Source of the DNA: Acidimicrobiaceae bacterium
GTDB lineage: Bacteria; Actinomycetota; Acidimicrobiia; Acidimicrobiales; Palsa-688
NCBI GenBank assembly: GCA_009785715.1
Contig: WQVT01000001.1
Coordinates: forward strand, 1 to 37,300
Length of the DNA stretch: 37,300 nucleotides
Direction of reading: 5' to 3'
Part shown: positions 1-37,300 of the stretch, piece by piece
Layout of the letters: each line of letters begins with the position of its first letter
Position numbering within the stretch: the first letter of the stretch is position 1
Program-made: the position numbers and the translations under genes
Notes under the pieces: model-generated
The model's input: the letters and a program-made list of their open reading frames with translations, nothing else
Database searches by the model: none
What the model was told of the DNA's origin: nothing

Positions 1-507
1 ATCAAGCTGACCGGCGTCGATCCCTCCTGGGCGGCGGCGCTGGGCACCATCGCCATGCACGAGTCGGGCGGCAACCCATCGGTCGACCAGGGCGGCCTCA
101 GCGGCTACGCGCAGGCGCACGGCGTGATGCAGATGATTCAGGCCACGTTCGCCGCCAACGCGCTGCCCGGCCATACCGACATCTACAACCCGGTCGACAA
201 CATCGCGTCGGCGATCGAGTACATCAAGCAGCGGTACGGAAACCCCAACAACACGCCCGGCATCCGCTCCATCAACTCCGGCGGGTCTTACCAGGGCTAT
301 GCCACTGGTGGCATAGCCCTCACTCCGCAACTCGCCGCCCTTGCCGAGAACGGCCCTGAAGCCGTGCTGCCCCTGACTGGCGCGCGCGGCGGTGAACTCT
401 CCGATCAGACCGACCTCTTGCAGGAGGCCGTGGACATCCTGAAGCAGATCGCCGCACCGAACCCGAAGGTGCCGTCGAGCTTCAGCGCCCGGATGAGGCA
501 CGCATGA
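1..507 (+). CDS. Tape measure protein, C-terminal fragment (5' end outside window) with a lytic-transglycosylase-like motif
   Basis: Frame 1 is open from nt 1 (IKLTGVDPSWAAALGTIAMHESGGNP...GVMQMIQATF). This is the E-S-G-G-N plus GxMQ signature of SLT-type muramidase modules often embedded in siphovirus tape measure proteins. Stop TGA 505-507 overlaps the next ATG (ATGA), and tail genes follow. Confidence 0.6.
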   Translation: MKLTGVDPSWAAALGTIAMHESGGNPSVDQGGLSGYAQAHGVMQMIQATFAANALPGHTDIYNPVDNIASAIEYIKQRYGNPNNTPGIRSINSGGSYQGYATGGIALTPQLAALAENGPEAVLPLTGARGGELSDQTDLLQEAVDILKQIAAPNPKVPSSFSARMRHA

Positions 508-3500
508 GCACTCCCTACGCCCCTGATTGGATCACACCAGCCCAGCCCGGCCTCATCACCAACGGTGCCGGTGGGACCGCCACAGGGACCGCTCAGGGCG
601 CGTTCACGCCACCCCTGACGCTTCGATACGCCTCCCCCGCCGGACAGCAGGACGGGCCGGTCTCCGTCCACTACAGGCTCACTCAGACCACGCTCAAGGG
701 TGCGCCGATCAATCCCACCGTGGTCTACGACTCGGGCTGGGGCCAGCCCGCTGTGCGGCCCACGGGGGCCACCTCACCGCTGCCAACAACGACGCGGCTC
801 ACCTCGCGCGGAGCGCTCTGGTCGGAGGCGGTCGGGCGCGTCTACCTCTTCGACTACCAGCGGAACCTGGTCTGGTCGGCTCCCGTGTCGGGCACCTCGG
901 TGGGCTCCTGGCGGGCCGAGAATCCGCCCCCGTCGGGCTGGCTCTTGTGGGGCGATCCCACGCTCGTCTGCGGCCAAATCTTCGCCATGACGCGCAACGG
1001 CATCGTCCAGGTGCCGCTCAACGCCGACGGCACGCTCGGCACGTGGATTTACTCCGGCGTCGCGGGCGGGCCTGCGCAGGCCGCACAGGGCGCTCCCACC
1101 GTGAACACCATCCAGTCGGCGGCGGGGCTGGTCGGCCTTGACTACGGCCAGGGGCTGGGCGGCGTGATCGTGATCCTTCAGGCGGGAGCCAACTCTTACA
1201 GCTACCCGATCGACCCCGGCACGCAGACGGTCAGTGGTCAGATCGCCGGTCCGGCGCTCCCGATCCAGTGGTTCAACGGGGCCGCCGTCTTCGACACCTC
1301 GTGGTGGCCGGGCAGCGCCAACGCCGGGACGCAGGTCTATCTGCATGTGATCCCGGGGCGCACCGGAGTTGCGACCGGCGGCGACACGTTCTGGACGACC
1401 ATGACGGTCCCCTACGATCCCGCGCCGGGGACGCTGGGAGCGTCGTGGAACGCGGGCGCGCCGCTGCCCAACTGGGTGAACAGCTTCGGCTTCGCCGCCA
1501 CTCCCCAAATGCTGTCCGGAGGCAGGCTCAACGGTCCCGACTACGGCAAAGACCAGGACATGTACCTGTTCTCGGGGCAGGCCACGGCCAACACGGTGCC
1601 GGTCACCAGCATCCTCGCCATCTCGGGAGTGCGGTTCCGGAACAGCACCGCCGGAGGCTGGGGCAGCGTGACGCCGGTCAGCGGCTGGACGCCAGCGATC
1701 GGGTGCGGGGCCTGCAGTTGGCCGATGTCGGGCGCGAACACCGGGCTCCCGGCCTTCTGCATCGGCCAGTTCGGAGGCACGACCGACGCGCAGGGAAGCT
1801 CAGGCGTGCTCGCCGTGCAGACGTTCTTCCCCGGGCAGTTGGCCTCAGCGCCCGCGAACTCCGTCCCGCCGTTCTACTCGCCGGGCACCAACAACCCGAT
1901 GCCGGTCACCAGCGGGCCAGGCCAGGTGCTGCCCGACGCGCGCCTGCAGGGGGACGGGAGCTACCTCTACACGTTCACGCCGAGCCTGCCATCGCAGAGC
2001 ACGTGGGGCGGCCCCTATGACGGCGACAGCTACACGCTGCAGGTGGACTTCGCCTGCCAGACGACCGGCGATCCGAGCCCGTCTGCGCTGACCACGATCG
2101 ACTTCGCCAAGCCGCCGTCGGTGACGAACGTCAAGCCCAGCGGACGCTACCCCGACGGAAGCCCGACGGTCAGCTTTACCTACCAGGCGGGCGCGTTCGG
2201 CGGTCCGCTGGAGTCGTGGCGCGCCATCATCACTCTCGGCGACGTCACCTATGCCGACTCGGGGCTGCAGTACGGGGACACGACGTGGACGCCGATGCCC
2301 GCCCCCTGCCTCGCGCCCGGCCACAACTACGGGCTCTCGATCACGGTCAACTCGACGGACGACCCGATGACGTCGAGCGACTCCGCCTCCGCCACCTACT
2401 TCGGGACCTTCTCGCCGGAGTACGTCGCGCCGGACTCGCCCTTCAACTTCGTGTGCACCCAGGACTTCTCCCGGGGCGCGGTCGCGGCCACCTGGCAGAA
2501 CCCGGCGAACGTGGTCTTCAACCGCATCTACTACCGGCTGCACTACTCGGAGGACCCGACCTGGTGGCTGCTGCAGGAGGGCATCCACGCCGACCCCAGC
2601 GGCACCAACTCAATCACGCTGATCGACCAGTTGGCGCTCCGGCAGTACTACGACTTCGCGGTCACCGGACTCGACGCGGCCCAGACGCGTGAGTCGGGGG
2701 TCTCCATCGCCATCGCCAACGGCGACATGGAGGACGAGGGTCCGGCAGACGTCACGCCGGGCGCGCAGAGCGCCTTCAGCGAGAGCTTCGAGCAGAACCC
2801 CTACAGCACTGTGCTCTGGCGCAGCCTCGGGACCGACTGTCTGAACACTGCGGACGGCTGGACGATGGTCAGTCCCGGCGTGACGATGGAGTCGAACTCC
2901 CTCCGCATCGGTGACGGGCTGAACACGCAGTGGCGCGCCAACCGGGGCGGCAACGGCAGCCCGGGCTGGGCGCAGGCCGGGCACCCGGACTGGGGCGACG
3001 GAACATTCTCGGTGCGCCTCACGATCCCCCTTGGCGGCGCGCCGTGCTGGCCCAAGGTGATGGTGCACGTCGCGCCCGGCGGTGCGTCGTGGGTGTCGTT
3101 CGAGTGGGTGCCATCGAGCAACTACAACGTGCCCGGCAACAGCGGGCGGCTGCGCATCTTCGTCGCGTCTCCGCAGTTGACGACCACTCCCGTGCCCGAC
3201 GGTGCCTCCGACATCCCGCAGACGCCGGGCGGGTCCTTCTGGATGGTCTTCACCGTCCAGGATCACAACTACACCGGGCACCTCTACACCGACTCCAACG
3301 GGAGCATCGGGACGCTACTCGGCTCGATCTCCGCGAGTGTCTGGCCGACGGCGGTCGGTGCCGGTCAGATCGCGCTCACGTGCCTCAACGGTGAGGTGGT
3401 CTATGGCGGCCCGTACGCCAACGTCTGCACCTGGTCCGGACCCGCGCCCAGTAACTGGACGCCGGACATGCCGAGTGGCGTGCTGCCGTCCACGACGCAG

Positions 3501-6500
3501 CGCACGCTCGACGAGAGCTTCGCCGACACCAGCGGGTGGACGGCTACGTCCTCCTACGGGTGGGCGGGTTCGGTCACCGACACGGCGAACACGGTCACCA
3601 TCCCGCCAGGCTTCCTCCTCCTGTCGAACGCCAACACCTTCAGGGACGGCATCTTCACGCTCCGCTTCCAGCAAGGCACGGACCCTTTCAGCGGCTGGGT
3701 GGTGATCCGGGCCACCTCGATCGCTCCCAACACCTCGGTCATCAACGGCGTGATCGTGGGCTGGAACGGTTACTACAACAACCCCGGCAGGCTGTACATC
3801 AACCCGTCGACCGCCGCCAACGGCTGGCAGAACGGCGGGGTCTCGTCGAGCGCGATCACCTGGACGCCTGGTGCCTGGTACTGGATGAAGATCACGGCGC
3901 AGGGCGCGAACGTCACCGCGCAGATTTTCAGCGACAACGCGGGGGCGATCGGCAGTCTCATCGTCCAGACGAGCGCGTTCATCCCCGACGCCGGGCTTCA
4001 GGTCGGGTCGGTCGGAGTCTTCAACGCCTGCCAACTCGGTAACTCGAACTTCGTCATCGGCGGGAACTACGCCAGCATCTGCACCTGGGACGCCTACGAC
4101 CTCGGGCTGATCACCCCCGCCGGAACGCCCGCCGCCACCGAGAGCGCGTTCACCGACACCTTCGCGAACCTCAACGCCTGGTACCAGGCGAGCACCGCCG
4201 CCAACGCCACGCTCGCCTCAAACGTGGTCTCGCTCGTGCCCGGCTCGTGTCTACTCTCGAACGCCGTCTATGACGACGGCATCTGGACCGTCCGCGTGCG
4301 CAACGGGGCGAACGCCAGCCTCTGCCCTTGGATGACGGTGCGCGGCTCCAACCCCGGCTCGGCGTGGAACGGTGCTTGGTGGGTGCCCAACAGCATCTCG
4401 ATCCAGTGGAGCCGAGGCAACACCAACGGCGTCTACGGGATCGCCATGCACAAGTCGATCAACGGCGCGCTCACCCCACTGGCGGAGTCGATCCAGGTCT
4501 TCACCGTGACCGCCAACGCCTGGTACTGGGTGCGCGTGGTGATGCAGGGGCCAAACATCACCTTCCAGATGTTCAACGACAACAACGGGGCGATGGGGAC
4601 ACTGATCGGCGAGTGCACCGGGTACGCGGCCGACGCGGTGCTGTCGCGTGGCTCCATCGGCTTCGGCGCGCAGCCGGGCACCGGCATGAACACCTTCCAG
4701 ATGGGAGGGGCTTTCGCCGACGTCTGCACCTTCGAGACCTTCACCCCTGCCAGCGGCCCCGGCGAGCCCGCCTTCGCCCACTCCGGCTGGTTCGCTCAGG
4801 ACGGGCAGATGTCGGCGTCGATCTACCAGCCGACCGGTCAGAACCTGACGCTGAGCTATCCGTCGTGGGCGCGCCAGTTCGAGCAGGTGCTGGTGCCGGT
4901 GCAGCAGAACTGCGTCTACCAGTTCTCGGCGCAGATCAATAGCTCGGCTCCGCCGAACGCGGGCCTGGTCGTCCAGGAGTACTCCAGCAGCGGCGCGCTG
5001 GTTGCGAGCACGACGCTCACGGATCAGGGCGGCGGGCTTGCCTGGCGCGGCGCGTATCCGGTCACCGCCGCCGGGTCGAGCGCAAACTACACGACGACCA
5101 CCTACGGGACCCTCGTCCGGCAGGCTCCGTCGTTCGCCGCCACCAGCACGGGGTCGATCCAGGAGGGCCAACCGAGCATGGTGCTGGCGCAGGCCGTGCC
5201 CGATCAGCAGCAGGCTGGGTACAACTGGTGGCCCATTGCCTGGCAGGGCGGGACCTCCTACCTCTGGGTCGCCGACGCTCCCGGCCCGGCGACTGTCACG
5301 CGCGGCGGCCTTCAGCCCACCACGGTGTCGATGAGCGTCCGGTTGATCCCGAACCCGTTGACGGCGTTCATCTCCGTGCGATGCGCCGCCTTCGGCCCCG
5401 GGCTGCACTACTGGGACATGCTGGCGATCACGGCGATCCCCAACACCTCGATCGCCTACTTCACCAGCGTCGGCACCGACGCCACCGGCACGCTCGACGC
5501 GTGGACGCCCACCCAGGGCGCGGAGAATCCCTACCTCGCGGCGGTCACGAATGATCAGCCCGCCGCTTGGTGGCGGCTGGACGACATAGGGCCGCTGGCG
5601 GCGGACTCGACAGCGGGGCGCAGGAGCGCGCTGCTGAGTGCGACCGGCGTGACGCAGGGGGTACTCAGCCCGATTCAGGGCGATGCTCCGGTGGACCGGG
5701 CGACTGCTTTCGACGGCACCGGGTCGATCGCGCTGCCCACCGATGTCCCGGTGGGCCAGGTCGCCGGGCAGCCGTGGACGCTGCAGTGCTGGTTCATGGT
5801 CGACCCCTCAGCGCCGATGGCGGACGCGCCCCAGATATTCAACAACAGCAGTGGCGGCGAACTGGTTCAACTGGGCTTCAACTCCGCCGGTCAACTCACG
5901 GTGCTCTGCCAATCGGGCAACCCGCTGACGATCACGACCCCGAACTTCCGGGACGGCAACTGGCACCACGTCGTGGTCACCAACAGCGGCGACCCCAACA
6001 ACACGCTCACGATCTCGGTGGACGGAGCGCAGTTGGGGAACCTCGTCGGCGGCGGCGGTCGCCTCTTCTACCCGGGCAGCGATCGCAACCCCCTGCTCGG
6101 AGGGCCGGGCATCCCGGGCGCGCCCACGGGCGTCACCGCGACAGGGATGGATGCCGCCGCGCTGGTCTCGTGGACCGCGCCCACGTTGAACGGCGGGTCG
6201 CCGATCACCGGCTACCGCATCCAGCGCAGCAGCTACCAGTCGTCGCCTGCGGGGGGAGCGCTCAGCACGTGGGGCTTCGCCGCCTCGGTGAACGGACTTG
6301 CCGTAACGATCTCCGTCTGGGGCATGGCGTACCAGCAGGTGCTGACGGCGACATTCGGATCAAGCGGCACCATCACGCTGCCCGCAGCCGATCAGTCAGG
6401 GTTCTGCAGTTACACCTACAACTTCGCTGCCGCCGGACAGGCGGTGGTCAACGTGTACGGCGGCTCGTCGGGCACGTACCACACCGCGACCGTGCAGGTC

Positions 6501-7421
6501 GGCGGCACCGCGCCCGTTGCCTCCGACATTGTCACCGCCGCCGCCACGCCGACTTCGTTCTCTGTCTCGGGCACCGGCTCGGGCATCCCGACCCAATTCC
6601 GCGTGCAGGCGGTCAACGCGGTCGGGTCAGGGCCTTGGTCGGCCTGGACGACGGTAGTCACACCGACCACGCCGTCTGCCATCTACACCGTCCCCGGACC
6701 GCCGACGATCAACCAGAACGTGACCGTCGGCGTCCAGCAACTCGCCGTCTACTGGACGCCGCCCGCGAATAACGGGGGGACGCCGATCACCGGCTACTAC
6801 CTGGAGTGGGCGCAGACCAACAGCAACACGTGGTACGGCATTTCGGGCGCGTGGAACGTGGGCAACGTGACCGGCATCTGGGTCGGCCCACTCAGCGAGA
6901 GCATCGGGTACGCGTTCCGGGTCTCCGCCGTCAACGCGGTGGGGCGCGGGCCGGTTTCGATCGGCGGCTACGGGCCGTCGCTGGATAGTGCGTTCACCAT
7001 CACCACCTACCCGGCAGCACCGCCACCCGCGATCCAGACCATCACCGTCGGCGCGTCGACCGCGATGGCGACGGGCATCTGGGGCAGCATGGTCAACCCG
7101 CTGCAGGTCTACTTCTCGATCCCGCGCGCGGGCCAGATACACGTCTACGGCAACATCACCGCCCGGCCCGAGTACTGGGCCAACAACACCTACCCGACCG
7201 GCACCCGCTATCTGTGGACGAACACCTCCTGGGGGAACTCCGGCAAGTACCTGCTCGGCGGCACCAGTCCGACGTGGTCTACGTACGAGACGGTGAACCG
7301 TGACGACTGGTTCAACTGCTCCTACGGCGGCAACTTCCTGGCGCAGTGGGTGGTTGAGGCCGGGGGCGGCAACCAGATTCGAGTGACCGGCGGCTCGCTC
7401 TATGTGGTCTTCGTGGGTTAG
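504..7421 (+). CDS. Giant minor tail / host-recognition protein (2305 aa) with repeated beta-sandwich modules, a CBM-like domain, an incomplete LamG domain and FN3 domains
   Basis: Uninterrupted 6.9-kb ORF with C/G-rich third positions, coupled to the tape measure gene by ATGA. Three paralogous ~190-aa modules each end in GG-x-Y-A-x-(V/I)-C-T-(W/F) (nt ~2770-3433, 3505-4087, 4135-4733). A LamG-like stretch reads AAWWRLDD...WTLQCWF...GNWHHVVV...ISVDGAQLG. FN3 signatures include SWTAPTLNGGSPITGYRIQ, FRVQAVNAVGSGPWS, YWTPPANNGGTPITGYYLEW and FRVSAVNAVGRGP. Confidence 0.85.
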   Translation: MSTPYAPDWITPAQPGLITNGAGGTATGTAQGAFTPPLTLRYASPAGQQDGPVSVHYRLTQTTLKGAPINPTVVYDSGWGQPAVRPTGATSPLPTTTRLTSRGALWSEAVGRVYLFDYQRNLVWSAPVSGTSVGSWRAENPPPSGWLLWGDPTLVCGQIFAMTRNGIVQVPLNADGTLGTWIYSGVAGGPAQAAQGAPTVNTIQSAAGLVGLDYGQGLGGVIVILQAGANSYSYPIDPGTQTVSGQIAGPALPIQWFNGAAVFDTSWWPGSANAGTQVYLHVIPGRTGVATGGDTFWTTMTVPYDPAPGTLGASWNAGAPLPNWVNSFGFAATPQMLSGGRLNGPDYGKDQDMYLFSGQATANTVPVTSILAISGVRFRNSTAGGWGSVTPVSGWTPAIGCGACSWPMSGANTGLPAFCIGQFGGTTDAQGSSGVLAVQTFFPGQLASAPANSVPPFYSPGTNNPMPVTSGPGQVLPDARLQGDGSYLYTFTPSLPSQSTWGGPYDGDSYTLQVDFACQTTGDPSPSALTTIDFAKPPSVTNVKPSGRYPDGSPTVSFTYQAGAFGGPLESWRAIITLGDVTYADSGLQYGDTTWTPMPAPCLAPGHNYGLSITVNSTDDPMTSSDSASATYFGTFSPEYVAPDSPFNFVCTQDFSRGAVAATWQNPANVVFNRIYYRLHYSEDPTWWLLQEGIHADPSGTNSITLIDQLALRQYYDFAVTGLDAAQTRESGVSIAIANGDMEDEGPADVTPGAQSAFSESFEQNPYSTVLWRSLGTDCLNTADGWTMVSPGVTMESNSLRIGDGLNTQWRANRGGNGSPGWAQAGHPDWGDGTFSVRLTIPLGGAPCWPKVMVHVAPGGASWVSFEWVPSSNYNVPGNSGRLRIFVASPQLTTTPVPDGASDIPQTPGGSFWMVFTVQDHNYTGHLYTDSNGSIGTLLGSISASVWPTAVGAGQIALTCLNGEVVYGGPYANVCTWSGPAPSNWTPDMPSGVLPSTTQRTLDESFADTSGWTATSSYGWAGSVTDTANTVTIPPGFLLLSNANTFRDGIFTLRFQQGTDPFSGWVVIRATSIAPNTSVINGVIVGWNGYYNNPGRLYINPSTAANGWQNGGVSSSAITWTPGAWYWMKITAQGANVTAQIFSDNAGAIGSLIVQTSAFIPDAGLQVGSVGVFNACQLGNSNFVIGGNYASICTWDAYDLGLITPAGTPAATESAFTDTFANLNAWYQASTAANATLASNVVSLVPGSCLLSNAVYDDGIWTVRVRNGANASLCPWMTVRGSNPGSAWNGAWWVPNSISIQWSRGNTNGVYGIAMHKSINGALTPLAESIQVFTVTANAWYWVRVVMQGPNITFQMFNDNNGAMGTLIGECTGYAADAVLSRGSIGFGAQPGTGMNTFQMGGAFADVCTFETFTPASGPGEPAFAHSGWFAQDGQMSASIYQPTGQNLTLSYPSWARQFEQVLVPVQQNCVYQFSAQINSSAPPNAGLVVQEYSSSGALVASTTLTDQGGGLAWRGAYPVTAAGSSANYTTTTYGTLVRQAPSFAATSTGSIQEGQPSMVLAQAVPDQQQAGYNWWPIAWQGGTSYLWVADAPGPATVTRGGLQPTTVSMSVRLIPNPLTAFISVRCAAFGPGLHYWDMLAITAIPNTSIAYFTSVGTDATGTLDAWTPTQGAENPYLAAVTNDQPAAWWRLDDIGPLAADSTAGRRSALLSATGVTQGVLSPIQGDAPVDRATAFDGTGSIALPTDVPVGQVAGQPWTLQCWFMVDPSAPMADAPQIFNNSSGGELVQLGFNSAGQLTVLCQSGNPLTITTPNFRDGNWHHVVVTNSGDPNNTLTISVDGAQLGNLVGGGGRLFYPGSDRNPLLGGPGIPGAPTGVTATGMDAAALVSWTAPTLNGGSPITGYRIQRSSYQSSPAGGALSTWGFAASVNGLAVTISVWGMAYQQVLTATFGSSGTITLPAADQSGFCSYTYNFAAAGQAVVNVYGGSSGTYHTATVQVGGTAPVASDIVTAAATPTSFSVSGTGSGIPTQFRVQAVNAVGSGPWSAWTTVVTPTTPSAIYTVPGPPTINQNVTVGVQQLAVYWTPPANNGGTPITGYYLEWAQTNSNTWYGISGAWNVGNVTGIWVGPLSESIGYAFRVSAVNAVGRGPVSIGGYGPSLDSAFTITTYPAAPPPAIQTITVGASTAMATGIWGSMVNPLQVYFSIPRAGQIHVYGNITARPEYWANNTYPTGTRYLWTNTSWGNSGKYLLGGTSPTWSTYETVNRDDWFNCSYGGNFLAQWVVEAGGGNQIRVTGGSLYVVFVG

Positions 7422-7430
7422 GAGGAGCAG

Positions 7431-10400
7431 ATGTCCTACTTCCAGGGATCGCTCAGCCAGCTTGCGGTCTATCCGTACGCGCTCACGCCCGCCGAGATTC
7501 TGGCGCACTACGCCGCCGCTTACGCCGACGCGATCCCGGTCTACCCCTCGATCGCGAATCACATCGTGACCATGCCCAACGGCACCACGCTCATGGGCGG
7601 TCACCCGACGTGGACCGACGGCACCTTCCGGCTGCGCTGGCAGGTTCCCGCGATCGGCAACGGCGCGTTCACGGTGCAGTTCGGGTCCGCCGAGGTAGAG
7701 GTCTCGGTCAACGCGGGAGTGCTCACCTCTTCGGTGGGGGTCTCGGGATCGTGGGCGGTGACCGGAAGCGCGCCGGTCACGCCGGGCAACTGGTACTGGG
7801 TTTACCTGACCAACCAGGGCACGCTGTCGAGCTACTACATCGTGGCCGACGAGAACGGCGCGCCTGGCCCGACCAAGCTCGTCTCCGGCTCCGGCGTCTT
7901 CACCAACCGCCCGCCGCGCCCGATCCTGCTCAGCGTCAGCCAGGGGCCGATCCTCTTCGGCGGCAACTACCCGCAGGTCTGCACCGTGTACCCGGCCGTG
8001 CTGCCAGCGGACTGGCTGATGGTCAACGCGCCGGGCTGGAACGTACTGGAGCCCGCCTTCTGCTGGGACACGACGACCGCCCAGTCGGGCAGCCGGTCGC
8101 TCTCGATCCAGTCGGGCATCATCGCCGACCCCACGTGGTGGGTGACGCAGTCGCCGGACGAGTGGAACTCGATCCCGGCCACCGCCTCGACACCCTACTC
8201 GTTCACCGGCTGGATCAAGACGATGGGCAACGAGACGATGGGTCCGATCTACCAGTCGGAGGTGCTCAGCACGCCGGGCATCCGCGCCTACTACCGGCTC
8301 GACGACCATGCCGCCACCGCCATCGCCGACCTCGGCAGCATGGGCGCGAACGGATCGGGCACCGGGGCCATGCTCACCGACCAGGCTGGGCTCATCGCGG
8401 CCGACCCCAACAGCGCGTTCCTGCTCCAGGGCGGCATCATCTCCTGGCCGCAGGCTGCGCTGGGCGACTCGTGGTCATGGGAGTGCTGGTTCCAGGCACC
8501 GACCACGCTGCCGCTCGGCGGCTTCTACGAGCTACTGCGCTGGGGCAATACGCGGATCGCGCTTGACGAGAACAACCGCCTCGACTTCGGGCCGCTGAAG
8601 TCACCGAACTCGGTCGCTGACGGGAACCCGCATCACCTCGTGGTCAGCGTCTCGCCGACCGCCATCTGGATGTACCTCGACGGCGGGCCGATCGGCTACA
8701 CCGATCTCACACCGACGCCGCTGCCGCTGACGGTGCCGGTCACCTACCCCGAGGTGGTGCAGGACATCCCGGGGCTCGCGCACTACTGGCGACTCGGCGG
8801 TGGCGGTCCGTGGCAGGACATCATCGGAGGCATAGCCGCGACCGCCGTCGGAGCCGGGACAGTGACGCCTGTGCCGGGCTTGGTGGGGGACGACGACGGA
8901 GCGATCAGGACGACGTCGACCTCCGGTGTCGGAACCGCGTCGCTGCTGCCTGCGTACACGACGTGGTCGTGGGCCTTCCTCTTCAAGATCGCCACCACCG
9001 ACATGACGATGACGTCCAACTACGTCCTCTACACGGGCGCGTCCGGCGTCATCGGCCCGCGCGTTTACCTGTCGCTCGATGTCGCCACGGGACGCCGGTA
9101 CCTCTACTTCTACGGCACAAACCTCAGCGGAGTGAGCGCATACACCACGCTCTGGAGCGGCGACAAGGACTACAACGACGGCCAGACACATCACGTTGTG
9201 GTCACCTGGGACGGCGTGACGGCAAGCCTCTACAGTGACGGCGTCCTTCGCCAATCGCGCGTCGCTGTGGACCCGAACCAGATGATCATGCCCGCCGGTC
9301 GGCTGGTCCGCATGGGCTGCTACACCGCCAGCAGCGGACAGGAATGGGATGGGATCGTGGACGAGGTCTCTTGGTGGGATCGCGCGCTCGATCAGTCGGA
9401 GGTCACCGCGCTGTATCAGGCGATCCCCAAGACGCCCGTCGACCGCCTCATCAGCGGCCTGGCGGGCGATGTCGAGCACGACATCACGGTCCAGGCCTTC
9501 AACGCGTCAGGCGGCGGTCCGGCCGCGACCGCCAGTACCGCACCGTGGGGCGCGCTCTACGCCACCAGCGTGACCGCCGGGTACGGCATCCCGGGCACAA
9601 GCTGGCTGAAGCTCGACGAGGTGGCCTTCTACACCGCCGCACTAACGGCGGATCAGGTCGGCGCGCACTGGGTCGCCGGGTCGTCGAGCGACGCGCTCGG
9701 CCCCCAGGGTGCCGGGTGGTACGAGGTATGGGAGTGGGATGCCCTCGGCAACATGGTGGCCCGCCACCTGAGCGCCGGTCCGCCCGCCGATGCGCTGCTC
9801 GGCTGGGGACAAGTGACGGTCAACTTCACCACCCAGCCCAACGCCACCTACTTCTCGATCCGCACCGTGCTGGTCGCCACCGGCACGGTCTGGTTCGACA
9901 ATGTCCTGGTCGCGCCCGACGTCTCCTCTGGCGCGGTGACGAACGTGACCGATGGGGTGCGGGTGATGGGGCCACCGGCCATGTCGGTCTTCCACCTCGC
10001 GGGGAACAACGGGGCGGATGTGGTGCCGCTCTTCTTCGGCACCTACAGCCGCTCCCAGGAGGGCGGGCCTCAGGTCACCACCAACATGGACGTGACGCAG
10101 ATTCCGATCTTCAACCTGGCGCAGCCGATCACCCGCACCGGAGCGATCAAGTGGAGGCAGGTGCAGTTCAACGCCATGTTCCTCGCGCCGGAGGCGATGG
10201 CGCAGTACACCGCGCTCCGGAACACGGCCTACGCCAGCAACACCCCGATCTTCTTCCGCGATCAGTCGGGACGACAGGCGCTGGTGCAGCAGTCGCCGCA
10301 GGGCCACCAGGTGCAGCACGAGCCCAGCAACTACCGGCGGCGCTACGACCTTCAGAACACATACCTGGAGGTCCCGAACACGGTCTCGCCGTACACGCCA

Positions 10401-10475
10401 TACGCGTACGTGGTGGGCCGCCGGGCGCTGCTCAACGGGTCGCTCCCGGCGCTCGACCTCACAGAAGAAGTATGA
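7431..10475 (+). CDS. Minor tail / host-recognition protein (1014 aa) with one beta-sandwich module, a CBM-like domain and two nested LamG domains
   Basis: ATG 7431 is preceded by AGGAGG (7420-7425). It lies in the same frame as the upstream giant ORF, 3 codons after its TAG. The N-terminus (SYFQGSLSQLAVYPYALTPAEILAHY) looks like the last strand of a LamG domain. A fourth module ends GGNYPQVCTVY. LamG signatures are IRAYYRLDD...SWSWECWF...GNPHHLVVS and LAHYWRLGG...WSWAFLF...GQTHHVVVTWDG...VDEVSWWDRALDQSEVTALY. Confidence 0.85.
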   Translation: MSYFQGSLSQLAVYPYALTPAEILAHYAAAYADAIPVYPSIANHIVTMPNGTTLMGGHPTWTDGTFRLRWQVPAIGNGAFTVQFGSAEVEVSVNAGVLTSSVGVSGSWAVTGSAPVTPGNWYWVYLTNQGTLSSYYIVADENGAPGPTKLVSGSGVFTNRPPRPILLSVSQGPILFGGNYPQVCTVYPAVLPADWLMVNAPGWNVLEPAFCWDTTTAQSGSRSLSIQSGIIADPTWWVTQSPDEWNSIPATASTPYSFTGWIKTMGNETMGPIYQSEVLSTPGIRAYYRLDDHAATAIADLGSMGANGSGTGAMLTDQAGLIAADPNSAFLLQGGIISWPQAALGDSWSWECWFQAPTTLPLGGFYELLRWGNTRIALDENNRLDFGPLKSPNSVADGNPHHLVVSVSPTAIWMYLDGGPIGYTDLTPTPLPLTVPVTYPEVVQDIPGLAHYWRLGGGGPWQDIIGGIAATAVGAGTVTPVPGLVGDDDGAIRTTSTSGVGTASLLPAYTTWSWAFLFKIATTDMTMTSNYVLYTGASGVIGPRVYLSLDVATGRRYLYFYGTNLSGVSAYTTLWSGDKDYNDGQTHHVVVTWDGVTASLYSDGVLRQSRVAVDPNQMIMPAGRLVRMGCYTASSGQEWDGIVDEVSWWDRALDQSEVTALYQAIPKTPVDRLISGLAGDVEHDITVQAFNASGGGPAATASTAPWGALYATSVTAGYGIPGTSWLKLDEVAFYTAALTADQVGAHWVAGSSSDALGPQGAGWYEVWEWDALGNMVARHLSAGPPADALLGWGQVTVNFTTQPNATYFSIRTVLVATGTVWFDNVLVAPDVSSGAVTNVTDGVRVMGPPAMSVFHLAGNNGADVVPLFFGTYSRSQEGGPQVTTNMDVTQIPIFNLAQPITRTGAIKWRQVQFNAMFLAPEAMAQYTALRNTAYASNTPIFFRDQSGRQALVQQSPQGHQVQHEPSNYRRRYDLQNTYLEVPNTVSPYTPYAYVVGRRALLNGSLPALDLTEEV

Positions 10476-10897
10476 GACCGATCCTGGATCGACTCTTCGC
10501 GAGGGCGGACTTGGGAGACTGCTGGGAGTGGACCGGATGGACCGAGCACGGATATGGCCGCATCTTGATCGAGGGGAGGTACCGGCGGGTCCATCGCGTG
10601 GCTTGGGAGCTTCTCGTCGGGCCGGTCCCCGAGGGAGGGACGCTCGACCACCTTTGTCGGAACCGTCGATGCTTCAACCCAGACCATCTCCGGCTCGTTT
10701 CGCCTGGCGAGAATGTGCTCTTCGGGTATGGATTGACAGCCCAAGCGGCTCGCCAGACGCACTGCAAGAGGGGACATCCGCTTTCCGGCACCAATCTCAT
10801 GGTCAACAGCGAGGGAAGGCGGGTCTGTCGAACCTGCAATAACGCCTACCAGCGGGCCAGACGAAGCATCCGCGCCCGTGCGGCACAGGAGGTGTGA
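10472..10897 (+). CDS. HNH homing-type endonuclease (copy 1 of 3)
   Basis: ATG 10472 overlaps the upstream stop (gtATGa). Motifs are CWEWTG...GYGR...HRVAWE...LDHLCRNRRCFNPDHL...N, followed by a C-terminal zinc finger (HCKRGH...CRTC). It is paralogous to 12111-12617 and 26182-26613. Confidence 0.85.
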   Translation: MRPILDRLFARADLGDCWEWTGWTEHGYGRILIEGRYRRVHRVAWELLVGPVPEGGTLDHLCRNRRCFNPDHLRLVSPGENVLFGYGLTAQAARQTHCKRGHPLSGTNLMVNSEGRRVCRTCNNAYQRARRSIRARAAQEV

Positions 10898-10898
10898 G

Positions 10899-12089
10899 GT
10901 GCAGAAGCCGGGCCGGGCCGCGATCCCGCCGAGCACGCAGGCTTACACCGATCAGCAGGTGCTGGACCGGCTGCTGCGCGCGCCCACCGCCGCCGAGCGG
11001 TGGACGTTCGAGTTGATGGACTCGACCGCGCGAGTGATAGGTGATCTCACGCCGTACGTGACATACGGAAACTCGACGCTGCAGATCGACACCACGCGCG
11101 ACGTGGTGGCGTCGCTCGCGGTGACGCTGCTGGGCAACCCGATCGACGACATGAACAGCCTGATCCGCCCGCGCTATCAGTTGCAGATGCCGGACGGGGG
11201 CTGGATCGACTTCATGCTCGGGCTCTACAACGTGCTCCCCGCCGGGCGCACGATCAACCGGGGCCACACGACGACACAGGTCAACTGCGCCGACTCGGGC
11301 CAGCTTCTTGCCGACGCCGGAATCCAGTACTCGATGGGCATCGGCAAGGGGCAGAGCTACGTGCAGGCGATCACCTCGGTGGTGGAGACGTACGGCGGCC
11401 GGACGCCGATCGAGGTGGAGATACCGGACAGCGGTAAGCGGCTCCCGGCGGCGCTGTCGTGGAACGCGGGTGCCAGCCGCATCTCGATCATCAACGATCT
11501 GCTGAACGCGATGAACTACTATGGCGCGTGGTTCGACGAGCGCGGGCACATGCGCTCCGGCCCGATCCCCGACTTCGAGACCGCTCGCCCGAGCGCCCAC
11601 TTCGACAGCGCCACCGACTCGATCGTGTACCAGACGGTGACGACGACCCCCGACTTCAGCAACGTCTACAACCAGTTCCTGCTCACGTGCGACCACCCGC
11701 AGCAGTCGGTGGAGTCGAACGCCACCTCGGCAGGCACCGGATTCTTCGCCTACTACGAGAATCGCAACCCGGCTTCGCCGATCAGCGTCCCGCGCTGGCA
11801 TCCCAAGCTCAAGCAGTGGTCGGACTCCACCATCTGCGATCAGGCCACCGCCTACGCCGCCTGCCTAACCGCCGCTCAGGTCTGCGAGCGCATCTTCGAG
11901 CCGATCACGTTTTCGACGCCTGCCTGGCCGCTGTCGCACTGCAATGACATCTACACGCTGCACATACTGGCCGAGGACGAGCCGGACACCGACTACCGCT
12001 ACATCGAGACGGGCTGGTCGATGGCGTTGGGCACCGGCCAGCAAACGACGCACACCTTCGAGCGCATAAGCTATGAGGGGGTGGGATGA
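10899..12089 (+). CDS. Minor tail / baseplate-like structural protein
   Basis: The ORF is open from 10878. I prefer GTG 10899, which lies 6 nt after AGGAGG (10887-10892) and 1 nt after the HNH stop. High GC3 and a position inside the tail module support coding. No specific family recognised. Confidence 0.7.
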   Translation: MQKPGRAAIPPSTQAYTDQQVLDRLLRAPTAAERWTFELMDSTARVIGDLTPYVTYGNSTLQIDTTRDVVASLAVTLLGNPIDDMNSLIRPRYQLQMPDGGWIDFMLGLYNVLPAGRTINRGHTTTQVNCADSGQLLADAGIQYSMGIGKGQSYVQAITSVVETYGGRTPIEVEIPDSGKRLPAALSWNAGASRISIINDLLNAMNYYGAWFDERGHMRSGPIPDFETARPSAHFDSATDSIVYQTVTTTPDFSNVYNQFLLTCDHPQQSVESNATSAGTGFFAYYENRNPASPISVPRWHPKLKQWSDSTICDQATAYAACLTAAQVCERIFEPITFSTPAWPLSHCNDIYTLHILAEDEPDTDYRYIETGWSMALGTGQQTTHTFERISYEGVG

Positions 12090-12110
12090 TGGCCGTAAAA
12101 TGTGTGTGTA

Positions 12111-12617
12111 ATGTCTCGCCCAAGAAGGCGCGGAGTCGTCGTAGACGAGAACGGATGCTGGATGTGGCGGGGAAAGCGCGATCCGCAGGGGTATGCCGTT
12201 CTAGGTGTGGGTCGTGATGTGGTGAAGCTCAGCCGCCTGATGTATCAGATGTTCATCGGGCAAATCCCGAAGGGCCTTCACATCGACCATGCCTGCCACA
12301 GCGCCGACCCGGACTGCCCTGGAGGCAAGGCATGCCGCCATCGAAACTGCATCAACCCCGCCCACCTCCACGCGGTAACTCCAGTCGAGAACGTTCTAAG
12401 GCGCTACGGACGCCCGCGCACCGAGCGGAACACGGTCTGCAAGCGAGGGCATCCCATGACGCCCGAGAACACCTACTACGTGAACCGCCCAGGAGGCGTC
12501 GTGCAACGCGGCTGCCTTGCCTGTAGGCGGCTCCGAAACACGGCGCGACTGAACCGACTTCGGGGAGTCGAAGAGGCTGCCCGCAACTTCTTTCCGCCGT
12601 ATGAGGGGGCGCGATGA
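12111..12617 (+). CDS. HNH homing-type endonuclease (copy 2 of 3)
   Basis: Motifs are CWMWRG...GYAV...IDHACH...CRHRNCINPAHLHAVTPVEN, followed by VCKRGH...CLAC. I prefer ATG 12111 over the GTG 12102 of the ORF track. Confidence 0.85.
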   Translation: MSRPRRRGVVVDENGCWMWRGKRDPQGYAVLGVGRDVVKLSRLMYQMFIGQIPKGLHIDHACHSADPDCPGGKACRHRNCINPAHLHAVTPVENVLRRYGRPRTERNTVCKRGHPMTPENTYYVNRPGGVVQRGCLACRRLRNTARLNRLRGVEEAARNFFPPYEGAR

Positions 12618-13417
12618 TCCAGGTCGACGAGGGCCAGTTGGACGGGTACTTGACGACGTGGCTGGAGAACAAGTACCCGCACCTCTTGAACTCGTGGTTC
12701 CAGGCCAAGATCGTCACCGTCACCTCCACCTCGCAGCCGTTCACCGTGACGCTGCAGAAGCTCGGGGAGCCGTCCAGCGATGGGGCCGAGTACGTGGTCG
12801 CTCCCAGCGGCTACTTCCCGCAGGTCGGCGACGCGGTCGAGTGCTGCTGGCGCGACCGCAACACCGCGTACGTGATGTGGCCGCTGGGCCAAAGCGCGGC
12901 CGTGCCCGCCATGGTCATGCTCCAGAACACGCAACTCAACGGAACCACCCGGATACGCATCCCGCCGCAAGGGGTTCTGCCCCAGTCGTTCAACGACTTC
13001 CGCATCGTGATCCGGGCGGTCGGCCCCGGCACAGGAACCTTCTCGGACGTCTCGATCATGTTCAATGACGACAACGGAAGCCGCTACGCCCAGGGCTGGA
13101 TGTACGCCACCTCGGGCAACTCCACGTCCGGCAGCGGAGTCTTCAACCAGGGCGGGCTTCAGCCGATCCTCCAACTGCCCGCCACGACGCAGAACATGTG
13201 CCACGGCTTCATCGACATCCCCTACGCGACTGCGCCCCAGGCACGCCTCGGGCGGGTGGCGTTCGGGTACTCCTACCACATCGAAGGCTGGAGCAGTTCC
13301 AGCAACCTCTCCGAGTTACATCGCACGGTGTGGTGGTACAGCAACGCCCCGATTCGCACGATCACCCTCCAGAGCCAGGCTCTCACCGGCTCGGTCCGGG
13401 CCTACGGCATCACCTGA
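12614..13417 (+). CDS. Putative tail tip / receptor-binding protein (267 aa)
   Basis: ATGA overlap with the HNH stop, high GC3, and it is the last gene of the rightward structural block. The function is inferred from position only. Confidence 0.6.
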   Translation: MIQVDEGQLDGYLTTWLENKYPHLLNSWFQAKIVTVTSTSQPFTVTLQKLGEPSSDGAEYVVAPSGYFPQVGDAVECCWRDRNTAYVMWPLGQSAAVPAMVMLQNTQLNGTTRIRIPPQGVLPQSFNDFRIVIRAVGPGTGTFSDVSIMFNDDNGSRYAQGWMYATSGNSTSGSGVFNQGGLQPILQLPATTQNMCHGFIDIPYATAPQARLGRVAFGYSYHIEGWSSSSNLSELHRTVWWYSNAPIRTITLQSQALTGSVRAYGIT

Positions 13418-13449
13418 GCTTTACCTGCGCCGTCTAGGCTGGCTACCCA

Positions 13450-13806
13450 ATGCGGGTGATCTCCGAGCGGTTCCCCGGTGCCCTGCTGGTCGCCATGGTG
13501 TTGGTCGTCATGGGCGTTGCGATCCTTGGGCTCGTGCGCATGTACGAGGCACCGCGCGCCCACCTGTACCTCGGCCTGCCGACGATCGCGGTTGGGATGA
13601 CGGTGTTCGTGCTGGTGTTCTGGGGTCCGACCCAGCCCTATCCCGCGCCACCGCCGATACCGACGCCGACCGCGACGAAGCTGCCGATCGCGGCCACGCC
13701 GTTCCGGCCCGGTGCCACGCTGCCGCCCAACCCGGTGGTGCCGCCGAGCACGACGCCGACCCCAAGACCGAGCCCGCACCTGGGACGGAGCATCGGCCCT
13801 CGGTGA
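13450..13806 (+). CDS. Small membrane protein with two predicted TM helices and a Pro-rich tail (holin-like candidate)
   Basis: Hydrophobic stretches are ALLVAMVLVVMGVAILGLV and LGLPTIAVGMTVFVLVFW, followed by a PAPPPIPTPT-rich C-terminus. No clear RBS. The holin role is inferred from position only. Confidence 0.45.
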   Translation: MRVISERFPGALLVAMVLVVMGVAILGLVRMYEAPRAHLYLGLPTIAVGMTVFVLVFWGPTQPYPAPPPIPTPTATKLPIAATPFRPGATLPPNPVVPPSTTPTPRPSPHLGRSIGPR

Positions 13807-13853
13807 TAGCCTGATCGTGCTCCGGATGGGTTGGTCACGCTCCAGAGCACAAA

Positions 13854-13888
13854 GAGACCGGCGGCGCTTCGCTCCCGCCGCCGGTCTC
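13854..13888. terminator. Perfect 13-bp GC-rich hairpin between convergent genes (terminator for the leftward cassette, possibly bidirectional)
   Basis: GAGACCGGCGGCG (13854-13866), a 9-nt loop, then CGCCGCCGGTCTC (13876-13888). On the minus strand it is followed by TTTGTG. Confidence 0.6.
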
Positions 13889-13910
13889 GCCCTACCCCTC
13901 CGGGCGGGAG

Positions 13911-14321
13911 TTACCCGGTCTGCTCGATCTCCCTCAGGTCTTCCAGCAGACGCCCCACGCCCTTGACGATGACGCGGGCGCGCCGCCCGTCCTTGGACTT
14001 CGCGGCGTCCTTCGTGGCGTTCACCATGCTCTGGCCCGTCGCCAGCATCGTGCTCAGGCGGCTGTCCATGTCGAAGAAGCGGTTGTTGACCCACGCCTGC
14101 GGGAGCTTCTGCTCCGAGGTCAGCTTGTACGTCCACGGCCCGCGCCCGCGCTGCGGCGTGCACGGCAGCGCCATGTTCGTGGTCTTCAGATACTGCCGCA
14201 CCAGCGGCACGGTCTTGGCGAACCGATAGCGCGGCCACCCCAGATTTACCTCGACGTCCTCCCAGTCGAACCCTCCCGGGTTCCCGCGCGCAAACGCAAG
14301 AAGATCGTCCAGGTCGCTCAT
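13911..14321 (-). CDS. Hypothetical protein (136 aa)
   Basis: ATG 14321 is preceded on the minus strand by GAGGAG (14336-14331). High GC3. Last gene of the leftward cassette, followed by the 13854-13888 hairpin. Confidence 0.7.
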   Translation of the reverse strand: MSDLDDLLAFARGNPGGFDWEDVEVNLGWPRYRFAKTVPLVRQYLKTTNMALPCTPQRGRGPWTYKLTSEQKLPQAWVNNRFFDMDSRLSTMLATGQSMVNATKDAAKSKDGRRARVIVKGVGRLLEDLREIEQTG

Positions 14322-14327
14322 GGTTCC

Positions 14328-15140
14328 CTACTCCTCTTCCACCACCAAACGCAGGGCCTTCTCAGAGCCCCGGATCACATCGTCGGCAGCGCTGATCAGC
14401 TTGCGGAGCGTGTCAACGCGGTCCACCAGCAGTTCGCGCTGCTCCTGCTCGAAGTCGACCCCCTCGGCGAGACGCGTGCCCTCACGGAGGTGCTCGATCG
14501 CCTTCAGCAGTTCCCCGTCGACCTTGAAGTACTGGAGCGGCGCGCGGTGCTGCTTCCCCTCCTCTTCCGCTTGCCGCTGAATCCGGTGCCGCTCGGCAGC
14601 GTTGGCCTCGTCGTGGTCGGCGAGTTGCTGCCGCATGGTCTGCCGTGCCAGGGGAGCATGCTCGACGATCTGACGGGTGAAGACCGCCTGCCGCTCCGGT
14701 GTGCGCTTCTCGAACTCGCTGAAGAGTGCCTGGTCGGACATCATCGGCGGGCTCTGGTCGCGGAGCTTTCCGCCGCGCTGACGCAGGCGCGCGTTCGCAT
14801 CCTCAAGGGTCCAGGAGGTGGCCTCCAGAGCCGCCTGGTAGGCACGGACTGTGATGCCGGGCATTCGGTTCGCCGCAGTGCTGTCGGCTACCCGGCGGGC
14901 GATCTGGAGCCAGCGGAGACTCCGGCCCCGTCGTTCGGCAAGCTCGGGCAGATCAAGCGAACCCGAGCGCGCCTGAGGGCTGCGACGGTCGCCGCCCCAG
15001 CCACTGCTCGGTACGTTCGCGGCCAGCCAGTCCGCCAGGTCCCAGGTCGCTTGGCGGGAGTCGATTTCGATGCGGTCTTCGAGACTGTCGTATTCGGCCA
15101 GCAGGGCCTCACGGTCCCCGCCCGGCAGTTGCGCTTCCAT
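14328..15140 (-). CDS. Hypothetical protein (270 aa) with a charged, probably coiled-coil C-terminal half
   Basis: Long ORF with high GC3. The C-terminal half is E/R/Q/L-rich (AERHRIQRQAEEEGKQHR...EQEQRELLVDRVDTLRKLI). No family recognised with confidence. Confidence 0.7.
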   Translation of the reverse strand: MEAQLPGGDREALLAEYDSLEDRIEIDSRQATWDLADWLAANVPSSGWGGDRRSPQARSGSLDLPELAERRGRSLRWLQIARRVADSTAANRMPGITVRAYQAALEATSWTLEDANARLRQRGGKLRDQSPPMMSDQALFSEFEKRTPERQAVFTRQIVEHAPLARQTMRQQLADHDEANAAERHRIQRQAEEEGKQHRAPLQYFKVDGELLKAIEHLREGTRLAEGVDFEQEQRELLVDRVDTLRKLISAADDVIRGSEKALRLVVEEE

Positions 15141-15202
15141 AGGCGATCCAGCTTAGCAGTTGCGATCGCGGTTGCGCACAAAAGGGCGGGGACCCGGTTG
15201 GG

Positions 15203-15703
15203 CTAGTCCTCTTCGTGCGGTCTGTAGCCGAGGATGTCGGCCGCCAGCGCCTCCGCCTCGGGCGTGTAGCCGCCGAGGTGGTTGGCAGCGGTCTCGACCC
15301 CGTCGCGCAGCGTGAACTCGCCGACGTTGTTGCCGAAGTCCTCGTCCGCGTAGCGCACCACCACGTCGAGGTCCGGGTGCTGACGGCTCAGCGCCTCGAA
15401 GACCGGCATCGGGGCCGACCACGCGGTCTGGAACCGCACCTCACCCTCACCCTCGGTGATCGTGTAGGCGTTCCACTTCGTGCCCCAGTTGGCGACCTGC
15501 CAGTCGTACCAGTTGGGGATGCCCTGCTCGGCGCAGCGCCGTCGGTCGGCCTCGCTCAGGTCGTCGCGGAACATGTTGGCGGGCGGCGGCACGATCTTCT
15601 CGAAGTCGATCGGGCTCCCCTCGCTGCGCATGCCCTCGAACGCCTGCGCCACGTGCTCGGCGTTGCCCTGCAGCCGCAGGATGTTGGTGACGTGGTTCGG
15701 CAT
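15203..15703 (-). CDS. DUF1281 / Api92-like ferredoxin-fold domain protein
   Basis: The start MPNHVTN at 15703 shares one base with the upstream TAA (gTAATG). Motifs are NW.DWQVANWGTKWNAY...FQTAWSAP.PVFEALS..HPDL...YADEDFG, as remembered for the plasmid/phage DUF1281 family. Confidence 0.55.
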   Translation of the reverse strand: MPNHVTNILRLQGNAEHVAQAFEGMRSEGSPIDFEKIVPPPANMFRDDLSEADRRRCAEQGIPNWYDWQVANWGTKWNAYTITEGEGEVRFQTAWSAPMPVFEALSRQHPDLDVVVRYADEDFGNNVGEFTLRDGVETAANHLGGYTPEAEALAADILGYRPHEED

Positions 15704-15960
15704 TACGGCCACACCTCGACGCGGTACGGGAGCACGGTCACCGCGCGCGCCTCGCGCAGCGGCAGGAACCACTCGACCCCGCTGGTCAGGTTGGTGAGCC
15801 GCCGGTCAGCGCGGGGGAGGTCTCGTGCCATCAGGTGCGAAAGCCCGAAGCTCGTCTCCACCAGCACCTCGGCGTAGCTCGGAAGCTCCGCCAGCATCCG
15901 GTTGATGTGGTCGAGGTCCATGGTCCCGGCGCGCCGGGGCGTTTGAGTGTCAGTCATCAT
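15703..15960 (-). CDS. Hypothetical protein (about 85 aa)
   Basis: ORF 15703-15969. I prefer ATG 15960 or 15957 after GAGG. It overlaps the end of the upstream 48-aa ORF by 11 nt and is coupled to the downstream gene. Confidence 0.55.
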   Translation of the reverse strand: MMTDTQTPRRAGTMDLDHINRMLAELPSYAEVLVETSFGLSHLMARDLPRADRRLTNLTSGVEWFLPLREARAVTVLPYRVEVWP

Positions 15961-16096
15961 CCACCTCACTTGCCTGGTTGGCGCGGTACTCGTCGTACGC
16001 CTCCAACTGGCGCTGCTCTTCGTCGGTCGGCTCGTACGGAGCCTGCGCCGGATCGGTGATCGGGTCCCCGGTGGGGGTCCAGCCGTAAATCTTCAT
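15950..16096 (-). CDS. Small acidic protein (48 aa, MKIYGWTPTGDPITDPAQAPYEPTDEEQRQLEAYDEYRANQASEVDDD), apparently leaderless
   Basis: Below the 60-aa cutoff of the ORF track and found by hand translation. ATG 16096 lies 6 nt downstream of the GATAAT -10 box. GC3 is high. Confidence 0.5.
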   Translation of the reverse strand: MKIYGWTPTGDPITDPAQAPYEPTDEEQRQLEAYDEYRANQASEVDDD

Positions 16097-16102
16097 GTCC
16101 CT

Positions 16103-16130
16103 ATTATCCCCAACTGCGCGCGAAACTAAA
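16103..16130 (-). promoter_or_regulatory. Leftward promoter of the conserved TTTAsN / TAnnAT-AG family
   Basis: On the minus strand: TTTAGT (16130-16125), a 16-nt spacer ending GTTGGG, GATAAT (16108-16103), AG, then ATG 6 nt downstream. Confidence 0.5.
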
Positions 16131-16156
16131 CAGAGCCGCCCCGGAGGACGGCTCTG
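16131..16156 (-). terminator. Intrinsic terminator after gene 16173-16640
   Basis: 8-bp stem CAGAGCCG / CGGCTCTG with a 10-nt loop. On the minus strand it is followed by TTTAGTTT. Confidence 0.55.
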
Positions 16157-16172
16157 CGTTGGCGGGTGATGG

Positions 16173-16640
16173 TTAGAGGATCAGGTCGGGGCGAGCGGCC
16201 AGCGGCTCGTCGTCCGGCCAGCCCCACGCCTCCATGATGTGGTCGTTGTCGGCGGCGGCGTGCCTGCTGTAGCGGAGCTTGGCCTCCTCCGGGATCGTCG
16301 CCTCCAGCCGCTCGCAGAGTGCCTTCGAAAGGCTGGGGTCCCACCCCGGGTGCTCGCACGACTGGTAGCCGTAGCAGTGAAAGGTGACCAGGGTCTGGAG
16401 GTCGTCCAGCACCGGGGTCTCCCGCCACTCGTAGCGCTCGACGTCGCCGTCGCGGAAGCTCATCGGCCCGGGCCGGGTGCCGTCGACGTCGCTCGGGTAG
16501 CGGTAGGCCACTGACTTCAGGTTCTCCCGCCAGAGCATCCGTCCGATCGGGTCCGCCTCCAGCGGCGACACCAACTCGCGGGCGATCAGCGCGGTGACCA
16601 TGTGGTCGATGTGGCGCTTGCTGACGATCCAGGCTGACAT
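16173..16640 (-). CDS. Hypothetical protein (155 aa)
   Basis: ORF 16173-16655. I prefer ATG 16640 (MSAWIVSK), preceded by GGGGGTGG and sharing one base with the stop of the 24-aa upstream ORF. High GC3. Confidence 0.65.
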   Translation of the reverse strand: MSAWIVSKRHIDHMVTALIARELVSPLEADPIGRMLWRENLKSVAYRYPSDVDGTRPGPMSFRDGDVERYEWRETPVLDDLQTLVTFHCYGYQSCEHPGWDPSLSKALCERLEATIPEEAKLRYSRHAAADNDHIMEAWGWPDDEPLAARPDLIL

Positions 16641-16714
16641 CAGAGCCACCCCCAACGTTCCACTCCGGCTGCGGCGTCCTCGACGTCGCCAGCCTCGTCC
16701 TTGATGCTGATCAT
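16640..16714 (-). CDS. Possible 24-aa coupling ORF (MISIKDEAGDVEDAAAGVERWGWL)
   Basis: Hand translation. Its ATG overlaps the upstream stop as ATGA (16714-16711), and its TGA overlaps the downstream ATG (TGATG). It exactly fills the gap between two genes. Confidence 0.35.
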   Translation of the reverse strand: MISIKDEAGDVEDAAAGVERWGWL

Positions 16715-16947
16715 GCCGCCACTCCAGCCAGATGCTTGCGGTGCTCGCCCTCCATCCGATCCATCACGAGGGCCAGCCGGACGATCGCCGATGCCGTCCC
16801 CTCACACACCTCGCCGTTGATCTGCCAGAGCCCCTTGTCGTAGAGCACGACCTCGACCCTGGTCACGAACCCGGCGTCCTTCTTGGTCCGCTGGAAGGTC
16901 TCGCCCATCCGGCGCACCGCCGCGTAGCGGCTCTTGAGTTTGGTCAT
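16711..16947 (-). CDS. Small protein (78 aa), first gene of the leftward cassette, apparently leaderless
   Basis: ORF 16711-17025. I prefer ATG 16947 (MTKLKSRYAAV), which lies 7 nt downstream of the TAGGAT -10 box. Its position next to a divergent promoter suggests a regulator, but no HTH was recognised. Confidence 0.55.
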   Translation of the reverse strand: MTKLKSRYAAVRRMGETFQRTKKDAGFVTRVEVVLYDKGLWQINGEVCEGTASAIVRLALVMDRMEGEHRKHLAGVAA

Positions 16948-16954
16948 GCCATCT

Positions 16955-16981
16955 ATCCTACCCAGTTGCGTGCGACCTAAA
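16955..16981 (-). promoter_or_regulatory. Leftward promoter (conserved family)
   Basis: On the minus strand: TTTAGG (16981-16976), a 15-nt spacer ending ACTGGG, TAGGAT (16960-16955), AG. Confidence 0.5.
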
Positions 16982-16990
16982 CATCGGGCG

Positions 16991-17017
16991 TTTAACTTGC
17001 GGCAGACAGGGTACAAT
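16991..17017 (+). promoter_or_regulatory. Rightward early promoter (conserved family), leaderless start
   Basis: TTTAAC (16991-16996), spacer TTGCGGCAGACAGGG, TACAAT (17012-17017), AG, then ATG 17024 six nt after the -10 box. 25 of 29 positions are identical to the leftward promoter at 26145-26173. Confidence 0.6.
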
Positions 17018-17023
17018 AGGGCC

Positions 17024-17212
17024 ATGACGCAGTTCCACTACTTCGCCGAGTCACTCGGGCAGGGCCGAGCGATCCTGCGGCGCGACGTCGTCCACCACGG
17101 ACGGCTGGTCGAGTCGCACACGATCGGATCGCCTGCGCCGATCGCCTCCGTGAAGGCGTTCGCGGCTCGGATGTCACCCCCGTCCACCCCCATGAAGGAG
17201 CGAACCTCATGA
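17024..17212 (+). CDS. Small protein (62 aa), first gene of the rightward early operon
   Basis: ATG 17024 follows the promoter directly. Its stop overlaps the next ATG (ATGA at 17209). Confidence 0.55.
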   Translation: MTQFHYFAESLGQGRAILRRDVVHHGRLVESHTIGSPAPIASVKAFAARMSPPSTPMKERTS

Positions 17213-18279
17213 AGTCAGGCAGGAGCCTCGTTGAACTGGCGCAGGAAGTCCAGCGCATCAACGAGCAGAAGCGCGATTTTGTCGCGGACACCCGCGAGAT
17301 TCACTTGCTGAACGGCAAGGAACTCAACATGACCGGTCAGGGCGAGTTCGGGATCACCCCGCTCGGCCACGATCAGATCGGTGGCGCGCTGGGCATCCCG
17401 GCCGCGTTCTACGACCGGATGCAGCACAACCACCCGGACGTGCTCGACCACACGGTCAACGCGCTCTTCGACCGCGAGCCCAAGAAGCGCCTCGTGCGCG
17501 TGCTCGACGGGAATGTGCGCGCGTTCCTCTCCGACCGCTACCGGCGGCTGGACAACTTCGACTTGCTGAACGTCGTGTTCCCGATCCTGAAGGAGATGGG
17601 CAACGTCGAGTTCAAGTCGATGGACGTCACCGACAACCGGCTGTACCTGAAGGTCGTGACCCCCTGGCTGCAGGGCGGGATCGAGTACAAGAACCCCGGC
17701 GGCCACCACCCGGTGAACGACGTGGTGCAGGGCGGGATCGTGATCTCCAACTCGGAGGTCGGTCGCGGCACCCTGCAGGTGCAGACGCTGATCTACCGGC
17801 TGGTCTGCTCCAACGGGCTGATCGGCGAGAAGCTGCTCACCAAGCGCCACGTCGGCGGGCGGATCGGCTTCGACGACGATCTCCCGGCAGAACTCTTCAA
17901 GGAAGACACGATCAAGGCTGACGACGAGCGGTTCTGGCTGATGATGCGGGACCTGGTGCAGTCGGCGGTCGACGAGACGCGCTTCCAGGAGACGCTCCGG
18001 AAGATGAACATGGCGGCAAGCTCGGAGCCGATCCAGGACGTGAGCGCCGGGATCAAGGAACTGGGCAAGCGGTTCGACATGGGCGAGGGCGAGCAGAAGA
18101 GTGTGCTCAACTTCCTCGCCGAGGGCGGCGACCTCACCCAGTGGGGCGCGCTCAACGCGATCACCCGGGCGGCGCAGGACGTCGAGTCCTACGACCGGTC
18201 GACCGAACTGGAGGAGATCGGCGGCAAGGTGCTGGCGCTCTCTGCCAGCGACTGGGGGATGGTCGCCAAGGCCAGGTAA
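17209..18279 (+). CDS. DUF932 (phage/plasmid-like, TIGR03299-type) protein
   Basis: 356 aa. Characteristic features are ...RAFLSDRYRRLDN..., GIVISNSEVGRGTLQVQTLIYRLVCSNGLI and an acidic C-terminal helical region. Confidence 0.7.
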   Translation: MKSGRSLVELAQEVQRINEQKRDFVADTREIHLLNGKELNMTGQGEFGITPLGHDQIGGALGIPAAFYDRMQHNHPDVLDHTVNALFDREPKKRLVRVLDGNVRAFLSDRYRRLDNFDLLNVVFPILKEMGNVEFKSMDVTDNRLYLKVVTPWLQGGIEYKNPGGHHPVNDVVQGGIVISNSEVGRGTLQVQTLIYRLVCSNGLIGEKLLTKRHVGGRIGFDDDLPAELFKEDTIKADDERFWLMMRDLVQSAVDETRFQETLRKMNMAASSEPIQDVSAGIKELGKRFDMGEGEQKSVLNFLAEGGDLTQWGALNAITRAAQDVESYDRSTELEEIGGKVLALSASDWGMVAKAR

Positions 18280-18295
18280 CCCACACCTCTCGCGC

Positions 18296-18328
18296 CGGGG
18301 CGGCCCCTTCGGGGGGTCGCCCTTTTTT
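18296..18328 (+). terminator. Strong intrinsic terminator
   Basis: GGGGCGGCCCC, loop TTCG, GGGGGTCGCCC, followed by TTTTTT (18323-18328). Confidence 0.8.
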
Positions 18329-18344
18329 CAGGCCCGGATCGGGT

Positions 18345-18371
18345 TTTAACCGCTGAGAGACTGGCTAGAAT
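18345..18371 (+). promoter_or_regulatory. Rightward promoter (conserved family) restarting the early operon
   Basis: TTTAAC (18345-18350), a 15-nt spacer ending AGACTGGC, TAGAAT (18366-18371), AG. A 4-codon mini-ORF ATGGAGGTAAATTGA (18380-18394) ends 1 nt before ATG 18396. Confidence 0.55.
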
Positions 18372-18395
18372 AGGAGGACATGGAGGTAAATTGAA

Positions 18396-18704
18396 ATGGC
18401 CGTGCTTGAAATGCCTGCAGAAGTCGGCGTCGACGACGCCAGGGAACTGCTCTTCGATCTGGGTGTGACCGGGCCGAACGGCAAGCCGCTATCGCGTGCC
18501 ACGCTGCGCGCGCTGGCGCTGGCGGGTGCGATCCGGGGCCGCAAGGTCTCGAAGGCGCAGACCTCTGCCTGGCTGTACGACGTTGCCGATCTGCGCCGGT
18601 TCTCGAAGGCACCGCGCAACCCGGTGGGCAACCCGTACTGGATCGCCGCCGGGCGCGAGGCTAAGGAGCGAGACGAGCCGATCGCGCTACCGGAGACCGA
18701 CTAA
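18396..18704 (+). CDS. Helix-turn-helix (excisionase/MerR-like) DNA-binding protein
   Basis: GGAGG (18382-18386) lies 9 nt upstream of the ATG. The stretch LSRATLRALALAGAIRGRKVSKAQTSAWLYDVADLRRF resembles HTH_17/Xis-type domains. Confidence 0.55.
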   Translation: MAVLEMPAEVGVDDARELLFDLGVTGPNGKPLSRATLRALALAGAIRGRKVSKAQTSAWLYDVADLRRFSKAPRNPVGNPYWIAAGREAKERDEPIALPETD

Positions 18705-18719
18705 CAGGGGGACCAACCC

Positions 18720-19829
18720 ATGAGTGAAGCCAGAGTGGCTGGGGAAATCCAGCCCTCGAAGCCCCGGCGCAGTCGCGGCGGTGGGGACGGTGGCGACATC
18801 GTCCCTATGCCGACGCCGACGCCCGAGTTCCTGATCCTGCGGGCGGTCGAGACCGGAGCCCCGGTCGAATCCGTGGAGCGCCTGTACGCGCTCTGGAAGG
18901 ACGTCCAGGATCGGGCGGCGGAGACCGCGTTCAACGTCGCCTTCGCCGCCTTCCAGGCAGAGATGCCCGAGGTCAAGAAGAACAAGATCGCCCGGGTCGA
19001 GAAGAACGGGAACCTGCTCTACACCTACAAGTACGCGGACCTGGCCGACATGCAGCGGCAGGTGGGTCCGGCGCTCGCCAAGCACGGCTTCAGCTACCGC
19101 TTCGAGGCCAAGTACGGGGCCACCATCGACGACCACCGGGTCGCCTGCATCCTGATGCACAAGGATGGGTTCGAGCGCCCGAGCGAGGTCAAGCTCGTGA
19201 TGGACGAGGGGTTCCGGATGAACGACGTCCAGAAGGGCGGAGCCTCGCTTACCTACGCCAAGCGCTACGCGTTCGGCAACGCGACCGGCGTCACGCCGGA
19301 TGAGGACACCGACGCCCAGGGAGGCGGTGGGAGCGTCTACGGCGGCGGTGGCGGCGGCAGAGAGGGCGGGTCCGGCCCTTCGCCTGCAGGGCCGTCTGGG
19401 GCCGCTCAGGGCCGTCCTGCGGGCCGGGAAGACCTTGGTGCCTGCCCCGACTGCGGGGTCATCGGCTCGCTGCGCGGCAAGCGCAACGGCAACGTGTTCT
19501 GCATGTCGGCGGCCGGTGGCTGCGGACACGAGTGGAAGCGTGAAGAGTTCGACGCCAAGCAGGCTGCCGCGCGTGAGCAGGCGGCTGCGATACGTGAGCA
19601 GGCGCAGAAGGGCGCAGCCGAGCGCGCCGCCGACGCCTCGCCGGAGCCGGTGATCGTCAAGCTGCCCAAGGGCGAGGACGAGGCGGTCGGTCCGGACGAG
19701 AAGTACGATCCGTCGCCGCCCACGCCCGAGGAGCAGCGGATGCACGACGAGTTTGACGAGTACGAGAGGCAGCGGCAGGGTGCCTTCGACTCGCTGCTCA
19801 AGGAGGACGGCGAGGGGCGGAGGGGATGA
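18720..19829 (+). CDS. ERF-family single-strand annealing recombinase with a C-terminal zinc ribbon
   Basis: RBS AGGGGGA. Motifs are YTYKYADLADMQRQVGPALAKHGF...GASLTYAKRYAFGNATGV, the ERF signature. A Gly-rich linker follows, then CPDC...C...CGHEW. Confidence 0.75.
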   Translation: MSEARVAGEIQPSKPRRSRGGGDGGDIVPMPTPTPEFLILRAVETGAPVESVERLYALWKDVQDRAAETAFNVAFAAFQAEMPEVKKNKIARVEKNGNLLYTYKYADLADMQRQVGPALAKHGFSYRFEAKYGATIDDHRVACILMHKDGFERPSEVKLVMDEGFRMNDVQKGGASLTYAKRYAFGNATGVTPDEDTDAQGGGGSVYGGGGGGREGGSGPSPAGPSGAAQGRPAGREDLGACPDCGVIGSLRGKRNGNVFCMSAAGGCGHEWKREEFDAKQAAAREQAAAIREQAQKGAAERAADASPEPVIVKLPKGEDEAVGPDEKYDPSPPTPEEQRMHDEFDEYERQRQGAFDSLLKEDGEGRRG

Positions 19830-19912
19830 GCGGGCCGGTCTTCGGTGTGCTCATCGTGATCGCGATCGTGATGATCGCGGTCTTCCTGGTTGCGCGATTC
19901 GGTCGGTCATGA
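19826..19912 (+). CDS. 28-aa hydrophobic peptide (MSGPVFGVLIVIAIVMIAVFLVARFGRS)
   Basis: Hand translation. It has ATGA overlaps at both ends (19826-19829 and 19909-19912) and one predicted TM helix. Confidence 0.45.
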   Translation: MSGPVFGVLIVIAIVMIAVFLVARFGRS

Positions 19913-20862
19913 CGGCGATCTCGCCGTCTCAACTGGCTACCCGGTGTAGCCTGCAACTTCGCTACCACCGGATGCGTCTGGCCCATGAGCACGGGGAACA
20001 CGAAGGGGGCGGTCCCGTCGACTGCCCCCTTTGTTGTGACTGGATGCCGCCGCCGCCCAAGATCGCCACCGAGTTCGGGCACGCGATCCACAAGGGGATC
20101 GAGGAATATCTCCGGCTGCACTTCTTCAGCGACTTCGTCGTCGACTCCACCGCCGAGGCGATCGAGGCCGCCTACGGCGTGCTCGAAGAGACCGATGACC
20201 GGGGAGTGACCTGGGATGAGCCGCCACGCGTCCGGCGAGACGGTCTCCTCTACCGTGGCGACGAAGCTCGGATGCCGACGCTCGACCGCGCCCAGCAGGT
20301 GGCGGCGGAGATGGTCAAGTCGTGGGTCTGGCGGTTCGGCGAGCTACCCGTCCAGGACATCGAGGTTGAGATCGACCTGCCGCTTGGCGAGTACGGGGTA
20401 CGGGATGGGTTGCTGCGTTGCCGGTTGGACATCACGACACTCGACCAGGGGCTGGTGGACTTGAAGACGAGTCGCGACGACTGGGAGCGTGAGCGCTGGG
20501 ACGACAAGCTCGACCAGATGATCCTGTACGCGATGGCGTATCGCCACCACTACGGACAGTTGCCGGAGTATGCGGTGTTCCACGTCGCGCCCAAGTCGGG
20601 GCTCGGCGGACGGTGGCAGGTGATCGAGGTGGAGGTGGACGAGAACCGTATCGAGCCGGTGGTGGAACGGGTGCTGCGCCCGGCAATCCGGATGGTGGAG
20701 GCGGACGCGTTCCTCCCCAATCGAGCGCAGCCGTTCCCGCACTCCGAGAAGTACTGCGACTACTGGGCGCACTGTCCGTTCGGTGCCAAAGCGGGCGAGG
20801 CGGCGCACGAGGTCGCGCTGCCGATGCTCCCGATCCTGGGTCAGGAGGCGTTCCTGCAGTGA
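19909..20862 (+). CDS. Cas4/RecB-family PD-(D/E)XK exonuclease (recombination partner of ERF)
   Basis: Start MTAISPSQL. Motifs are an N-terminal CPLCC, GHAIHKGIE, VDLKTSR (D-x-K), QMILYAMAY (QxxxY) and a C-terminal CDYWAHCPF cysteine cluster. Confidence 0.75.
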   Translation: MTAISPSQLATRCSLQLRYHRMRLAHEHGEHEGGGPVDCPLCCDWMPPPPKIATEFGHAIHKGIEEYLRLHFFSDFVVDSTAEAIEAAYGVLEETDDRGVTWDEPPRVRRDGLLYRGDEARMPTLDRAQQVAAEMVKSWVWRFGELPVQDIEVEIDLPLGEYGVRDGLLRCRLDITTLDQGLVDLKTSRDDWERERWDDKLDQMILYAMAYRHHYGQLPEYAVFHVAPKSGLGGRWQVIEVEVDENRIEPVVERVLRPAIRMVEADAFLPNRAQPFPHSEKYCDYWAHCPFGAKAGEAAHEVALPMLPILGQEAFLQ

Positions 20863-21077
20863 GGTCGACCGACGAGGTACTCGACGAACTGGAGGTGGGC
20901 TACCTCTCCCGCGAGATGCGGGACTTGCTGATCAAGGTGGCGCGCGCCGCGCTGGCGCTGGCGCGCGCCGAGCACTGGGACCTCGTCTACTCCGATGATC
21001 GGGAGGATCACGGGCTGTGGGGCGAGGCGGCCGACTTGATGAGGGCGCTCGACGCGCTGAAGGGGAGCCACGGATGA
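20859..21077 (+). CDS. Hypothetical protein (72 aa)
   Basis: GTG 20859 overlaps the upstream stop (GTGA). High GC3. Confidence 0.6.
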   Translation: MRSTDEVLDELEVGYLSREMRDLLIKVARAALALARAEHWDLVYSDDREDHGLWGEAADLMRALDALKGSHG

Positions 21078-21280
21078 CGACCTTCTTCCGATTCCTGGTG
21101 ATCTCGGGTGACGGTGAGGAGGCACGGATACTGCGGAAGGCACCGTGGCACCGCCGCTCGGATGAGTACGTCTTCAAGGTTCAGATCACGCTGCCGAACC
21201 GGCCCGTGATCGAGCCTGGCGTGGTTTCCCTGGTGTCGGAGCCTCCCGCGCTGCCGCCGCACGTGGAGCAGGTCTCGTGA
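21074..21280 (+). CDS. Hypothetical protein (68 aa)
   Basis: ATGA overlap at 21074. High GC3. Confidence 0.6.
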   Translation: MTTFFRFLVISGDGEEARILRKAPWHRRSDEYVFKVQITLPNRPVIEPGVVSLVSEPPALPPHVEQVS

Positions 21281-21912
21281 GTGAGGATTTTCTGACCAAG
21301 CTCGAACGCATCCACCGCGAGACGCGGGTCACGCGGTCGTCGCCCGAGCTATGGGAGGCTGTGCCGTCTCTGGTGGCGGTCGTAAGGGCCGTGCGGGACA
21401 ACATCGACATCTGGACTCCCAAGCCCGTCCTGGACGCCCTGGAGGGCGTGGAGGGGCTGTTTGCGATGCCTGGCCCGGAGGGAGAGTGGCGGGTCTGGGA
21501 CAGCTACCTCTGGGCGGTGGCGCAACTGGGGAGGTCGCCCGGCCGGTTCCACCTCACGCAGGTGCGCCGCAAGCTCATCACCCGGCGCATCCGTGAGTAC
21601 GGGCTGGAGACGGTGCAGGACGCGGTGCGGGGCTGGCTCTACTCGGACTTTCACGTCGGGGTCAACGCGGAGAAGCGGGCCTGGGGCGTAGAGAACTTCG
21701 CGGTGCTGCTGGCGGTCAGCAGCGACGGGCGCGGCAACTTCCGCGACAACGTCGAGCGGTTCTCCCAGATGTGGCACGAGGGTCAGGCTGACGGGCGGCC
21801 GTTCGCCTTCCAGGTGGAGCACGTCACGGGCAACGGCGCGCCCGAGTACGTCGAGCACACGTGGTCGCTGGCGGCGGCGCGCGACGCGGAGAAGGAGGAC
21901 GAGGACGAGTGA
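21277..21912 (+). CDS. Hypothetical protein (211 aa), possibly with a replication-associated conserved phage C-terminal (Phg_2220_C-like) domain
   Basis: GTGA overlap at 21277. The segment LTQVRRKLITRRIREYGLETVQDAVRGWLYSDFHVGVN...FAVLL resembles that domain. The assignment rests on memory only. Confidence 0.4.
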   Translation: MSEDFLTKLERIHRETRVTRSSPELWEAVPSLVAVVRAVRDNIDIWTPKPVLDALEGVEGLFAMPGPEGEWRVWDSYLWAVAQLGRSPGRFHLTQVRRKLITRRIREYGLETVQDAVRGWLYSDFHVGVNAEKRAWGVENFAVLLAVSSDGRGNFRDNVERFSQMWHEGQADGRPFAFQVEHVTGNGAPEYVEHTWSLAAARDAEKEDEDE

Positions 21913-22103
21913 GCGACGTCATCGAGATCGAGGAGCGGTTCCTACTCGACCCGCCGGTCAGCGTCACCCTCTACCGCGATCGGGGTCAGTGGTGGTTTCA
22001 CGTCCCAGCGCTGCGCTGCTCCGGCGGCGGCTGCGACACTCAAGACGAGGCGCGGCGAGCAGCACGGCGAGCGGCAGCGTTCGCGCTGGGGGCGAAGGCG
22101 TGA
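21909..22103 (+). CDS. HicB-like / UPF0150-fold small protein (64 aa)
   Basis: GTGA overlap at 21909. VTLYRDRGQWWFHVPALRCSGGGCDTQDEARRAARRAAAFAL matches the HicB N-domain pattern. Confidence 0.45.
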   Translation: MSDVIEIEERFLLDPPVSVTLYRDRGQWWFHVPALRCSGGGCDTQDEARRAARRAAAFALGAKA

Positions 22104-22720
22104 AGGGTACCGACTGGGCGCGGATCGTGGATCGGATCAACGCCAACTGGCCGCGCTCGCGCTGGGAGGTATCGACCGCCGATCTCGGGTGGGACCTGCT
22201 CAACCGGTTCACCAGGGTGCAGGTCATGGATGCGGTGATCGTGTTCATCCGCAAGCCGTTCCCTCCGTCGCCGGGCGAGTTGCTGAGCGCGGTCGAGGTC
22301 AGTCTCCGGCCGCCGGACGAGACGTTCGAGGAGGTCTGGTTCGCGATCCAGCGGCAGGTGGTGATGGTCGGCCAGTACGCGCAGTGGCTGCCCGGCAACG
22401 CCGAGCCGATCCCTGCGTTCGAGATCGCGGCCAAGGCGCTCAGCGACGACGCGATCGACCTCGTGCTGCGGATGGGCGGCTGGGAGCGGCTATGCCTGGG
22501 CGGATCACCGGACGGACAGCGACCGATCGACCCCGGCGTCTGGATGGCGGAGGGTGAGCACGCCTGGAAGCGGCTGGAGGCGCAGAAGCAGCAGTTCGTC
22601 GATCACTTCCACTCCCCGTCACCGCTGGGCGAAGCGGCGCGGGGCTTCTTCGAGGTCCGCCAGCAGCGGCGGGAACAGTTGGAAGCGCTGCCGTTGCCGG
22701 AGGTGGGTGAACATGACTGA
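22100..22720 (+). CDS. G39P-like replicative helicase loader/inhibitor domain protein
   Basis: GTGA overlap at 22100. The N-terminus WARIVDRINANWPRSRWEVSTADLGWDLLNRFTRVQVMDAVIVFIRKPFPPSPGELL fits the SPP1 G39P-type pattern. Confidence 0.45.
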   Translation: MKGTDWARIVDRINANWPRSRWEVSTADLGWDLLNRFTRVQVMDAVIVFIRKPFPPSPGELLSAVEVSLRPPDETFEEVWFAIQRQVVMVGQYAQWLPGNAEPIPAFEIAAKALSDDAIDLVLRMGGWERLCLGGSPDGQRPIDPGVWMAEGEHAWKRLEAQKQQFVDHFHSPSPLGEAARGFFEVRQQRREQLEALPLPEVGEHD

Positions 22721-22922
22721 TCCGCTGGCGGAGATCGAGTTCGAGGGCACGCCGGAGCAGGAGACGGCGCTGCTCGACGTCATGAAGGCGGCCGTGGAGG
22801 TGGACGAGATGACGTCTGTAGTGGGTCCCATGGACTCCCGCATCGCCCAGCCGCTCAGACGGCTGCACGCGGCGCTCCACGGGCTCAGGGAGGCGGTACG
22901 TGCCGCGCCGCCGCCGTCGTGA
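22713..22922 (+). CDS. Hypothetical protein (69 aa)
   Basis: ATG 22713 overlaps the upstream end by 8 nt. High GC3. Confidence 0.55.
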   Translation: MTDPLAEIEFEGTPEQETALLDVMKAAVEVDEMTSVVGPMDSRIAQPLRRLHAALHGLREAVRAAPPPS

Positions 22923-23073
22923 CCAGCGCCAGGCGGAGTTGTTCCGCGCCGCCGACTACCCGCCGCTGTCAGATGCCCGGCTGCGACGGCTGCAGGCGGA
23001 GGGCCGACGGATGGCGTTAGAGGAGACCGAGCGCATCGAGCGAGAGCGACGTGAGAATCCTGATCTGCGGTAG
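22900..23073 (+). CDS. Possible small basic protein (57 aa, VPRRRRRDQRQAELFRAADYPPLSDARLRRLQAEGRRMALEETERIERERRENPDLR)
   Basis: Below the ORF-track cutoff. GTG 22900 lies 6 nt after GGGAGG (22888-22893). GC3 is high. It fills the otherwise empty 22923-23050 gap and overlaps both neighbours by about 23 nt. Confidence 0.4.
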   Translation: MPRRRRRDQRQAELFRAADYPPLSDARLRRLQAEGRRMALEETERIERERRENPDLR

Positions 23074-23449
23074 CCGCAAGTGGAGCGACGCGGACGCGAT
23101 CGCACACGAGTTCGATCTGACGCCGCCGGACGAGGTGGTGACGGGCGACGCGCCGGGCGCGGACGCGCTCGCCTGGGCGGAGGCGCTCAGTCGCGGCGTC
23201 ACCCGGTTCAGGTTCTTCGCCAACTGGTCGGAGTTCGGGCGAGCGGCCGGACCGATCCGGAACCAGAAGATGCTGGACGAGGGCGTGGACGAGGTGTGGG
23301 CGTTCAGCGACGACTTCTACTCGCCGCACTCGGGCACCCGCGACATGTGCAGGCGGGCATACCAGGCGGGCATCCCGGCCACGCTCTTCGAGCACGACGG
23401 CGGTCGGTGCTGGGGTCATCTTCTGACGGAGAGCGACTTCCGTGACTGA
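23051..23449 (+). CDS. DUF2493 / SLOG-superfamily (YspA-like) protein
   Basis: The pattern is MRILICGSRKWSD...VVTGDAPGADALAWAEA...FANWSEFGRAAGPIRNQKML...VWAF...GTRDMCRRAYQAGIP, typical of actinophage DUF2493 proteins. Confidence 0.75.
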   Translation: MRILICGSRKWSDADAIAHEFDLTPPDEVVTGDAPGADALAWAEALSRGVTRFRFFANWSEFGRAAGPIRNQKMLDEGVDEVWAFSDDFYSPHSGTRDMCRRAYQAGIPATLFEHDGGRCWGHLLTESDFRD

Positions 23450-23702
23450 GCGGCAGCGCCCGTTCTACTGCGGGTCGCAGGTCGCGGACTGGCAGGCACG
23501 CAACTGCCTGCGCTGCCAGAAGATGCCGCTCGATGAGGACGGCTACCCGACGCCGGAGACGCCGTGCGACATCGACCGCGAGATTCTGGTCGGGATGTTC
23601 GACGACGGGTCGATAGACGGAGACATCGCCCGGCGCATGGGCTGGTCGGGCAACGTCGACGAGTACACCTGGGACTGCCCGGAGCGGGTGCCGCGTGTCT
23701 GA
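23442..23702 (+). CDS. Hypothetical Cys-containing protein (86 aa)
   Basis: GTG 23442 gives an 8-nt overlap. High GC3. Confidence 0.6.
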   Translation: MTERQRPFYCGSQVADWQARNCLRCQKMPLDEDGYPTPETPCDIDREILVGMFDDGSIDGDIARRMGWSGNVDEYTWDCPERVPRV

Positions 23703-23997
23703 GGCACCGCCGTTCGAGCCGGTCTGGGCGGTCGAGGACGGCGTCTGGTATTGGCGCTTCGATGCCTACTACGAGTGGTTCTCCTGGGCCACCTGGCACG
23801 GGGCCTACGAGCCGGGCGACTGGAAGCTGATCGGGTTCGCGATTCCCGAGGGCGGACTCTACCTGGACCGGGACGCGCTGATTTGCGTGCCGGTACTGGG
23901 TGGGATGTTGAAGCGCATGGACTGGTACTACGAGTTGAAGGCGAAGCTCCAAACGGCGATGACCGAGGCCGAGGCCAGGATCAGGGAGCGAGGATGA
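23695..23997 (+). CDS. Hypothetical Trp-rich protein (100 aa)
   Basis: GTG 23695 gives an 8-nt overlap. High GC3. Confidence 0.6.
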   Translation: MSEAPPFEPVWAVEDGVWYWRFDAYYEWFSWATWHGAYEPGDWKLIGFAIPEGGLYLDRDALICVPVLGGMLKRMDWYYELKAKLQTAMTEAEARIRERG

Positions 23998-24275
23998 TGG
24001 CGCGCTGCCTCTGGCGGATTGAGTACACCTACCGCAAGGACTTCGCGTCCGGGACGTCGATGCGGCTCAACACGAGCGTGGACGCCTTCGCGTGGAGCCT
24101 GGAGGATGCGGTCAAGGTTTTCCACGACTACGTCTCACGCGAGGACCCGGTGCTCATCTCGGTGCGGAAGATCAGCCAGTCGGACGCCATCATCGGGCTC
24201 GATCGCGCCGAGCCGGGTGTGCACACGCCGAATCCTCGGCCCGGCAACGCTCGCGAGGCCGCCGATCTGCCATGA
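23994..24275 (+). CDS. Hypothetical protein (93 aa)
   Basis: ATGA overlap at 23994. High GC3. Confidence 0.6.
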   Translation: MMARCLWRIEYTYRKDFASGTSMRLNTSVDAFAWSLEDAVKVFHDYVSREDPVLISVRKISQSDAIIGLDRAEPGVHTPNPRPGNAREAADLP

Positions 24276-24505
24276 ACACCGAGCGCATCACCCGACTGGA
24301 GGTGATCATCCGCACCCTGGTCTTTCGTCAGCCACACCACTGGGCGAACGCGCTCGCCTGGAGGTACGCTGAGCCGCCCGGGCCAGACTTCGGCAAGGCG
24401 CTGCGCATCGACCGGCATCGCCTGCTCTGGCGTCTCAATGACTGGCTGGCTGATCGCTACATCCACCAGTACGTGACGTGGCGTTACCAGCGGAGGACGT
24501 CATGA
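24272..24505 (+). CDS. Hypothetical protein (77 aa)
   Basis: ATGA overlap at 24272. Confidence 0.6.
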   Translation: MNTERITRLEVIIRTLVFRQPHHWANALAWRYAEPPGPDFGKALRIDRHRLLWRLNDWLADRYIHQYVTWRYQRRTS

Positions 24506-24702
24506 GCGGGGACATCCTGGACCGGCTGGAGTGGCGAATAGCGTTGTCGCGGGCGGAGTTCGACGCCCTGATCGCGGTGGCGCGGGCGGCGCGGGAGTTC
24601 TCCCAGGCAACCAGGGGTCGAACACAGCAGGACTGGGAAGCCAGAGACCACCTGACCGAGGCTCTGGACGCGCTCGACGCGCTGGGAGGGGGCGATGGCT
24701 GA
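24502..24702 (+). CDS. Hypothetical protein (66 aa), paralogous at its N-terminus to the next gene
   Basis: ATGA overlap at 24502. MSGDILDRLEWRIALSRAEFDALIAVARAAREF aligns with MAEDILDRLERGLEV...EKRALIAVARAARAT of the next gene. Confidence 0.6.
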   Translation: MSGDILDRLEWRIALSRAEFDALIAVARAAREFSQATRGRTQQDWEARDHLTEALDALDALGGGDG

Positions 24703-24997
24703 GGACATCCTGGACCGGCTGGAGCGCGGCCTGGAAGTCGGGCTGGTCTGGACGGGTCCAGAGAAGCGTGCCCTGATCGCCGTGGCGCGAGCGGCGCGCG
24801 CGACGTTGGCAGCGAGCGTCGAGGAACGCCCCTCGCATAATGACCGCCCGGTCTGCCGCATCTGCTACGTCGAGACGGCGAGTGACGGGAGCGGGATTCA
24901 CCACACCTGGCCGTTTGGGACGGACATCGGGGACGACACGCAGTGCCCGATCCCCGCGCTGACAGAGGCCCTGTACGCGCTGGTGGGTGCGTCGTGA
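24695..24997 (+). CDS. Hypothetical protein (100 aa), tandem paralogue of the previous gene with a Cys/His extension
   Basis: ATG 24695 gives an 8-nt overlap. It shares the N-terminal DILDRLE...ALIAVARAAR block. Confidence 0.6.
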   Translation: MAEDILDRLERGLEVGLVWTGPEKRALIAVARAARATLAASVEERPSHNDRPVCRICYVETASDGSGIHHTWPFGTDIGDDTQCPIPALTEALYALVGAS

Positions 24998-25308
24998 GGT
25001 ACGTCTGCCGCGAGGAAGGTTGCTTCGCCGAGGCCATCCGCCGGACGTCGGAGGGCATCTGCCCGCTCCACGAGCACGCGCTGCGTCGACACGGCCCGGA
25101 CGCCTACTGCGATCGCATCGGGATCGGCTTCGCCGTCACCAGCGACAACCCTGACCCCGACTTCTACGGCCCCGGCCCGCTGCTCACCTGGAGCACGCTC
25201 CCTCTTTTCCCCGGCGCTGGCTACGTCTGGGACGTTGATTCGCCCACGCGCCCCGATTCGCACCTCCTGCCCAAGGCGCTCTGCGCCGAATGCTCCGAAC
25301 GCCGATGA
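24994..25308 (+). CDS. Hypothetical Cys-rich protein (104 aa)
   Basis: GTGA overlap at 24994. Cysteines occur in CREEGC...CPLHEH...C...CAEC. Confidence 0.55.
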   Translation: MRYVCREEGCFAEAIRRTSEGICPLHEHALRRHGPDAYCDRIGIGFAVTSDNPDPDFYGPGPLLTWSTLPLFPGAGYVWDVDSPTRPDSHLLPKALCAECSERR

Positions 25309-25571
25309 GACTGCGCAAGGAGAAGCCGAAGCCACCGATGACGATCAGCATCCACTCGTCTCTCGACGGGGTGGAGACCAAGCTCGAAGGCATGCACTCG
25401 TTCGTGGAGATGGGGCAGGCGCTCGGGCTGGAGGACGCCGATCTCGATGAGTTCCGCTCCTACGACGAGCGGATGAAGCGGCTGCTGCGTTCGCGCTGGC
25501 GCAAGGCGCTTGATCGGGTGGGGGCGGTATGGCGCAGGGTGCTCGTTCGGGTGTACCGGCCGGACGAGTGA
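25305..25571 (+). CDS. Hypothetical protein (88 aa), last gene before the leftward insert
   Basis: ATGA overlap at 25305. High GC3. Confidence 0.55.
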   Translation: MRLRKEKPKPPMTISIHSSLDGVETKLEGMHSFVEMGQALGLEDADLDEFRSYDERMKRLLRSRWRKALDRVGAVWRRVLVRVYRPDE

Positions 25572-25617
25572 GGGCGCGGCGTCGGAAACCACGCCCTCGG
25601 CGAGGGGAAGTGTGGTC

Positions 25618-25743
25618 TTACGGTTGCTGAGGCTGGGGTGGCTGCTGTCCGCCGGGCATGTCGCGCTCGACGTCCTGCTCCACGTCCTGCTCGATCTCTT
25701 GCTCGAACCCGCCGCCGCCACCCGGCTGCTGCTGTTCGGTCAC
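25618..25743 (-). CDS. 41-aa acidic, Gln/Pro-rich peptide (MTEQQQPGGGGGFEQEIEQDVEQDVERDMPGGQQPPQPQQP)
   Basis: GTG 25743 lies 6 nt after a perfect AGGAGG on the minus strand (ggaAGGAGGtacgcGTG). It is convergent with the early operon. Confidence 0.5.
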   Translation of the reverse strand: MTEQQQPGGGGGFEQEIEQDVEQDVERDMPGGQQPPQPQQP

Positions 25744-26140
25744 GCGTACCTCCTTCCGAGGGAAAGAGCGGCCCGCCCGGGTCGGACCGCTCGCGGGGTG
25801 GAGAGTGGCTCCGCCCACGATGGTCTCACGAAGCGGATGATGACGGGGCGAAGAGAGGTGGCCGGGGGGCCTTGCGTGCGCCCCCCGCTTTCGCCGGAAC
25901 TCCGGGTCTTAGTCGCTCTCGGTGCCTCGTCGCCTCGTTGGCGCTTCGCCGTCCCAGTGGAGTGCTTACCTGCGACTCGTGCCGGACCACCTCGGCGGCC
26001 CCGCTGCTATCCCTTCCCCGGGCCGATCCCGGCATCTGCTGCGACTGGGCCGCGCTGGCGACGCCCGAGGTTCCCAACCCCGTCCCGCTCTCCCGGCCGT
26101 GGGTGTTGGTCAGGTTTCGCTGGTGGGAACGTCGCTCAGC
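25744..26140 (-). ncRNA. Candidate ~400-nt structured leader or ncRNA transcribed leftward from the 26147-26173 promoter
   Basis: No convincing ORF. Many strong local hairpins are present, e.g. CGGGGGGC-GCACGCAAG-GCCCCCCG, CCGG-AGUU-CCGG, CCGGG-AUCGG-CCCGG, and GAGCGG...CCGCUC followed by UUU. A CCUC...GAGG pairing could occlude the SD of the 41-aa ORF. No known RNA family recognised. Confidence 0.3.
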
Positions 26141-26146
26141 AGAGCT

Positions 26147-26173
26147 ATTGTACCCAGTCTGCGGCAGGCTAAA
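26147..26173 (-). promoter_or_regulatory. Leftward promoter, near-identical copy of the 16991-17019 early promoter
   Basis: The minus strand reads TTTAGC-CTGCCGCAGACTGGG-TACAAT-AG, with 25 of 29 positions matching the other copy. Confidence 0.55.
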
Positions 26174-26175
26174 CT
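26148..26175 (+). promoter_or_regulatory. Possible rightward promoter fully interleaved with the leftward one, giving a leaderless start for HNH copy 3
   Basis: TTGTAC (26148-26153), a 16-nt spacer, TAAACT (26170-26175), then ATG 26182 six nt downstream. There is no SD upstream of this ATG. Confidence 0.35.
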
Positions 26176-26181
26176 TCGGTC

Positions 26182-26613
26182 ATGCCGACCCGCATTTACA
26201 ACCGTGGCGTCCCGCTTCTGGATCGGTGGGCCGCTCACGTGATCGCCGAGCCGTCCGGATGCTGGGGCTGGCTTGGCGCGCACACCCCGTACGGCTACGG
26301 CCATCTGAATGTCGGCGGCAGCCGGTACGACAGCGCCTACCGAGTGGGCTATCGGCTCTTGATCGGTGAGGTCCCGGAGGGGCTTGAGCTTGATCACCTC
26401 TGCCGCAATCCGGGCTGCGTGAATCCGACCCATCTGGAGCCTGTCACCCATCGAGTCAACGTCTTTCGCGGTAGTAACCGGAGGATTCAGGCCGCGATCT
26501 CGGGTACCTGCATCAGGGGTCACGGCCCGGACAATTTCGCGTACCGCCCGGATGGCCGCTATCACTACTGCCGAGCCTGTAGACGTCTCTACCGCAAGGA
26601 CAGGCGGAGATGA
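26182..26613 (+). CDS. HNH homing-type endonuclease (copy 3 of 3)
   Basis: Motifs are CWGWLGA...YGYGH...AYRVGY...LDHLCRNPGCVNPTHLEPVTHRVN, followed by CIRGH...CRAC. Confidence 0.85.
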   Translation: MPTRIYNRGVPLLDRWAAHVIAEPSGCWGWLGAHTPYGYGHLNVGGSRYDSAYRVGYRLLIGEVPEGLELDHLCRNPGCVNPTHLEPVTHRVNVFRGSNRRIQAAISGTCIRGHGPDNFAYRPDGRYHYCRACRRLYRKDRRR

Positions 26614-26966
26614 GCCCGCTGCCCGGCATGTCCGAGAAGGAATTCATGCGGACGTTGGTCGGCGATCGACGCCGCCCGGGGATGATCCACATGCTCGGTG
26701 GCCTATGCACCCATTTCAGACCCGGGTATTCCGCCAAGGGGATGGTGACGCCGATCGAAGGCGATGCCGGGTTCCCGGATACATGTATCGTCACGAAGTC
26801 AAATCGGTTGCTCTTCAGGGAATTGAAGGTCGGCCGCAACCGGCTGCGGCCGGAGCAGCAGATGTGGTTGGAGCGGCTGCAGGCGGCGGGAGCCGATGCC
26901 AAGGTGTGGACCGATCAAGACCTCGCGAGCGGGCTCATCGAGCGGGAGTTGATGGCTCCGCCGTAG
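26610..26966 (+). CDS. VRR-NUC domain nuclease
   Basis: ATGA overlap at 26610. The stretch GFPDTCIVTKSNRLLFRELKVGRNRLRPEQQMWLERLQAAGADAKVW contains a PD...E-x-K core and matches the VRR-NUC pattern. Confidence 0.7.
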   Translation: MSPLPGMSEKEFMRTLVGDRRRPGMIHMLGGLCTHFRPGYSAKGMVTPIEGDAGFPDTCIVTKSNRLLFRELKVGRNRLRPEQQMWLERLQAAGADAKVWTDQDLASGLIERELMAPP

Positions 26967-27013
26967 CGTGAAGCACCTGGGCAACTTGCGCCGCGCGCAA
27001 TGTCCGCCCTAAC

Positions 27014-28207
27014 ATGACGGCCAAACGGGCGCACGTGCTCCCGATGTCGGCGAACGAGGGTAGAGGAGCAGGCGCAGTGGCTGCGGAAGCACCGCCGTCC
27101 GCACCGGTCAAGGTGCATATCCGGGACTTGACGATCGACCCGGCGATCCAAATCCGGAAGGCCAATCGCGAGCAGGCGATCCTGCGCTACATGGACGCCA
27201 TCGACGTGCTGCCGCCGGTCGAGGCGATCCGCACGCCTGAGGGCAAGCTGATCCTCTACGACGGCTTCCAGCGCACTGCAGCGCACCAGCGGCTGGGGCT
27301 GGACGACATCCGGGTGCTGATCGAGGACGGCACCCGCGAAGAGGCGCTGGAGCGGGCGATCGTCGCCAATCTCCGCCACGGCGAGCCGCTCGATCAGGAC
27401 GAGCGCGACGAGGCGATACGCCGCCTGCACCAACTCCACCCGCAGGCGGGCTCCCGGCTGATCGCGACCAAGATGATGCACTCGGTGAGCGCCAGCACGG
27501 TCGAGCGGTTGCTGGACGCGGACGAGGTCCGGCAGGCGGTGCCGTTCAAGTGGCTCACCCACATCTCGCACGGCGCGCTCGCCGACATCTCGGCCGCACC
27601 CAAGGCGAACTGGTCTGCACTGGCTTGCGCTTACGACCAGAACAAATGGACAAGACCGCAGCTACAGCAAGCGGTTAAGGAGGTGGGCGACGAATCGGTG
27701 CCTGCCGCCCACCGCCAGGCGCTGCTCGACGGAACCGCCCAACCGGGGGACCATCTCCGGACAGAAAAGGCAGAAGAGGAGAAAACTGAGCAGCCCGCCG
27801 CCCCTGGTGCGGTTGGGCAACTCACTGTGGTGAGCGAGCAGGCGGAAGAGGAGCCGGAAGAGGAGCCGGAGGAGGACGAGTACGTCGGTGATGAGCCGGG
27901 CTACGACCCGGTCGGCACCGACGTCGGCGAGCGGCTGATCGCGGTCTCGCCGTTCGTGGTCATCCCGGTGCGCATCCCGTCCGGTCGGCCGCGTCAGCGT
28001 GGGAACCGGACTTACCAGCGAGAGCGGGTGACGGTGCAGCGCACGATCCCGATCTCGGTCACCGATGAGGTGCTGGACGGTCACGGCAACCCGAACGACA
28101 TGGAGTCGGCGGGCTGGGCAATGCTCTGCCGGGAGGTGTACCGGCAACTCTGGCGCTCGCGTCCGGCGATCTGGCCGCCGGATGGACCGGGGTGGGGCGA
28201 GACGTGA
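27014..28207 (+). CDS. ParB/Srx N-terminal-domain protein (397 aa) with an acidic linker
   Basis: The stretch IRDLTIDPAIQIR...LPPVEAIRTPEGKLILYDGFQRTAAHQRLG...ANLRHGEPL is ParB-N-like. An EEEPEEEPEEDE tract follows. An alternative start GTG 27077 lies 7 nt after GAGGAG. Confidence 0.7.
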   Translation: MTAKRAHVLPMSANEGRGAGAVAAEAPPSAPVKVHIRDLTIDPAIQIRKANREQAILRYMDAIDVLPPVEAIRTPEGKLILYDGFQRTAAHQRLGLDDIRVLIEDGTREEALERAIVANLRHGEPLDQDERDEAIRRLHQLHPQAGSRLIATKMMHSVSASTVERLLDADEVRQAVPFKWLTHISHGALADISAAPKANWSALACAYDQNKWTRPQLQQAVKEVGDESVPAAHRQALLDGTAQPGDHLRTEKAEEEKTEQPAAPGAVGQLTVVSEQAEEEPEEEPEEDEYVGDEPGYDPVGTDVGERLIAVSPFVVIPVRIPSGRPRQRGNRTYQRERVTVQRTIPISVTDEVLDGHGNPNDMESAGWAMLCREVYRQLWRSRPAIWPPDGPGWGET

Positions 28208-28220
28208 GGACATCGCCGCC

Positions 28221-28616
28221 GTGAAGCGCTGGGTGCTGGCGGTGGGCGATCGGGTACGGGTTTGGCGGGTGCCGGAGGACGATCCCTGGCTGCGGCCGGT
28301 GCTGGGGCGGATGGGGGTGGTCAGGGAGCGCGGGAAGCTCGATGCGCGCGGCTATGTTCGAGCGCCCTGGTACGTGGTGCTGGACATCGAGGGCCGCGAG
28401 ATCACGTTGCTGGAGTCGGAGTGCGAGCCGGTGGTGGAGGCCAGGGATGACGCTGGAGAAGGACAAGTTCAAGGAGCAGTTCCGCGACGCGGTCATGCAC
28501 GAGGTGCCGGAGGGGGAGCCGGACTTCCGGATCATCGCCTGGTACGAGCGCGGCGGGATCAACTTCGACCTGCGCACGCAGGACTGCGGAGCGCCGCACC
28601 TTCTGACGGCCGCTGA
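28221..28616 (+). CDS. Hypothetical protein; the 5' ~75 codons look coding and the 3' part probably does not
   Basis: GTG 28221 (VKRWVLAVGDRVRVWRVPEDDPW...). After nt ~28447 third-position GC collapses in this frame, but no stop occurs until 28616. Confidence 0.45.
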   Translation: MKRWVLAVGDRVRVWRVPEDDPWLRPVLGRMGVVRERGKLDARGYVRAPWYVVLDIEGREITLLESECEPVVEARDDAGEGQVQGAVPRRGHARGAGGGAGLPDHRLVRARRDQLRPAHAGLRSAAPSDGR

Positions 28617-28926
28617 GACGCTGTGGGACGCCGCAGAGCGGCTTAGGAGCGCTCGGGTGTACGACCAGCAGCGTGGGGCCGCCAAAGCCCGTGAGGTGGC
28701 TCTGGGCGGCCAGACGCTGCGTGTGGAGGCGGACGACGTGCTGCTGCTGCTGGAGCGGGAGGGGACGCACTGGGTGCTCGACGCCTACTCCTGCGCGACG
28801 CCAGCGGCAGAGCACCTCGGTTGGGTGGCGACGGTGTTGCGCGAGATCGTTCGGGAGGAGGCTCGGCAACTGGTCCGGCAGGCTCGCCAGGAGGCGGAGC
28901 GGCGCACCATCCAGAACCGGGTTTGA
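28447..28926 (+). CDS. Hypothetical protein (159 aa)
   Basis: ATG 28447 (MTLEKDKFKEQFRDAVMHEV...). This frame has very high GC3. Confidence 0.65.
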   Translation: MTLEKDKFKEQFRDAVMHEVPEGEPDFRIIAWYERGGINFDLRTQDCGAPHLLTAAETLWDAAERLRSARVYDQQRGAAKAREVALGGQTLRVEADDVLLLLEREGTHWVLDAYSCATPAAEHLGWVATVLREIVREEARQLVRQARQEAERRTIQNRV

Positions 28927-28932
28927 GGGAGC

Positions 28933-28970
28933 GGCTCCGGGCGTGGGGTAGGGAGGTTTCGCCCGGAGCC
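28933..28970 (+). other. Perfect 10-bp GC hairpin with an 18-nt loop in an intergenic gap
   Basis: GGCTCCGGGC (28933-28942) pairs with GCCCGGAGCC (28961-28970). The loop contains GGGAGG. There is no U-tract, and a G8 run follows. Confidence 0.4.
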
Positions 28971-29024
28971 AGGGGGGGGAGGTGCGAGAGCGTTGGTCAG
29001 GGTACGAGGGGACGGATTAAGGAT

Positions 29025-29225
29025 GTGGTAAGCGAACGTACGCCGGATGACCGGCTCTCGCTGGCTTCAGAGGGGTTCTGCCCGGACTGTGGGCGCGAGA
29101 TGATGCGCGTGTCTCCGACGGTGTGGCCCGGCGCGACCGGCTACTGCCAGGAGTGCGACACGTTCGTGCGGTTCGAGGGGAGCGCCGCGTTCCCGATCAT
29201 GGTGTGGTGGGGCGGTGCGGATTGA
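29025..29225 (+). CDS. Small zinc-ribbon protein (66 aa)
   Basis: GTG 29025. Two CxxC pairs are present (CPDC...CQEC). The start is uncertain. Confidence 0.5.
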   Translation: MVSERTPDDRLSLASEGFCPDCGREMMRVSPTVWPGATGYCQECDTFVRFEGSAAFPIMVWWGGAD

Positions 29226-30525
29226 AAAGCGCCGGGTAGCCGATCTCACGCCTGCCCACTACAACCCGAGGCGCGATCTGCGGCCCGGCGACCCACGTTA
29301 TGAGCAGATTAAGGATTCGCTCGACCGCTTCAGCCTGGTGCTGCCGCTGGTCTTCAACGAGCGCACGCACCGGCTGGTCTCGGGCCATCAGCGGGTGAAG
29401 GTGCTGCTGCAGGAGGGGGTCGAGGAAGCCGAAGTGTCGGTGGTCGACGTTGACGAGCAGGCCGAGATGGCGATGAATCTGGCGCTCAACAACGTCGAGG
29501 GTGAGAACGATCCCGATCAGTTGCGCGTGGTCTTGAGCCAGTTGGAGAACTTCCGGGGCACCGGCTTCGAGCCGGAGGACTACGCGGCGATGACCGCCGC
29601 CTTCGATGTCGACGATCTGCAGCCGGAGGGCGAGCCGTCGGAGTCGGACTACCGGGCACTGTCACTGCCGTTCATCGTGCAGGGCACGGGTGCCTGCTGC
29701 ATGGCGGTGGCGGCGGGGCTGCAGTACGGGACGCAGTCGCCGCGCAAGCTGTGTGGAAACGCGGCGCAGCCGAAGCACCGGATCACGTTCGTCGACATCG
29801 ACCTGCGGCGTTACGACCACGACCGCCACCTCGCCTACTGCGAGGCGGTGTCGCCCAGGTACGCCGCCACCCGCGACGTGATGACGAAGTCGCAGTGCGA
29901 GAAGGCGGGCATCCCGTACCACCCGCTGGATCGGGTGCTCAGGTGGGCGGAGGAACTCTCTCTGGTCTGCGAGCACGTGGTGGTGGTGCCCAAGTTCGAC
30001 TGCCTGCACGAGATACCGAAGGACTACGTGCTCGGGTATTCGGTGGCGACGAGCTACGGGTCGACGCCGATGCCGTTCACCGCCTTTCGAGGTCGGCAGG
30101 TGCATCTGCTCGGCGGGTCGCCGCAGAAGCAGTGGGAGTACTTCCGCTCGGCCCCCAAGGACGTGGTCTCGATTGACAGCAACTACATCCTGCGGATGGC
30201 GGCGTTCGGTCAGTGGTTCGATCTGGAGACGATGGCGTTCCGGCACATCGACGAGGTGACCGGCAGCCGACACCGGCAACCGGCGATGTCGGCGGCGCTG
30301 GCGTTGTCGGCGCTGAACGTGGCGGAGATGTTCGAGCGGGAGCGTCTGGAGGGCCAGGCGGTGGACAACCTGGTGGACCGGATTCTGGAGATGCCGACGC
30401 CCTACTCACGGGTGCTGCTGGGCGCGTTGGGGCTCTCCCTGTCGAACATCGCGGGGCTGTTCAACCGGGCACCGATCGAGGATGCGATGAAGTCGTTGCC
30501 GTCAAGAGCGAGGGGGACGAAGTGA
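29215..30525 (+). CDS. ParB-N-domain protein fused to an uncharacterised ~290-aa C-terminal domain
   Basis: The N-terminus RVADLTPAHYNPRRDL...SLDRFSLVLPLVFNERTHRLVSGHQRVKVLL...NLALNNVEGENDPDQL is of the type usually fused to DNA methyltransferases. I see no DPPY/F or FxGxG methylase motif in the C-terminal part. Confidence 0.6.
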   Translation: MRIEKRRVADLTPAHYNPRRDLRPGDPRYEQIKDSLDRFSLVLPLVFNERTHRLVSGHQRVKVLLQEGVEEAEVSVVDVDEQAEMAMNLALNNVEGENDPDQLRVVLSQLENFRGTGFEPEDYAAMTAAFDVDDLQPEGEPSESDYRALSLPFIVQGTGACCMAVAAGLQYGTQSPRKLCGNAAQPKHRITFVDIDLRRYDHDRHLAYCEAVSPRYAATRDVMTKSQCEKAGIPYHPLDRVLRWAEELSLVCEHVVVVPKFDCLHEIPKDYVLGYSVATSYGSTPMPFTAFRGRQVHLLGGSPQKQWEYFRSAPKDVVSIDSNYILRMAAFGQWFDLETMAFRHIDEVTGSRHRQPAMSAALALSALNVAEMFERERLEGQAVDNLVDRILEMPTPYSRVLLGALGLSLSNIAGLFNRAPIEDAMKSLPSRARGTK

Positions 30526-30710
30526 CTGAGGAGGATGCCGTGCTGGTGGCGGCCCATCGCTGGTGGATGAGCAAACGCCCGATCCCATGGTCGGAGGAGG
30601 CCCACATCGCCAATCCGGCGGTCAACTGCGCCAGTCCACAGGAGCGCGAACTCGCCGAGTCGATCGCTCGAATCCGGCAGTCGGTGCTGGCACAGGAGCG
30701 CGAGTCGTGA
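30522..30710 (+). CDS. Hypothetical protein (62 aa)
   Basis: GTGA overlap at 30522. High GC3. Confidence 0.55.
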   Translation: MTEEDAVLVAAHRWWMSKRPIPWSEEAHIANPAVNCASPQERELAESIARIRQSVLAQERES

Positions 30711-31411
30711 CCGAGCTACCCGATCTCAGTGGGCTGGTGAGCAAGGAGCAGTTGGACGCCGTCTACACCGAGCGCAACCGGGTGGTGCAGGCGCTGACGA
30801 AGGTGTTCCCGGCACATCTCCAGGCGCACGAGGGCGACTGGGATGACGACTGGCGCACGGTGGTCTGCGTCCATCTGCCGACGGGTCAGGTGACGTGGCA
30901 CGTGAACACGGCGGACGCCGGTCGCTTCTTCCGCCATCTCGGCTACTCGCCGAGTCACTGGGATGGTCACGACACCGAGGAGAAGTACCGGCGGCTGGAG
31001 AATCTGGAGCCCAGACAAGCTGAAGGGGCGGCCGATGAACGGCAAGCCCCTTCCGCCGACCCGGGAAGCCCGAGCCCACTTGGCGAGCAGTCTAAGAAGT
31101 GGCGTGAGGAGCCGCAGGCAGCGCCGTCTGCGCGCTCACACGATCTCTGGGACATGGCGGTCAACACGTGGCGCGACGGCTGGGAGAACGGCTACCAGTA
31201 CGCTCTGCGGCCATCCGAGGTCGATCTGGAGGCGTTGTCGTCGCGGTTGCACGACGTGTACCAGAAGGAGGCTCACCGTCGTGGTGACGTGCGGCACGAC
31301 GACGACTACGCGGCGCTCTCGGACGACACCAAGGAGTGGGATCGGGTGCTGGCGCGGTGGGTGCTGGAGAACTTCGCTCCGCGCTTTCGTCGGGACATCC
31401 CGCCTGCCTGA
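30707..31411 (+). CDS. WDGH-domain protein with a C-terminal RyR-like domain
   Basis: GTGA overlap at 30707. The stretch HLPTGQVTWHV...SHWDGHDTEEKYRRL is followed by a C-terminal LHDVYQKEAHRRGDVRHDDDYAALSDDTKEWDRVLARWVL, which resembles phage RyR domains. Confidence 0.55.
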   Translation: MTELPDLSGLVSKEQLDAVYTERNRVVQALTKVFPAHLQAHEGDWDDDWRTVVCVHLPTGQVTWHVNTADAGRFFRHLGYSPSHWDGHDTEEKYRRLENLEPRQAEGAADERQAPSADPGSPSPLGEQSKKWREEPQAAPSARSHDLWDMAVNTWRDGWENGYQYALRPSEVDLEALSSRLHDVYQKEAHRRGDVRHDDDYAALSDDTKEWDRVLARWVLENFAPRFRRDIPPA

Positions 31412-31505
31412 GTACGATCGGTTGGGACGGTCCGGGCTGCCAAGCCACAGGTGATCACGGGCGTCGATGCAATCGCGGCGGGCCGTCCCGCTTTCGGGGG
31501 GTTTG

Positions 31506-31634
31506 ATGGAGGAATTGATCCAGACGCTGGCGATCGCGATCGTGGTGGGTTGGCTGGTGTTCTTGGTGGTGATGGTGATCCTGGTGTTCGGGCCGTGGGT
31601 TGGTCTTCTACCGTTGGGGTGGATTGCGGGATGA
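31506..31634 (+). CDS. 42-aa membrane peptide (MEELIQTLAIAIVVGWLVFLVVMVILVFGPWVGLLPLGWIAG)
   Basis: Hand translation. A G6 run lies 4 nt upstream of ATG 31506. The peptide is strongly hydrophobic. Confidence 0.4.
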   Translation: MEELIQTLAIAIVVGWLVFLVVMVILVFGPWVGLLPLGWIAG

Positions 31635-31830
31635 CTTCGACTGGGCGGCCTTGTCGCCGATCGGGTGGTGCATCTTCCTGATCGGGGTGATGGCGGTCGT
31701 GGTAGTCCTGGTGCATGACTCTGATCCCGAGCGGCGGTGGGCGGTGGAGGGGTTGCTGTGGCTGTCGGTTCGGTTGAGCGAGGCGGCGTCGGCCACGCAA
31801 GCAGCCGCCCGAGCTATTGGCAGCAGGTAG
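31600..31830 (+). CDS. Possible small membrane protein (start uncertain)
   Basis: The ORF contains a hydrophobic helix (IGWCIFLIGVMAVVVVLV). It overlaps the putative 5' end of the terminase ORF, so only one of the two readings may be real in 31737-31830. Confidence 0.3.
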   Translation: MVFYRWGGLRDDFDWAALSPIGWCIFLIGVMAVVVVLVHDSDPERRWAVEGLLWLSVRLSEAASATQAAARAIGSR

Positions 31831-33800
31831 CTGCGGGCTGCGCCGGAGACTTCCTGCAGTACCTCGTGTTCGTGATGGGTGTGATGCCTGCCGAGCACCA
31901 CCTCGTGATCTGCGAGCGGCTGCTGTACGGCACGCCGATGGAGTTGATCCTTGGTCCGCCGGACTCGGGGAAGTGCGTGGCCGGGAGTGACACCATCCCG
32001 CTAGCGGATGGGCGTCGGAAGCTGGCGGCTGAATTGGTGGGCACCGACTTCTCGCTGCTGACCGTGACAGAGGCGGGTATCGAGCCGGTTCGGGCGCACG
32101 CGGAGTGGAACCGCCTGGAGCCGGTCTACGAGGTGATGACCGACTCCGGTCGCCGCATCCGGCGTAACGCCCAGCACCCGCTCTGGTGCGCGGACACGCA
32201 GCGCGACGGATTGCGGGTGCGGCGCACATGGCAGGCGGTTGGGAAGCACGGGTCGGGCCGGATGCTCCTGAAGCGGGAGGGCTGGTGGGCAGTGGCGGAC
32301 ATCCGTCCGGGTGATCTGGTCGCAGTCGCAGCGGAGCTTCCGTATCGCCCCTGGTGCAGCACACTCACCGATGCCGAGGTGGCGTTTCTCGCCTACATGA
32401 TCGCGGAAGGGACGGTCGGCTCGGGGACACTGCGCCTCACGCAGAAGCCGGGCGCGGTGCTTGACGATATGAGGGAGGTCGCGCGATCGGTGGGCTGCGA
32501 TCTGCGGCCGGTCTCCGCGATTGACTACACGGTGGCCGGAATCGGAAACCGACAGGGCCAGGCGAAGCGGCGGAATCCGGGCAAGGAACTGCTGCGGGCT
32601 CACGGCGTACTGGGCAGGCACTCGCGAGAGAAGCGGGTGCCGGACGCCGTCTGGGGGCTGCCGGACCGGCAGGTGGCGCTGTTCTTGAACCGGCTCTACG
32701 CCTGCGACGGATCGGCGCTCGTCAACTGGAAGGTGCGTTGCCCGGTGGGGCTGGTGACTTTCACCTCGGCCTCACGCGGGCTGGTCGAGGATGTTCAGGA
32801 GTTACTGCTCCGGTTCGGCGTGTCAAGTCGCATCCGGCATCGGGAGGCGCAGAACGCGTGGACGGTGGACATCCAGCGGGCGGCCGATCTGCTGGCGTTC
32901 GCGACCAAGATCGGGGCGCTCGGCAAAGAGGCGCGGATCGACGAGGTCCGGCGGTTCGCCTCGACGCGCCGCAATCTCCAGCGGTGGCGACGGGCCGGGT
33001 TGCCGGACGGTCTTCAGTGGGAGCGTGTGCGGTCGGTCACGTACACGGGCGATGAGCGGACGGTGGCGATCGAGGTGCCAGGTCACCAGACGTTCCTGAG
33101 CACGTTCTGGGAGCACAACACCACGATCATGGTGGGCTACATCACCTGGACTTTGGGGCGGAATCCGAACTACCGCTGGCTGGTCGCGAGTGAGGGTGCA
33201 GTGGGGATCGCGACGGTGACGGTGACGCAGGTGGCGGAGACGATCGCGGCGAACGAGCGTTACCAGATGGTGTTCGGGGCGTTGCGTGATCCCCGAGGTC
33301 GGGGTGAGTGGTCGTCGCAGTCGATCAGGTTGCGCACGTATCTCTCGACGCGGGAGGCGGCGCGGCTGCATCAGCCGCCGAGTCCACCGGCACCGCCGTG
33401 GCTGCAGTTGCCGGAGAGGAGCAAGCCGCCGATGGCGACGATGATCAGTCCGCGCCGGGGTCGGGATGCGGCGCTGGCGCATCCCAACGTGAAGGCGGTG
33501 GGGTGGCGGTCGGGGTACACGGGTGTTCGGTGTGAGGGGATCGTGTGTGACGACCTGGTGTCGGACCGATCGTCGCGTTCGGAGGCGATGACGGACGCGA
33601 TCCACTCGACGCTGCACCAGAAGCTGTTGGCGCGGTTGACGGGTCAGCAGCAGCGGGTGGTGGTGTTGGGTCAGCGGTGGGCACCGAGGGACCTGTACGG
33701 GCGGCTTTTGGAGTCGTCGACGGTGTCGTTCAACAGCAACCCCAACAACGAGGGGTTGGAGGTCTTGGAGGGGGTGGAGGAGGAGCCAGGGCTGGATTGA
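31737..33800 (+). CDS. terL: Terminase large subunit, ATPase part, interrupted by an intein; no nuclease domain recognisable
   Basis: The exteins read ...FLQYLVFVMGVMPAEHHLVICERLL...LILGPPDSGK | TTIMVGYITW... (Walker A GPPDSGKT restored after splicing). Later motifs are GIVCDDLVSD (Walker B-like) and VVVLGQRWAPRDLYGRLL (RWHxxDL-type coupling motif). The ORF stops 27 codons after that motif. The start codon is uncertain between 31737 and ~31830. Confidence 0.75.
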   Translation: MGGGGVAVAVGSVERGGVGHASSRPSYWQQVAAGCAGDFLQYLVFVMGVMPAEHHLVICERLLYGTPMELILGPPDSGKCVAGSDTIPLADGRRKLAAELVGTDFSLLTVTEAGIEPVRAHAEWNRLEPVYEVMTDSGRRIRRNAQHPLWCADTQRDGLRVRRTWQAVGKHGSGRMLLKREGWWAVADIRPGDLVAVAAELPYRPWCSTLTDAEVAFLAYMIAEGTVGSGTLRLTQKPGAVLDDMREVARSVGCDLRPVSAIDYTVAGIGNRQGQAKRRNPGKELLRAHGVLGRHSREKRVPDAVWGLPDRQVALFLNRLYACDGSALVNWKVRCPVGLVTFTSASRGLVEDVQELLLRFGVSSRIRHREAQNAWTVDIQRAADLLAFATKIGALGKEARIDEVRRFASTRRNLQRWRRAGLPDGLQWERVRSVTYTGDERTVAIEVPGHQTFLSTFWEHNTTIMVGYITWTLGRNPNYRWLVASEGAVGIATVTVTQVAETIAANERYQMVFGALRDPRGRGEWSSQSIRLRTYLSTREAARLHQPPSPPAPPWLQLPERSKPPMATMISPRRGRDAALAHPNVKAVGWRSGYTGVRCEGIVCDDLVSDRSSRSEAMTDAIHSTLHQKLLARLTGQQQRVVVLGQRWAPRDLYGRLLESSTVSFNSNPNNEGLEVLEGVEEEPGLD
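31974..33119 (+). mobile_element. Intein (382 aa) with a LAGLIDADG homing endonuclease, inserted in the TerL P-loop
   Basis: It begins with Cys (CVAGSDTIPLADG) directly after GPPDSGK. It ends ...VAIEVPGHQTFLSTFWEHN, followed by a Thr +1 nucleophile. The two LAGLIDADG blocks are FLAYMIAEGTVG and FLNRLYACDGSA. Confidence 0.85.
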
Positions 33801-34905
33801 GGCGGCTCGGCCTGTCGGGAGTGGCCGGGTTGGACGGGGTCGTCGTCCGGGCTGGGTAGGGAAGGCATGTCGGGGACGAGTTGGGCCGGGGTGGGTTGTC
33901 GGTGACAGGTGTGGTGCGGACTGTCGCCGGGGGGCGGGGCGGATCGGTATGTCTCGGCAGGATTCGGCATGTCGGGTCGGAACGGTTCGGCCCGCTCGGC
34001 TTGTCTGGGATGGTCGGCATTGAATCGGATCGGCATGTCGGACAGGGCTGATCAGGTGCGGGTTGTCGGTGTGACAAGGACGGGTTGGGTCGGGCAAGGT
34101 TTGTCGGGTGGAGGGCAAGGCTCGGGATGGCATGTCAGCGAGGCATGGTCAGGCGTGTCGGCCAGGCATGGCTGTGGTTGGGCTCGTCGGGCGCGGCATG
34201 GGACGGGACGGTCGCGGCCAGGCATGTCGGTGTGGCTGGGAGCGGTTTGTCGTCGGAATAGGCGTGGCGTGGGATGTCGTGGACGGATAGGCATGGGATG
34301 GCCTGGGATGTCGGGGCGGTGAGGTGAGTCGGGGAGTGGCGTGTCCTGGCCTGTCGGGTGGGCATGTCGGGGGGCGAGGCGTTGGCGTGGGATGGACAGT
34401 CGGAGTGGCCCGGCAGGTACTGGATAGGTCTTTCGGATCGGCGAGGCATGGGGCGGGAGCAGACCTGGCGCGGCCTGTCGGTCGGGAAGGGGGGGTCGGA
34501 TTGTCGGTGCGGAACGAACGGGGATGGGCAGGACAGTCTTCGGGACTGGTAGGGCTCGGCTTGTCGGTGGGGAGTGAGGCGTGGTGGGGGTCGGATTGTC
34601 GTTCGTCGGGGGGTGGGAAGGTGTGGACCGGAGTGTCGGCACGGGTTGGAGTGGAGCGGCATGTCGGACTGGGCGGGGCAAGGGTTGTCGGGGTGGTCCG
34701 GACGGTGGAGGGGTGGCGTGGAGTGTCGGGCGGGAATAGGGACGGGTCGGGTAGTCGGCGTGGAGTGGGCCGCAGAGGGGTGGCCTGTCGGATCGGTGCC
34801 GGAACGGGCGGGGTCGGCCTGTCGGAACGGATTGGGGGGGCATGTCGGCACGGTTCGGCGTGATCCGGACTGGGATGTCGGGTGGTGCGGATAGGTGAGG
34901 GGTGT
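33801..34905 (+). repeat. G-rich non-coding array of same-orientation GGCNTGTCGG motifs (23 exact TGTCGG cores plus about 12 degenerate)
   Basis: See the first finding for the coordinates of every exact copy. No CCGACA occurs on the + strand in this interval. The copies fall in all three phases. Confidence 0.8.
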
Positions 34906-34906
34906 C

Positions 34907-35554
34907 CTAGGCGATCTGCTCGAAGTCGATCAAGTCGAAGGTGCCGGAGCCTTGTGAGCGGTCAGCGCCGAGGCCGCCGTCCTGGAGGTATTCGAGGATG
35001 GTGCGGAGGTGGGTTTCTTTGACGATGCCGTCTCTCAGGATGCGGATGTTGAACTGGAGGGGGACGTCGGTGGCGTATTCGACGGCTTTGAGGGAGGTGC
35101 GAGGACCCTGCATGGTCATGACCTGGATGGGTCGTTCTGTGAGGTGGAGGATGTCGCCGGGCTGGTGGGTCTCACCGCAGCCGCAGATGATGGGGCAGCC
35201 GCCGATTCTGGGGTCGACGAAGACGCGTTCTGCGAGTTTGGAGCGGAAGTTCTTGACATCGAGGACGCCGGAGCGGGAGGCGGTGGAGCCGAGGATGTTC
35301 GCGGCCTCTTTGATGGCGGCTTTCATGGCGCGGGACTCGTATTCGGGGGAGCCGTCGGGGGCGCGCCAGAAGATGGTGGTGTGGGTGTCTTCGGGGTTGA
35401 ACTCCTGTCGGATGGCGAGTTGTTGAGCGGCCTGGTCGGCGGCATCGGCGGGGGCTTTGTTGGAGGCGAGCCAGGCGTCTATCAAGCGTGGGTTGCCGGG
35501 GAAGCCGCCGGTCAAGCGGTGGGCGTGGGCGCGGAAGAGGAAGGTGTCGAACAT
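34907..35554 (-). CDS. Hypothetical protein (215 aa) with a C-terminal RAMP-like glycine-rich loop
   Basis: High GC3 with C-ending codons. The C-terminus LQDGGLGADRSQGSGTFDL has the GhGxxxxxGxG spacing seen in Cas5/6/7 RAMP proteins. The CPIICGC cluster is unexplained. The family is unknown to me. Confidence 0.6.
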   Translation of the reverse strand: MFDTFLFRAHAHRLTGGFPGNPRLIDAWLASNKAPADAADQAAQQLAIRQEFNPEDTHTTIFWRAPDGSPEYESRAMKAAIKEAANILGSTASRSGVLDVKNFRSKLAERVFVDPRIGGCPIICGCGETHQPGDILHLTERPIQVMTMQGPRTSLKAVEYATDVPLQFNIRILRDGIVKETHLRTILEYLQDGGLGADRSQGSGTFDLIDFEQIA

Positions 35555-35596
35555 GGTGGGAGGCTACCCTAGCAGGGTGTGAGTCAAACCTGCGGG

Positions 35597-36412
35597 CTAT
35601 CGGGAGGGTCCGTGGAAGGAGCGACCTTTGGGGAGTGGGCGGATGGGGAGGCGTTGTGGCTCGCGGCGGCCTTTGTTGTAGGCGGCGAGGAACTGTTCTG
35701 CCATGGCCTGGTCGATCCGCTGGTGCTGGAGGAGTGAGAGTTCCTTGGCGGCGGCCATGACGCGGGAGGGTTTCAGGAAGCGGAATTTTTGAGCGACGCC
35801 GTTCTGGGCGGCTTCGGGGTAGGCCCCGAGGAATGCGACAAGGCCATCCAGGAACCAGGTGTGACAGCAATCCTGGTCATCTTCCCAGACGTCGTGGATG
35901 AGGGAGAAGGCGGTTTCGAGGGTGCCGAGTTCGACGCCGCGCACGAGGGGAGCGGTGGCAGCGATGGCCTTGGTGCGGTGTTTGCGACCGGCGCGGTCCA
36001 AGCGGTAGCCGAACTGGGTGAGGATGCGGTGGGCTTCGACGGCGACGGGGTCACCGGCGGTGATGCGGGCCTGGAATTCGGCGAGGGCGACGAACTGCTT
36101 GCGGTTCTGGTTCAGGTCCAGGCATAGCTGGGCGGCCTTGGCTTGGGAATCGACATCCCAGTGGACGCGAGCCCAGAGGGCGGTGATGTGGAAATGGCGG
36201 GCGTTGATGAGTCGAGTGCCGCCGTCGGCTGCGCAGAAGATGCCGTTCTGGGCTTTGGTGGGGCGGGAGTCGAGGTCGGGGTAGGAGTCGATGTCGTGGG
36301 CGAGGTCTGGCCGCCAGGCGTCCCAGAGGGCGTGGTTCTTGCGGGTATTGACGAGCGGGTCGATCTTCAGATTGGCGACGGGCAGGAGTTCGCGGGAGAT
36401 GCGGTCGTCCAT
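35597..36412 (-). CDS. ParB/Srx-fold-like protein (271 aa), third in the window
   Basis: The N-terminus LPVANLKIDPLVNTRKNH...GIFCAADGGTRLINARHF resembles the ParB-N DGxxR core. High GC3. Confidence 0.5.
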   Translation of the reverse strand: MDDRISRELLPVANLKIDPLVNTRKNHALWDAWRPDLAHDIDSYPDLDSRPTKAQNGIFCAADGGTRLINARHFHITALWARVHWDVDSQAKAAQLCLDLNQNRKQFVALAEFQARITAGDPVAVEAHRILTQFGYRLDRAGRKHRTKAIAATAPLVRGVELGTLETAFSLIHDVWEDDQDCCHTWFLDGLVAFLGAYPEAAQNGVAQKFRFLKPSRVMAAAKELSLLQHQRIDQAMAEQFLAAYNKGRREPQRLPIRPLPKGRSFHGPSR

Positions 36413-36418
36413 TGGGTC

Positions 36419-36823
36419 CTAGTTCCAGTGCTGGAGGGGGAGTTGGCGCACGGCGGCGCGGAGGAGCGAGATGCTTTCGGGGTCGAGGCTGTCGAGGAGG
36501 CGCTGGCGGTTGCGTTTGAGGAGGCGCTGGCAGGCGCGGAGTTCTCTGGTGCGAGCGGGGTTCGGGGGGTAGTGCTGATCGGCTTCCAGGAAGACATCCA
36601 CGAGGTGGCGCGAGTAGTGGGCATTACGGACATCCCACTCGGCGAGTGGGTTCAGGGGGATGGCGAAGTCTTCCACCGGGTGGTCGAGCAGCGGCTCGGG
36701 GTGGAGATAGGGGTGGCGACGGCTGGCGGGGACGCCGTCACACCGCGCACAGCAGTCGCTCGTTGGCCGCCAGTGGGTTGCGCCGCATTCAGAGCAGCGT
36801 TTGGCGGCGGATTTTCGGGCCAT
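36419..36823 (-). CDS. Zinc-ribbon protein (134 aa), first gene of the leftward operon
   Basis: I prefer ATG 36823 (MARKSAAKRCSECGATHWRPTSDCCARCDG...) over the longer ORF to 37078, whose upstream part has poor coding character. Confidence 0.55.
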   Translation of the reverse strand: MARKSAAKRCSECGATHWRPTSDCCARCDGVPASRRHPYLHPEPLLDHPVEDFAIPLNPLAEWDVRNAHYSRHLVDVFLEADQHYPPNPARTRELRACQRLLKRNRQRLLDSLDPESISLLRAAVRQLPLQHWN

Positions 36824-36971
36824 GCCCCAAATGCTCGCAGGTTCGAAACGCACCAATTTCGAAAGAAAGTGGCTCAAACGCCGCGCGCGCGCGCGTATTC
36901 GGTGGGCGGTGAAAAGTTGCCGTCCGGGGAGGGTAGCGGTAAGGGGTCGGGGAGTGTTAGGGTCCGGGTAG

Positions 36972-37010
36972 CAACAAAGAGAGCCGCCACCCGCTCGACC
37001 ATGGGTGGCG
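36972..37010 (-). terminator. Candidate leftward intrinsic terminator
   Basis: 8-bp stem CGCCACCC / GGGTGGCG (36985-36992 / 37003-37010) with a 10-nt loop. On the minus strand it is followed by CTCTCTTTGTTGC. Confidence 0.4.
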
Positions 37011-37300
37011 ACCCTCACGAGTCTTCGTGTTGCTTGCCCAACACGGCGACCGGGCATAAGCGTACAGGAGAGCGGCAACGAAGGGGTAGCGCCCTCTGTC
37101 GCAGAGGTGCGCAGGAGAGCCGTCAGAGGGAGACGTTTTTCGCGTCTGCTGGGACCAGAGCAGGTTCAGGCGAACGCGGTGCGGACGGACGGGTGCGAGC
37201 GACGACGGCTCGGAAAAAATCGGTCGGGGCAACACTGGGCGGGGGGCTAAGGCGTCTCGTGTAGGCTTCGACGCCCAGACAAACCAAACCGGTCCCGGCC

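Follow-up and report, generated by a model that had tools for sequence, protein, structure and literature searches.

The 610-bp gap at positions 25572-26181 is probably a moron-like accessory cassette oriented against a rightward operon, in which the product under selection is a small protein rather than an RNA. The window is the whole stretch of DNA that was analyzed and is 37,300 nucleotides long. Within it, the gap separates a rightward gene of 88/93 amino acids, which stops at 25571, from an HNH gene that starts with ATG at 26182. On the minus strand, the gap contains a predicted promoter (P26k), a predicted untranslated leader, and orf41, the gene for a 41-residue acidic peptide. As it is the largest non-coding stretch of an otherwise densely packed gene block, the leader may be kept for a reason. 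An earlier, sequence-only reading of this DNA had described a rightward operon broken by a leftward unit, a copied promoter, divergent promoters that interleave, and the acidic peptide. This architecture is supported, and the evidence for the promoters and the peptide is now stronger than a reading of the letters could provide.

The same reading saw no credible rightward ORF in the gap, and this is borne out; the long plus-strand ORFs have no matches in Pfam, PHROG, or NCBIfam. The 88/93-aa protein encoded upstream of the gap is an ORFan. The GC content of the gap is ~0.69-0.70, compared with 0.65-0.70 in the adjoining kilobases, and that of the phage is 67%. GC content, Shine-Dalgarno sequences, and the names of HNH homologs suggest an actinobacterial host. 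ARAGORN finds no tRNA or tmRNA genes. An origin, iteron, or parS site is rejected; the gap has no significant repeats, and the palindrome TCACGTGA is present once only. A Rho-utilisation-like C-rich region and GC skew were dropped as indicators of the transcribed strand. Skew does not discriminate here because a true plus-strand gene at 25060-25299 has a stronger reversed skew. Across the window, AGGAGG followed by a start codon occurs 6 times, and roughly 4 occurrences are expected on an estimate made here from base composition, so this signal alone is weak evidence for a gene.

The orf41 peptide gene

orf41 occupies 25618..25743 on the minus strand, and starts with GTG. Its product is an acidic peptide of 41 aa with much Gln, Pro, and Gly (VTEQQQPGGGGGFEQEIEQDVEQDVERDMPGGQQPPQPQQP). 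The Shine-Dalgarno sequence AAGGAGGT is located at 25748..25755 on the same strand, with its AGGAGG core at 25754-25749 and a 5-nt spacer to the GTG at 25743. This GTG-initiated ORF and its AGGAGG had been picked out from the sequence, and they prove to belong to a real, conserved gene with a homolog on another locus, L017. The codon-model score of orf41 is gene-like, at +0.27 to +0.37 bits/codon. Its sole homolog is P0126 on L017, found at E 2.5e-5 among 1.8 billion proteins and sharing 73-76% identity. The alignment covers 41 codons, with 18 identical pairs, 12 synonymous differences, and 11 non-synonymous ones; the nucleotide differences at the first, second, and third codon positions number 6/5/21. 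L017 also keeps the AGGAGG-N5-GTG arrangement (AGGAGG-AAGGC-GTG, 344-357), in frame with the called ATG. In sister contigs, a T-run indel changes the orf41 stop from TAA to TAG and leaves the length of the ORF unchanged. With purifying selection, preserved translation signals, and genome-like codon usage, orf41 is, as judged from these comparisons, a real protein gene in a family with two known members. The peptide alignment and a degenerate DNA pattern give no match in metagenome, viral, and genome collections; the pattern does match the fetched loci.

The two peptides keep a hydrophobic residue at each fourth position (F/L, I, V, V, M/L) and vary at the acidic ones. An AlphaFold2 model places a helix at residues 13-28 (pLDDT ~70-76). 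The core of the peptide is predicted to be an acidic amphipathic helix of 16-17 residues, flanked by disordered Gln/Gly/Pro tails.

Downstream of orf41 is a hairpin at 25570..25598 with a 10-bp stem, a 9-nt loop, and no U-tract. It was detected as inverted repeat I8 and in the minimum-energy fold of the leftward RNA, and it sits between the stops of the convergent rightward 88-aa gene (25571) and orf41 (25618). A G.U pair in the minus-strand RNA corresponds to a C.A mismatch in the plus-strand RNA. The hairpin probably serves as a shared bidirectional terminator. In L017, a hairpin with TTTT after it lies at the corresponding place. The peptide gene of L017, like orf41, is antisense to both neighbors, which show coding periodicity. 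No TANNNT promoter is visible in the 640 nt of L017, so its 5'UTR could also be long.

Predicted promoters and the HNH/VRR-NUC module

P26k is located at 26144..26174 on the minus strand (GTTTAGC-N7-AGACTGGGTACAATAG) and is recognized by family membership. A leftward near-copy of the main early promoter had been proposed here, and its elements are in place: a -35 hexamer TTTAGC at 26173-26168, a 15-nt spacer, and a -10 hexamer TACAAT at 26152-26147. The predicted transcription start site (TSS) is ~26140. P26k is a near-copy of the promoters at 16990-17020 (+) and 18344-18374 (+), and the three strong sites align. A weaker fourth site is found at 16982-16952 (-). The weight-matrix scores of the strong sites are 47.3, 44.9, and 43.3 bits, and P26k, at 44.9 bits, is level with the other two; the fourth site scores 17.6 bits. 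The 16-mer promoter motif has 3 matches vs 0.03 expected by chance, and zero exact matches in IMG/VR or GTDB genomes. By these matches, the three strong copies and the weak one make up a phage-specific family of predicted promoters. P26k holds the sole usable minus-strand TANNNT for orf41 in the gap. The second minus-strand TANNNT (TAGCCT, 26171) overlaps the -35 of P26k itself.

The rightward promoter predicted for the HNH gene spans 26148..26184 on the plus strand and is composed of TTGTAC at 26148-26153, N16, TAAACT at 26170-26175, 6 nt, and the ATG at 26182. These hexamers had been described as interleaved with those of P26k, and they are; the -10 ends 6 nt before the HNH ATG. In actinobacterial leaderless genes, transcription starts on the start codon itself, and a TANNNT -10 is centered 7-12 bp upstream of this TSS (Cortes et al. 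2013, PMC3898074). The HNH gene conforms to this rule at the level of sequence: there is no Shine-Dalgarno ahead of its ATG, and its TANNNT is placed for a predicted TSS at the start codon. The TANNNT-N6-ATG geometry occurs in 5/90 genes of the phage group, always with a spacing of 6 nt, vs ~0.3 expected. This set includes the 50%-identical HNH homolog on L015. The gene at P17k (TACAAT-N6-ATG) has a geometry equal to that of the HNH promoter.

The HNH endonuclease gene occupies 26182-26613 on the plus strand (Pfam HNH_3, 3.9e-9; top PHROG an HNH endonuclease family, 1.8e-37). It is overlapped by a VRR-NUC nuclease gene at 26610-26966 on the same strand (Pfam VRR_NUC, 2.7e-5). Together they form a module (26182..26966, +) that diverges from P26k. 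L011, L012, and L015 have an HNH-VRR_NUC pair as well, and the relative L007 has VRR-NUC and no HNH gene. The three nearest HNH homologs inspected share 50-55% identity. An HNH-associated RNA or cassette is rejected, as L011, L012, and L015 have no such unit upstream of HNH. L013 and L014 have a ~608-nt gap with a called minus-strand 66-aa ORF, a layout that looks identical to the one studied here. The likeness is a coincidence: the DNA is unrelated and holds uncalled plus-strand genes (for a 69-aa protein and a 105-aa HNH-like protein).

The relatives L007 to L010 keep the YAcAr, VRR-NUC, 376-aa, 159-aa, and DUF6610 genes and lack the gap, orf41, and HNH. In the 376-aa protein, the nearest relatives share 57-58% identity. 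The unit is therefore present in one phage and absent between conserved flanks of its relatives, as in morons. A clean insertion of a single cassette is not demonstrated, because the entire YAcAr to VRR-NUC interval differs between relatives. Searches of INPHARED with megablast and blastn matched only the HNH core, IMG/VR searches with the flanking proteins gave no match, and neither did a plasmid blastn.

The leader between P26k and orf41

The predicted 5' untranslated leader spans 25744..26140 on the minus strand, is ~397 nt long with 70% GC, and is non-coding. The median 5'UTR in Mycobacterium tuberculosis is 55 nt (PMC3898074), and the leader is far longer. The sequence-only reading had considered it a riboswitch-like or protein-binding RNA or an independent ncRNA. 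This proposal is not upheld: the leader has no Rfam match, no excess folding, and no homologous leader. Rfam 15, which covers riboswitches, leaders, sRNAs, RNase P, tmRNA, 6S, GOLLD/ROOL, group I/II introns, HEARO, and others, gives 0 matches at the gathering score in the whole window. A scan of 25400-26300 at E<=10 with lax filters returns six weak matches, all far below thresholds and of the wrong family kinds. The best is CRISPR-DR29 (20.8 bits vs a gathering score of 39, E 0.13). These matches, which include miRNAs and Transposase-2, are rejected as sub-threshold and at chance level.

Folding stability was tested beyond dinucleotide-matched composition, globally and in 120-nt windows. Compared with shuffled sequence, the global z-score is -0.63 for the minus strand of the leader, -0.34 for the plus strand, and +0.55 for the full transcript. 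In the 120-nt windows, z on the leader minus strand averages -0.19 and is -1.92 at its lowest; phage-wide control windows average -0.27 (SD 1.22, 5% quantile -2.27). Excess stability over shuffled sequence is thus absent on either strand, globally and in the 120-nt windows. The many strong hairpins noted earlier do exist, but they are no more than 70% GC gives by chance. The 8-bp G/C stem is also present, though at 25863-25870/25880-25887 and not at 25872-25899. CCGGAACTCCGG is located at 25894-25905. The window has just two minus-strand G-quadruplex motifs, and one of them is found here.

Two small structures lie near the Shine-Dalgarno. The stem followed by UUU that had been placed just 5' of it is found as a 10-bp stem at 25792-25763. 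Its U-tract is three U residues only, and the terminator scan makes no call there. The second is a hairpin at 25751..25767 on the minus strand (UCUUUCC-CUC-GGAAGGA, -5.8 kcal/mol), which pairs part of the Shine-Dalgarno in the predicted fold. L017 has an analogous hairpin, UCUCC-CCA-GGAGG. The suggested masking of the Shine-Dalgarno is predicted with a pairing probability of 0.79, but 8/43 control genes score as high or higher; for L017 the probability is 0.83, and 6/43 controls are at least equal. The pairing is not exceptional in either locus, given these control counts.

The seven copies are near-identical and differ by two indels only. A 1-nt C-run indel, polymorphic among otherwise identical copies and carried by L002 and L003, shortens the strongest helix of the leader (the G/C hairpin 25863-25887) and is uncompensated. 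Neither conservation nor covariation in related phages is found in public data, where the comparison covers these seven copies and one diverged peptide gene. The DNA upstream of the L017 peptide gene is unrelated to the leader and is mostly filled by an opposite-strand gene. Exact searches of IMG/VR with two segments of the leader (22 and 23 nt) give zero matches, and nhmmer finds no match in any other locus or in the remainder of the window. The leader shows no sign of being a special structured RNA; it is non-conserved and compositionally flat.

Competing explanations and known systems

In the accessory-cassette reading, host RNA polymerase would start at P26k with a TSS at ~26140, copy ~397 nt of non-conserved untranslated leader, and continue into orf41. 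Translation would begin from the strong Shine-Dalgarno (AAGGAGGU) at the GTG 5 nt further on. Transcription would end at the hairpin 25598-25570, common to the convergent upstream gene. The 41-aa peptide would most likely bind a host or phage protein. Because the P26k hexamers interleave with the leaderless promoter of HNH/VRR-NUC, polymerase bound at P26k would exclude the HNH promoter and vice versa. Leftward transcription would also meet early-operon read-through, and by this collision P26k firing would damp or time HNH expression. The leader would most simply be a non-functional spacer or recombination scar, or may be decayed older sequence, and may be retained because it separates the two units.

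That the leader is a functional structured RNA, either cis-regulatory (riboswitch-like, an attenuator, or protein-binding) or an ncRNA of ~375 nt ending at 25792-25763, is quite unlikely. Its appeal is the unusual length of the non-coding stretch, given how compact the phage is, and its place downstream of a strong family promoter. It also draws on the 10-bp hairpin with UUU just 5' of the Shine-Dalgarno, the small hairpin that pairs it, the pyrimidine tract adjoining it in both peptide loci, and the G-quadruplex motif. These points are opposed by the Rfam scans, which give no match at the gathering score and nothing near threshold at E<=10, by fold z-scores of leader, transcript, and windows that stay within controls, and by Shine-Dalgarno pairing inside the control-gene range. 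Moreover, the C-run indel cuts the strongest helix without compensation, the leader is unlike the sequence upstream of the homologous peptide gene or anything else searched, and the three-U tract draws no call from the terminator scan. Public data hold no diverged copy of the leader for conservation or covariation, which leaves an outside chance for a lineage-specific functional RNA of a kind undescribed in actinobacterial phages. Such an RNA would arise from an early-promoter copy that also shuts off the HNH promoter. It could be a regulatory 5'UTR or attenuator gating peptide translation, or a processed early ncRNA (immunity-type or decoy).

The leader could instead be a decayed gene, either the first of a longer leftward operon or a rightward one, with a 105-codon minus frame (26140-25826) as its fossil or, less likely, as a live protein gene of unusual composition. 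This account is improbable. No stop interrupts the frame between the predicted TSS and 25826, GC3-like periodicity and codon scores of +0.17 to +0.31 bits/codon are seen in the minus frame at 25968-26111, and G is abundant on the minus strand at 25920-26099, as it is on transcribed strands in other parts of the phage. Over the whole leader, however, the codon-model score is negative in all six frames and GC is flat at ~0.70 at every codon position. The 105-codon frame has no usable start: TTG 26077 and ATG 26035 have no Shine-Dalgarno, and the TSS itself carries neither ATG nor GTG. Its R/S/G/A/P-rich translation has no match in Pfam, PHROG, NCBIfam, or PADLOC and no phage tblastn match, and gene callers skip it on all five contigs with the full gap. 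The C-run indel falls within it, and the chance of a 105-codon open frame at this GC is ~0.1 per frame by an estimate made here. A protein gene in the leader is rejected on such grounds (no family or phage matches, no starts, flat composition) for an 83-aa ORF, the 105-codon frame, and plus-strand ORFs of 220 and 243 aa. Descent from the divergent gene of L017 is rejected as well; tblastn finds no similarity. A last account makes leftward transcription itself the function, as an interference or insulator module with the peptide secondary. P26k would occlude the HNH promoter and collide or form duplex RNA with early-operon read-through, and the early operon would be separated in time from HNH, VRR-NUC, and the replication genes. 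The hexamers of the two promoters do physically overlap, P26k is as near the family consensus as the main promoters, and the HNH promoter is a weak one. Rightward transcription could plausibly read through into the gap, because the plus-strand form of the 25570-25598 hairpin has the C.A mismatch and no U-tract. The account is nonetheless doubtful. The peptide is under purifying selection and its strong Shine-Dalgarno is kept in two unrelated contexts, which argues that it is not a by-product. Furthermore, HNH-VRR-NUC modules of other phages have no opposing unit, and promoter occlusion does not require 400 nt.

A moron is a single-gene accessory cassette that brings a promoter and a terminator of its own and is inserted between genes that lie side by side in related phages (PMC4378225). 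The orf41 unit resembles morons in having a single small coding region between predicted P26k and a hairpin, in a slot filled differently in related phages. It is predicted to be transcribed independently of the surrounding operon, here against it, and a homologous peptide cassette is found in an unrelated context on L017. Both of its own signals are predicted, P26k through family membership and the downstream hairpin without a U-tract. It differs from morons in base composition, as the classic hallmark of deviant GC is absent (~69-70% in the gap vs 67% in the phage). P26k copies the phage's own early promoter family and is not foreign, ~400 nt of non-coding leader separate it from orf41, the insertion has no clean limits in the variable YAcAr to VRR-NUC interval, and no integrase is seen. 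The HNH_3 gene resembles free-standing phage homing endonucleases; it lies in a variable slot, is absent in the nearest relatives, and has its own predicted promoter. The HNH homolog of L015 is also leaderless, with the consensus TATAAT. The leftward peptide unit does not belong to a conserved HNH cassette, and the three closest HNH homologs lack such a unit upstream.

Overlapping or face-to-face promoter pairs that work through transcriptional interference include coliphage 186 pR/pL and Tn10 pIN/pOUT. As in these pairs, opposite promoters occupy the same DNA, with P26k strong and the HNH promoter weak. The present pair differs in being divergent, with interleaved -35 and -10 hexamers recognized from sequence alone, and its weak member is predicted to yield a leaderless mRNA. 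Leaders that sequester the Shine-Dalgarno include riboswitches and RNA thermometers of the fourU or ROSE type, and the Rfam scans covered models for them. The orf41 leader is similar in its length, its small downstream gene, and the UCUUUCC tract that pairs the Shine-Dalgarno in a short hairpin. Unlike them, it has no Rfam match or conserved aptamer-like element, its pairing is within controls, and it is not conserved with its gene. Actinobacterial leaderless units (PMC3898074) are matched by the HNH gene (TAAACT-N6-ATG), the P17k gene (TACAAT-N6-ATG), and the gene at 16947 (TAGGAT-N7-ATG), and three genes of L007 and the HNH homolog of L015 also fit the rule. orf41 contrasts with these genes, its leader being very long and its Shine-Dalgarno strong.

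The finding is modest: a fairly ordinary accessory cassette with one unexplained long leader. Should it turn out to be functional, the leader would represent a large regulatory RNA of a sort rarely seen in actinobacterial phages. Strong hairpins in DNA of 70% GC are, by themselves, no evidence of a structured RNA. What is new is a two-member family of peptides with a predicted acidic amphipathic helix, carried in reverse-oriented cassettes of high-GC phages, together with the documentation of a phage-specific promoter family. Predicted leaderless promoters (TANNNT-N6-ATG) appear to be frequent in this uncultured and very isolated phage lineage. The strong leftward promoter interleaved with the weak leaderless promoter of a nuclease gene would offer a compact, testable example of promoter competition.

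The gap and its overlapping promoters

The interval 25572-26181 separates two rightward genes, one of 88 or 93 aa (stop at 25571) and the HNH gene (ATG at 26182), and is the longest non-coding interval of the called gene block. As the sequence-only reading held, it contains no credible rightward ORF, and Pfam, PHROG and NCBIfam return zero matches. The window is 65-70% GC, and its phage genes include ERF, DUF932, PDDEXK, YAcAr, HNH, VRR-NUC, ParB-like, DUF6610 and an intein-containing protein. No close relative was found among deposited phages or in IMG/VR. Six metagenomic contigs (L001-L006) encode an identical HNH protein in the same gene order, and their gap DNA equals the window's except for two homopolymer indels. 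They therefore confirm the sequence and add no comparative information. The next-largest apparent gap, 28208-28446 (239 nt), follows the ParB-like gene and holds an uncalled gene. Its plus-strand frame (…VKRWVLAVGDRVRVWRVPEDDPWLRPVLGRMGVV…LLESEC…), overlooked by gene callers on the sister contigs, is clearly homologous to a called 81-aa gene (8553-8798) of the relative phage L007.

The leftward promoter, P26k (26174-26144, minus strand; GTTTAGC-N7-AGACTGGGTACAATAG), lies where it was first placed and is not a chance match. Its entire architecture is common to sites at 16990-17020 (P17k) and 18344-18374 (P18k): a -35-like TTTARC, then 15 nt of spacer in which AGACWGGS is conserved, then the -10 TASAAT with AG after it. 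Three copies of the 16-nt core are present where 0.03 would be expected. By weight matrix the strong sites score 47.3, 44.9 and 43.3 bits, and a fourth, weaker one emerges on the minus strand at 16982-16952, where it stands back-to-back with the 16990 site. None of the family promoters is recovered by a strict sigma-70 scan of the E. coli type. This fits an actinobacterial-type host, where the -10 TANNNT dominates (PMC3898074). TACAAT is the sole minus-strand TANNNT in the gap able to serve the 41-aa peptide gene, orf41; the other, TAGCCT at 26171, overlaps the -35 of P26k itself. Transcription of orf41 from a start within the gap would thus give it a 5'UTR of about 397 nt.

The rightward promoter proposed for the HNH gene is of leaderless type. 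TAAACT ends 6 nt 5' of the ATG and an SD is absent, which fits the actinobacterial leaderless rule (PMC3898074). Recurrence adds to the support for the proposal: in a set of 90 called genes, drawn from this phage, its relatives and phages with HNH homologs, TANNNT stands at leaderless distance in five, all with exactly 6-nt spacing, against ~0.3 expected. The five are this HNH gene, three L007 genes and a 50%-identical HNH homolog on contig L015. P17k has the same geometry ahead of a 62-aa ORF. In L007 the form is TGCTA(A/G)(G/A)AT-N6-ATG (genes at 2402, 6293 and 11568), and the L015 homolog (3001) has the consensus TATAAT-AGATGC-ATG. Leaderless promoters with this exact 6-nt spacing seem to be a general trait of the uncultured phage group. 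The HNH and P26k hexamers do interleave in the sequence; the mutual exclusion of polymerase proposed with it is something we infer.

The region 16947-17026 is a divergent, switch-like promoter region. The weak family promoter (16982-16952, minus strand) places TAGGAT 7 nt ahead of the ATG at 16947, and the strong P17k (16990-17020, plus strand) places TACAAT 6 nt ahead of the ATG at 17024. The -35 elements are back-to-back, with ~8 nt between them, and both genes appear leaderless. The flanking genes yielded no repressor or integrase domain. Between 17 and 30 kb there is only one canonical intrinsic terminator (18297-18323; a 12-bp stem, then TTTTTT), and it closes the short P17k operon directly upstream of P18k.

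The peptide gene orf41

The 41-aa ORF (25743-25618, minus strand) proves to be a real gene, with a homolog, a conserved SD and GTG, and a pattern of purifying selection. An exhaustive phmmer search of 1.84 billion representative proteins with the 66-aa minus-strand ORF finds one relative only, P0126 (E 2.5e-5), encoded on L017, a contig of 640 bp that shares its assembly with L001. The match is restricted to the C-terminal 41-aa part. The start signals are AGGAGG-TACGC-GTG in the window and AGGAGG-AAGGC-GTG in L017, the latter in frame with the called ATG. What the longer ORFs add at the N-terminus is unrelated between the two loci, so the gene is the short GTG-initiated form. The 41 aligned codons comprise 18 identical, 12 synonymous and 11 non-synonymous pairs. 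Differences fall 6/5/21 by codon position, which, on this pairwise comparison, is the signature of purifying selection on the protein.

Both peptides carry, in order, QQQPG..GG, (F/L)EQ(E/D)IE..VEQDVE(R/H)D(M/L) and PGGQQ..QPQQP. The conserved hydrophobic residues recur at every fourth position, with variable acidic residues in between. A helix (residues 13-28, pLDDT ~70-76) flanked by disordered ends is predicted by AlphaFold2. The peptide has no match to families, defence systems or the PDB. A T-run indel (25618-25620; L002, L003 and L005) hits the stop codon exactly, changing TAA to TAG; the length of orf41 is unchanged, and the L017 stop is also TAG.

The L017 gene is antisense to both neighbours, as in the window; these are periodic in the manner of coding sequence (GC3 0.86 and 0.96). 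A hairpin and then TTTT lie 3' of it.

The leader between P26k and orf41

The leader (25744-26140, minus strand; 397 nt) had been read as a structured RNA of ~400 nt, and this claim fails all available tests: Rfam, fold z-scores, sliding windows, SD pairing and helix polymorphism. Rfam gives no match in the entire window at the gathering score, and lax filters over 25400-26300 give sub-threshold chance matches only; the leftward unit belongs to no Rfam family and lacks the generic marks of structured RNA. MFEs agree with those of dinucleotide shuffles: z is -0.63 for the leader and -0.34 for its complementary strand, and the complete leftward transcript gives +0.55. In 120-nt sliding scans the minus strand has a mean z of -0.19 and a minimum of -1.92, and the plus strand reaches -3.15 at 25830-25949; in 136 control windows taken elsewhere in the phage the mean is -0.27 (SD 1.22), the 5% quantile -2.27 and the minimum -5.16. 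The hairpins named earlier do exist, with the G/C stem displaced to 25863-25870/25880-25887, and are expected from 70% GC. The proposed SD-masking hairpin is predicted (UCUUUCC/GGAAGGA, -5.8 kcal/mol, pairing probability 0.79), but equal or higher values are reached by 8 of 43 control genes. The sole polymorphism inside the strongest helix is a base-pair loss without compensation.

A coding role fares no better. Codon-model scores are below zero in all six frames, and GC is ~0.70 at each codon position. Locally, at 25968-26111, a weak coding-like signal follows an open frame of 105 codons on the minus strand; no start codon, SD, homolog or gene call backs this signal, and a polymorphic 1-nt indel falls within the open frame. 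At L017, sequence 5' of the SD resembles the leader at chance level only, and from ~90 nt 5' of the SD an opposite-strand gene occupies the DNA. The entire 640 nt contain no TANNNT, so the promoter is not visible there and a short 5'UTR is not implied. Judged from these two loci, leader sequence or structure does not travel with the peptide gene. We prefer to read the long leader as a non-functional spacer or scar, since no test for function gave a positive result; the power of these tests is low because diverged copies are absent.

A weak Rfam match to CRISPR-DR29 lies at 26049-26078 on the plus strand (20.8 bits, E 0.13; the gathering score is 39). Its 3' 13 nt (CGAGGTTCCCAAC) equal the consensus exactly, but the repeat stem is unable to form, and the match is judged to be chance. 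An anti-CRISPR RNA of the solitary-repeat type was considered here. The 5' part of the leader also contains a G-quadruplex motif, GGGAGAGCGGGACGGGGTTGGG (26094-26070, minus strand); the whole window has two such motifs on the minus strand and six on the plus strand.

Accessory status of the leftward unit

The leftward unit is accessory. For the 376-aa ParB-like protein there are only two non-identical homologs (57-58% identity), whose contigs retain YAcAr, VRR-NUC, the 376-aa protein, a 159-aa protein and DUF6610. They carry two unrelated small genes with VRR-NUC directly after, and HNH, gap and orf41 are absent; across 25200-27100 the relatives have no DNA similarity. The HNH family is large, its nearest member is only 55% identical, and no comparable unit was found upstream of the closest homologs. 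A 608-nt gap in L013 and L014 was rejected as a look-alike: its DNA is unrelated and it contains uncalled genes. In L013 (2389-2912, ahead of the HNH homolog P0008) these are two plus-strand ORFs; one encodes 105 aa with the HNH-type motif CxxC…HH…CxxC, which gives this phage two adjacent HNH-type genes.

L007 has genes with Vut_1 (queuosine-precursor transporter family) and QueF domains (9313-9867 and 12654-13097) close to its ParB_N/DUF6610 gene, a hint of 7-deazaguanine metabolism or DNA modification; both are absent from the window's equivalent position. The palindrome TCACGTGA (26235-26242), which we take to resemble the central core of the canonical parS site, occurs once in the window, within the HNH gene and ~800 nt 5' of the ParB-like gene, probably by chance. 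A 687-aa protein (31737-33800) contains a LAGLIDADG_3 domain (2.3e-17) and weakly matches Intein_splicing. Probably an intein carrying a homing endonuclease interrupts a host protein here, and this endonuclease would be the window's second mobile nuclease besides HNH. Adjacent, overlapping genes at 24478-24997 encode 74- and 100-aa proteins that share an N-terminal DILDRLE motif and an ALIAVARAAR motif; they may be diverged tandem paralogs (BLASTP is weak, 14/30 identical, E 7.8).

From the picture first drawn, the leftward unit, the promoters and the peptide remain and the structured RNA does not. There is strong support for a leftward-pointing family promoter with orf41, a real gene with a strong SD, 397 nt downstream, for a hairpin between convergent genes, and for a leaderless-type HNH promoter overlapping P26k. 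P26k would fire alongside the other family promoters, probably early, and the transcript would run through the leader into orf41 and end at 25598-25570. P26k activity would compete with the HNH promoter and oppose read-through from the early operon, and the peptide would act on a protein partner through its acidic amphipathic helix. A moron is an independently transcribed accessory gene (PMC4378225), and the leftward unit works alike. It is absent in relatives and has, on prediction, its own promoter and terminator, but its composition is not deviant.

Follow-up and report, generated by a model that had tools for sequence, protein, structure and literature searches.

A phage large terminase split inside its ATPase domain between two open reading frames

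Terminases and other phage genes in pieces

The large terminase (TerL) is a hallmark gene of tailed phages and serves as a phylogenetic and completeness marker and as a guide to packaging strategy. Contiguous TerLs of the Terminase_6/T7 gp19 type (phrog_38; PDB 4BIJ and 8DGC chain E, the PhiV-1 TerL) carry on one chain, in this order, Walker A, Walker B, motif III, a strand and lid, and an RNase-H-like nuclease with its acidic residues. The herpesvirus terminase gene UL15 consists of two exons with opposite-strand genes between them, the exon border lying between Walker A and Walker B. Among T4-like phages, "genes in pieces" such as Aeh1 nrdA, split by mobE, and the split gene 43 DNA polymerase are essential enzymes translated separately as two chains, which come together again in an active form, the split being caused by a homing-endonuclease gene that is still present within it. 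In the Jug jumbo phages, terL is split by group I introns, and splicing was shown by RNA-seq (PMC12880540); this intron-split case was the only split or two-gene TerL found in a full-text search of the literature. Inteins also occur in TerLs: the TerL1-a P-loop inteins of mycobacteriophages are inserted in Walker A directly after its invariant Lys and ahead of the Thr, while in Terminase_6-type TerLs inteins have been reported at the C-motif only (Kelley et al., 2016, PMC5050341).

Here, we describe a TerL that has the fold and motif order of contiguous Terminase_6 TerLs, but whose chain is cut between the post-motif III helix and the next beta-strand, with the two parts lying in separate genes that are 0.7-6.9 kb from each other and extra conserved peptides at both new ends. 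What is new is that the ATPase domain itself is split; the P-loop intein site that accompanies it in this genome is already known. As in the Jug phages and in UL15, a terminase ATPase gene lies in pieces on one strand, and as in UL15 opposite-strand genes lie between the pieces, although the UL15 border does not fall after motif III. The pieces of Jug terL and UL15 are joined at the RNA level, whereas at this locus an intron was undetected and the sequences that flank the break are the conserved ends of two coding regions. Unlike in Aeh1 nrdA/mobE-type splits, a free-standing endonuclease gene was recognized in none of the gaps, many of whose ORFs cannot be annotated.

Two half-terminases and an intein in the P-loop

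The window that we analyzed is a stretch of 37,300 nt, part of a 56-kb metagenome contig. An ORF at 31737-33800 on the + strand (hereafter terL-N) translates into a 687-aa precursor composed of a TerL ATPase core and an intein; the contig's own gene call places a GTG start at 31758, giving 680 aa. As reported in a preliminary description of this DNA, the intein (31974-33119, + strand, 382 aa) splits Walker A, and its insertion point falls exactly at the GPPDSGK/T junction, with the Walker A Lys before it and the Thr after it. The intein has the residues of a class-1 LAGLIDADG homing-endonuclease intein: Cys1 (31974-31976), a terminal His-Asn ending at 33119 and a Thr at position +1. Pfam recognizes LAGLIDADG_3 (E=2e-17) and, below its cut-off, Intein_splicing (E=4e-4), and the Hint domain is accompanied by two LAGLIDADG motifs, LAYMIAEGT and LYACDGS, that retain their acidic residues. 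GPPDSGK is encoded at 31953-31973 (+ strand) and the Thr at 33120-33122 would complete the motif only upon protein splicing. Because the intein divides the P-loop between Lys and Thr, splicing would have to restore GPPDSGKT ahead of ATP binding. In alignments, intein-free orthologues have an uninterrupted GPPDSGKT/S at this position. A same-site intein is present in one relative (P0007; 51% identical, E=2e-123) and missing from about 12 other N-halves, and another relative (P0012) has an insert in its nuclease domain. Like the TerL1-a inteins, this one thus occupies the Lys/Thr site, has a LAGLIDADG endonuclease domain and is sporadic among close relatives, but its host is a Terminase_6-type TerL, and only half of one.

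The spliced extein comprises 305 aa, in agreement with the roughly 305 aa described previously, and matches the phrog_38 TerL profile (E=5e-28) at positions 290-465 of 760 only. Walker B, GIVCDD (33537-33554, + strand), has a DD pair that is invariant in our alignments, contiguous TerLs included, and motif III (C-motif), GQR (33669-33677, + strand), is the last canonical TerL motif of the ORF and aligns to GTR of contiguous TerLs. Together with GPPDSGK|T once spliced, all three motifs of an ASCE ATPase align to contiguous TerLs. The similarity of the N-half to T7 gp19 stops at residue ~216 and the extein ends just past VVVLGQRW...DLYGRLL, shortly after motif III, such that the lid and the RNase-H-like nuclease do not share a polypeptide with the ATPase core. 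A tblastn search of the window with a C-half/nuclease protein gave no match, bearing out the earlier observation that no nuclease domain is found up to nt 37300. The codons that follow ...GRLL number 29, rather than the 27 first counted, and they form a tail that is conserved across relatives: STVSFNSNPNNEGLEVL (33717-33767, + strand; family pattern VVVYD-x-NP-xx-EGL-x-VL), followed by an acidic end and a TGA at 33798-33800. Across 10 aligned N-halves, the N, P, G, V and L of this tail are invariant, and variability by codon position (0.29/0.29/0.45) is highest at third positions.

The missing part of the profile lies beyond the window. An ORF starting 2,748 nt past nt 37300 on the same + strand (terL-C; window-equivalent 40048-40646, contig 599 to 1) matches phrog_38 positions 466-625 and abuts the 290-465 match of terL-N, making the profile contiguous over both ORFs. 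It encodes the beta-strand that comes after motif III, the helices of the lid (LWPEHNS...QDP) and an RNase-H-like nuclease, and its ATG overlaps the stop codon of an upstream 167-aa ORF (ATGCGTAG). The preliminary description had proposed that an interrupted gene might resume outside the window: the continuation exists, but it is an ORF in its own right, start codon included, rather than part of one gene broken by an insertion. A nuclease ORF does lie outside the window, as had been envisaged for an ordinary terminase, but its arrangement is not a conventional one. The contig end cuts terL-C at 199 aa, so that this genome shows only a fragment of it; the fragment has the first nuclease Asp (AHDLAIS) and Glu (GVEAV), while the third acidic motif, HDD, falls beyond the contig end here and is found in all full-length C-half orthologues. 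Alignments of the C-half to contiguous TerLs begin directly past motif III and show that the nuclease Asp and Glu are kept. The head of TerL-C is conserved and basic (RRTR..P..E..G[RK]PW), and sequence comparison across the halves finds acidic tails and basic heads.

We considered whether the contig might be circular, with its far end completing terL-C, and rejected this: its two ends share no sequence, and the far one falls within a LamG-like gene that is at least 1,154 aa long. An origin of the split in an overlapping duplication was also set aside: to the eye, the tail of the N-half and the head of the C-half look like one and the same strand-loop of contiguous TerLs, but an hhalign comparison of tails with heads is not significant (E=0.21).

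An AF2 model of an N-half orthologue (P0002; pLDDT 85.7) adopts the TerL ATPase fold, with the TerL ATPase domains 8DGC_E, 4ZNL and 2O0H as top Foldseek matches, and has low confidence for the tail when modeled alone. The C-half model adopts the TerL nuclease fold, and its first ~70 residues (strand and lid) are likewise unconfident when modeled alone. Structurally, both halves match 8DGC_E best. The predicted folds fit separate yet interdependent halves.

Conservation of the split and variability of the gap

When a fused N+C query was used to search for relatives, the matches were either N-half-only proteins (280-325 aa, or ~700 aa with an intein) or proteins of 319-341 aa that consist of the C-half alone (PF17289), with contiguous TerLs appearing at 23-24% identity only. 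A HMMER search of 1.84 billion representative proteins gave nine matches below 1e-30, all of them N-half-only, after which scores jump to 1e-19, where ordinary TerLs of 450-600 aa begin. Both halves are carried by seven independent loci, the count being that of related phages with enough sequence to show both, always on one strand and in N-to-C order. The gaps measure 0.7, 1.1, 1.8, 2.0, 4.3, 6.2 and 6.9 kb and differ in gene content. At the protein level, the N-halves of these loci are 49-79% identical and the C-halves 39-66%. The closest pairs, in which dS is saturated, have dN/dS values of 0.14-0.20 (N-half) and 0.25-0.40 (C-half), indicating that both halves are under purifying selection. 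Since the split is common to all seven loci with enough sequence, it looks like a working design and not a broken gene. We accordingly reject the proposal in the preliminary description of a truncated gene in a defective prophage, as seven or more independent relatives share the stop point and are under purifying selection.

Neither the region nor the N-half has a close DNA or protein relative among GenBank phages, where the C-half matches an Acinetobacter phage TerL at only 26% identity. A scan of JGI metagenomes yielded only a duplicate of one locus (L006) and one fragment. No prophage relative was found in 185,579 reference genomes, and for this reason we assign no host. As the lineage has neither a cultured member nor a match in GenBank phages or reference genomes, it is conservation that argues for function.

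The gap between terL-N and terL-C spans 6,247 nt in this genome. Its first part, directly 3' of terL-N as previously described, is a G-rich motif array (33801-34900, no strand assigned) with 37 GTCGG motifs in one orientation within 1.1 kb, as compared with ~3 per kb elsewhere. The array is specific to this genome; we had considered it as an element of the split architecture and rejected it, as it is missing from all of the relatives' gaps. Three leftward ORFs follow on the - strand: cargo genes at 34907-35554 (215 aa, without a family match) and 35597-36412 (271 aa; a weak match to DUF6551, E=9e-4, below the cut-off), and a Cys-rich ORF at 36419-37078 (219 aa; shortened to 134 aa, 36419-36823, in the contig's own gene call). 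The rightward portion of the gap starts at 37079-37300 (+ strand) and continues past the window with ORFs of 45, 276, 78, 160 (RHH and Zn-binding) and 167 aa, the last preceding terL-C. The 276-aa ORF was considered as a small terminase (TerS) candidate because it looks HTH-like by eye, and was dropped for want of a family match. A family search of the gap ORFs on this contig, many of which cannot be annotated, gave no HNH, GIY-YIG or LAGLIDADG match, and no Pfam match was recorded for the relatives' gap ORFs, many of which are equally refractory to annotation. Leftward genes separate the halves both here and in one relative (L008), and a pattern match places a terminator-like hairpin between the halves of another (L004). 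As judged from these comparisons, the ancestor of the lineage already had two genes, and what is specific to this genome is only the size of the gap, made up by the array and the leftward genes.

How the divided terminase may work

We think it likely that the large terminase of this lineage is encoded by two genes, whose polypeptides rebuild the enzyme by non-covalent assembly after intein splicing. TerL-N would be made first as the 687-aa precursor, and the class-1 LAGLIDADG intein that breaks the P-loop would be spliced out to restore GPPDSGKT; the spliced protein (~300 aa) would then join TerL-C (~325 aa) non-covalently to form a complete ATPase-lid-nuclease unit. Likely contacts include edge-strand complementation at the break, perhaps aided by the mostly acidic TerL-N tail and the basic TerL-C head, both of which are conserved. 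The halves appear to have separate transcription contexts: terL-N closes a rightward block of replication and nuclease genes, terL-C opens a block that holds the portal gene in relatives, and the gap between them may be an island of variable cargo. A packaging nuclease provided in trans by the HNH, VRR-NUC or ParB-like proteins, as suggested in the preliminary description, is not needed with two-gene assembly, as the C-half gene would supply the canonical TerL nuclease in trans.

Somewhat doubtful, but worth stating, is the stronger proposal that the terminase motor is an obligate heteromer in which the post-motif III strand and the lid are supplied in trans by the nuclease-bearing subunit. 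Were this true, the subunits would come from different transcription units and DNA would be packaged and cut only with both blocks on, amounting to a temporal AND-gate; the conserved inter-half gap would be a landing pad for variable cargo; and the same loop would be structurally permissive of fission, which would have recurred there independently in several lineages of TerL.

Other explanations account for the split less well. Separate work by the two products, with TerL-N acting as a phi29-like translocase and TerL-C as a free maturation nuclease recruited by a partner such as TerS, HNH or portal, but without a stable complex, is improbable, though it could draw on the existence of ATPase-only packaging motors (phi29 gp16 is among the structural matches), on the location of the halves in different gene blocks and on the HNH and VRR-NUC genes close by. 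The position of the cut speaks against it: it does not fall at the ATPase/nuclease border, and ~70 ATPase-domain residues (strand and lid, WPEHNS...QDP) go with the nuclease. These residues are predicted to be unfolded alone, which argues for complementation with TerL-N. There is even less to recommend a scheme in which the two ORFs are exons, with a group I/II intron or trans-splicing joining the mRNA to give one TerL polypeptide. The intron-split terL of the Jug phages, with splicing proven by RNA-seq, is a documented precedent (PMC12880540), and the break adjoins a conserved motif, a type of site that introns favor. Rfam, however, detected no family, intron or otherwise, at the gathering score in 92 kb from five loci, and at E<=1 only a chance sRNA match in the 0.7-kb gap of L004. 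Moreover, the tail and the head, which would form the two edges of such an intron, show protein-level conservation with a third-position bias, the gaps contain genes on both strands and a terminator-like site, and the C-half ORF starts with an ATG of its own that is coupled to the stop of the upstream ORF. No second TerL was found in the 56-kb contig, and RNA splicing and redundancy both appear unlikely from these sequence comparisons.

We give very little credence to two further possibilities. Were terL a remnant, broken by the insertion of a mobile block (the array and cargo genes) in a defective phage, one might point to the ~5 kb of unshared DNA directly after the terL-N stop as compared with the closest relatives, with gaps of 0.7-1.8 kb, and to the incompleteness of the contig. 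Such a history is nonetheless hard to reconcile with a break point, stop, start, tail and head that are kept in seven loci down to ~40-50% identity, with dN/dS well below 1, with the lack of any contiguous close relative among 1.84 billion representatives and with catalytic motifs that are intact in each half. Equally implausible is a post-translational ligation of the halves by a cryptic split intein or other ligation chemistry that the tail and head would carry. The two peptides at the junction are conserved without a counterpart in contiguous TerLs, and the lineage is rich in inteins (the P-loop inteins here and in P0007, and the nuclease-domain insert of P0012), but no nucleophile (Cys, Ser or Thr) is conserved at the start of the tail in the setting of an intein block A, a His-Asn plus nucleophile is missing from the head ahead of PW, the tail (~30 aa) and head (~18 aa) are too short for a Hint fold, and Pfam shows a Hint or intein domain nowhere outside 31974-33119.

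A TerL encoded by two genes kilobases apart will be mistaken in annotation for a truncated or defective gene, which it almost was here, and will be mis-scored by marker-based tools. Because the cut lies within the ATPase domain, and not in the ATPase/nuclease linker, the two halves offer a natural fragment-complementation system for the coupling of lid and nuclease in translocation and cutting. In this genome, a working P-loop motor would exist only once the intein has been spliced out and the subunits have then assembled, both of which are post-translational steps. Avs sensors recognize TerL, and 8DGC, the structure that both halves match best, is that of Avs3 bound to the PhiV-1 terminase. 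We speculate that a split target could alter immune recognition by Avs.

Cultured phages with the same split were sought by tblastn with P0085 and P0035, in which the top matches were all contiguous TerLs. The mycobacteriophage ScottMcG protein gp245 (Pham3880), described with just a 75-aa ATPase domain, was considered as a C-half-only precedent and rejected, as it is a 1,007-aa protein with an intein. Two other metagenomic lineages (L024 and L025), for which no relatives were found in IMG/VR, have N-halves that end at phrog_38 position ~465, the same cut position, and a C-half ORF that begins with the next strand (VFIVRAI..WPERFP and KVILYTAY..LWPERFP). They are ~25-30% identical to the lineage described here and lack its YDxNP..GL tail, and their halves are adjacent, with a 4-nt overlap, or two small genes apart. 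The halves described here also match two short PHROG families, phrog_4758 (243 positions) and phrog_5573 (250 positions).

The two halves of the large terminase gene

The terL-N ORF (31737-33800, plus strand) encodes 687 aa, or 680 aa in the source contig's own call from GTG 31758. Removing its intein rejoins the Walker A motif GPPDSGKT between Lys and Thr and leaves a spliced extein of 305 aa, whose match to the 760-position TerL profile phrog_38 is confined to positions 290-465 and which stops 29 codons past ...DLYGRLL. A tblastn search of the window with a C-half protein, the kind that carries the lid and nuclease, gave no match. These results bear out the preliminary description of a P-loop intein and a missing nuclease domain in terL-N; its suggestion that the gene resumes beyond the window was right in substance, since a same-strand ORF past nt 37300 picks up phrog_38 at position 466.

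The window comes from a metagenome contig of 56,191 bp (ena:ERZ27257300:k141_1261267), in which it occupies positions 3347-40646 on the reverse strand. Past nt 37300, ORFs of 45, 276, 78, 160 and 167 aa on the window strand precede terL-C, which starts at window-equivalent 40048 on the same strand (MRRRTREGTQAEREGRPWTATLLKAVNADGSLLWPEHNS...AHDLAIS...GVEAV), 6,247 nt from terL-N, with an ATG overlapping the stop codon of the 167-aa ORF. It is incomplete, being cut at 199 aa by the contig end. The terL-C product matches phrog_38 at 466-625, from the next position past the terL-N endpoint, and its alignment to contiguous TerLs begins directly past motif III and includes the nuclease Asp and Glu.

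A homologue search with the joined N- and C-half query returned matches of two kinds only: N-half-only proteins of 280-325 aa, plus one of 724 aa with the same intein, and C-half-only proteins of 319-341 aa with Terminase_6C, plus one of 641 aa with an intein-like insert; contiguous TerLs appeared just at 23-24% identity. In seven independent assemblies both halves lie on one strand in the order N then C, separated by 0.7 kb (L004), 1.1 kb (L007), 1.8 kb (L003), 2.0 kb (L006), 4.3 kb (L010, an 89.8-kb IMG/VR contig), 6.2 kb (source contig) and 6.9 kb (L008, with 12 leftward genes). IMG/VR relatives further off (24-28% identity) have a contiguous TerL. Searching 1.84 billion representative proteins by HMMER with an N-half profile gave nine matches below 1e-30, all N-half-only, the next scores coming only at 1e-19, where ordinary TerLs of 450-600 aa begin. 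We report that the terminase of this lineage is a conserved two-gene system, cut inside the ATPase domain; we found no description of a two-polypeptide TerL in the literature, and no cultured relative or host of the lineage. One N-half sub-branch (P0005, P0006, P0007; L006 10001-10972) carries a four-cysteine zinc-ribbon insertion of ~35 aa before Walker A, which the window's terL-N protein lacks.

Selection, predicted folds and alternative explanations

In the closest pairs, dN/dS (NG86) ranges from 0.14 to 0.20 in the N-half and from 0.25 to 0.40 in the C-half, figures that are upper estimates because dS is saturated. Just ahead of its acidic end, the N-half has a tail of ~17 residues with the pattern VVVYD-x-NP-xx-EGL-x-VL, whose N, P, G, V and L are the same in all ten sequences. 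The C-half opens with a basic head that is likewise conserved (RRTR..P..E..G[RK]PW). Substitutions in tail and head fall mostly at third codon positions, indicating that both segments are translated; the net charge of tails is negative in most members and that of heads positive in all. Judged from sequence, both halves are functional genes. The truncated gene proposed in the preliminary description is wrong, given a split common to seven independent assemblies, low dN/dS and conserved tail and head; a defective gene is likewise excluded by the lineage-wide split and the selection and conservation of both halves, and an assembly artefact by the independence of the seven assemblies. The 56-kb source contig holds no second TerL.

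A terL split by an intron, its exons joined at the RNA level, is documented in another system (PMC12880540) and was tested for that reason. It is unlikely here: Rfam identified no intron in five loci (0/4,227 families at gathering score), scanning the smallest gap at a permissive threshold gave nothing relevant, both strands of the gaps carry genes, and in L004 the last gap gene is followed by a terminator-like GC-rich hairpin with a T-run (11504-11537), 70 nt ahead of the terL-C start. A split intein was rejected: the nucleophile and the HN that trans-splicing needs are missing from tail and head, and a Hint fold would require longer segments. We infer that terL-N and terL-C are transcribed separately and that their products assemble.

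The AlphaFold2 model of the N-half orthologue P0002 (pLDDT 85.7, the tail alone being unconfident) matches TerL ATPase domains of PhiV-1 (8DGC_E, E=6e-10), P74-26, T4 and HK97. For the C-half orthologue P0015 the nuclease core is modelled with confidence and matches TerL and herpesvirus terminase nuclease domains; the first ~70 residues, an ATPase-domain strand and the lid, are unconfident in the single-chain model, as would be expected of a segment that needs the N-half in order to fold. The strand that comes after the motif III helix lies at the edge of the sheet in ASCE ATPases, a position that makes its donation by a second chain plausible.

Inteins and the DNA between the halves

The terL-N insert (31974-33119, plus strand; 382 aa) begins with Cys and ends with His-Asn, followed by Thr; it matches LAGLIDADG_3 in Pfam (E=2e-17), with Intein_splicing sub-threshold. 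Intein-free orthologues read the same Walker A motif uninterrupted, and the intein is presumably spliced. Among other N-halves only P0007 has an intein, 51% identical and at the identical Lys/Thr site, a sporadic occurrence that would fit a mobile element. This 'classic' P-loop site has been described for Terminase_1-type TerLs of mycobacteriophages (PMC5050341), so the terL-N intein is of a known type. The C-half relative P0012 (5,046-bp contig) has a 317-aa insert (residues 281-597, Cys1 ... His-Asn / Cys+1) inside the nuclease HDDV...DA motif; low-complexity in its middle, the insert probably represents a mini-intein, or a degenerate one, placed in the active site of the nuclease.

Gap genes are mostly unshared among relatives. 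The only one common to the three closest genomes (source contig, L004, L003) encodes a small Zn-ribbon protein (CPGCG...); in the source contig it lies just past the window (L001 592-1095, minus strand), directly before terL-C, its stop overlapping the terL-C start, and in L004 directly after terL-N (10869-11171). The 160-aa gap ORF matches ribbon-helix-helix and phage zinc-binding families.

A non-coding, G-rich array of 1.1 kb (33801-34900) holds 37 GTCGG, 23 of them TGTCGG, in one orientation throughout, against a background of ~3 per kb. The core is GG[CG]NTGTCGG, spacing is irregular (often 24-30 nt), and the array contains no inverted repeats. On it converge, with their 3' ends, terL-N and a leftward gene of 215 aa; a weak DUF6551 gene lies nearby, and the array is absent from the gaps of relatives. 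Our guess is an array of protein-binding sites.

At its other end (L021 1-2697, L022 3-3467) the source contig breaks off within a LamG-like gene of 1,154 aa or more, and the two contig ends do not overlap, which indicates a genome of >56 kb that is not closed.

Other split terminases and neighbouring genes

Several distantly related short proteins likewise stop at phrog_38 position ~465. In the two distant lineages inspected for a partner, a C-half ORF follows the N-half, with a 4-nt overlap in L024 (6001-7571) and two small genes in between in L025 (4216-6095). Both halves of the TerL from the source contig show further matches, to two short PHROG families annotated as 'terminase large subunit' (243 and 250 positions). 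TerL genes may have been split repeatedly at the loop that follows motif III.

Upstream of terL-N, nuclease-like genes are clustered: HNH_3 (26182-26613), a weak VRR_NUC match (about 26610-26966) and DUF6610/ParB_N-like (29215-30525), with part of the cluster conserved in L004. HNH genes beside terminases are often terminase accessory factors in cos phages. Relatives also carry queuosine/archaeosine-pathway genes upstream of terL-N (QueC, L006 80-805; QueF, L004 6200-6643), a gene content suggesting that phages of this group may modify their DNA bases.

What the first reader, a model, noticed from the sequence alone, without database searches (positions are those of the whole stretch)
33801..34905. 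1.1-kb one-directional array of about 35 GGCNTGTCGG motifs in an extremely G-rich gap between the terminase ORF and a convergent ParB-like operon
**Copies.** Exact TGTCGG cores start on the + strand at 33813, 33868, 33897, 33970, 34036, 34064, 34102, 34156, 34225, 34309, 34352, 34365, 34476, 34502, 34562, 34634, 34662, 34686, 34724, 34786, 34820, 34843 and 34876. That is 23 copies, and I found no CCGACA on the + strand in this interval. About a dozen one-mismatch copies add to them: TGTCGC 33922, TGTCTCGG 33950, TGTCTGG 34002, TGTCAG 34133, TGTCGT 34275 and 34597, AGTCGG 34327 and 34398.

**Extended consensus.** Flanking bases extend the motif to GGCATGTCGG (7 copies), GGCCTGTCGG (5 copies) and G(G/A/C)TTGTCGG (6 copies).

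**Spacing and phase.** Spacing is irregular at 13-111 bp, commonly 23-38. The copies fall in codon phases 0/1/2 as 6/10/7, so this is not a protein repeat.

**Composition.** A hand count of 34081-34140 gives G30 C10 T12 A8. With that composition I estimate roughly one chance TGTCGG per 1.1 kb.

**Context.** The array starts at the TerL stop (33800) and ends at the stop of the convergent gene 34907-35554. Three ParB/Srx-fold proteins are encoded within 8 kb.

**Hypotheses (all inference):**
- A protein-loading array, such as a centromere, pac site or origin, for a ParB-like protein or the small terminase.
- An RNA-level element. The leftward transcript would be C-rich and G-poor, making it an ideal rut/Rho entry site or a protein sponge with repeated CCGACA.
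- A G-quadruplex or R-loop forming region, because the rightward non-template strand is G-rich.

I know of no described element with this architecture.
Basis: partly seen in the sequence, partly recalled or inferred. Interest (0 to 1): 0.85.

Follow-up and report, generated by a model that had tools for sequence, protein, structure and literature searches.

The report
Phage VIPR guide-RNA repeat array
The G-rich "TGTCGG array" is real and non-coding, and it is most likely the guide-RNA array of a VIPR system, a CRISPR-like, phage-encoded RNA-guided DNA-binding system first described in 2026 preprints, so it is a new example of a known kind and not an unknown element.

Summary
**Observation.** It is confirmed. 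There are 23 exact TGTCGG on the + strand in 33801-34905 and no CCGACA; shuffles give 2.2 ± 1.5. The strand is 50% G and shows no codon periodicity.

**Structure.** TGTCGG is not the basic unit. The + strand is a phased lattice of NNNGG pentamers. G autocorrelation at lag 5 is 0.32, against 0 ± 0.03 in shuffles. About 29 NNNGTCGG octamers interrupt the lattice, each a 3-nt GTC insertion.

**Linkage.** The array travels with the convergent 215-aa gene (34907-35554, − strand), not with TerL or ParB. Homologues down to about 25% identity, in about 40 phage or MAG loci, have the same kind of array beside them.

**The protein.** It is a minimal Cas7-like RAMP (AF2 pLDDT 91; Foldseek hits to type VII, Cmr4 and Csm3 Cas7). 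By profile-profile comparison it is related to the experimentally characterised SUSP1 Vipr (hhalign 87%, E 4e-6).

**Interpretation.** This matches VIPR (bioRxiv 10.64898/2026.04.26.720920): Vipr protomers bind one pentamer each, hide the GG and present the variable bases to read target DNA.

**Local peculiarities.**
- There is no pyrimidine preference at position 3.
- The GTC punctuation is conserved across the clade.
- The array is convergent with vipr.
- The array is very long, at about 1.1 kb.

**Open points.** No targets were found. The transcribed strand and RNA processing are inferred, not shown.

The parts
33801..34905 (+). vrRNA-type guide array. About 190 units, mainly NNNGG pentamers (81 by simple tokenisation), with 25-29 NNNGTCGG octamers.
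   Evidence: motif counts against shuffles, lag-5 G autocorrelation 0.32, and 62 of the window's 106 GGN3GGN3GG hits; no codon periodicity; no Rfam family.
34907..35554 (-). vipr-like gene. It encodes a 215-aa minimal Cas7-like RAMP with a single RRM core, a beta-hairpin thumb tipped by the invariant QGPR, and a C-terminal G-loop G(L/I)GADRSQGxG.
   Evidence: AF2 pLDDT 91.2, pTM 0.84. Foldseek PDB hits to type VII Cas7, Cmr4 and Csm3 at E 7e-7 to 1e-5. BFVD hit 'Cas system-associated RAMP superfamily protein' at E 1.6e-11; weak Csm4, Cas6_C and RAMPs G-loop hits; hhalign to the SUSP1 Vipr family at 86.9%, E 4.2e-6.
35597..36412 (-). 271-aa divergent DUF6551 protein (ParB/GmrSD-N-like) immediately upstream of vipr. 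It is a candidate accessory (vap-like) DNA-binding protein, but that status is uncertain.
   Evidence: Pfam DUF6551 at E 9e-4, below cut-off; its remote homologues are clear DUF6551 members (E down to 2e-28), some with ParB_N or GmrSD_N; it is not conserved next to vipr in related loci.
36419..36823 (-). 134-aa protein with an N-terminal CxxC...CxxC zinc ribbon. It is the first sizeable gene of the leftward operon. A role in the system is not shown.
   Evidence: gene call in L001 (3824-4228) mapped to the window, with its sequence. No family hits.
34610..34677 (+). Longest in-phase chain inside the array: 12 consecutive units (GGGGT GGGAA GGTGT GGACC GGAGT[GTC] GGCAC GGGTT GGAGT GGAGC GGCAT[GTC] GGACT GGGCG). 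It is a candidate single guide.
   Evidence: chain parsing. Other chains have 10 units (34801-34858), 8 units (34285-34332) and 7 units (34467-34512).
34052..34843 (-). 263-aa proline-rich ORF called by automatic gene finders on the C-rich strand. It is judged not to be a gene.
   Evidence: called in L001-L003; no GC3 periodicity; open frames of this length arise in 12% of shuffles; no family; the motif falls in all three frames.
37274..37300 (-). Edge of a second, short G-lattice stretch on the − strand, upstream of the operon and in the same sense as vipr. It continues beyond the window and is followed by a small hairpin at about 37245-37272.
   Evidence: L001 at about 3240-3375 reads ...TTGTCGAGG...TAAGTCGG CCGGG ACCGG TTTGG TTTGTCTGG. 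Only the last ~27 nt lie in the window.

Best explanation
The 1.1-kb interval is the guide-RNA (vrRNA) array of a VIPR (Viral Interference Programmable Repeat) system carried by a high-GC tailed phage.

**Mechanism, taken from the published SUSP1 system and inferred here.**
1. The G-rich + strand is transcribed.
2. The adjacent 215-aa Vipr RAMP polymerises along the RNA, one protomer per pentamer.
3. Each protomer sequesters the invariant GG and exposes the variable bases.
4. The exposed bases read a gapped sequence in double-stranded DNA of competing phages or other mobile elements, which silences or blocks them.

**Shown here.**
- The pentamer GG lattice.
- Its exclusive and evolutionarily deep linkage to the RAMP gene.
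- The Cas7-like fold of that protein, and its profile-level relationship to SUSP1 Vipr.
- GG positions are conserved and N positions variable between related arrays.
- Arrays turn over faster than vipr.

**Inferred.**
- Which strand is RNA.
- That Vipr binds it.
They are a 3-nt insertion that shifts the lattice about every 33 nt, and they may mark unit boundaries or processing and registration sites.
For: **1. Lattice.**
- The + strand tokenises into 81 NNNGG pentamers and 25 NNNGTCGG octamers.
- GG is phased at 5-nt steps on both sides of every TGTCGG.
- Lag-5 G autocorrelation is 0.32 against 0 ± 0.03 in shuffles. GGN3GGN3GG occurs 62 times against 17 ± 5.
- The window has no other such region.

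**2. Linkage to the RAMP gene.**
- Homologues of the 215-aa protein at 66%, 61% and 55% identity have the same skewed array directly downstream. In L005 TerL lies about 7 kb away, and L007 has only about 50% GC.
- In 46 further loci, the most strand-skewed 300-nt window almost always abuts the gene. Its lag-5 autocorrelation is 0.2-0.48.
- GG-lattice arrays were detected next to vipr in about 30 non-redundant loci.

**3. The protein.**
- The AF2 model is confident.
- The top PDB matches are Cas7 subunits of type VII, III-B and III-A effectors.
- hhalign against the SUSP1 Vipr family gives 86.9%, E 4.2e-6, over 122 co-linear columns from helix-1 through the thumb to the G-loop.
- The SUSP1 ORF I used is the protein deposited as 'SUSP1 Vipr protein', PDB 36pp.

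**4. Published definition of VIPR.** A phage-encoded minimal RAMP is flanked by intergenic arrays of YNNGG pentamers, with NNNGG, YNNNG and NNNNG variants. There are seven types, including staggered arrays. One protomer binds per repeat. SUSP1 itself shows the same lattice in its flanking intergenic regions.

**5. Evolution.**
- Between L031 and L043, substitutions hit 15 of 261 GG positions against 85 of 496 other positions (p = 5e-6).
- Arrays diverge faster than vipr. In L013/L016 the gene is 87% identical and the best array HSP is 68% over 232 nt. In L030/L031 the gene is 81% identical and the arrays give no HSP.

**6. Strand.** In low-GC relatives the array lies on the vipr sense strand, and it is still the G-lattice strand with a related punctuation (ATGCCGAG or ATGTCGAG).

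**7. No self-target.** No match above control level was found in the window. The paper reports the same for its systems.
Against: - No expression data exist, so the strand, the RNA ends and Vipr binding are not shown.
- The sequence link to SUSP1 Vipr is remote. It is found only by profile-profile comparison. The A1 profile does not retrieve 36pp from PDB sequences at E ≤ 10, and a direct hmmsearch gives only 8 bits.
- Position 3 of the pentamer shows no pyrimidine preference here (A .23, C .26, G .33, T .17), whereas it is 100% Y in SUSP1.
- There is no invariant structured 3' tail after 9-16 repeats. Uninterrupted chains have only 4-12 units.
- The array is antisense to vipr in all high-GC relatives, unlike SUSP1.
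- No conserved accessory gene is present.
- No natural target was found. Two exact xNN patterns gave 0 hits in IMG/VR. In metagenomes one pattern gave nothing. The other hit a bacterial ligA and an MBL-fold gene, at about the number I estimate for chance.
- I could not see the paper's figures or tables, so I cannot say which VIPR type this is.
Confidence: 0.85

Rival explanations
1. DNA-level protein-loading array. The repeated GGCNTGTCGG sites on double-stranded DNA would act as a centromere, pac site or origin. They would be bound by one of the ParB-like proteins, the small terminase or a replication initiator.
For: - The array sits right after TerL, within 8 kb of ParB-like genes (29215-30525, phrog_620 at E 1e-31; 27014-28207, phrog_1033).
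- It is next to a DUF6551/ParB-like gene.
- Direct-repeat centromeres and iteron origins are known from my own knowledge.
Against: - In relatives the array stays with the RAMP gene while TerL and ParB neighbours change or are distant.
- A double-stranded binding array would not need 50% G on one strand or a 5-nt GG lattice between sites.
- The sequence between motifs turns over quickly while GG is kept. That pattern fits a guide scaffold, not spacer DNA.
- No ParA partner or palindromic parS was seen.
Confidence: 0.04
2. The C-rich leftward transcript is the active molecule. It would be the 3' extension of the vipr operon mRNA and would act as a Rho-loading (rut) region, or as a sponge or scaffold carrying repeated CCGACA. 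The RAMP might then bind CC-lattice RNA.
For: - In all high-GC relatives the C-rich strand is the sense strand of vipr and lies directly downstream of it.
- In the window no terminator separates the vipr stop from the array.
- C-rich, G-poor RNA is the classical rut composition (my own knowledge).
- The C-rich strand is predicted to fold only weakly, -207 against -467 kcal/mol for the G strand.
Against: - In low-GC relatives the G lattice, not a C lattice, is on the vipr sense strand. Only "the G strand is functional" is consistent across the family.
- In the homologous, experimentally studied system the RNA carries GG.
- In L031/L043 a strong hairpin sits between the vipr stop and the array, which argues against obligatory co-transcription.
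- A rut site needs neither 1.1 kb nor a 5-nt register.
Confidence: 0.06
3. Structural nucleic-acid element. GG tracts spaced by 3 nt would form two-tetrad G-quadruplexes or R-loops that block or regulate the convergent transcription units.
For: The composition (50% G) and the GG-N3 spacing allow G2 quadruplexes throughout. The region lies between convergent genes.
Against: - This does not explain the strict linkage to a RAMP gene over deep divergence.
- It does not explain the conserved GTC punctuation.
- It does not explain NNNNG lattices with single Gs in low-GC relatives, which cannot form G-quadruplexes.
Confidence: 0.03
4. The region encodes a real proline-rich protein, the 263-aa ORF 34052-34843 on the − strand, as automatic annotation suggests.
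For: - Gene callers predict it in three independent contigs, and an analogous 285-aa ORF in L005.
- The only indel between near-identical contigs is 3 nt long.
Against: - There is no codon-position GC signal.
- The motif is spread over all three frames.
- Open frames of this length arise by chance on such a C-rich strand.
- There is no family hit.
- The periodicity is 5 nt, not 3 nt.
Confidence: 0.02

Closest known systems
VIPR systems (Viral Interference Programmable Repeat): Vipr RAMP plus vrRNA. The reference is type II of Escherichia phage SUSP1 (bioRxiv 10.64898/2026.04.26.720920 and 10.64898/2026.04.26.720927).
   Same: - It is phage-encoded.
- It has a ~20-kDa single-RRM RAMP with a thumb and a G-loop.
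- Long intergenic arrays of 5-nt units with invariant GG and variable remaining bases flank the gene.
- The variable positions are hypervariable.
- There are no cas genes and no CRISPR array.
- Profile-level homology to SUSP1 Vipr is detected.
   Different: - The units are NNNGG with no pyrimidine at position 3. The paper names this variant, but not for type II.
- There is no separate ~100-nt vrRNA with a structured invariant 3' tail. Instead there is one continuous ~1.1-kb lattice punctuated about every 33 nt by NNYGTCGG.
- The array is convergent (antisense) to vipr.
- The neighbouring gene is a DUF6551/ParB-like protein that is not conserved among relatives.
- Targets are unknown.
Class 1 CRISPR-Cas effector backbones (Cas7/Csm3/Cmr4 filaments on crRNA)
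   Same: The best structural matches of the 215-aa protein are Cas7 subunits. The general principle is also shared: a RAMP polymerises along a guide RNA and flips bases at a fixed period.
   Different: - No CRISPR repeats of 23-50 nt, no cas1/cas2 and no other RAMPs were seen in the locus.
- The period is 5 nt and is written into the genome sequence. In CRISPR the 6-nt period is imposed on an arbitrary spacer.
- The system is encoded by a phage.
Multi-site protein-binding RNAs such as CsrB/RsmZ (GGA repeats) or the TRAP-binding (G/U)AG-N2-3 leader (my own knowledge)
   Same: Many short G-containing motifs lie at about 5-nt spacing on one strand of a non-coding region.
   Different: Those RNAs titrate or are sensed by CsrA or TRAP, which are not RAMPs. 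They are not hypervariable between the motifs, and they are not linked to a Cas7-like gene.
ParB-parS, ParR-parC centromeres and iteron origins
   Same: These are clusters of short repeats near ParB-like genes.
   Different: Those sites act as double-stranded DNA, and parS is typically palindromic or the repeats are helically phased. They show no extreme strand skew. Here the array co-varies with a RAMP gene, not with ParB-like genes.

Membership tests
VIPR system | Vipr protein: a small (~20 kDa) RAMP with a single RRM core, a glycine-rich loop and a thumb, and no second RRM. | tested here: met
   The protein has 215 aa. The AF2 model has pLDDT 91 with one beta-alpha-beta core, a long beta-hairpin (137-173) and a C-terminal G-loop. 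Foldseek hits Cas7 of types VII, III-B and III-A at E ~1e-6. There are G-loop hits to Csm4, Cas6_C and RAMPs.
VIPR system | Homology to an experimentally validated Vipr (SUSP1, PDB 36pp). | tested here: met
   hhalign of the family alignment A1 against the SUSP1-family alignment A2 gives probability 86.9%, E 4.2e-6, over 122 co-linear columns. The link is remote: single-profile searches are not significant. The identity of the SUSP1 ORF was confirmed.
VIPR system | vrRNA region made of tandem pentanucleotide repeats with conserved GG (YNNGG or the stated variants NNNGG, YNNNG, NNNNG), with at least 4 units. | tested here: met
   There are 81 NNNGG pentamers, chains of 4-12 in-phase units, and lag-5 autocorrelation of 0.32.
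VIPR system | Pyrimidine at position 3 of the repeat (GGY), as in type II. | tested here: not met
   Position 3 is A .23, C .26, G .33, T .17 here, against 100% Y in SUSP1. The paper accepts NNNGG variants for other types, so this excludes type II-like grammar but not VIPR membership.
VIPR system | The array lies in a long intergenic region flanking vipr. | tested here: met
   The array fills the whole gap from the vipr stop (34907) to the TerL stop (33800). The same arrangement is seen in about 30 related loci.
VIPR system | Conserved GG positions and hypervariable N positions between related arrays. | tested here: met
   Between L031 and L043, 15 of 261 GG positions are substituted against 85 of 496 other positions, p = 5e-6. 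Arrays diverge faster than vipr. This was tested on relatives, because the window's own near-identical copies carry no information.
VIPR system | Discrete vrRNAs of 9-16 repeats capped by an invariant structured 3' tail. | tested here: not met
   No recurring structured tail and no Rfam hit were found. The only recurrent element is the NNYGTCGG octamer, about every 33 nt. The paper mentions other architectures (staggered, ribozyme-interspersed, single) whose figures I could not see.
VIPR system | An accessory vap gene with a DNA-interacting function next to vipr. | tested here: inconclusive
   The upstream 271-aa gene is a divergent DUF6551 (ParB/GmrSD-N-like) protein. It is not conserved beside vipr in relatives.
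VIPR system | vrRNAs are expressed and co-purify with Vipr. | not testable with these tools
   This needs small-RNA-seq and a pull-down.
VIPR system | The NN code matches natural targets under the 1-nt skip rule, without self-targeting. | tested here: inconclusive
   - Exact xNN patterns of the 12- and 10-unit chains gave 0 hits in IMG/VR.
- In metagenomes the 12-unit pattern gave 0 hits.
- The 10-unit pattern hit 3 contigs, which are 2 independent sites, in a ligA and an MBL-fold gene. That is about the number I estimate for chance with 20 specified bases.
- A local mismatch-tolerant scan equalled the controls, and there was no self-target.
CRISPR-Cas | A CRISPR array (regular 23-50-nt repeats with spacers) and a cas gene set (cas1/cas2, several RAMPs). 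| tested here: not met
   TRF finds no such array in the window. Neighbouring genes in L001, L005, L007 and L008 carry no Cas Pfam families. Not every window protein was scanned against a Cas library.
ParB-parS / iteron-type DNA site cluster | Double-stranded repeats that co-vary with their binding protein (ParB or Rep), with no need for strand skew. | tested here: not met
   The array co-varies with the RAMP gene, not with ParB-like genes or TerL. The strand is 50% G with a 5-nt lattice.

The most novel reading that the evidence does not exclude
This clade (the window and relatives down to about 30% Vipr identity) may use a vrRNA grammar that is not described in the text of the VIPR papers.

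**The grammar.**
- A continuous kilobase-scale NNNGG lattice is transcribed convergently to vipr.
- A conserved 3-nt GTC insertion (NNYGTCGG here; ATG(T/C)CGAG in low-GC relatives) shifts the register about every 30-35 nt.

**What the punctuation could do.** It could be the processing or registration signal that cuts the lattice into short cassettes. That would be a 6-8-nt "repeat" plus a 20-30-nt variable "spacer", an architecture intermediate between VIPR and CRISPR arrays.
Probability: 0.3. Interest if true: 0.65.

Novelty: new member of a known kind. Interest (0 to 1): 0.45.

Why it matters
VIPR has been proposed as the phage-borne ancestor of CRISPR RAMP effectors and as a minimal programmable DNA-binding platform.

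What this locus adds:
- It is a well-delimited example from an uncultured high-GC phage.
- The array is unusually long, with about 190 units.
- The NNNGG grammar lacks the pyrimidine lock.
- The GTC punctuation is conserved in 263 of 344 eight-nucleotide units across about 30 loci.

If the punctuation marks unit boundaries, it gives a simple handle for annotating vrRNAs in actinobacterial phages. It would also help in studying how guides are defined and processed.

For annotation, the case shows two recurring errors:
- Gene callers turn these arrays into fake proline-rich ORFs.
- The RAMP gene is left as "hypothetical".

Tried and rejected
1. **Nucleotide search.** A search of 33000-36000 against cultured phages found nothing. 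TerL is only about 24% identical to known terminases. A TerL-based locus search in IMG/VR found nothing.
2. **Near-identical contigs.** L001-L004 are 99.97% identical and gave no comparative signal. They differ in the array only by a GGG deletion at 34489-34491.
3. **Coding hypothesis.** Rejected on GC-frame plot, frames and shuffles.
4. **Known RNA families.** Rfam at E ≤ 1 gave no hit, and no hammerhead.
5. **Promoter and terminator scan.** It gave nothing usable. The "terminator" at 37300-37287 is part of the second G-lattice stretch.
6. **RNA folding of both strands.** It was not informative beyond composition.
7. **Target prediction.**
   - The xNN patterns gave 0 hits in IMG/VR.
   - In metagenomes one pattern gave 0 hits. 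The other gave chance-level hits in ligA and an MBL-fold gene. Their shared peptide DV(I/M)PKVSERV is forced by the pattern itself.
   - A "contiguous NNN" decoding, BLASTed against cultured phages, found nothing.
   - Local scans under seven skip rules equalled the shuffled controls.
8. **The 271-aa neighbour.** The word-indexed search found only the protein itself. The single-sequence AF2 model had pLDDT 42 and was unusable, so no fold search was run on it. The exhaustive HMMER search placed it in DUF6551.
9. **Tandem Repeats Finder.** It does not see the array, because the units are too degenerate.
Full report
**1.

The one slip is that G(G/A/C)TTGTCGG occurs 5 times, not 6.
- The interval 33801-34905 is 50% G and has no CCGACA on the + strand.
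- Dinucleotide-preserving shuffles give 2.2 ± 1.5 TGTCGG, with a maximum of 9 in 2000.
- The interval is bounded by the stop of the intein-containing TerL ORF (31737-33800) and the stop of ORF 34907-35554 on the − strand.
- It is not coding. The strong third-position GC signal of the flanking genes disappears inside it.
- The 263-aa ORF that gene callers place on the C-rich strand is what such a composition yields by chance. The longest open run is 283 codons, against 214 ± 57 in shuffles.

**2. The real unit is a pentamer, not TGTCGG**

- On the C-rich strand, C autocorrelation peaks at lags 5 and 10 (0.32 and 0.18). The same holds in three diverged relatives.
- Read on the + strand, the sequence tokenises into NNNGG pentamers (81 units) and NNNGTCGG octamers (25 units).
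- Aligning the 23 TGTCGG sites (T = position 0) shows GG fixed at -14/-13, -9/-8, -4/-3, +4/+5, +9/+10, +14/+15 and +19/+20.
- Against shuffles:

| Measure | Observed | Shuffles |
|---|---|---|
| GGN3GGN3GG | 62 | 17.2 ± 4.7 |
| GGNNNGTCGG | 29 | 3.0 ± 1.65 |
| Lag-5 G autocorrelation | 0.32 | 0 ± 0.03 |

- Spacing between the 29 octamers has a median of 33 nt. Half of the spacings equal 8+5k nt.
- The window has no other such region.

**3. What the array travels with**

- The same phage, at 99.97% identity, occurs in four public contigs. These gave no comparative signal.
- Homologues of the adjacent 215-aa protein were informative.
  - At 66%, 61% and 55% identity (L005, L007, L008) the gene is followed by a 0.35-1 kb stretch of 45-50% C on its sense strand, with repeated CCGACA.
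  - This holds although L005 has TerL about 7 kb away and L007 is only about 50% GC.
- I aligned the family and retrieved 42 IMG/VR loci and 4 MAG loci. The MAGs are two Dormibacteria, one Pedococcus and one Nanopelagicales.
  - In nearly all of them the most strand-skewed 300-nt window of the locus abuts the gene and has lag-5 autocorrelation of 0.2-0.48.
  - GG-lattice arrays were found next to the gene in about 30 non-redundant loci.
  - 263 of their 344 GG-N6-GG units end in GTC.
- The neighbouring 271-aa and 134-aa genes are not conserved in these loci.
- The conserved module is therefore this gene plus the array.

**4. The protein**

- With the family alignment, AlphaFold2 gives a confident model: pLDDT 91.2, pTM 0.84.
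- Its best PDB matches are Cas7 subunits of type VII, III-B (Cmr4) and III-A (Csm3) effectors, at E 7e-7 to 1e-5 and TM about 0.45-0.53.
- The best viral match is annotated as a RAMP superfamily protein.
- Sequence profiles pick up only the glycine-rich loop of Csm4, Cas6 and RAMPs.
- Invariant features are KEAAN on helix 1, QGPR at the tip of a long beta-hairpin, and G(L/I)GADRSQGxG at the C-terminus.

**5. Literature**

A full-text search found two 2026 preprints from one group.

- *The first* (10.64898/2026.04.26.720920) describes VIPR systems.
  - They are mostly phage-encoded loci with a ~20-kDa minimal RAMP (Vipr), usually one accessory gene (vap), and vrRNAs encoded in the flanking intergenic regions.
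  - vrRNAs consist of 9-16 YNNGG pentamers in which GGY is conserved and NN is hypervariable, followed by a 3' tail.
  - The NN dinucleotides read double-stranded DNA with one target base skipped per repeat.
  - Natural targets are competing phages and satellites.
  - Seven types exist, with alternative NNNGG, YNNNG and NNNNG units and with staggered, ribozyme-interspersed or single-vrRNA architectures.
- *The second* (10.64898/2026.04.26.720927) shows one Vipr protomer per repeat in a right-handed filament. GG is held by the G-loop, the thumb and the RRM sheet.

**6. Testing membership**

- I located the SUSP1 locus (L056). A 195-aa ORF at 28474-29061 (−) has H17 and GVGDWRPRFGRF, as in the paper. 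YNNGG runs lie in both flanking gaps on the gene's sense strand.
- The ORF is identical to PDB 36pp, 'SUSP1 Vipr protein'.
- A profile of its family aligns to my family profile with hhalign probability 86.9% and E 4.2e-6. The 122 aligned columns run co-linearly from helix 1 through the thumb to the G-loop. This is remote but consistent homology.
- The evolutionary signature also fits.
  - Between L031 and L043 (vipr 88% identical), substitutions fall on 15 of 261 GG positions against 85 of 496 others, p = 5e-6.
  - Arrays diverge much faster than vipr.
- No self-target above control level was found.

**7. Where this locus differs from the published reference**

- Position 3 of the pentamer has no pyrimidine bias, whereas it is 100% Y in SUSP1. 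This is the NNNGG variant.
- There is no structured invariant tail and no Rfam element. The only recurrent element is the NNYGTCGG octamer. Uninterrupted chains have 4-12 units if GTC is allowed inside a chain.
- In every high-GC relative the G lattice is antisense to vipr.
- In low-GC relatives (L019, L024, L040) the array is on the vipr sense strand. There it is made of NNNNG pentamers punctuated by ATGCCGAG, ATGTCGAG or GACGGCGAG every 30-45 nt.
  - Orientation therefore varies, while the G lattice and a (T/C)CG-type punctuation persist.
  - This is my main reason, besides the SUSP1 precedent, for taking the G strand as the RNA.
- In the window that strand runs in the same direction as TerL and starts at its stop codon, so read-through from the late operon is possible. 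This is inference.
- A second, short G-lattice stretch lies upstream of the operon on the − strand and is cut by the window's right edge.

**8. Mechanism proposed**

*Shown:*
- the lattice;
- its linkage to the RAMP gene;
- the fold of the protein;
- the remote homology to SUSP1 Vipr;
- the GG-conserved, N-variable evolution of the arrays.

*Inferred from the SUSP1 work:*
- the + strand RNA is coated by the 215-aa protein, one protomer per pentamer;
- GG is sequestered and the variable bases are exposed;
- the filament recognises gapped sequences in the DNA of rival elements.

*Speculative (about 0.4):* the GTC insertions bulge out of the filament and serve as boundaries, processing sites or register marks that divide the 1.1 kb into about 30 cassettes.

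**9. Targets**

I could not find targets.

- Exact xNN patterns from the 12- and 10-unit chains gave nothing in IMG/VR.
- In the metagenome collection the 12-unit pattern gave nothing.
- The 10-unit pattern hit two independent sites, in a bacterial ligA and an MBL-fold gene.
  - With 20 specified bases and a collection of roughly a terabase (my estimate), one or two chance hits are expected.
  - The shared peptide is forced by the pattern itself.
  - I therefore treat these hits as chance.
- A contiguous-triplet decoding found nothing in cultured phages.
The test therefore has low power.

**10. Rivals**

- A double-stranded DNA site cluster for ParB-like or terminase proteins is not supported, because the array follows the RAMP gene and is strand-asymmetric.
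- A C-rich rut or sponge transcript is contradicted by the low-GC relatives.
- G-quadruplex formation cannot apply to the NNNNG arrays.
- Coding is excluded.

**11. Verdict**

The finding is real. It is best filed as a new member of the recently described VIPR kind, with clade-specific array grammar that may or may not correspond to one of the paper's seven types. I could not see the paper's figures or tables.

- Confidence in the VIPR assignment: 0.85.
- Interest: moderate. The class is already described, but this locus offers a long array and a conserved punctuation signal that could help define how vrRNAs are delimited.

Noticed in passing
window 31737-33800 (+): The large terminase ORF (687 aa) carries an intein-like insert. 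Pfam LAGLIDADG_3 matches at E 2e-17 (residues 312-393), with a weak Intein_splicing hit. The terminase similarity (phrog_38) covers only residues 462-660.
   Followed up: partly
window 37245-37300 (−), continuing in L001 at about 3240-3375: A second, short G-lattice stretch (TTGTCGAGG, TAAGTCGG, TTTGTCTGG) lies upstream of the vipr operon on the vipr sense strand. It is followed by the hairpin GGCGTC-N13-GACGCC. It may be an upstream vrRNA like the one in SUSP1, and it lies mostly outside the window.
   Followed up: partly
L019 4400-4950; L024 5404-6050; L040 5650-6150: Low-GC relatives have arrays of NNNNG pentamers on the vipr sense strand. Conserved 8-mers (ATGCCGAG, A(A/T)GTCGAG, GACGGCGAG) punctuate them every 30-45 nt, which gives a very regular repeat-spacer-like look.
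   Followed up: partly
window 34489-34491: The only difference inside the array among the near-identical public contigs is a GGG deletion in L001, within a G-run.
   Followed up: yes
L031 about 5640-5760 and the matching part of L043: A conserved ~110-nt segment ends in a strong hairpin (GGGGCCCCAGC-CGTGT-GCTGGGGCCC). It lies between the array and the vipr stop. It could be a terminator for either convergent transcript or a conserved 3' tail. The window has no equivalent.
   Followed up: no
window 504-7421 and 7431-10475 (+): Two very large ORFs are present: one of 2305 aa with an fn3 domain and one of 1014 aa with a Laminin_G_3/ConA-like domain. They are probably tail-fibre or host-recognition proteins.
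   Followed up: no
window 27014-28207, 29215-30525 and 35597-36412: The window holds three ParB/Srx-type proteins.
- One matches phrog_1033.
- One has a ParB-like N-terminus (phrog_620, E 1e-31) fused to DUF6610.
- The third is the divergent DUF6551 protein next to vipr.
Their roles are unknown.
   Followed up: partly
L008 5621-7474 and 7779-8074: One relative has a DUF87 (HerA/FtsK-like) ATPase gene directly upstream of vipr, with a small G-lattice array between the two genes. This may be a helicase- or ATPase-type accessory gene.
   Followed up: no
L058 2212-2240; L057 119-147: The xNN pattern of the 10-unit chain matches exactly inside a bacterial NAD-dependent DNA ligase gene (motif GDVIPKVSERV) and at the start of an MBL-fold gene. 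In both, the skipped base falls at codon position 3. I judge these to be chance hits, but they were not tested with controls.
   Followed up: partly
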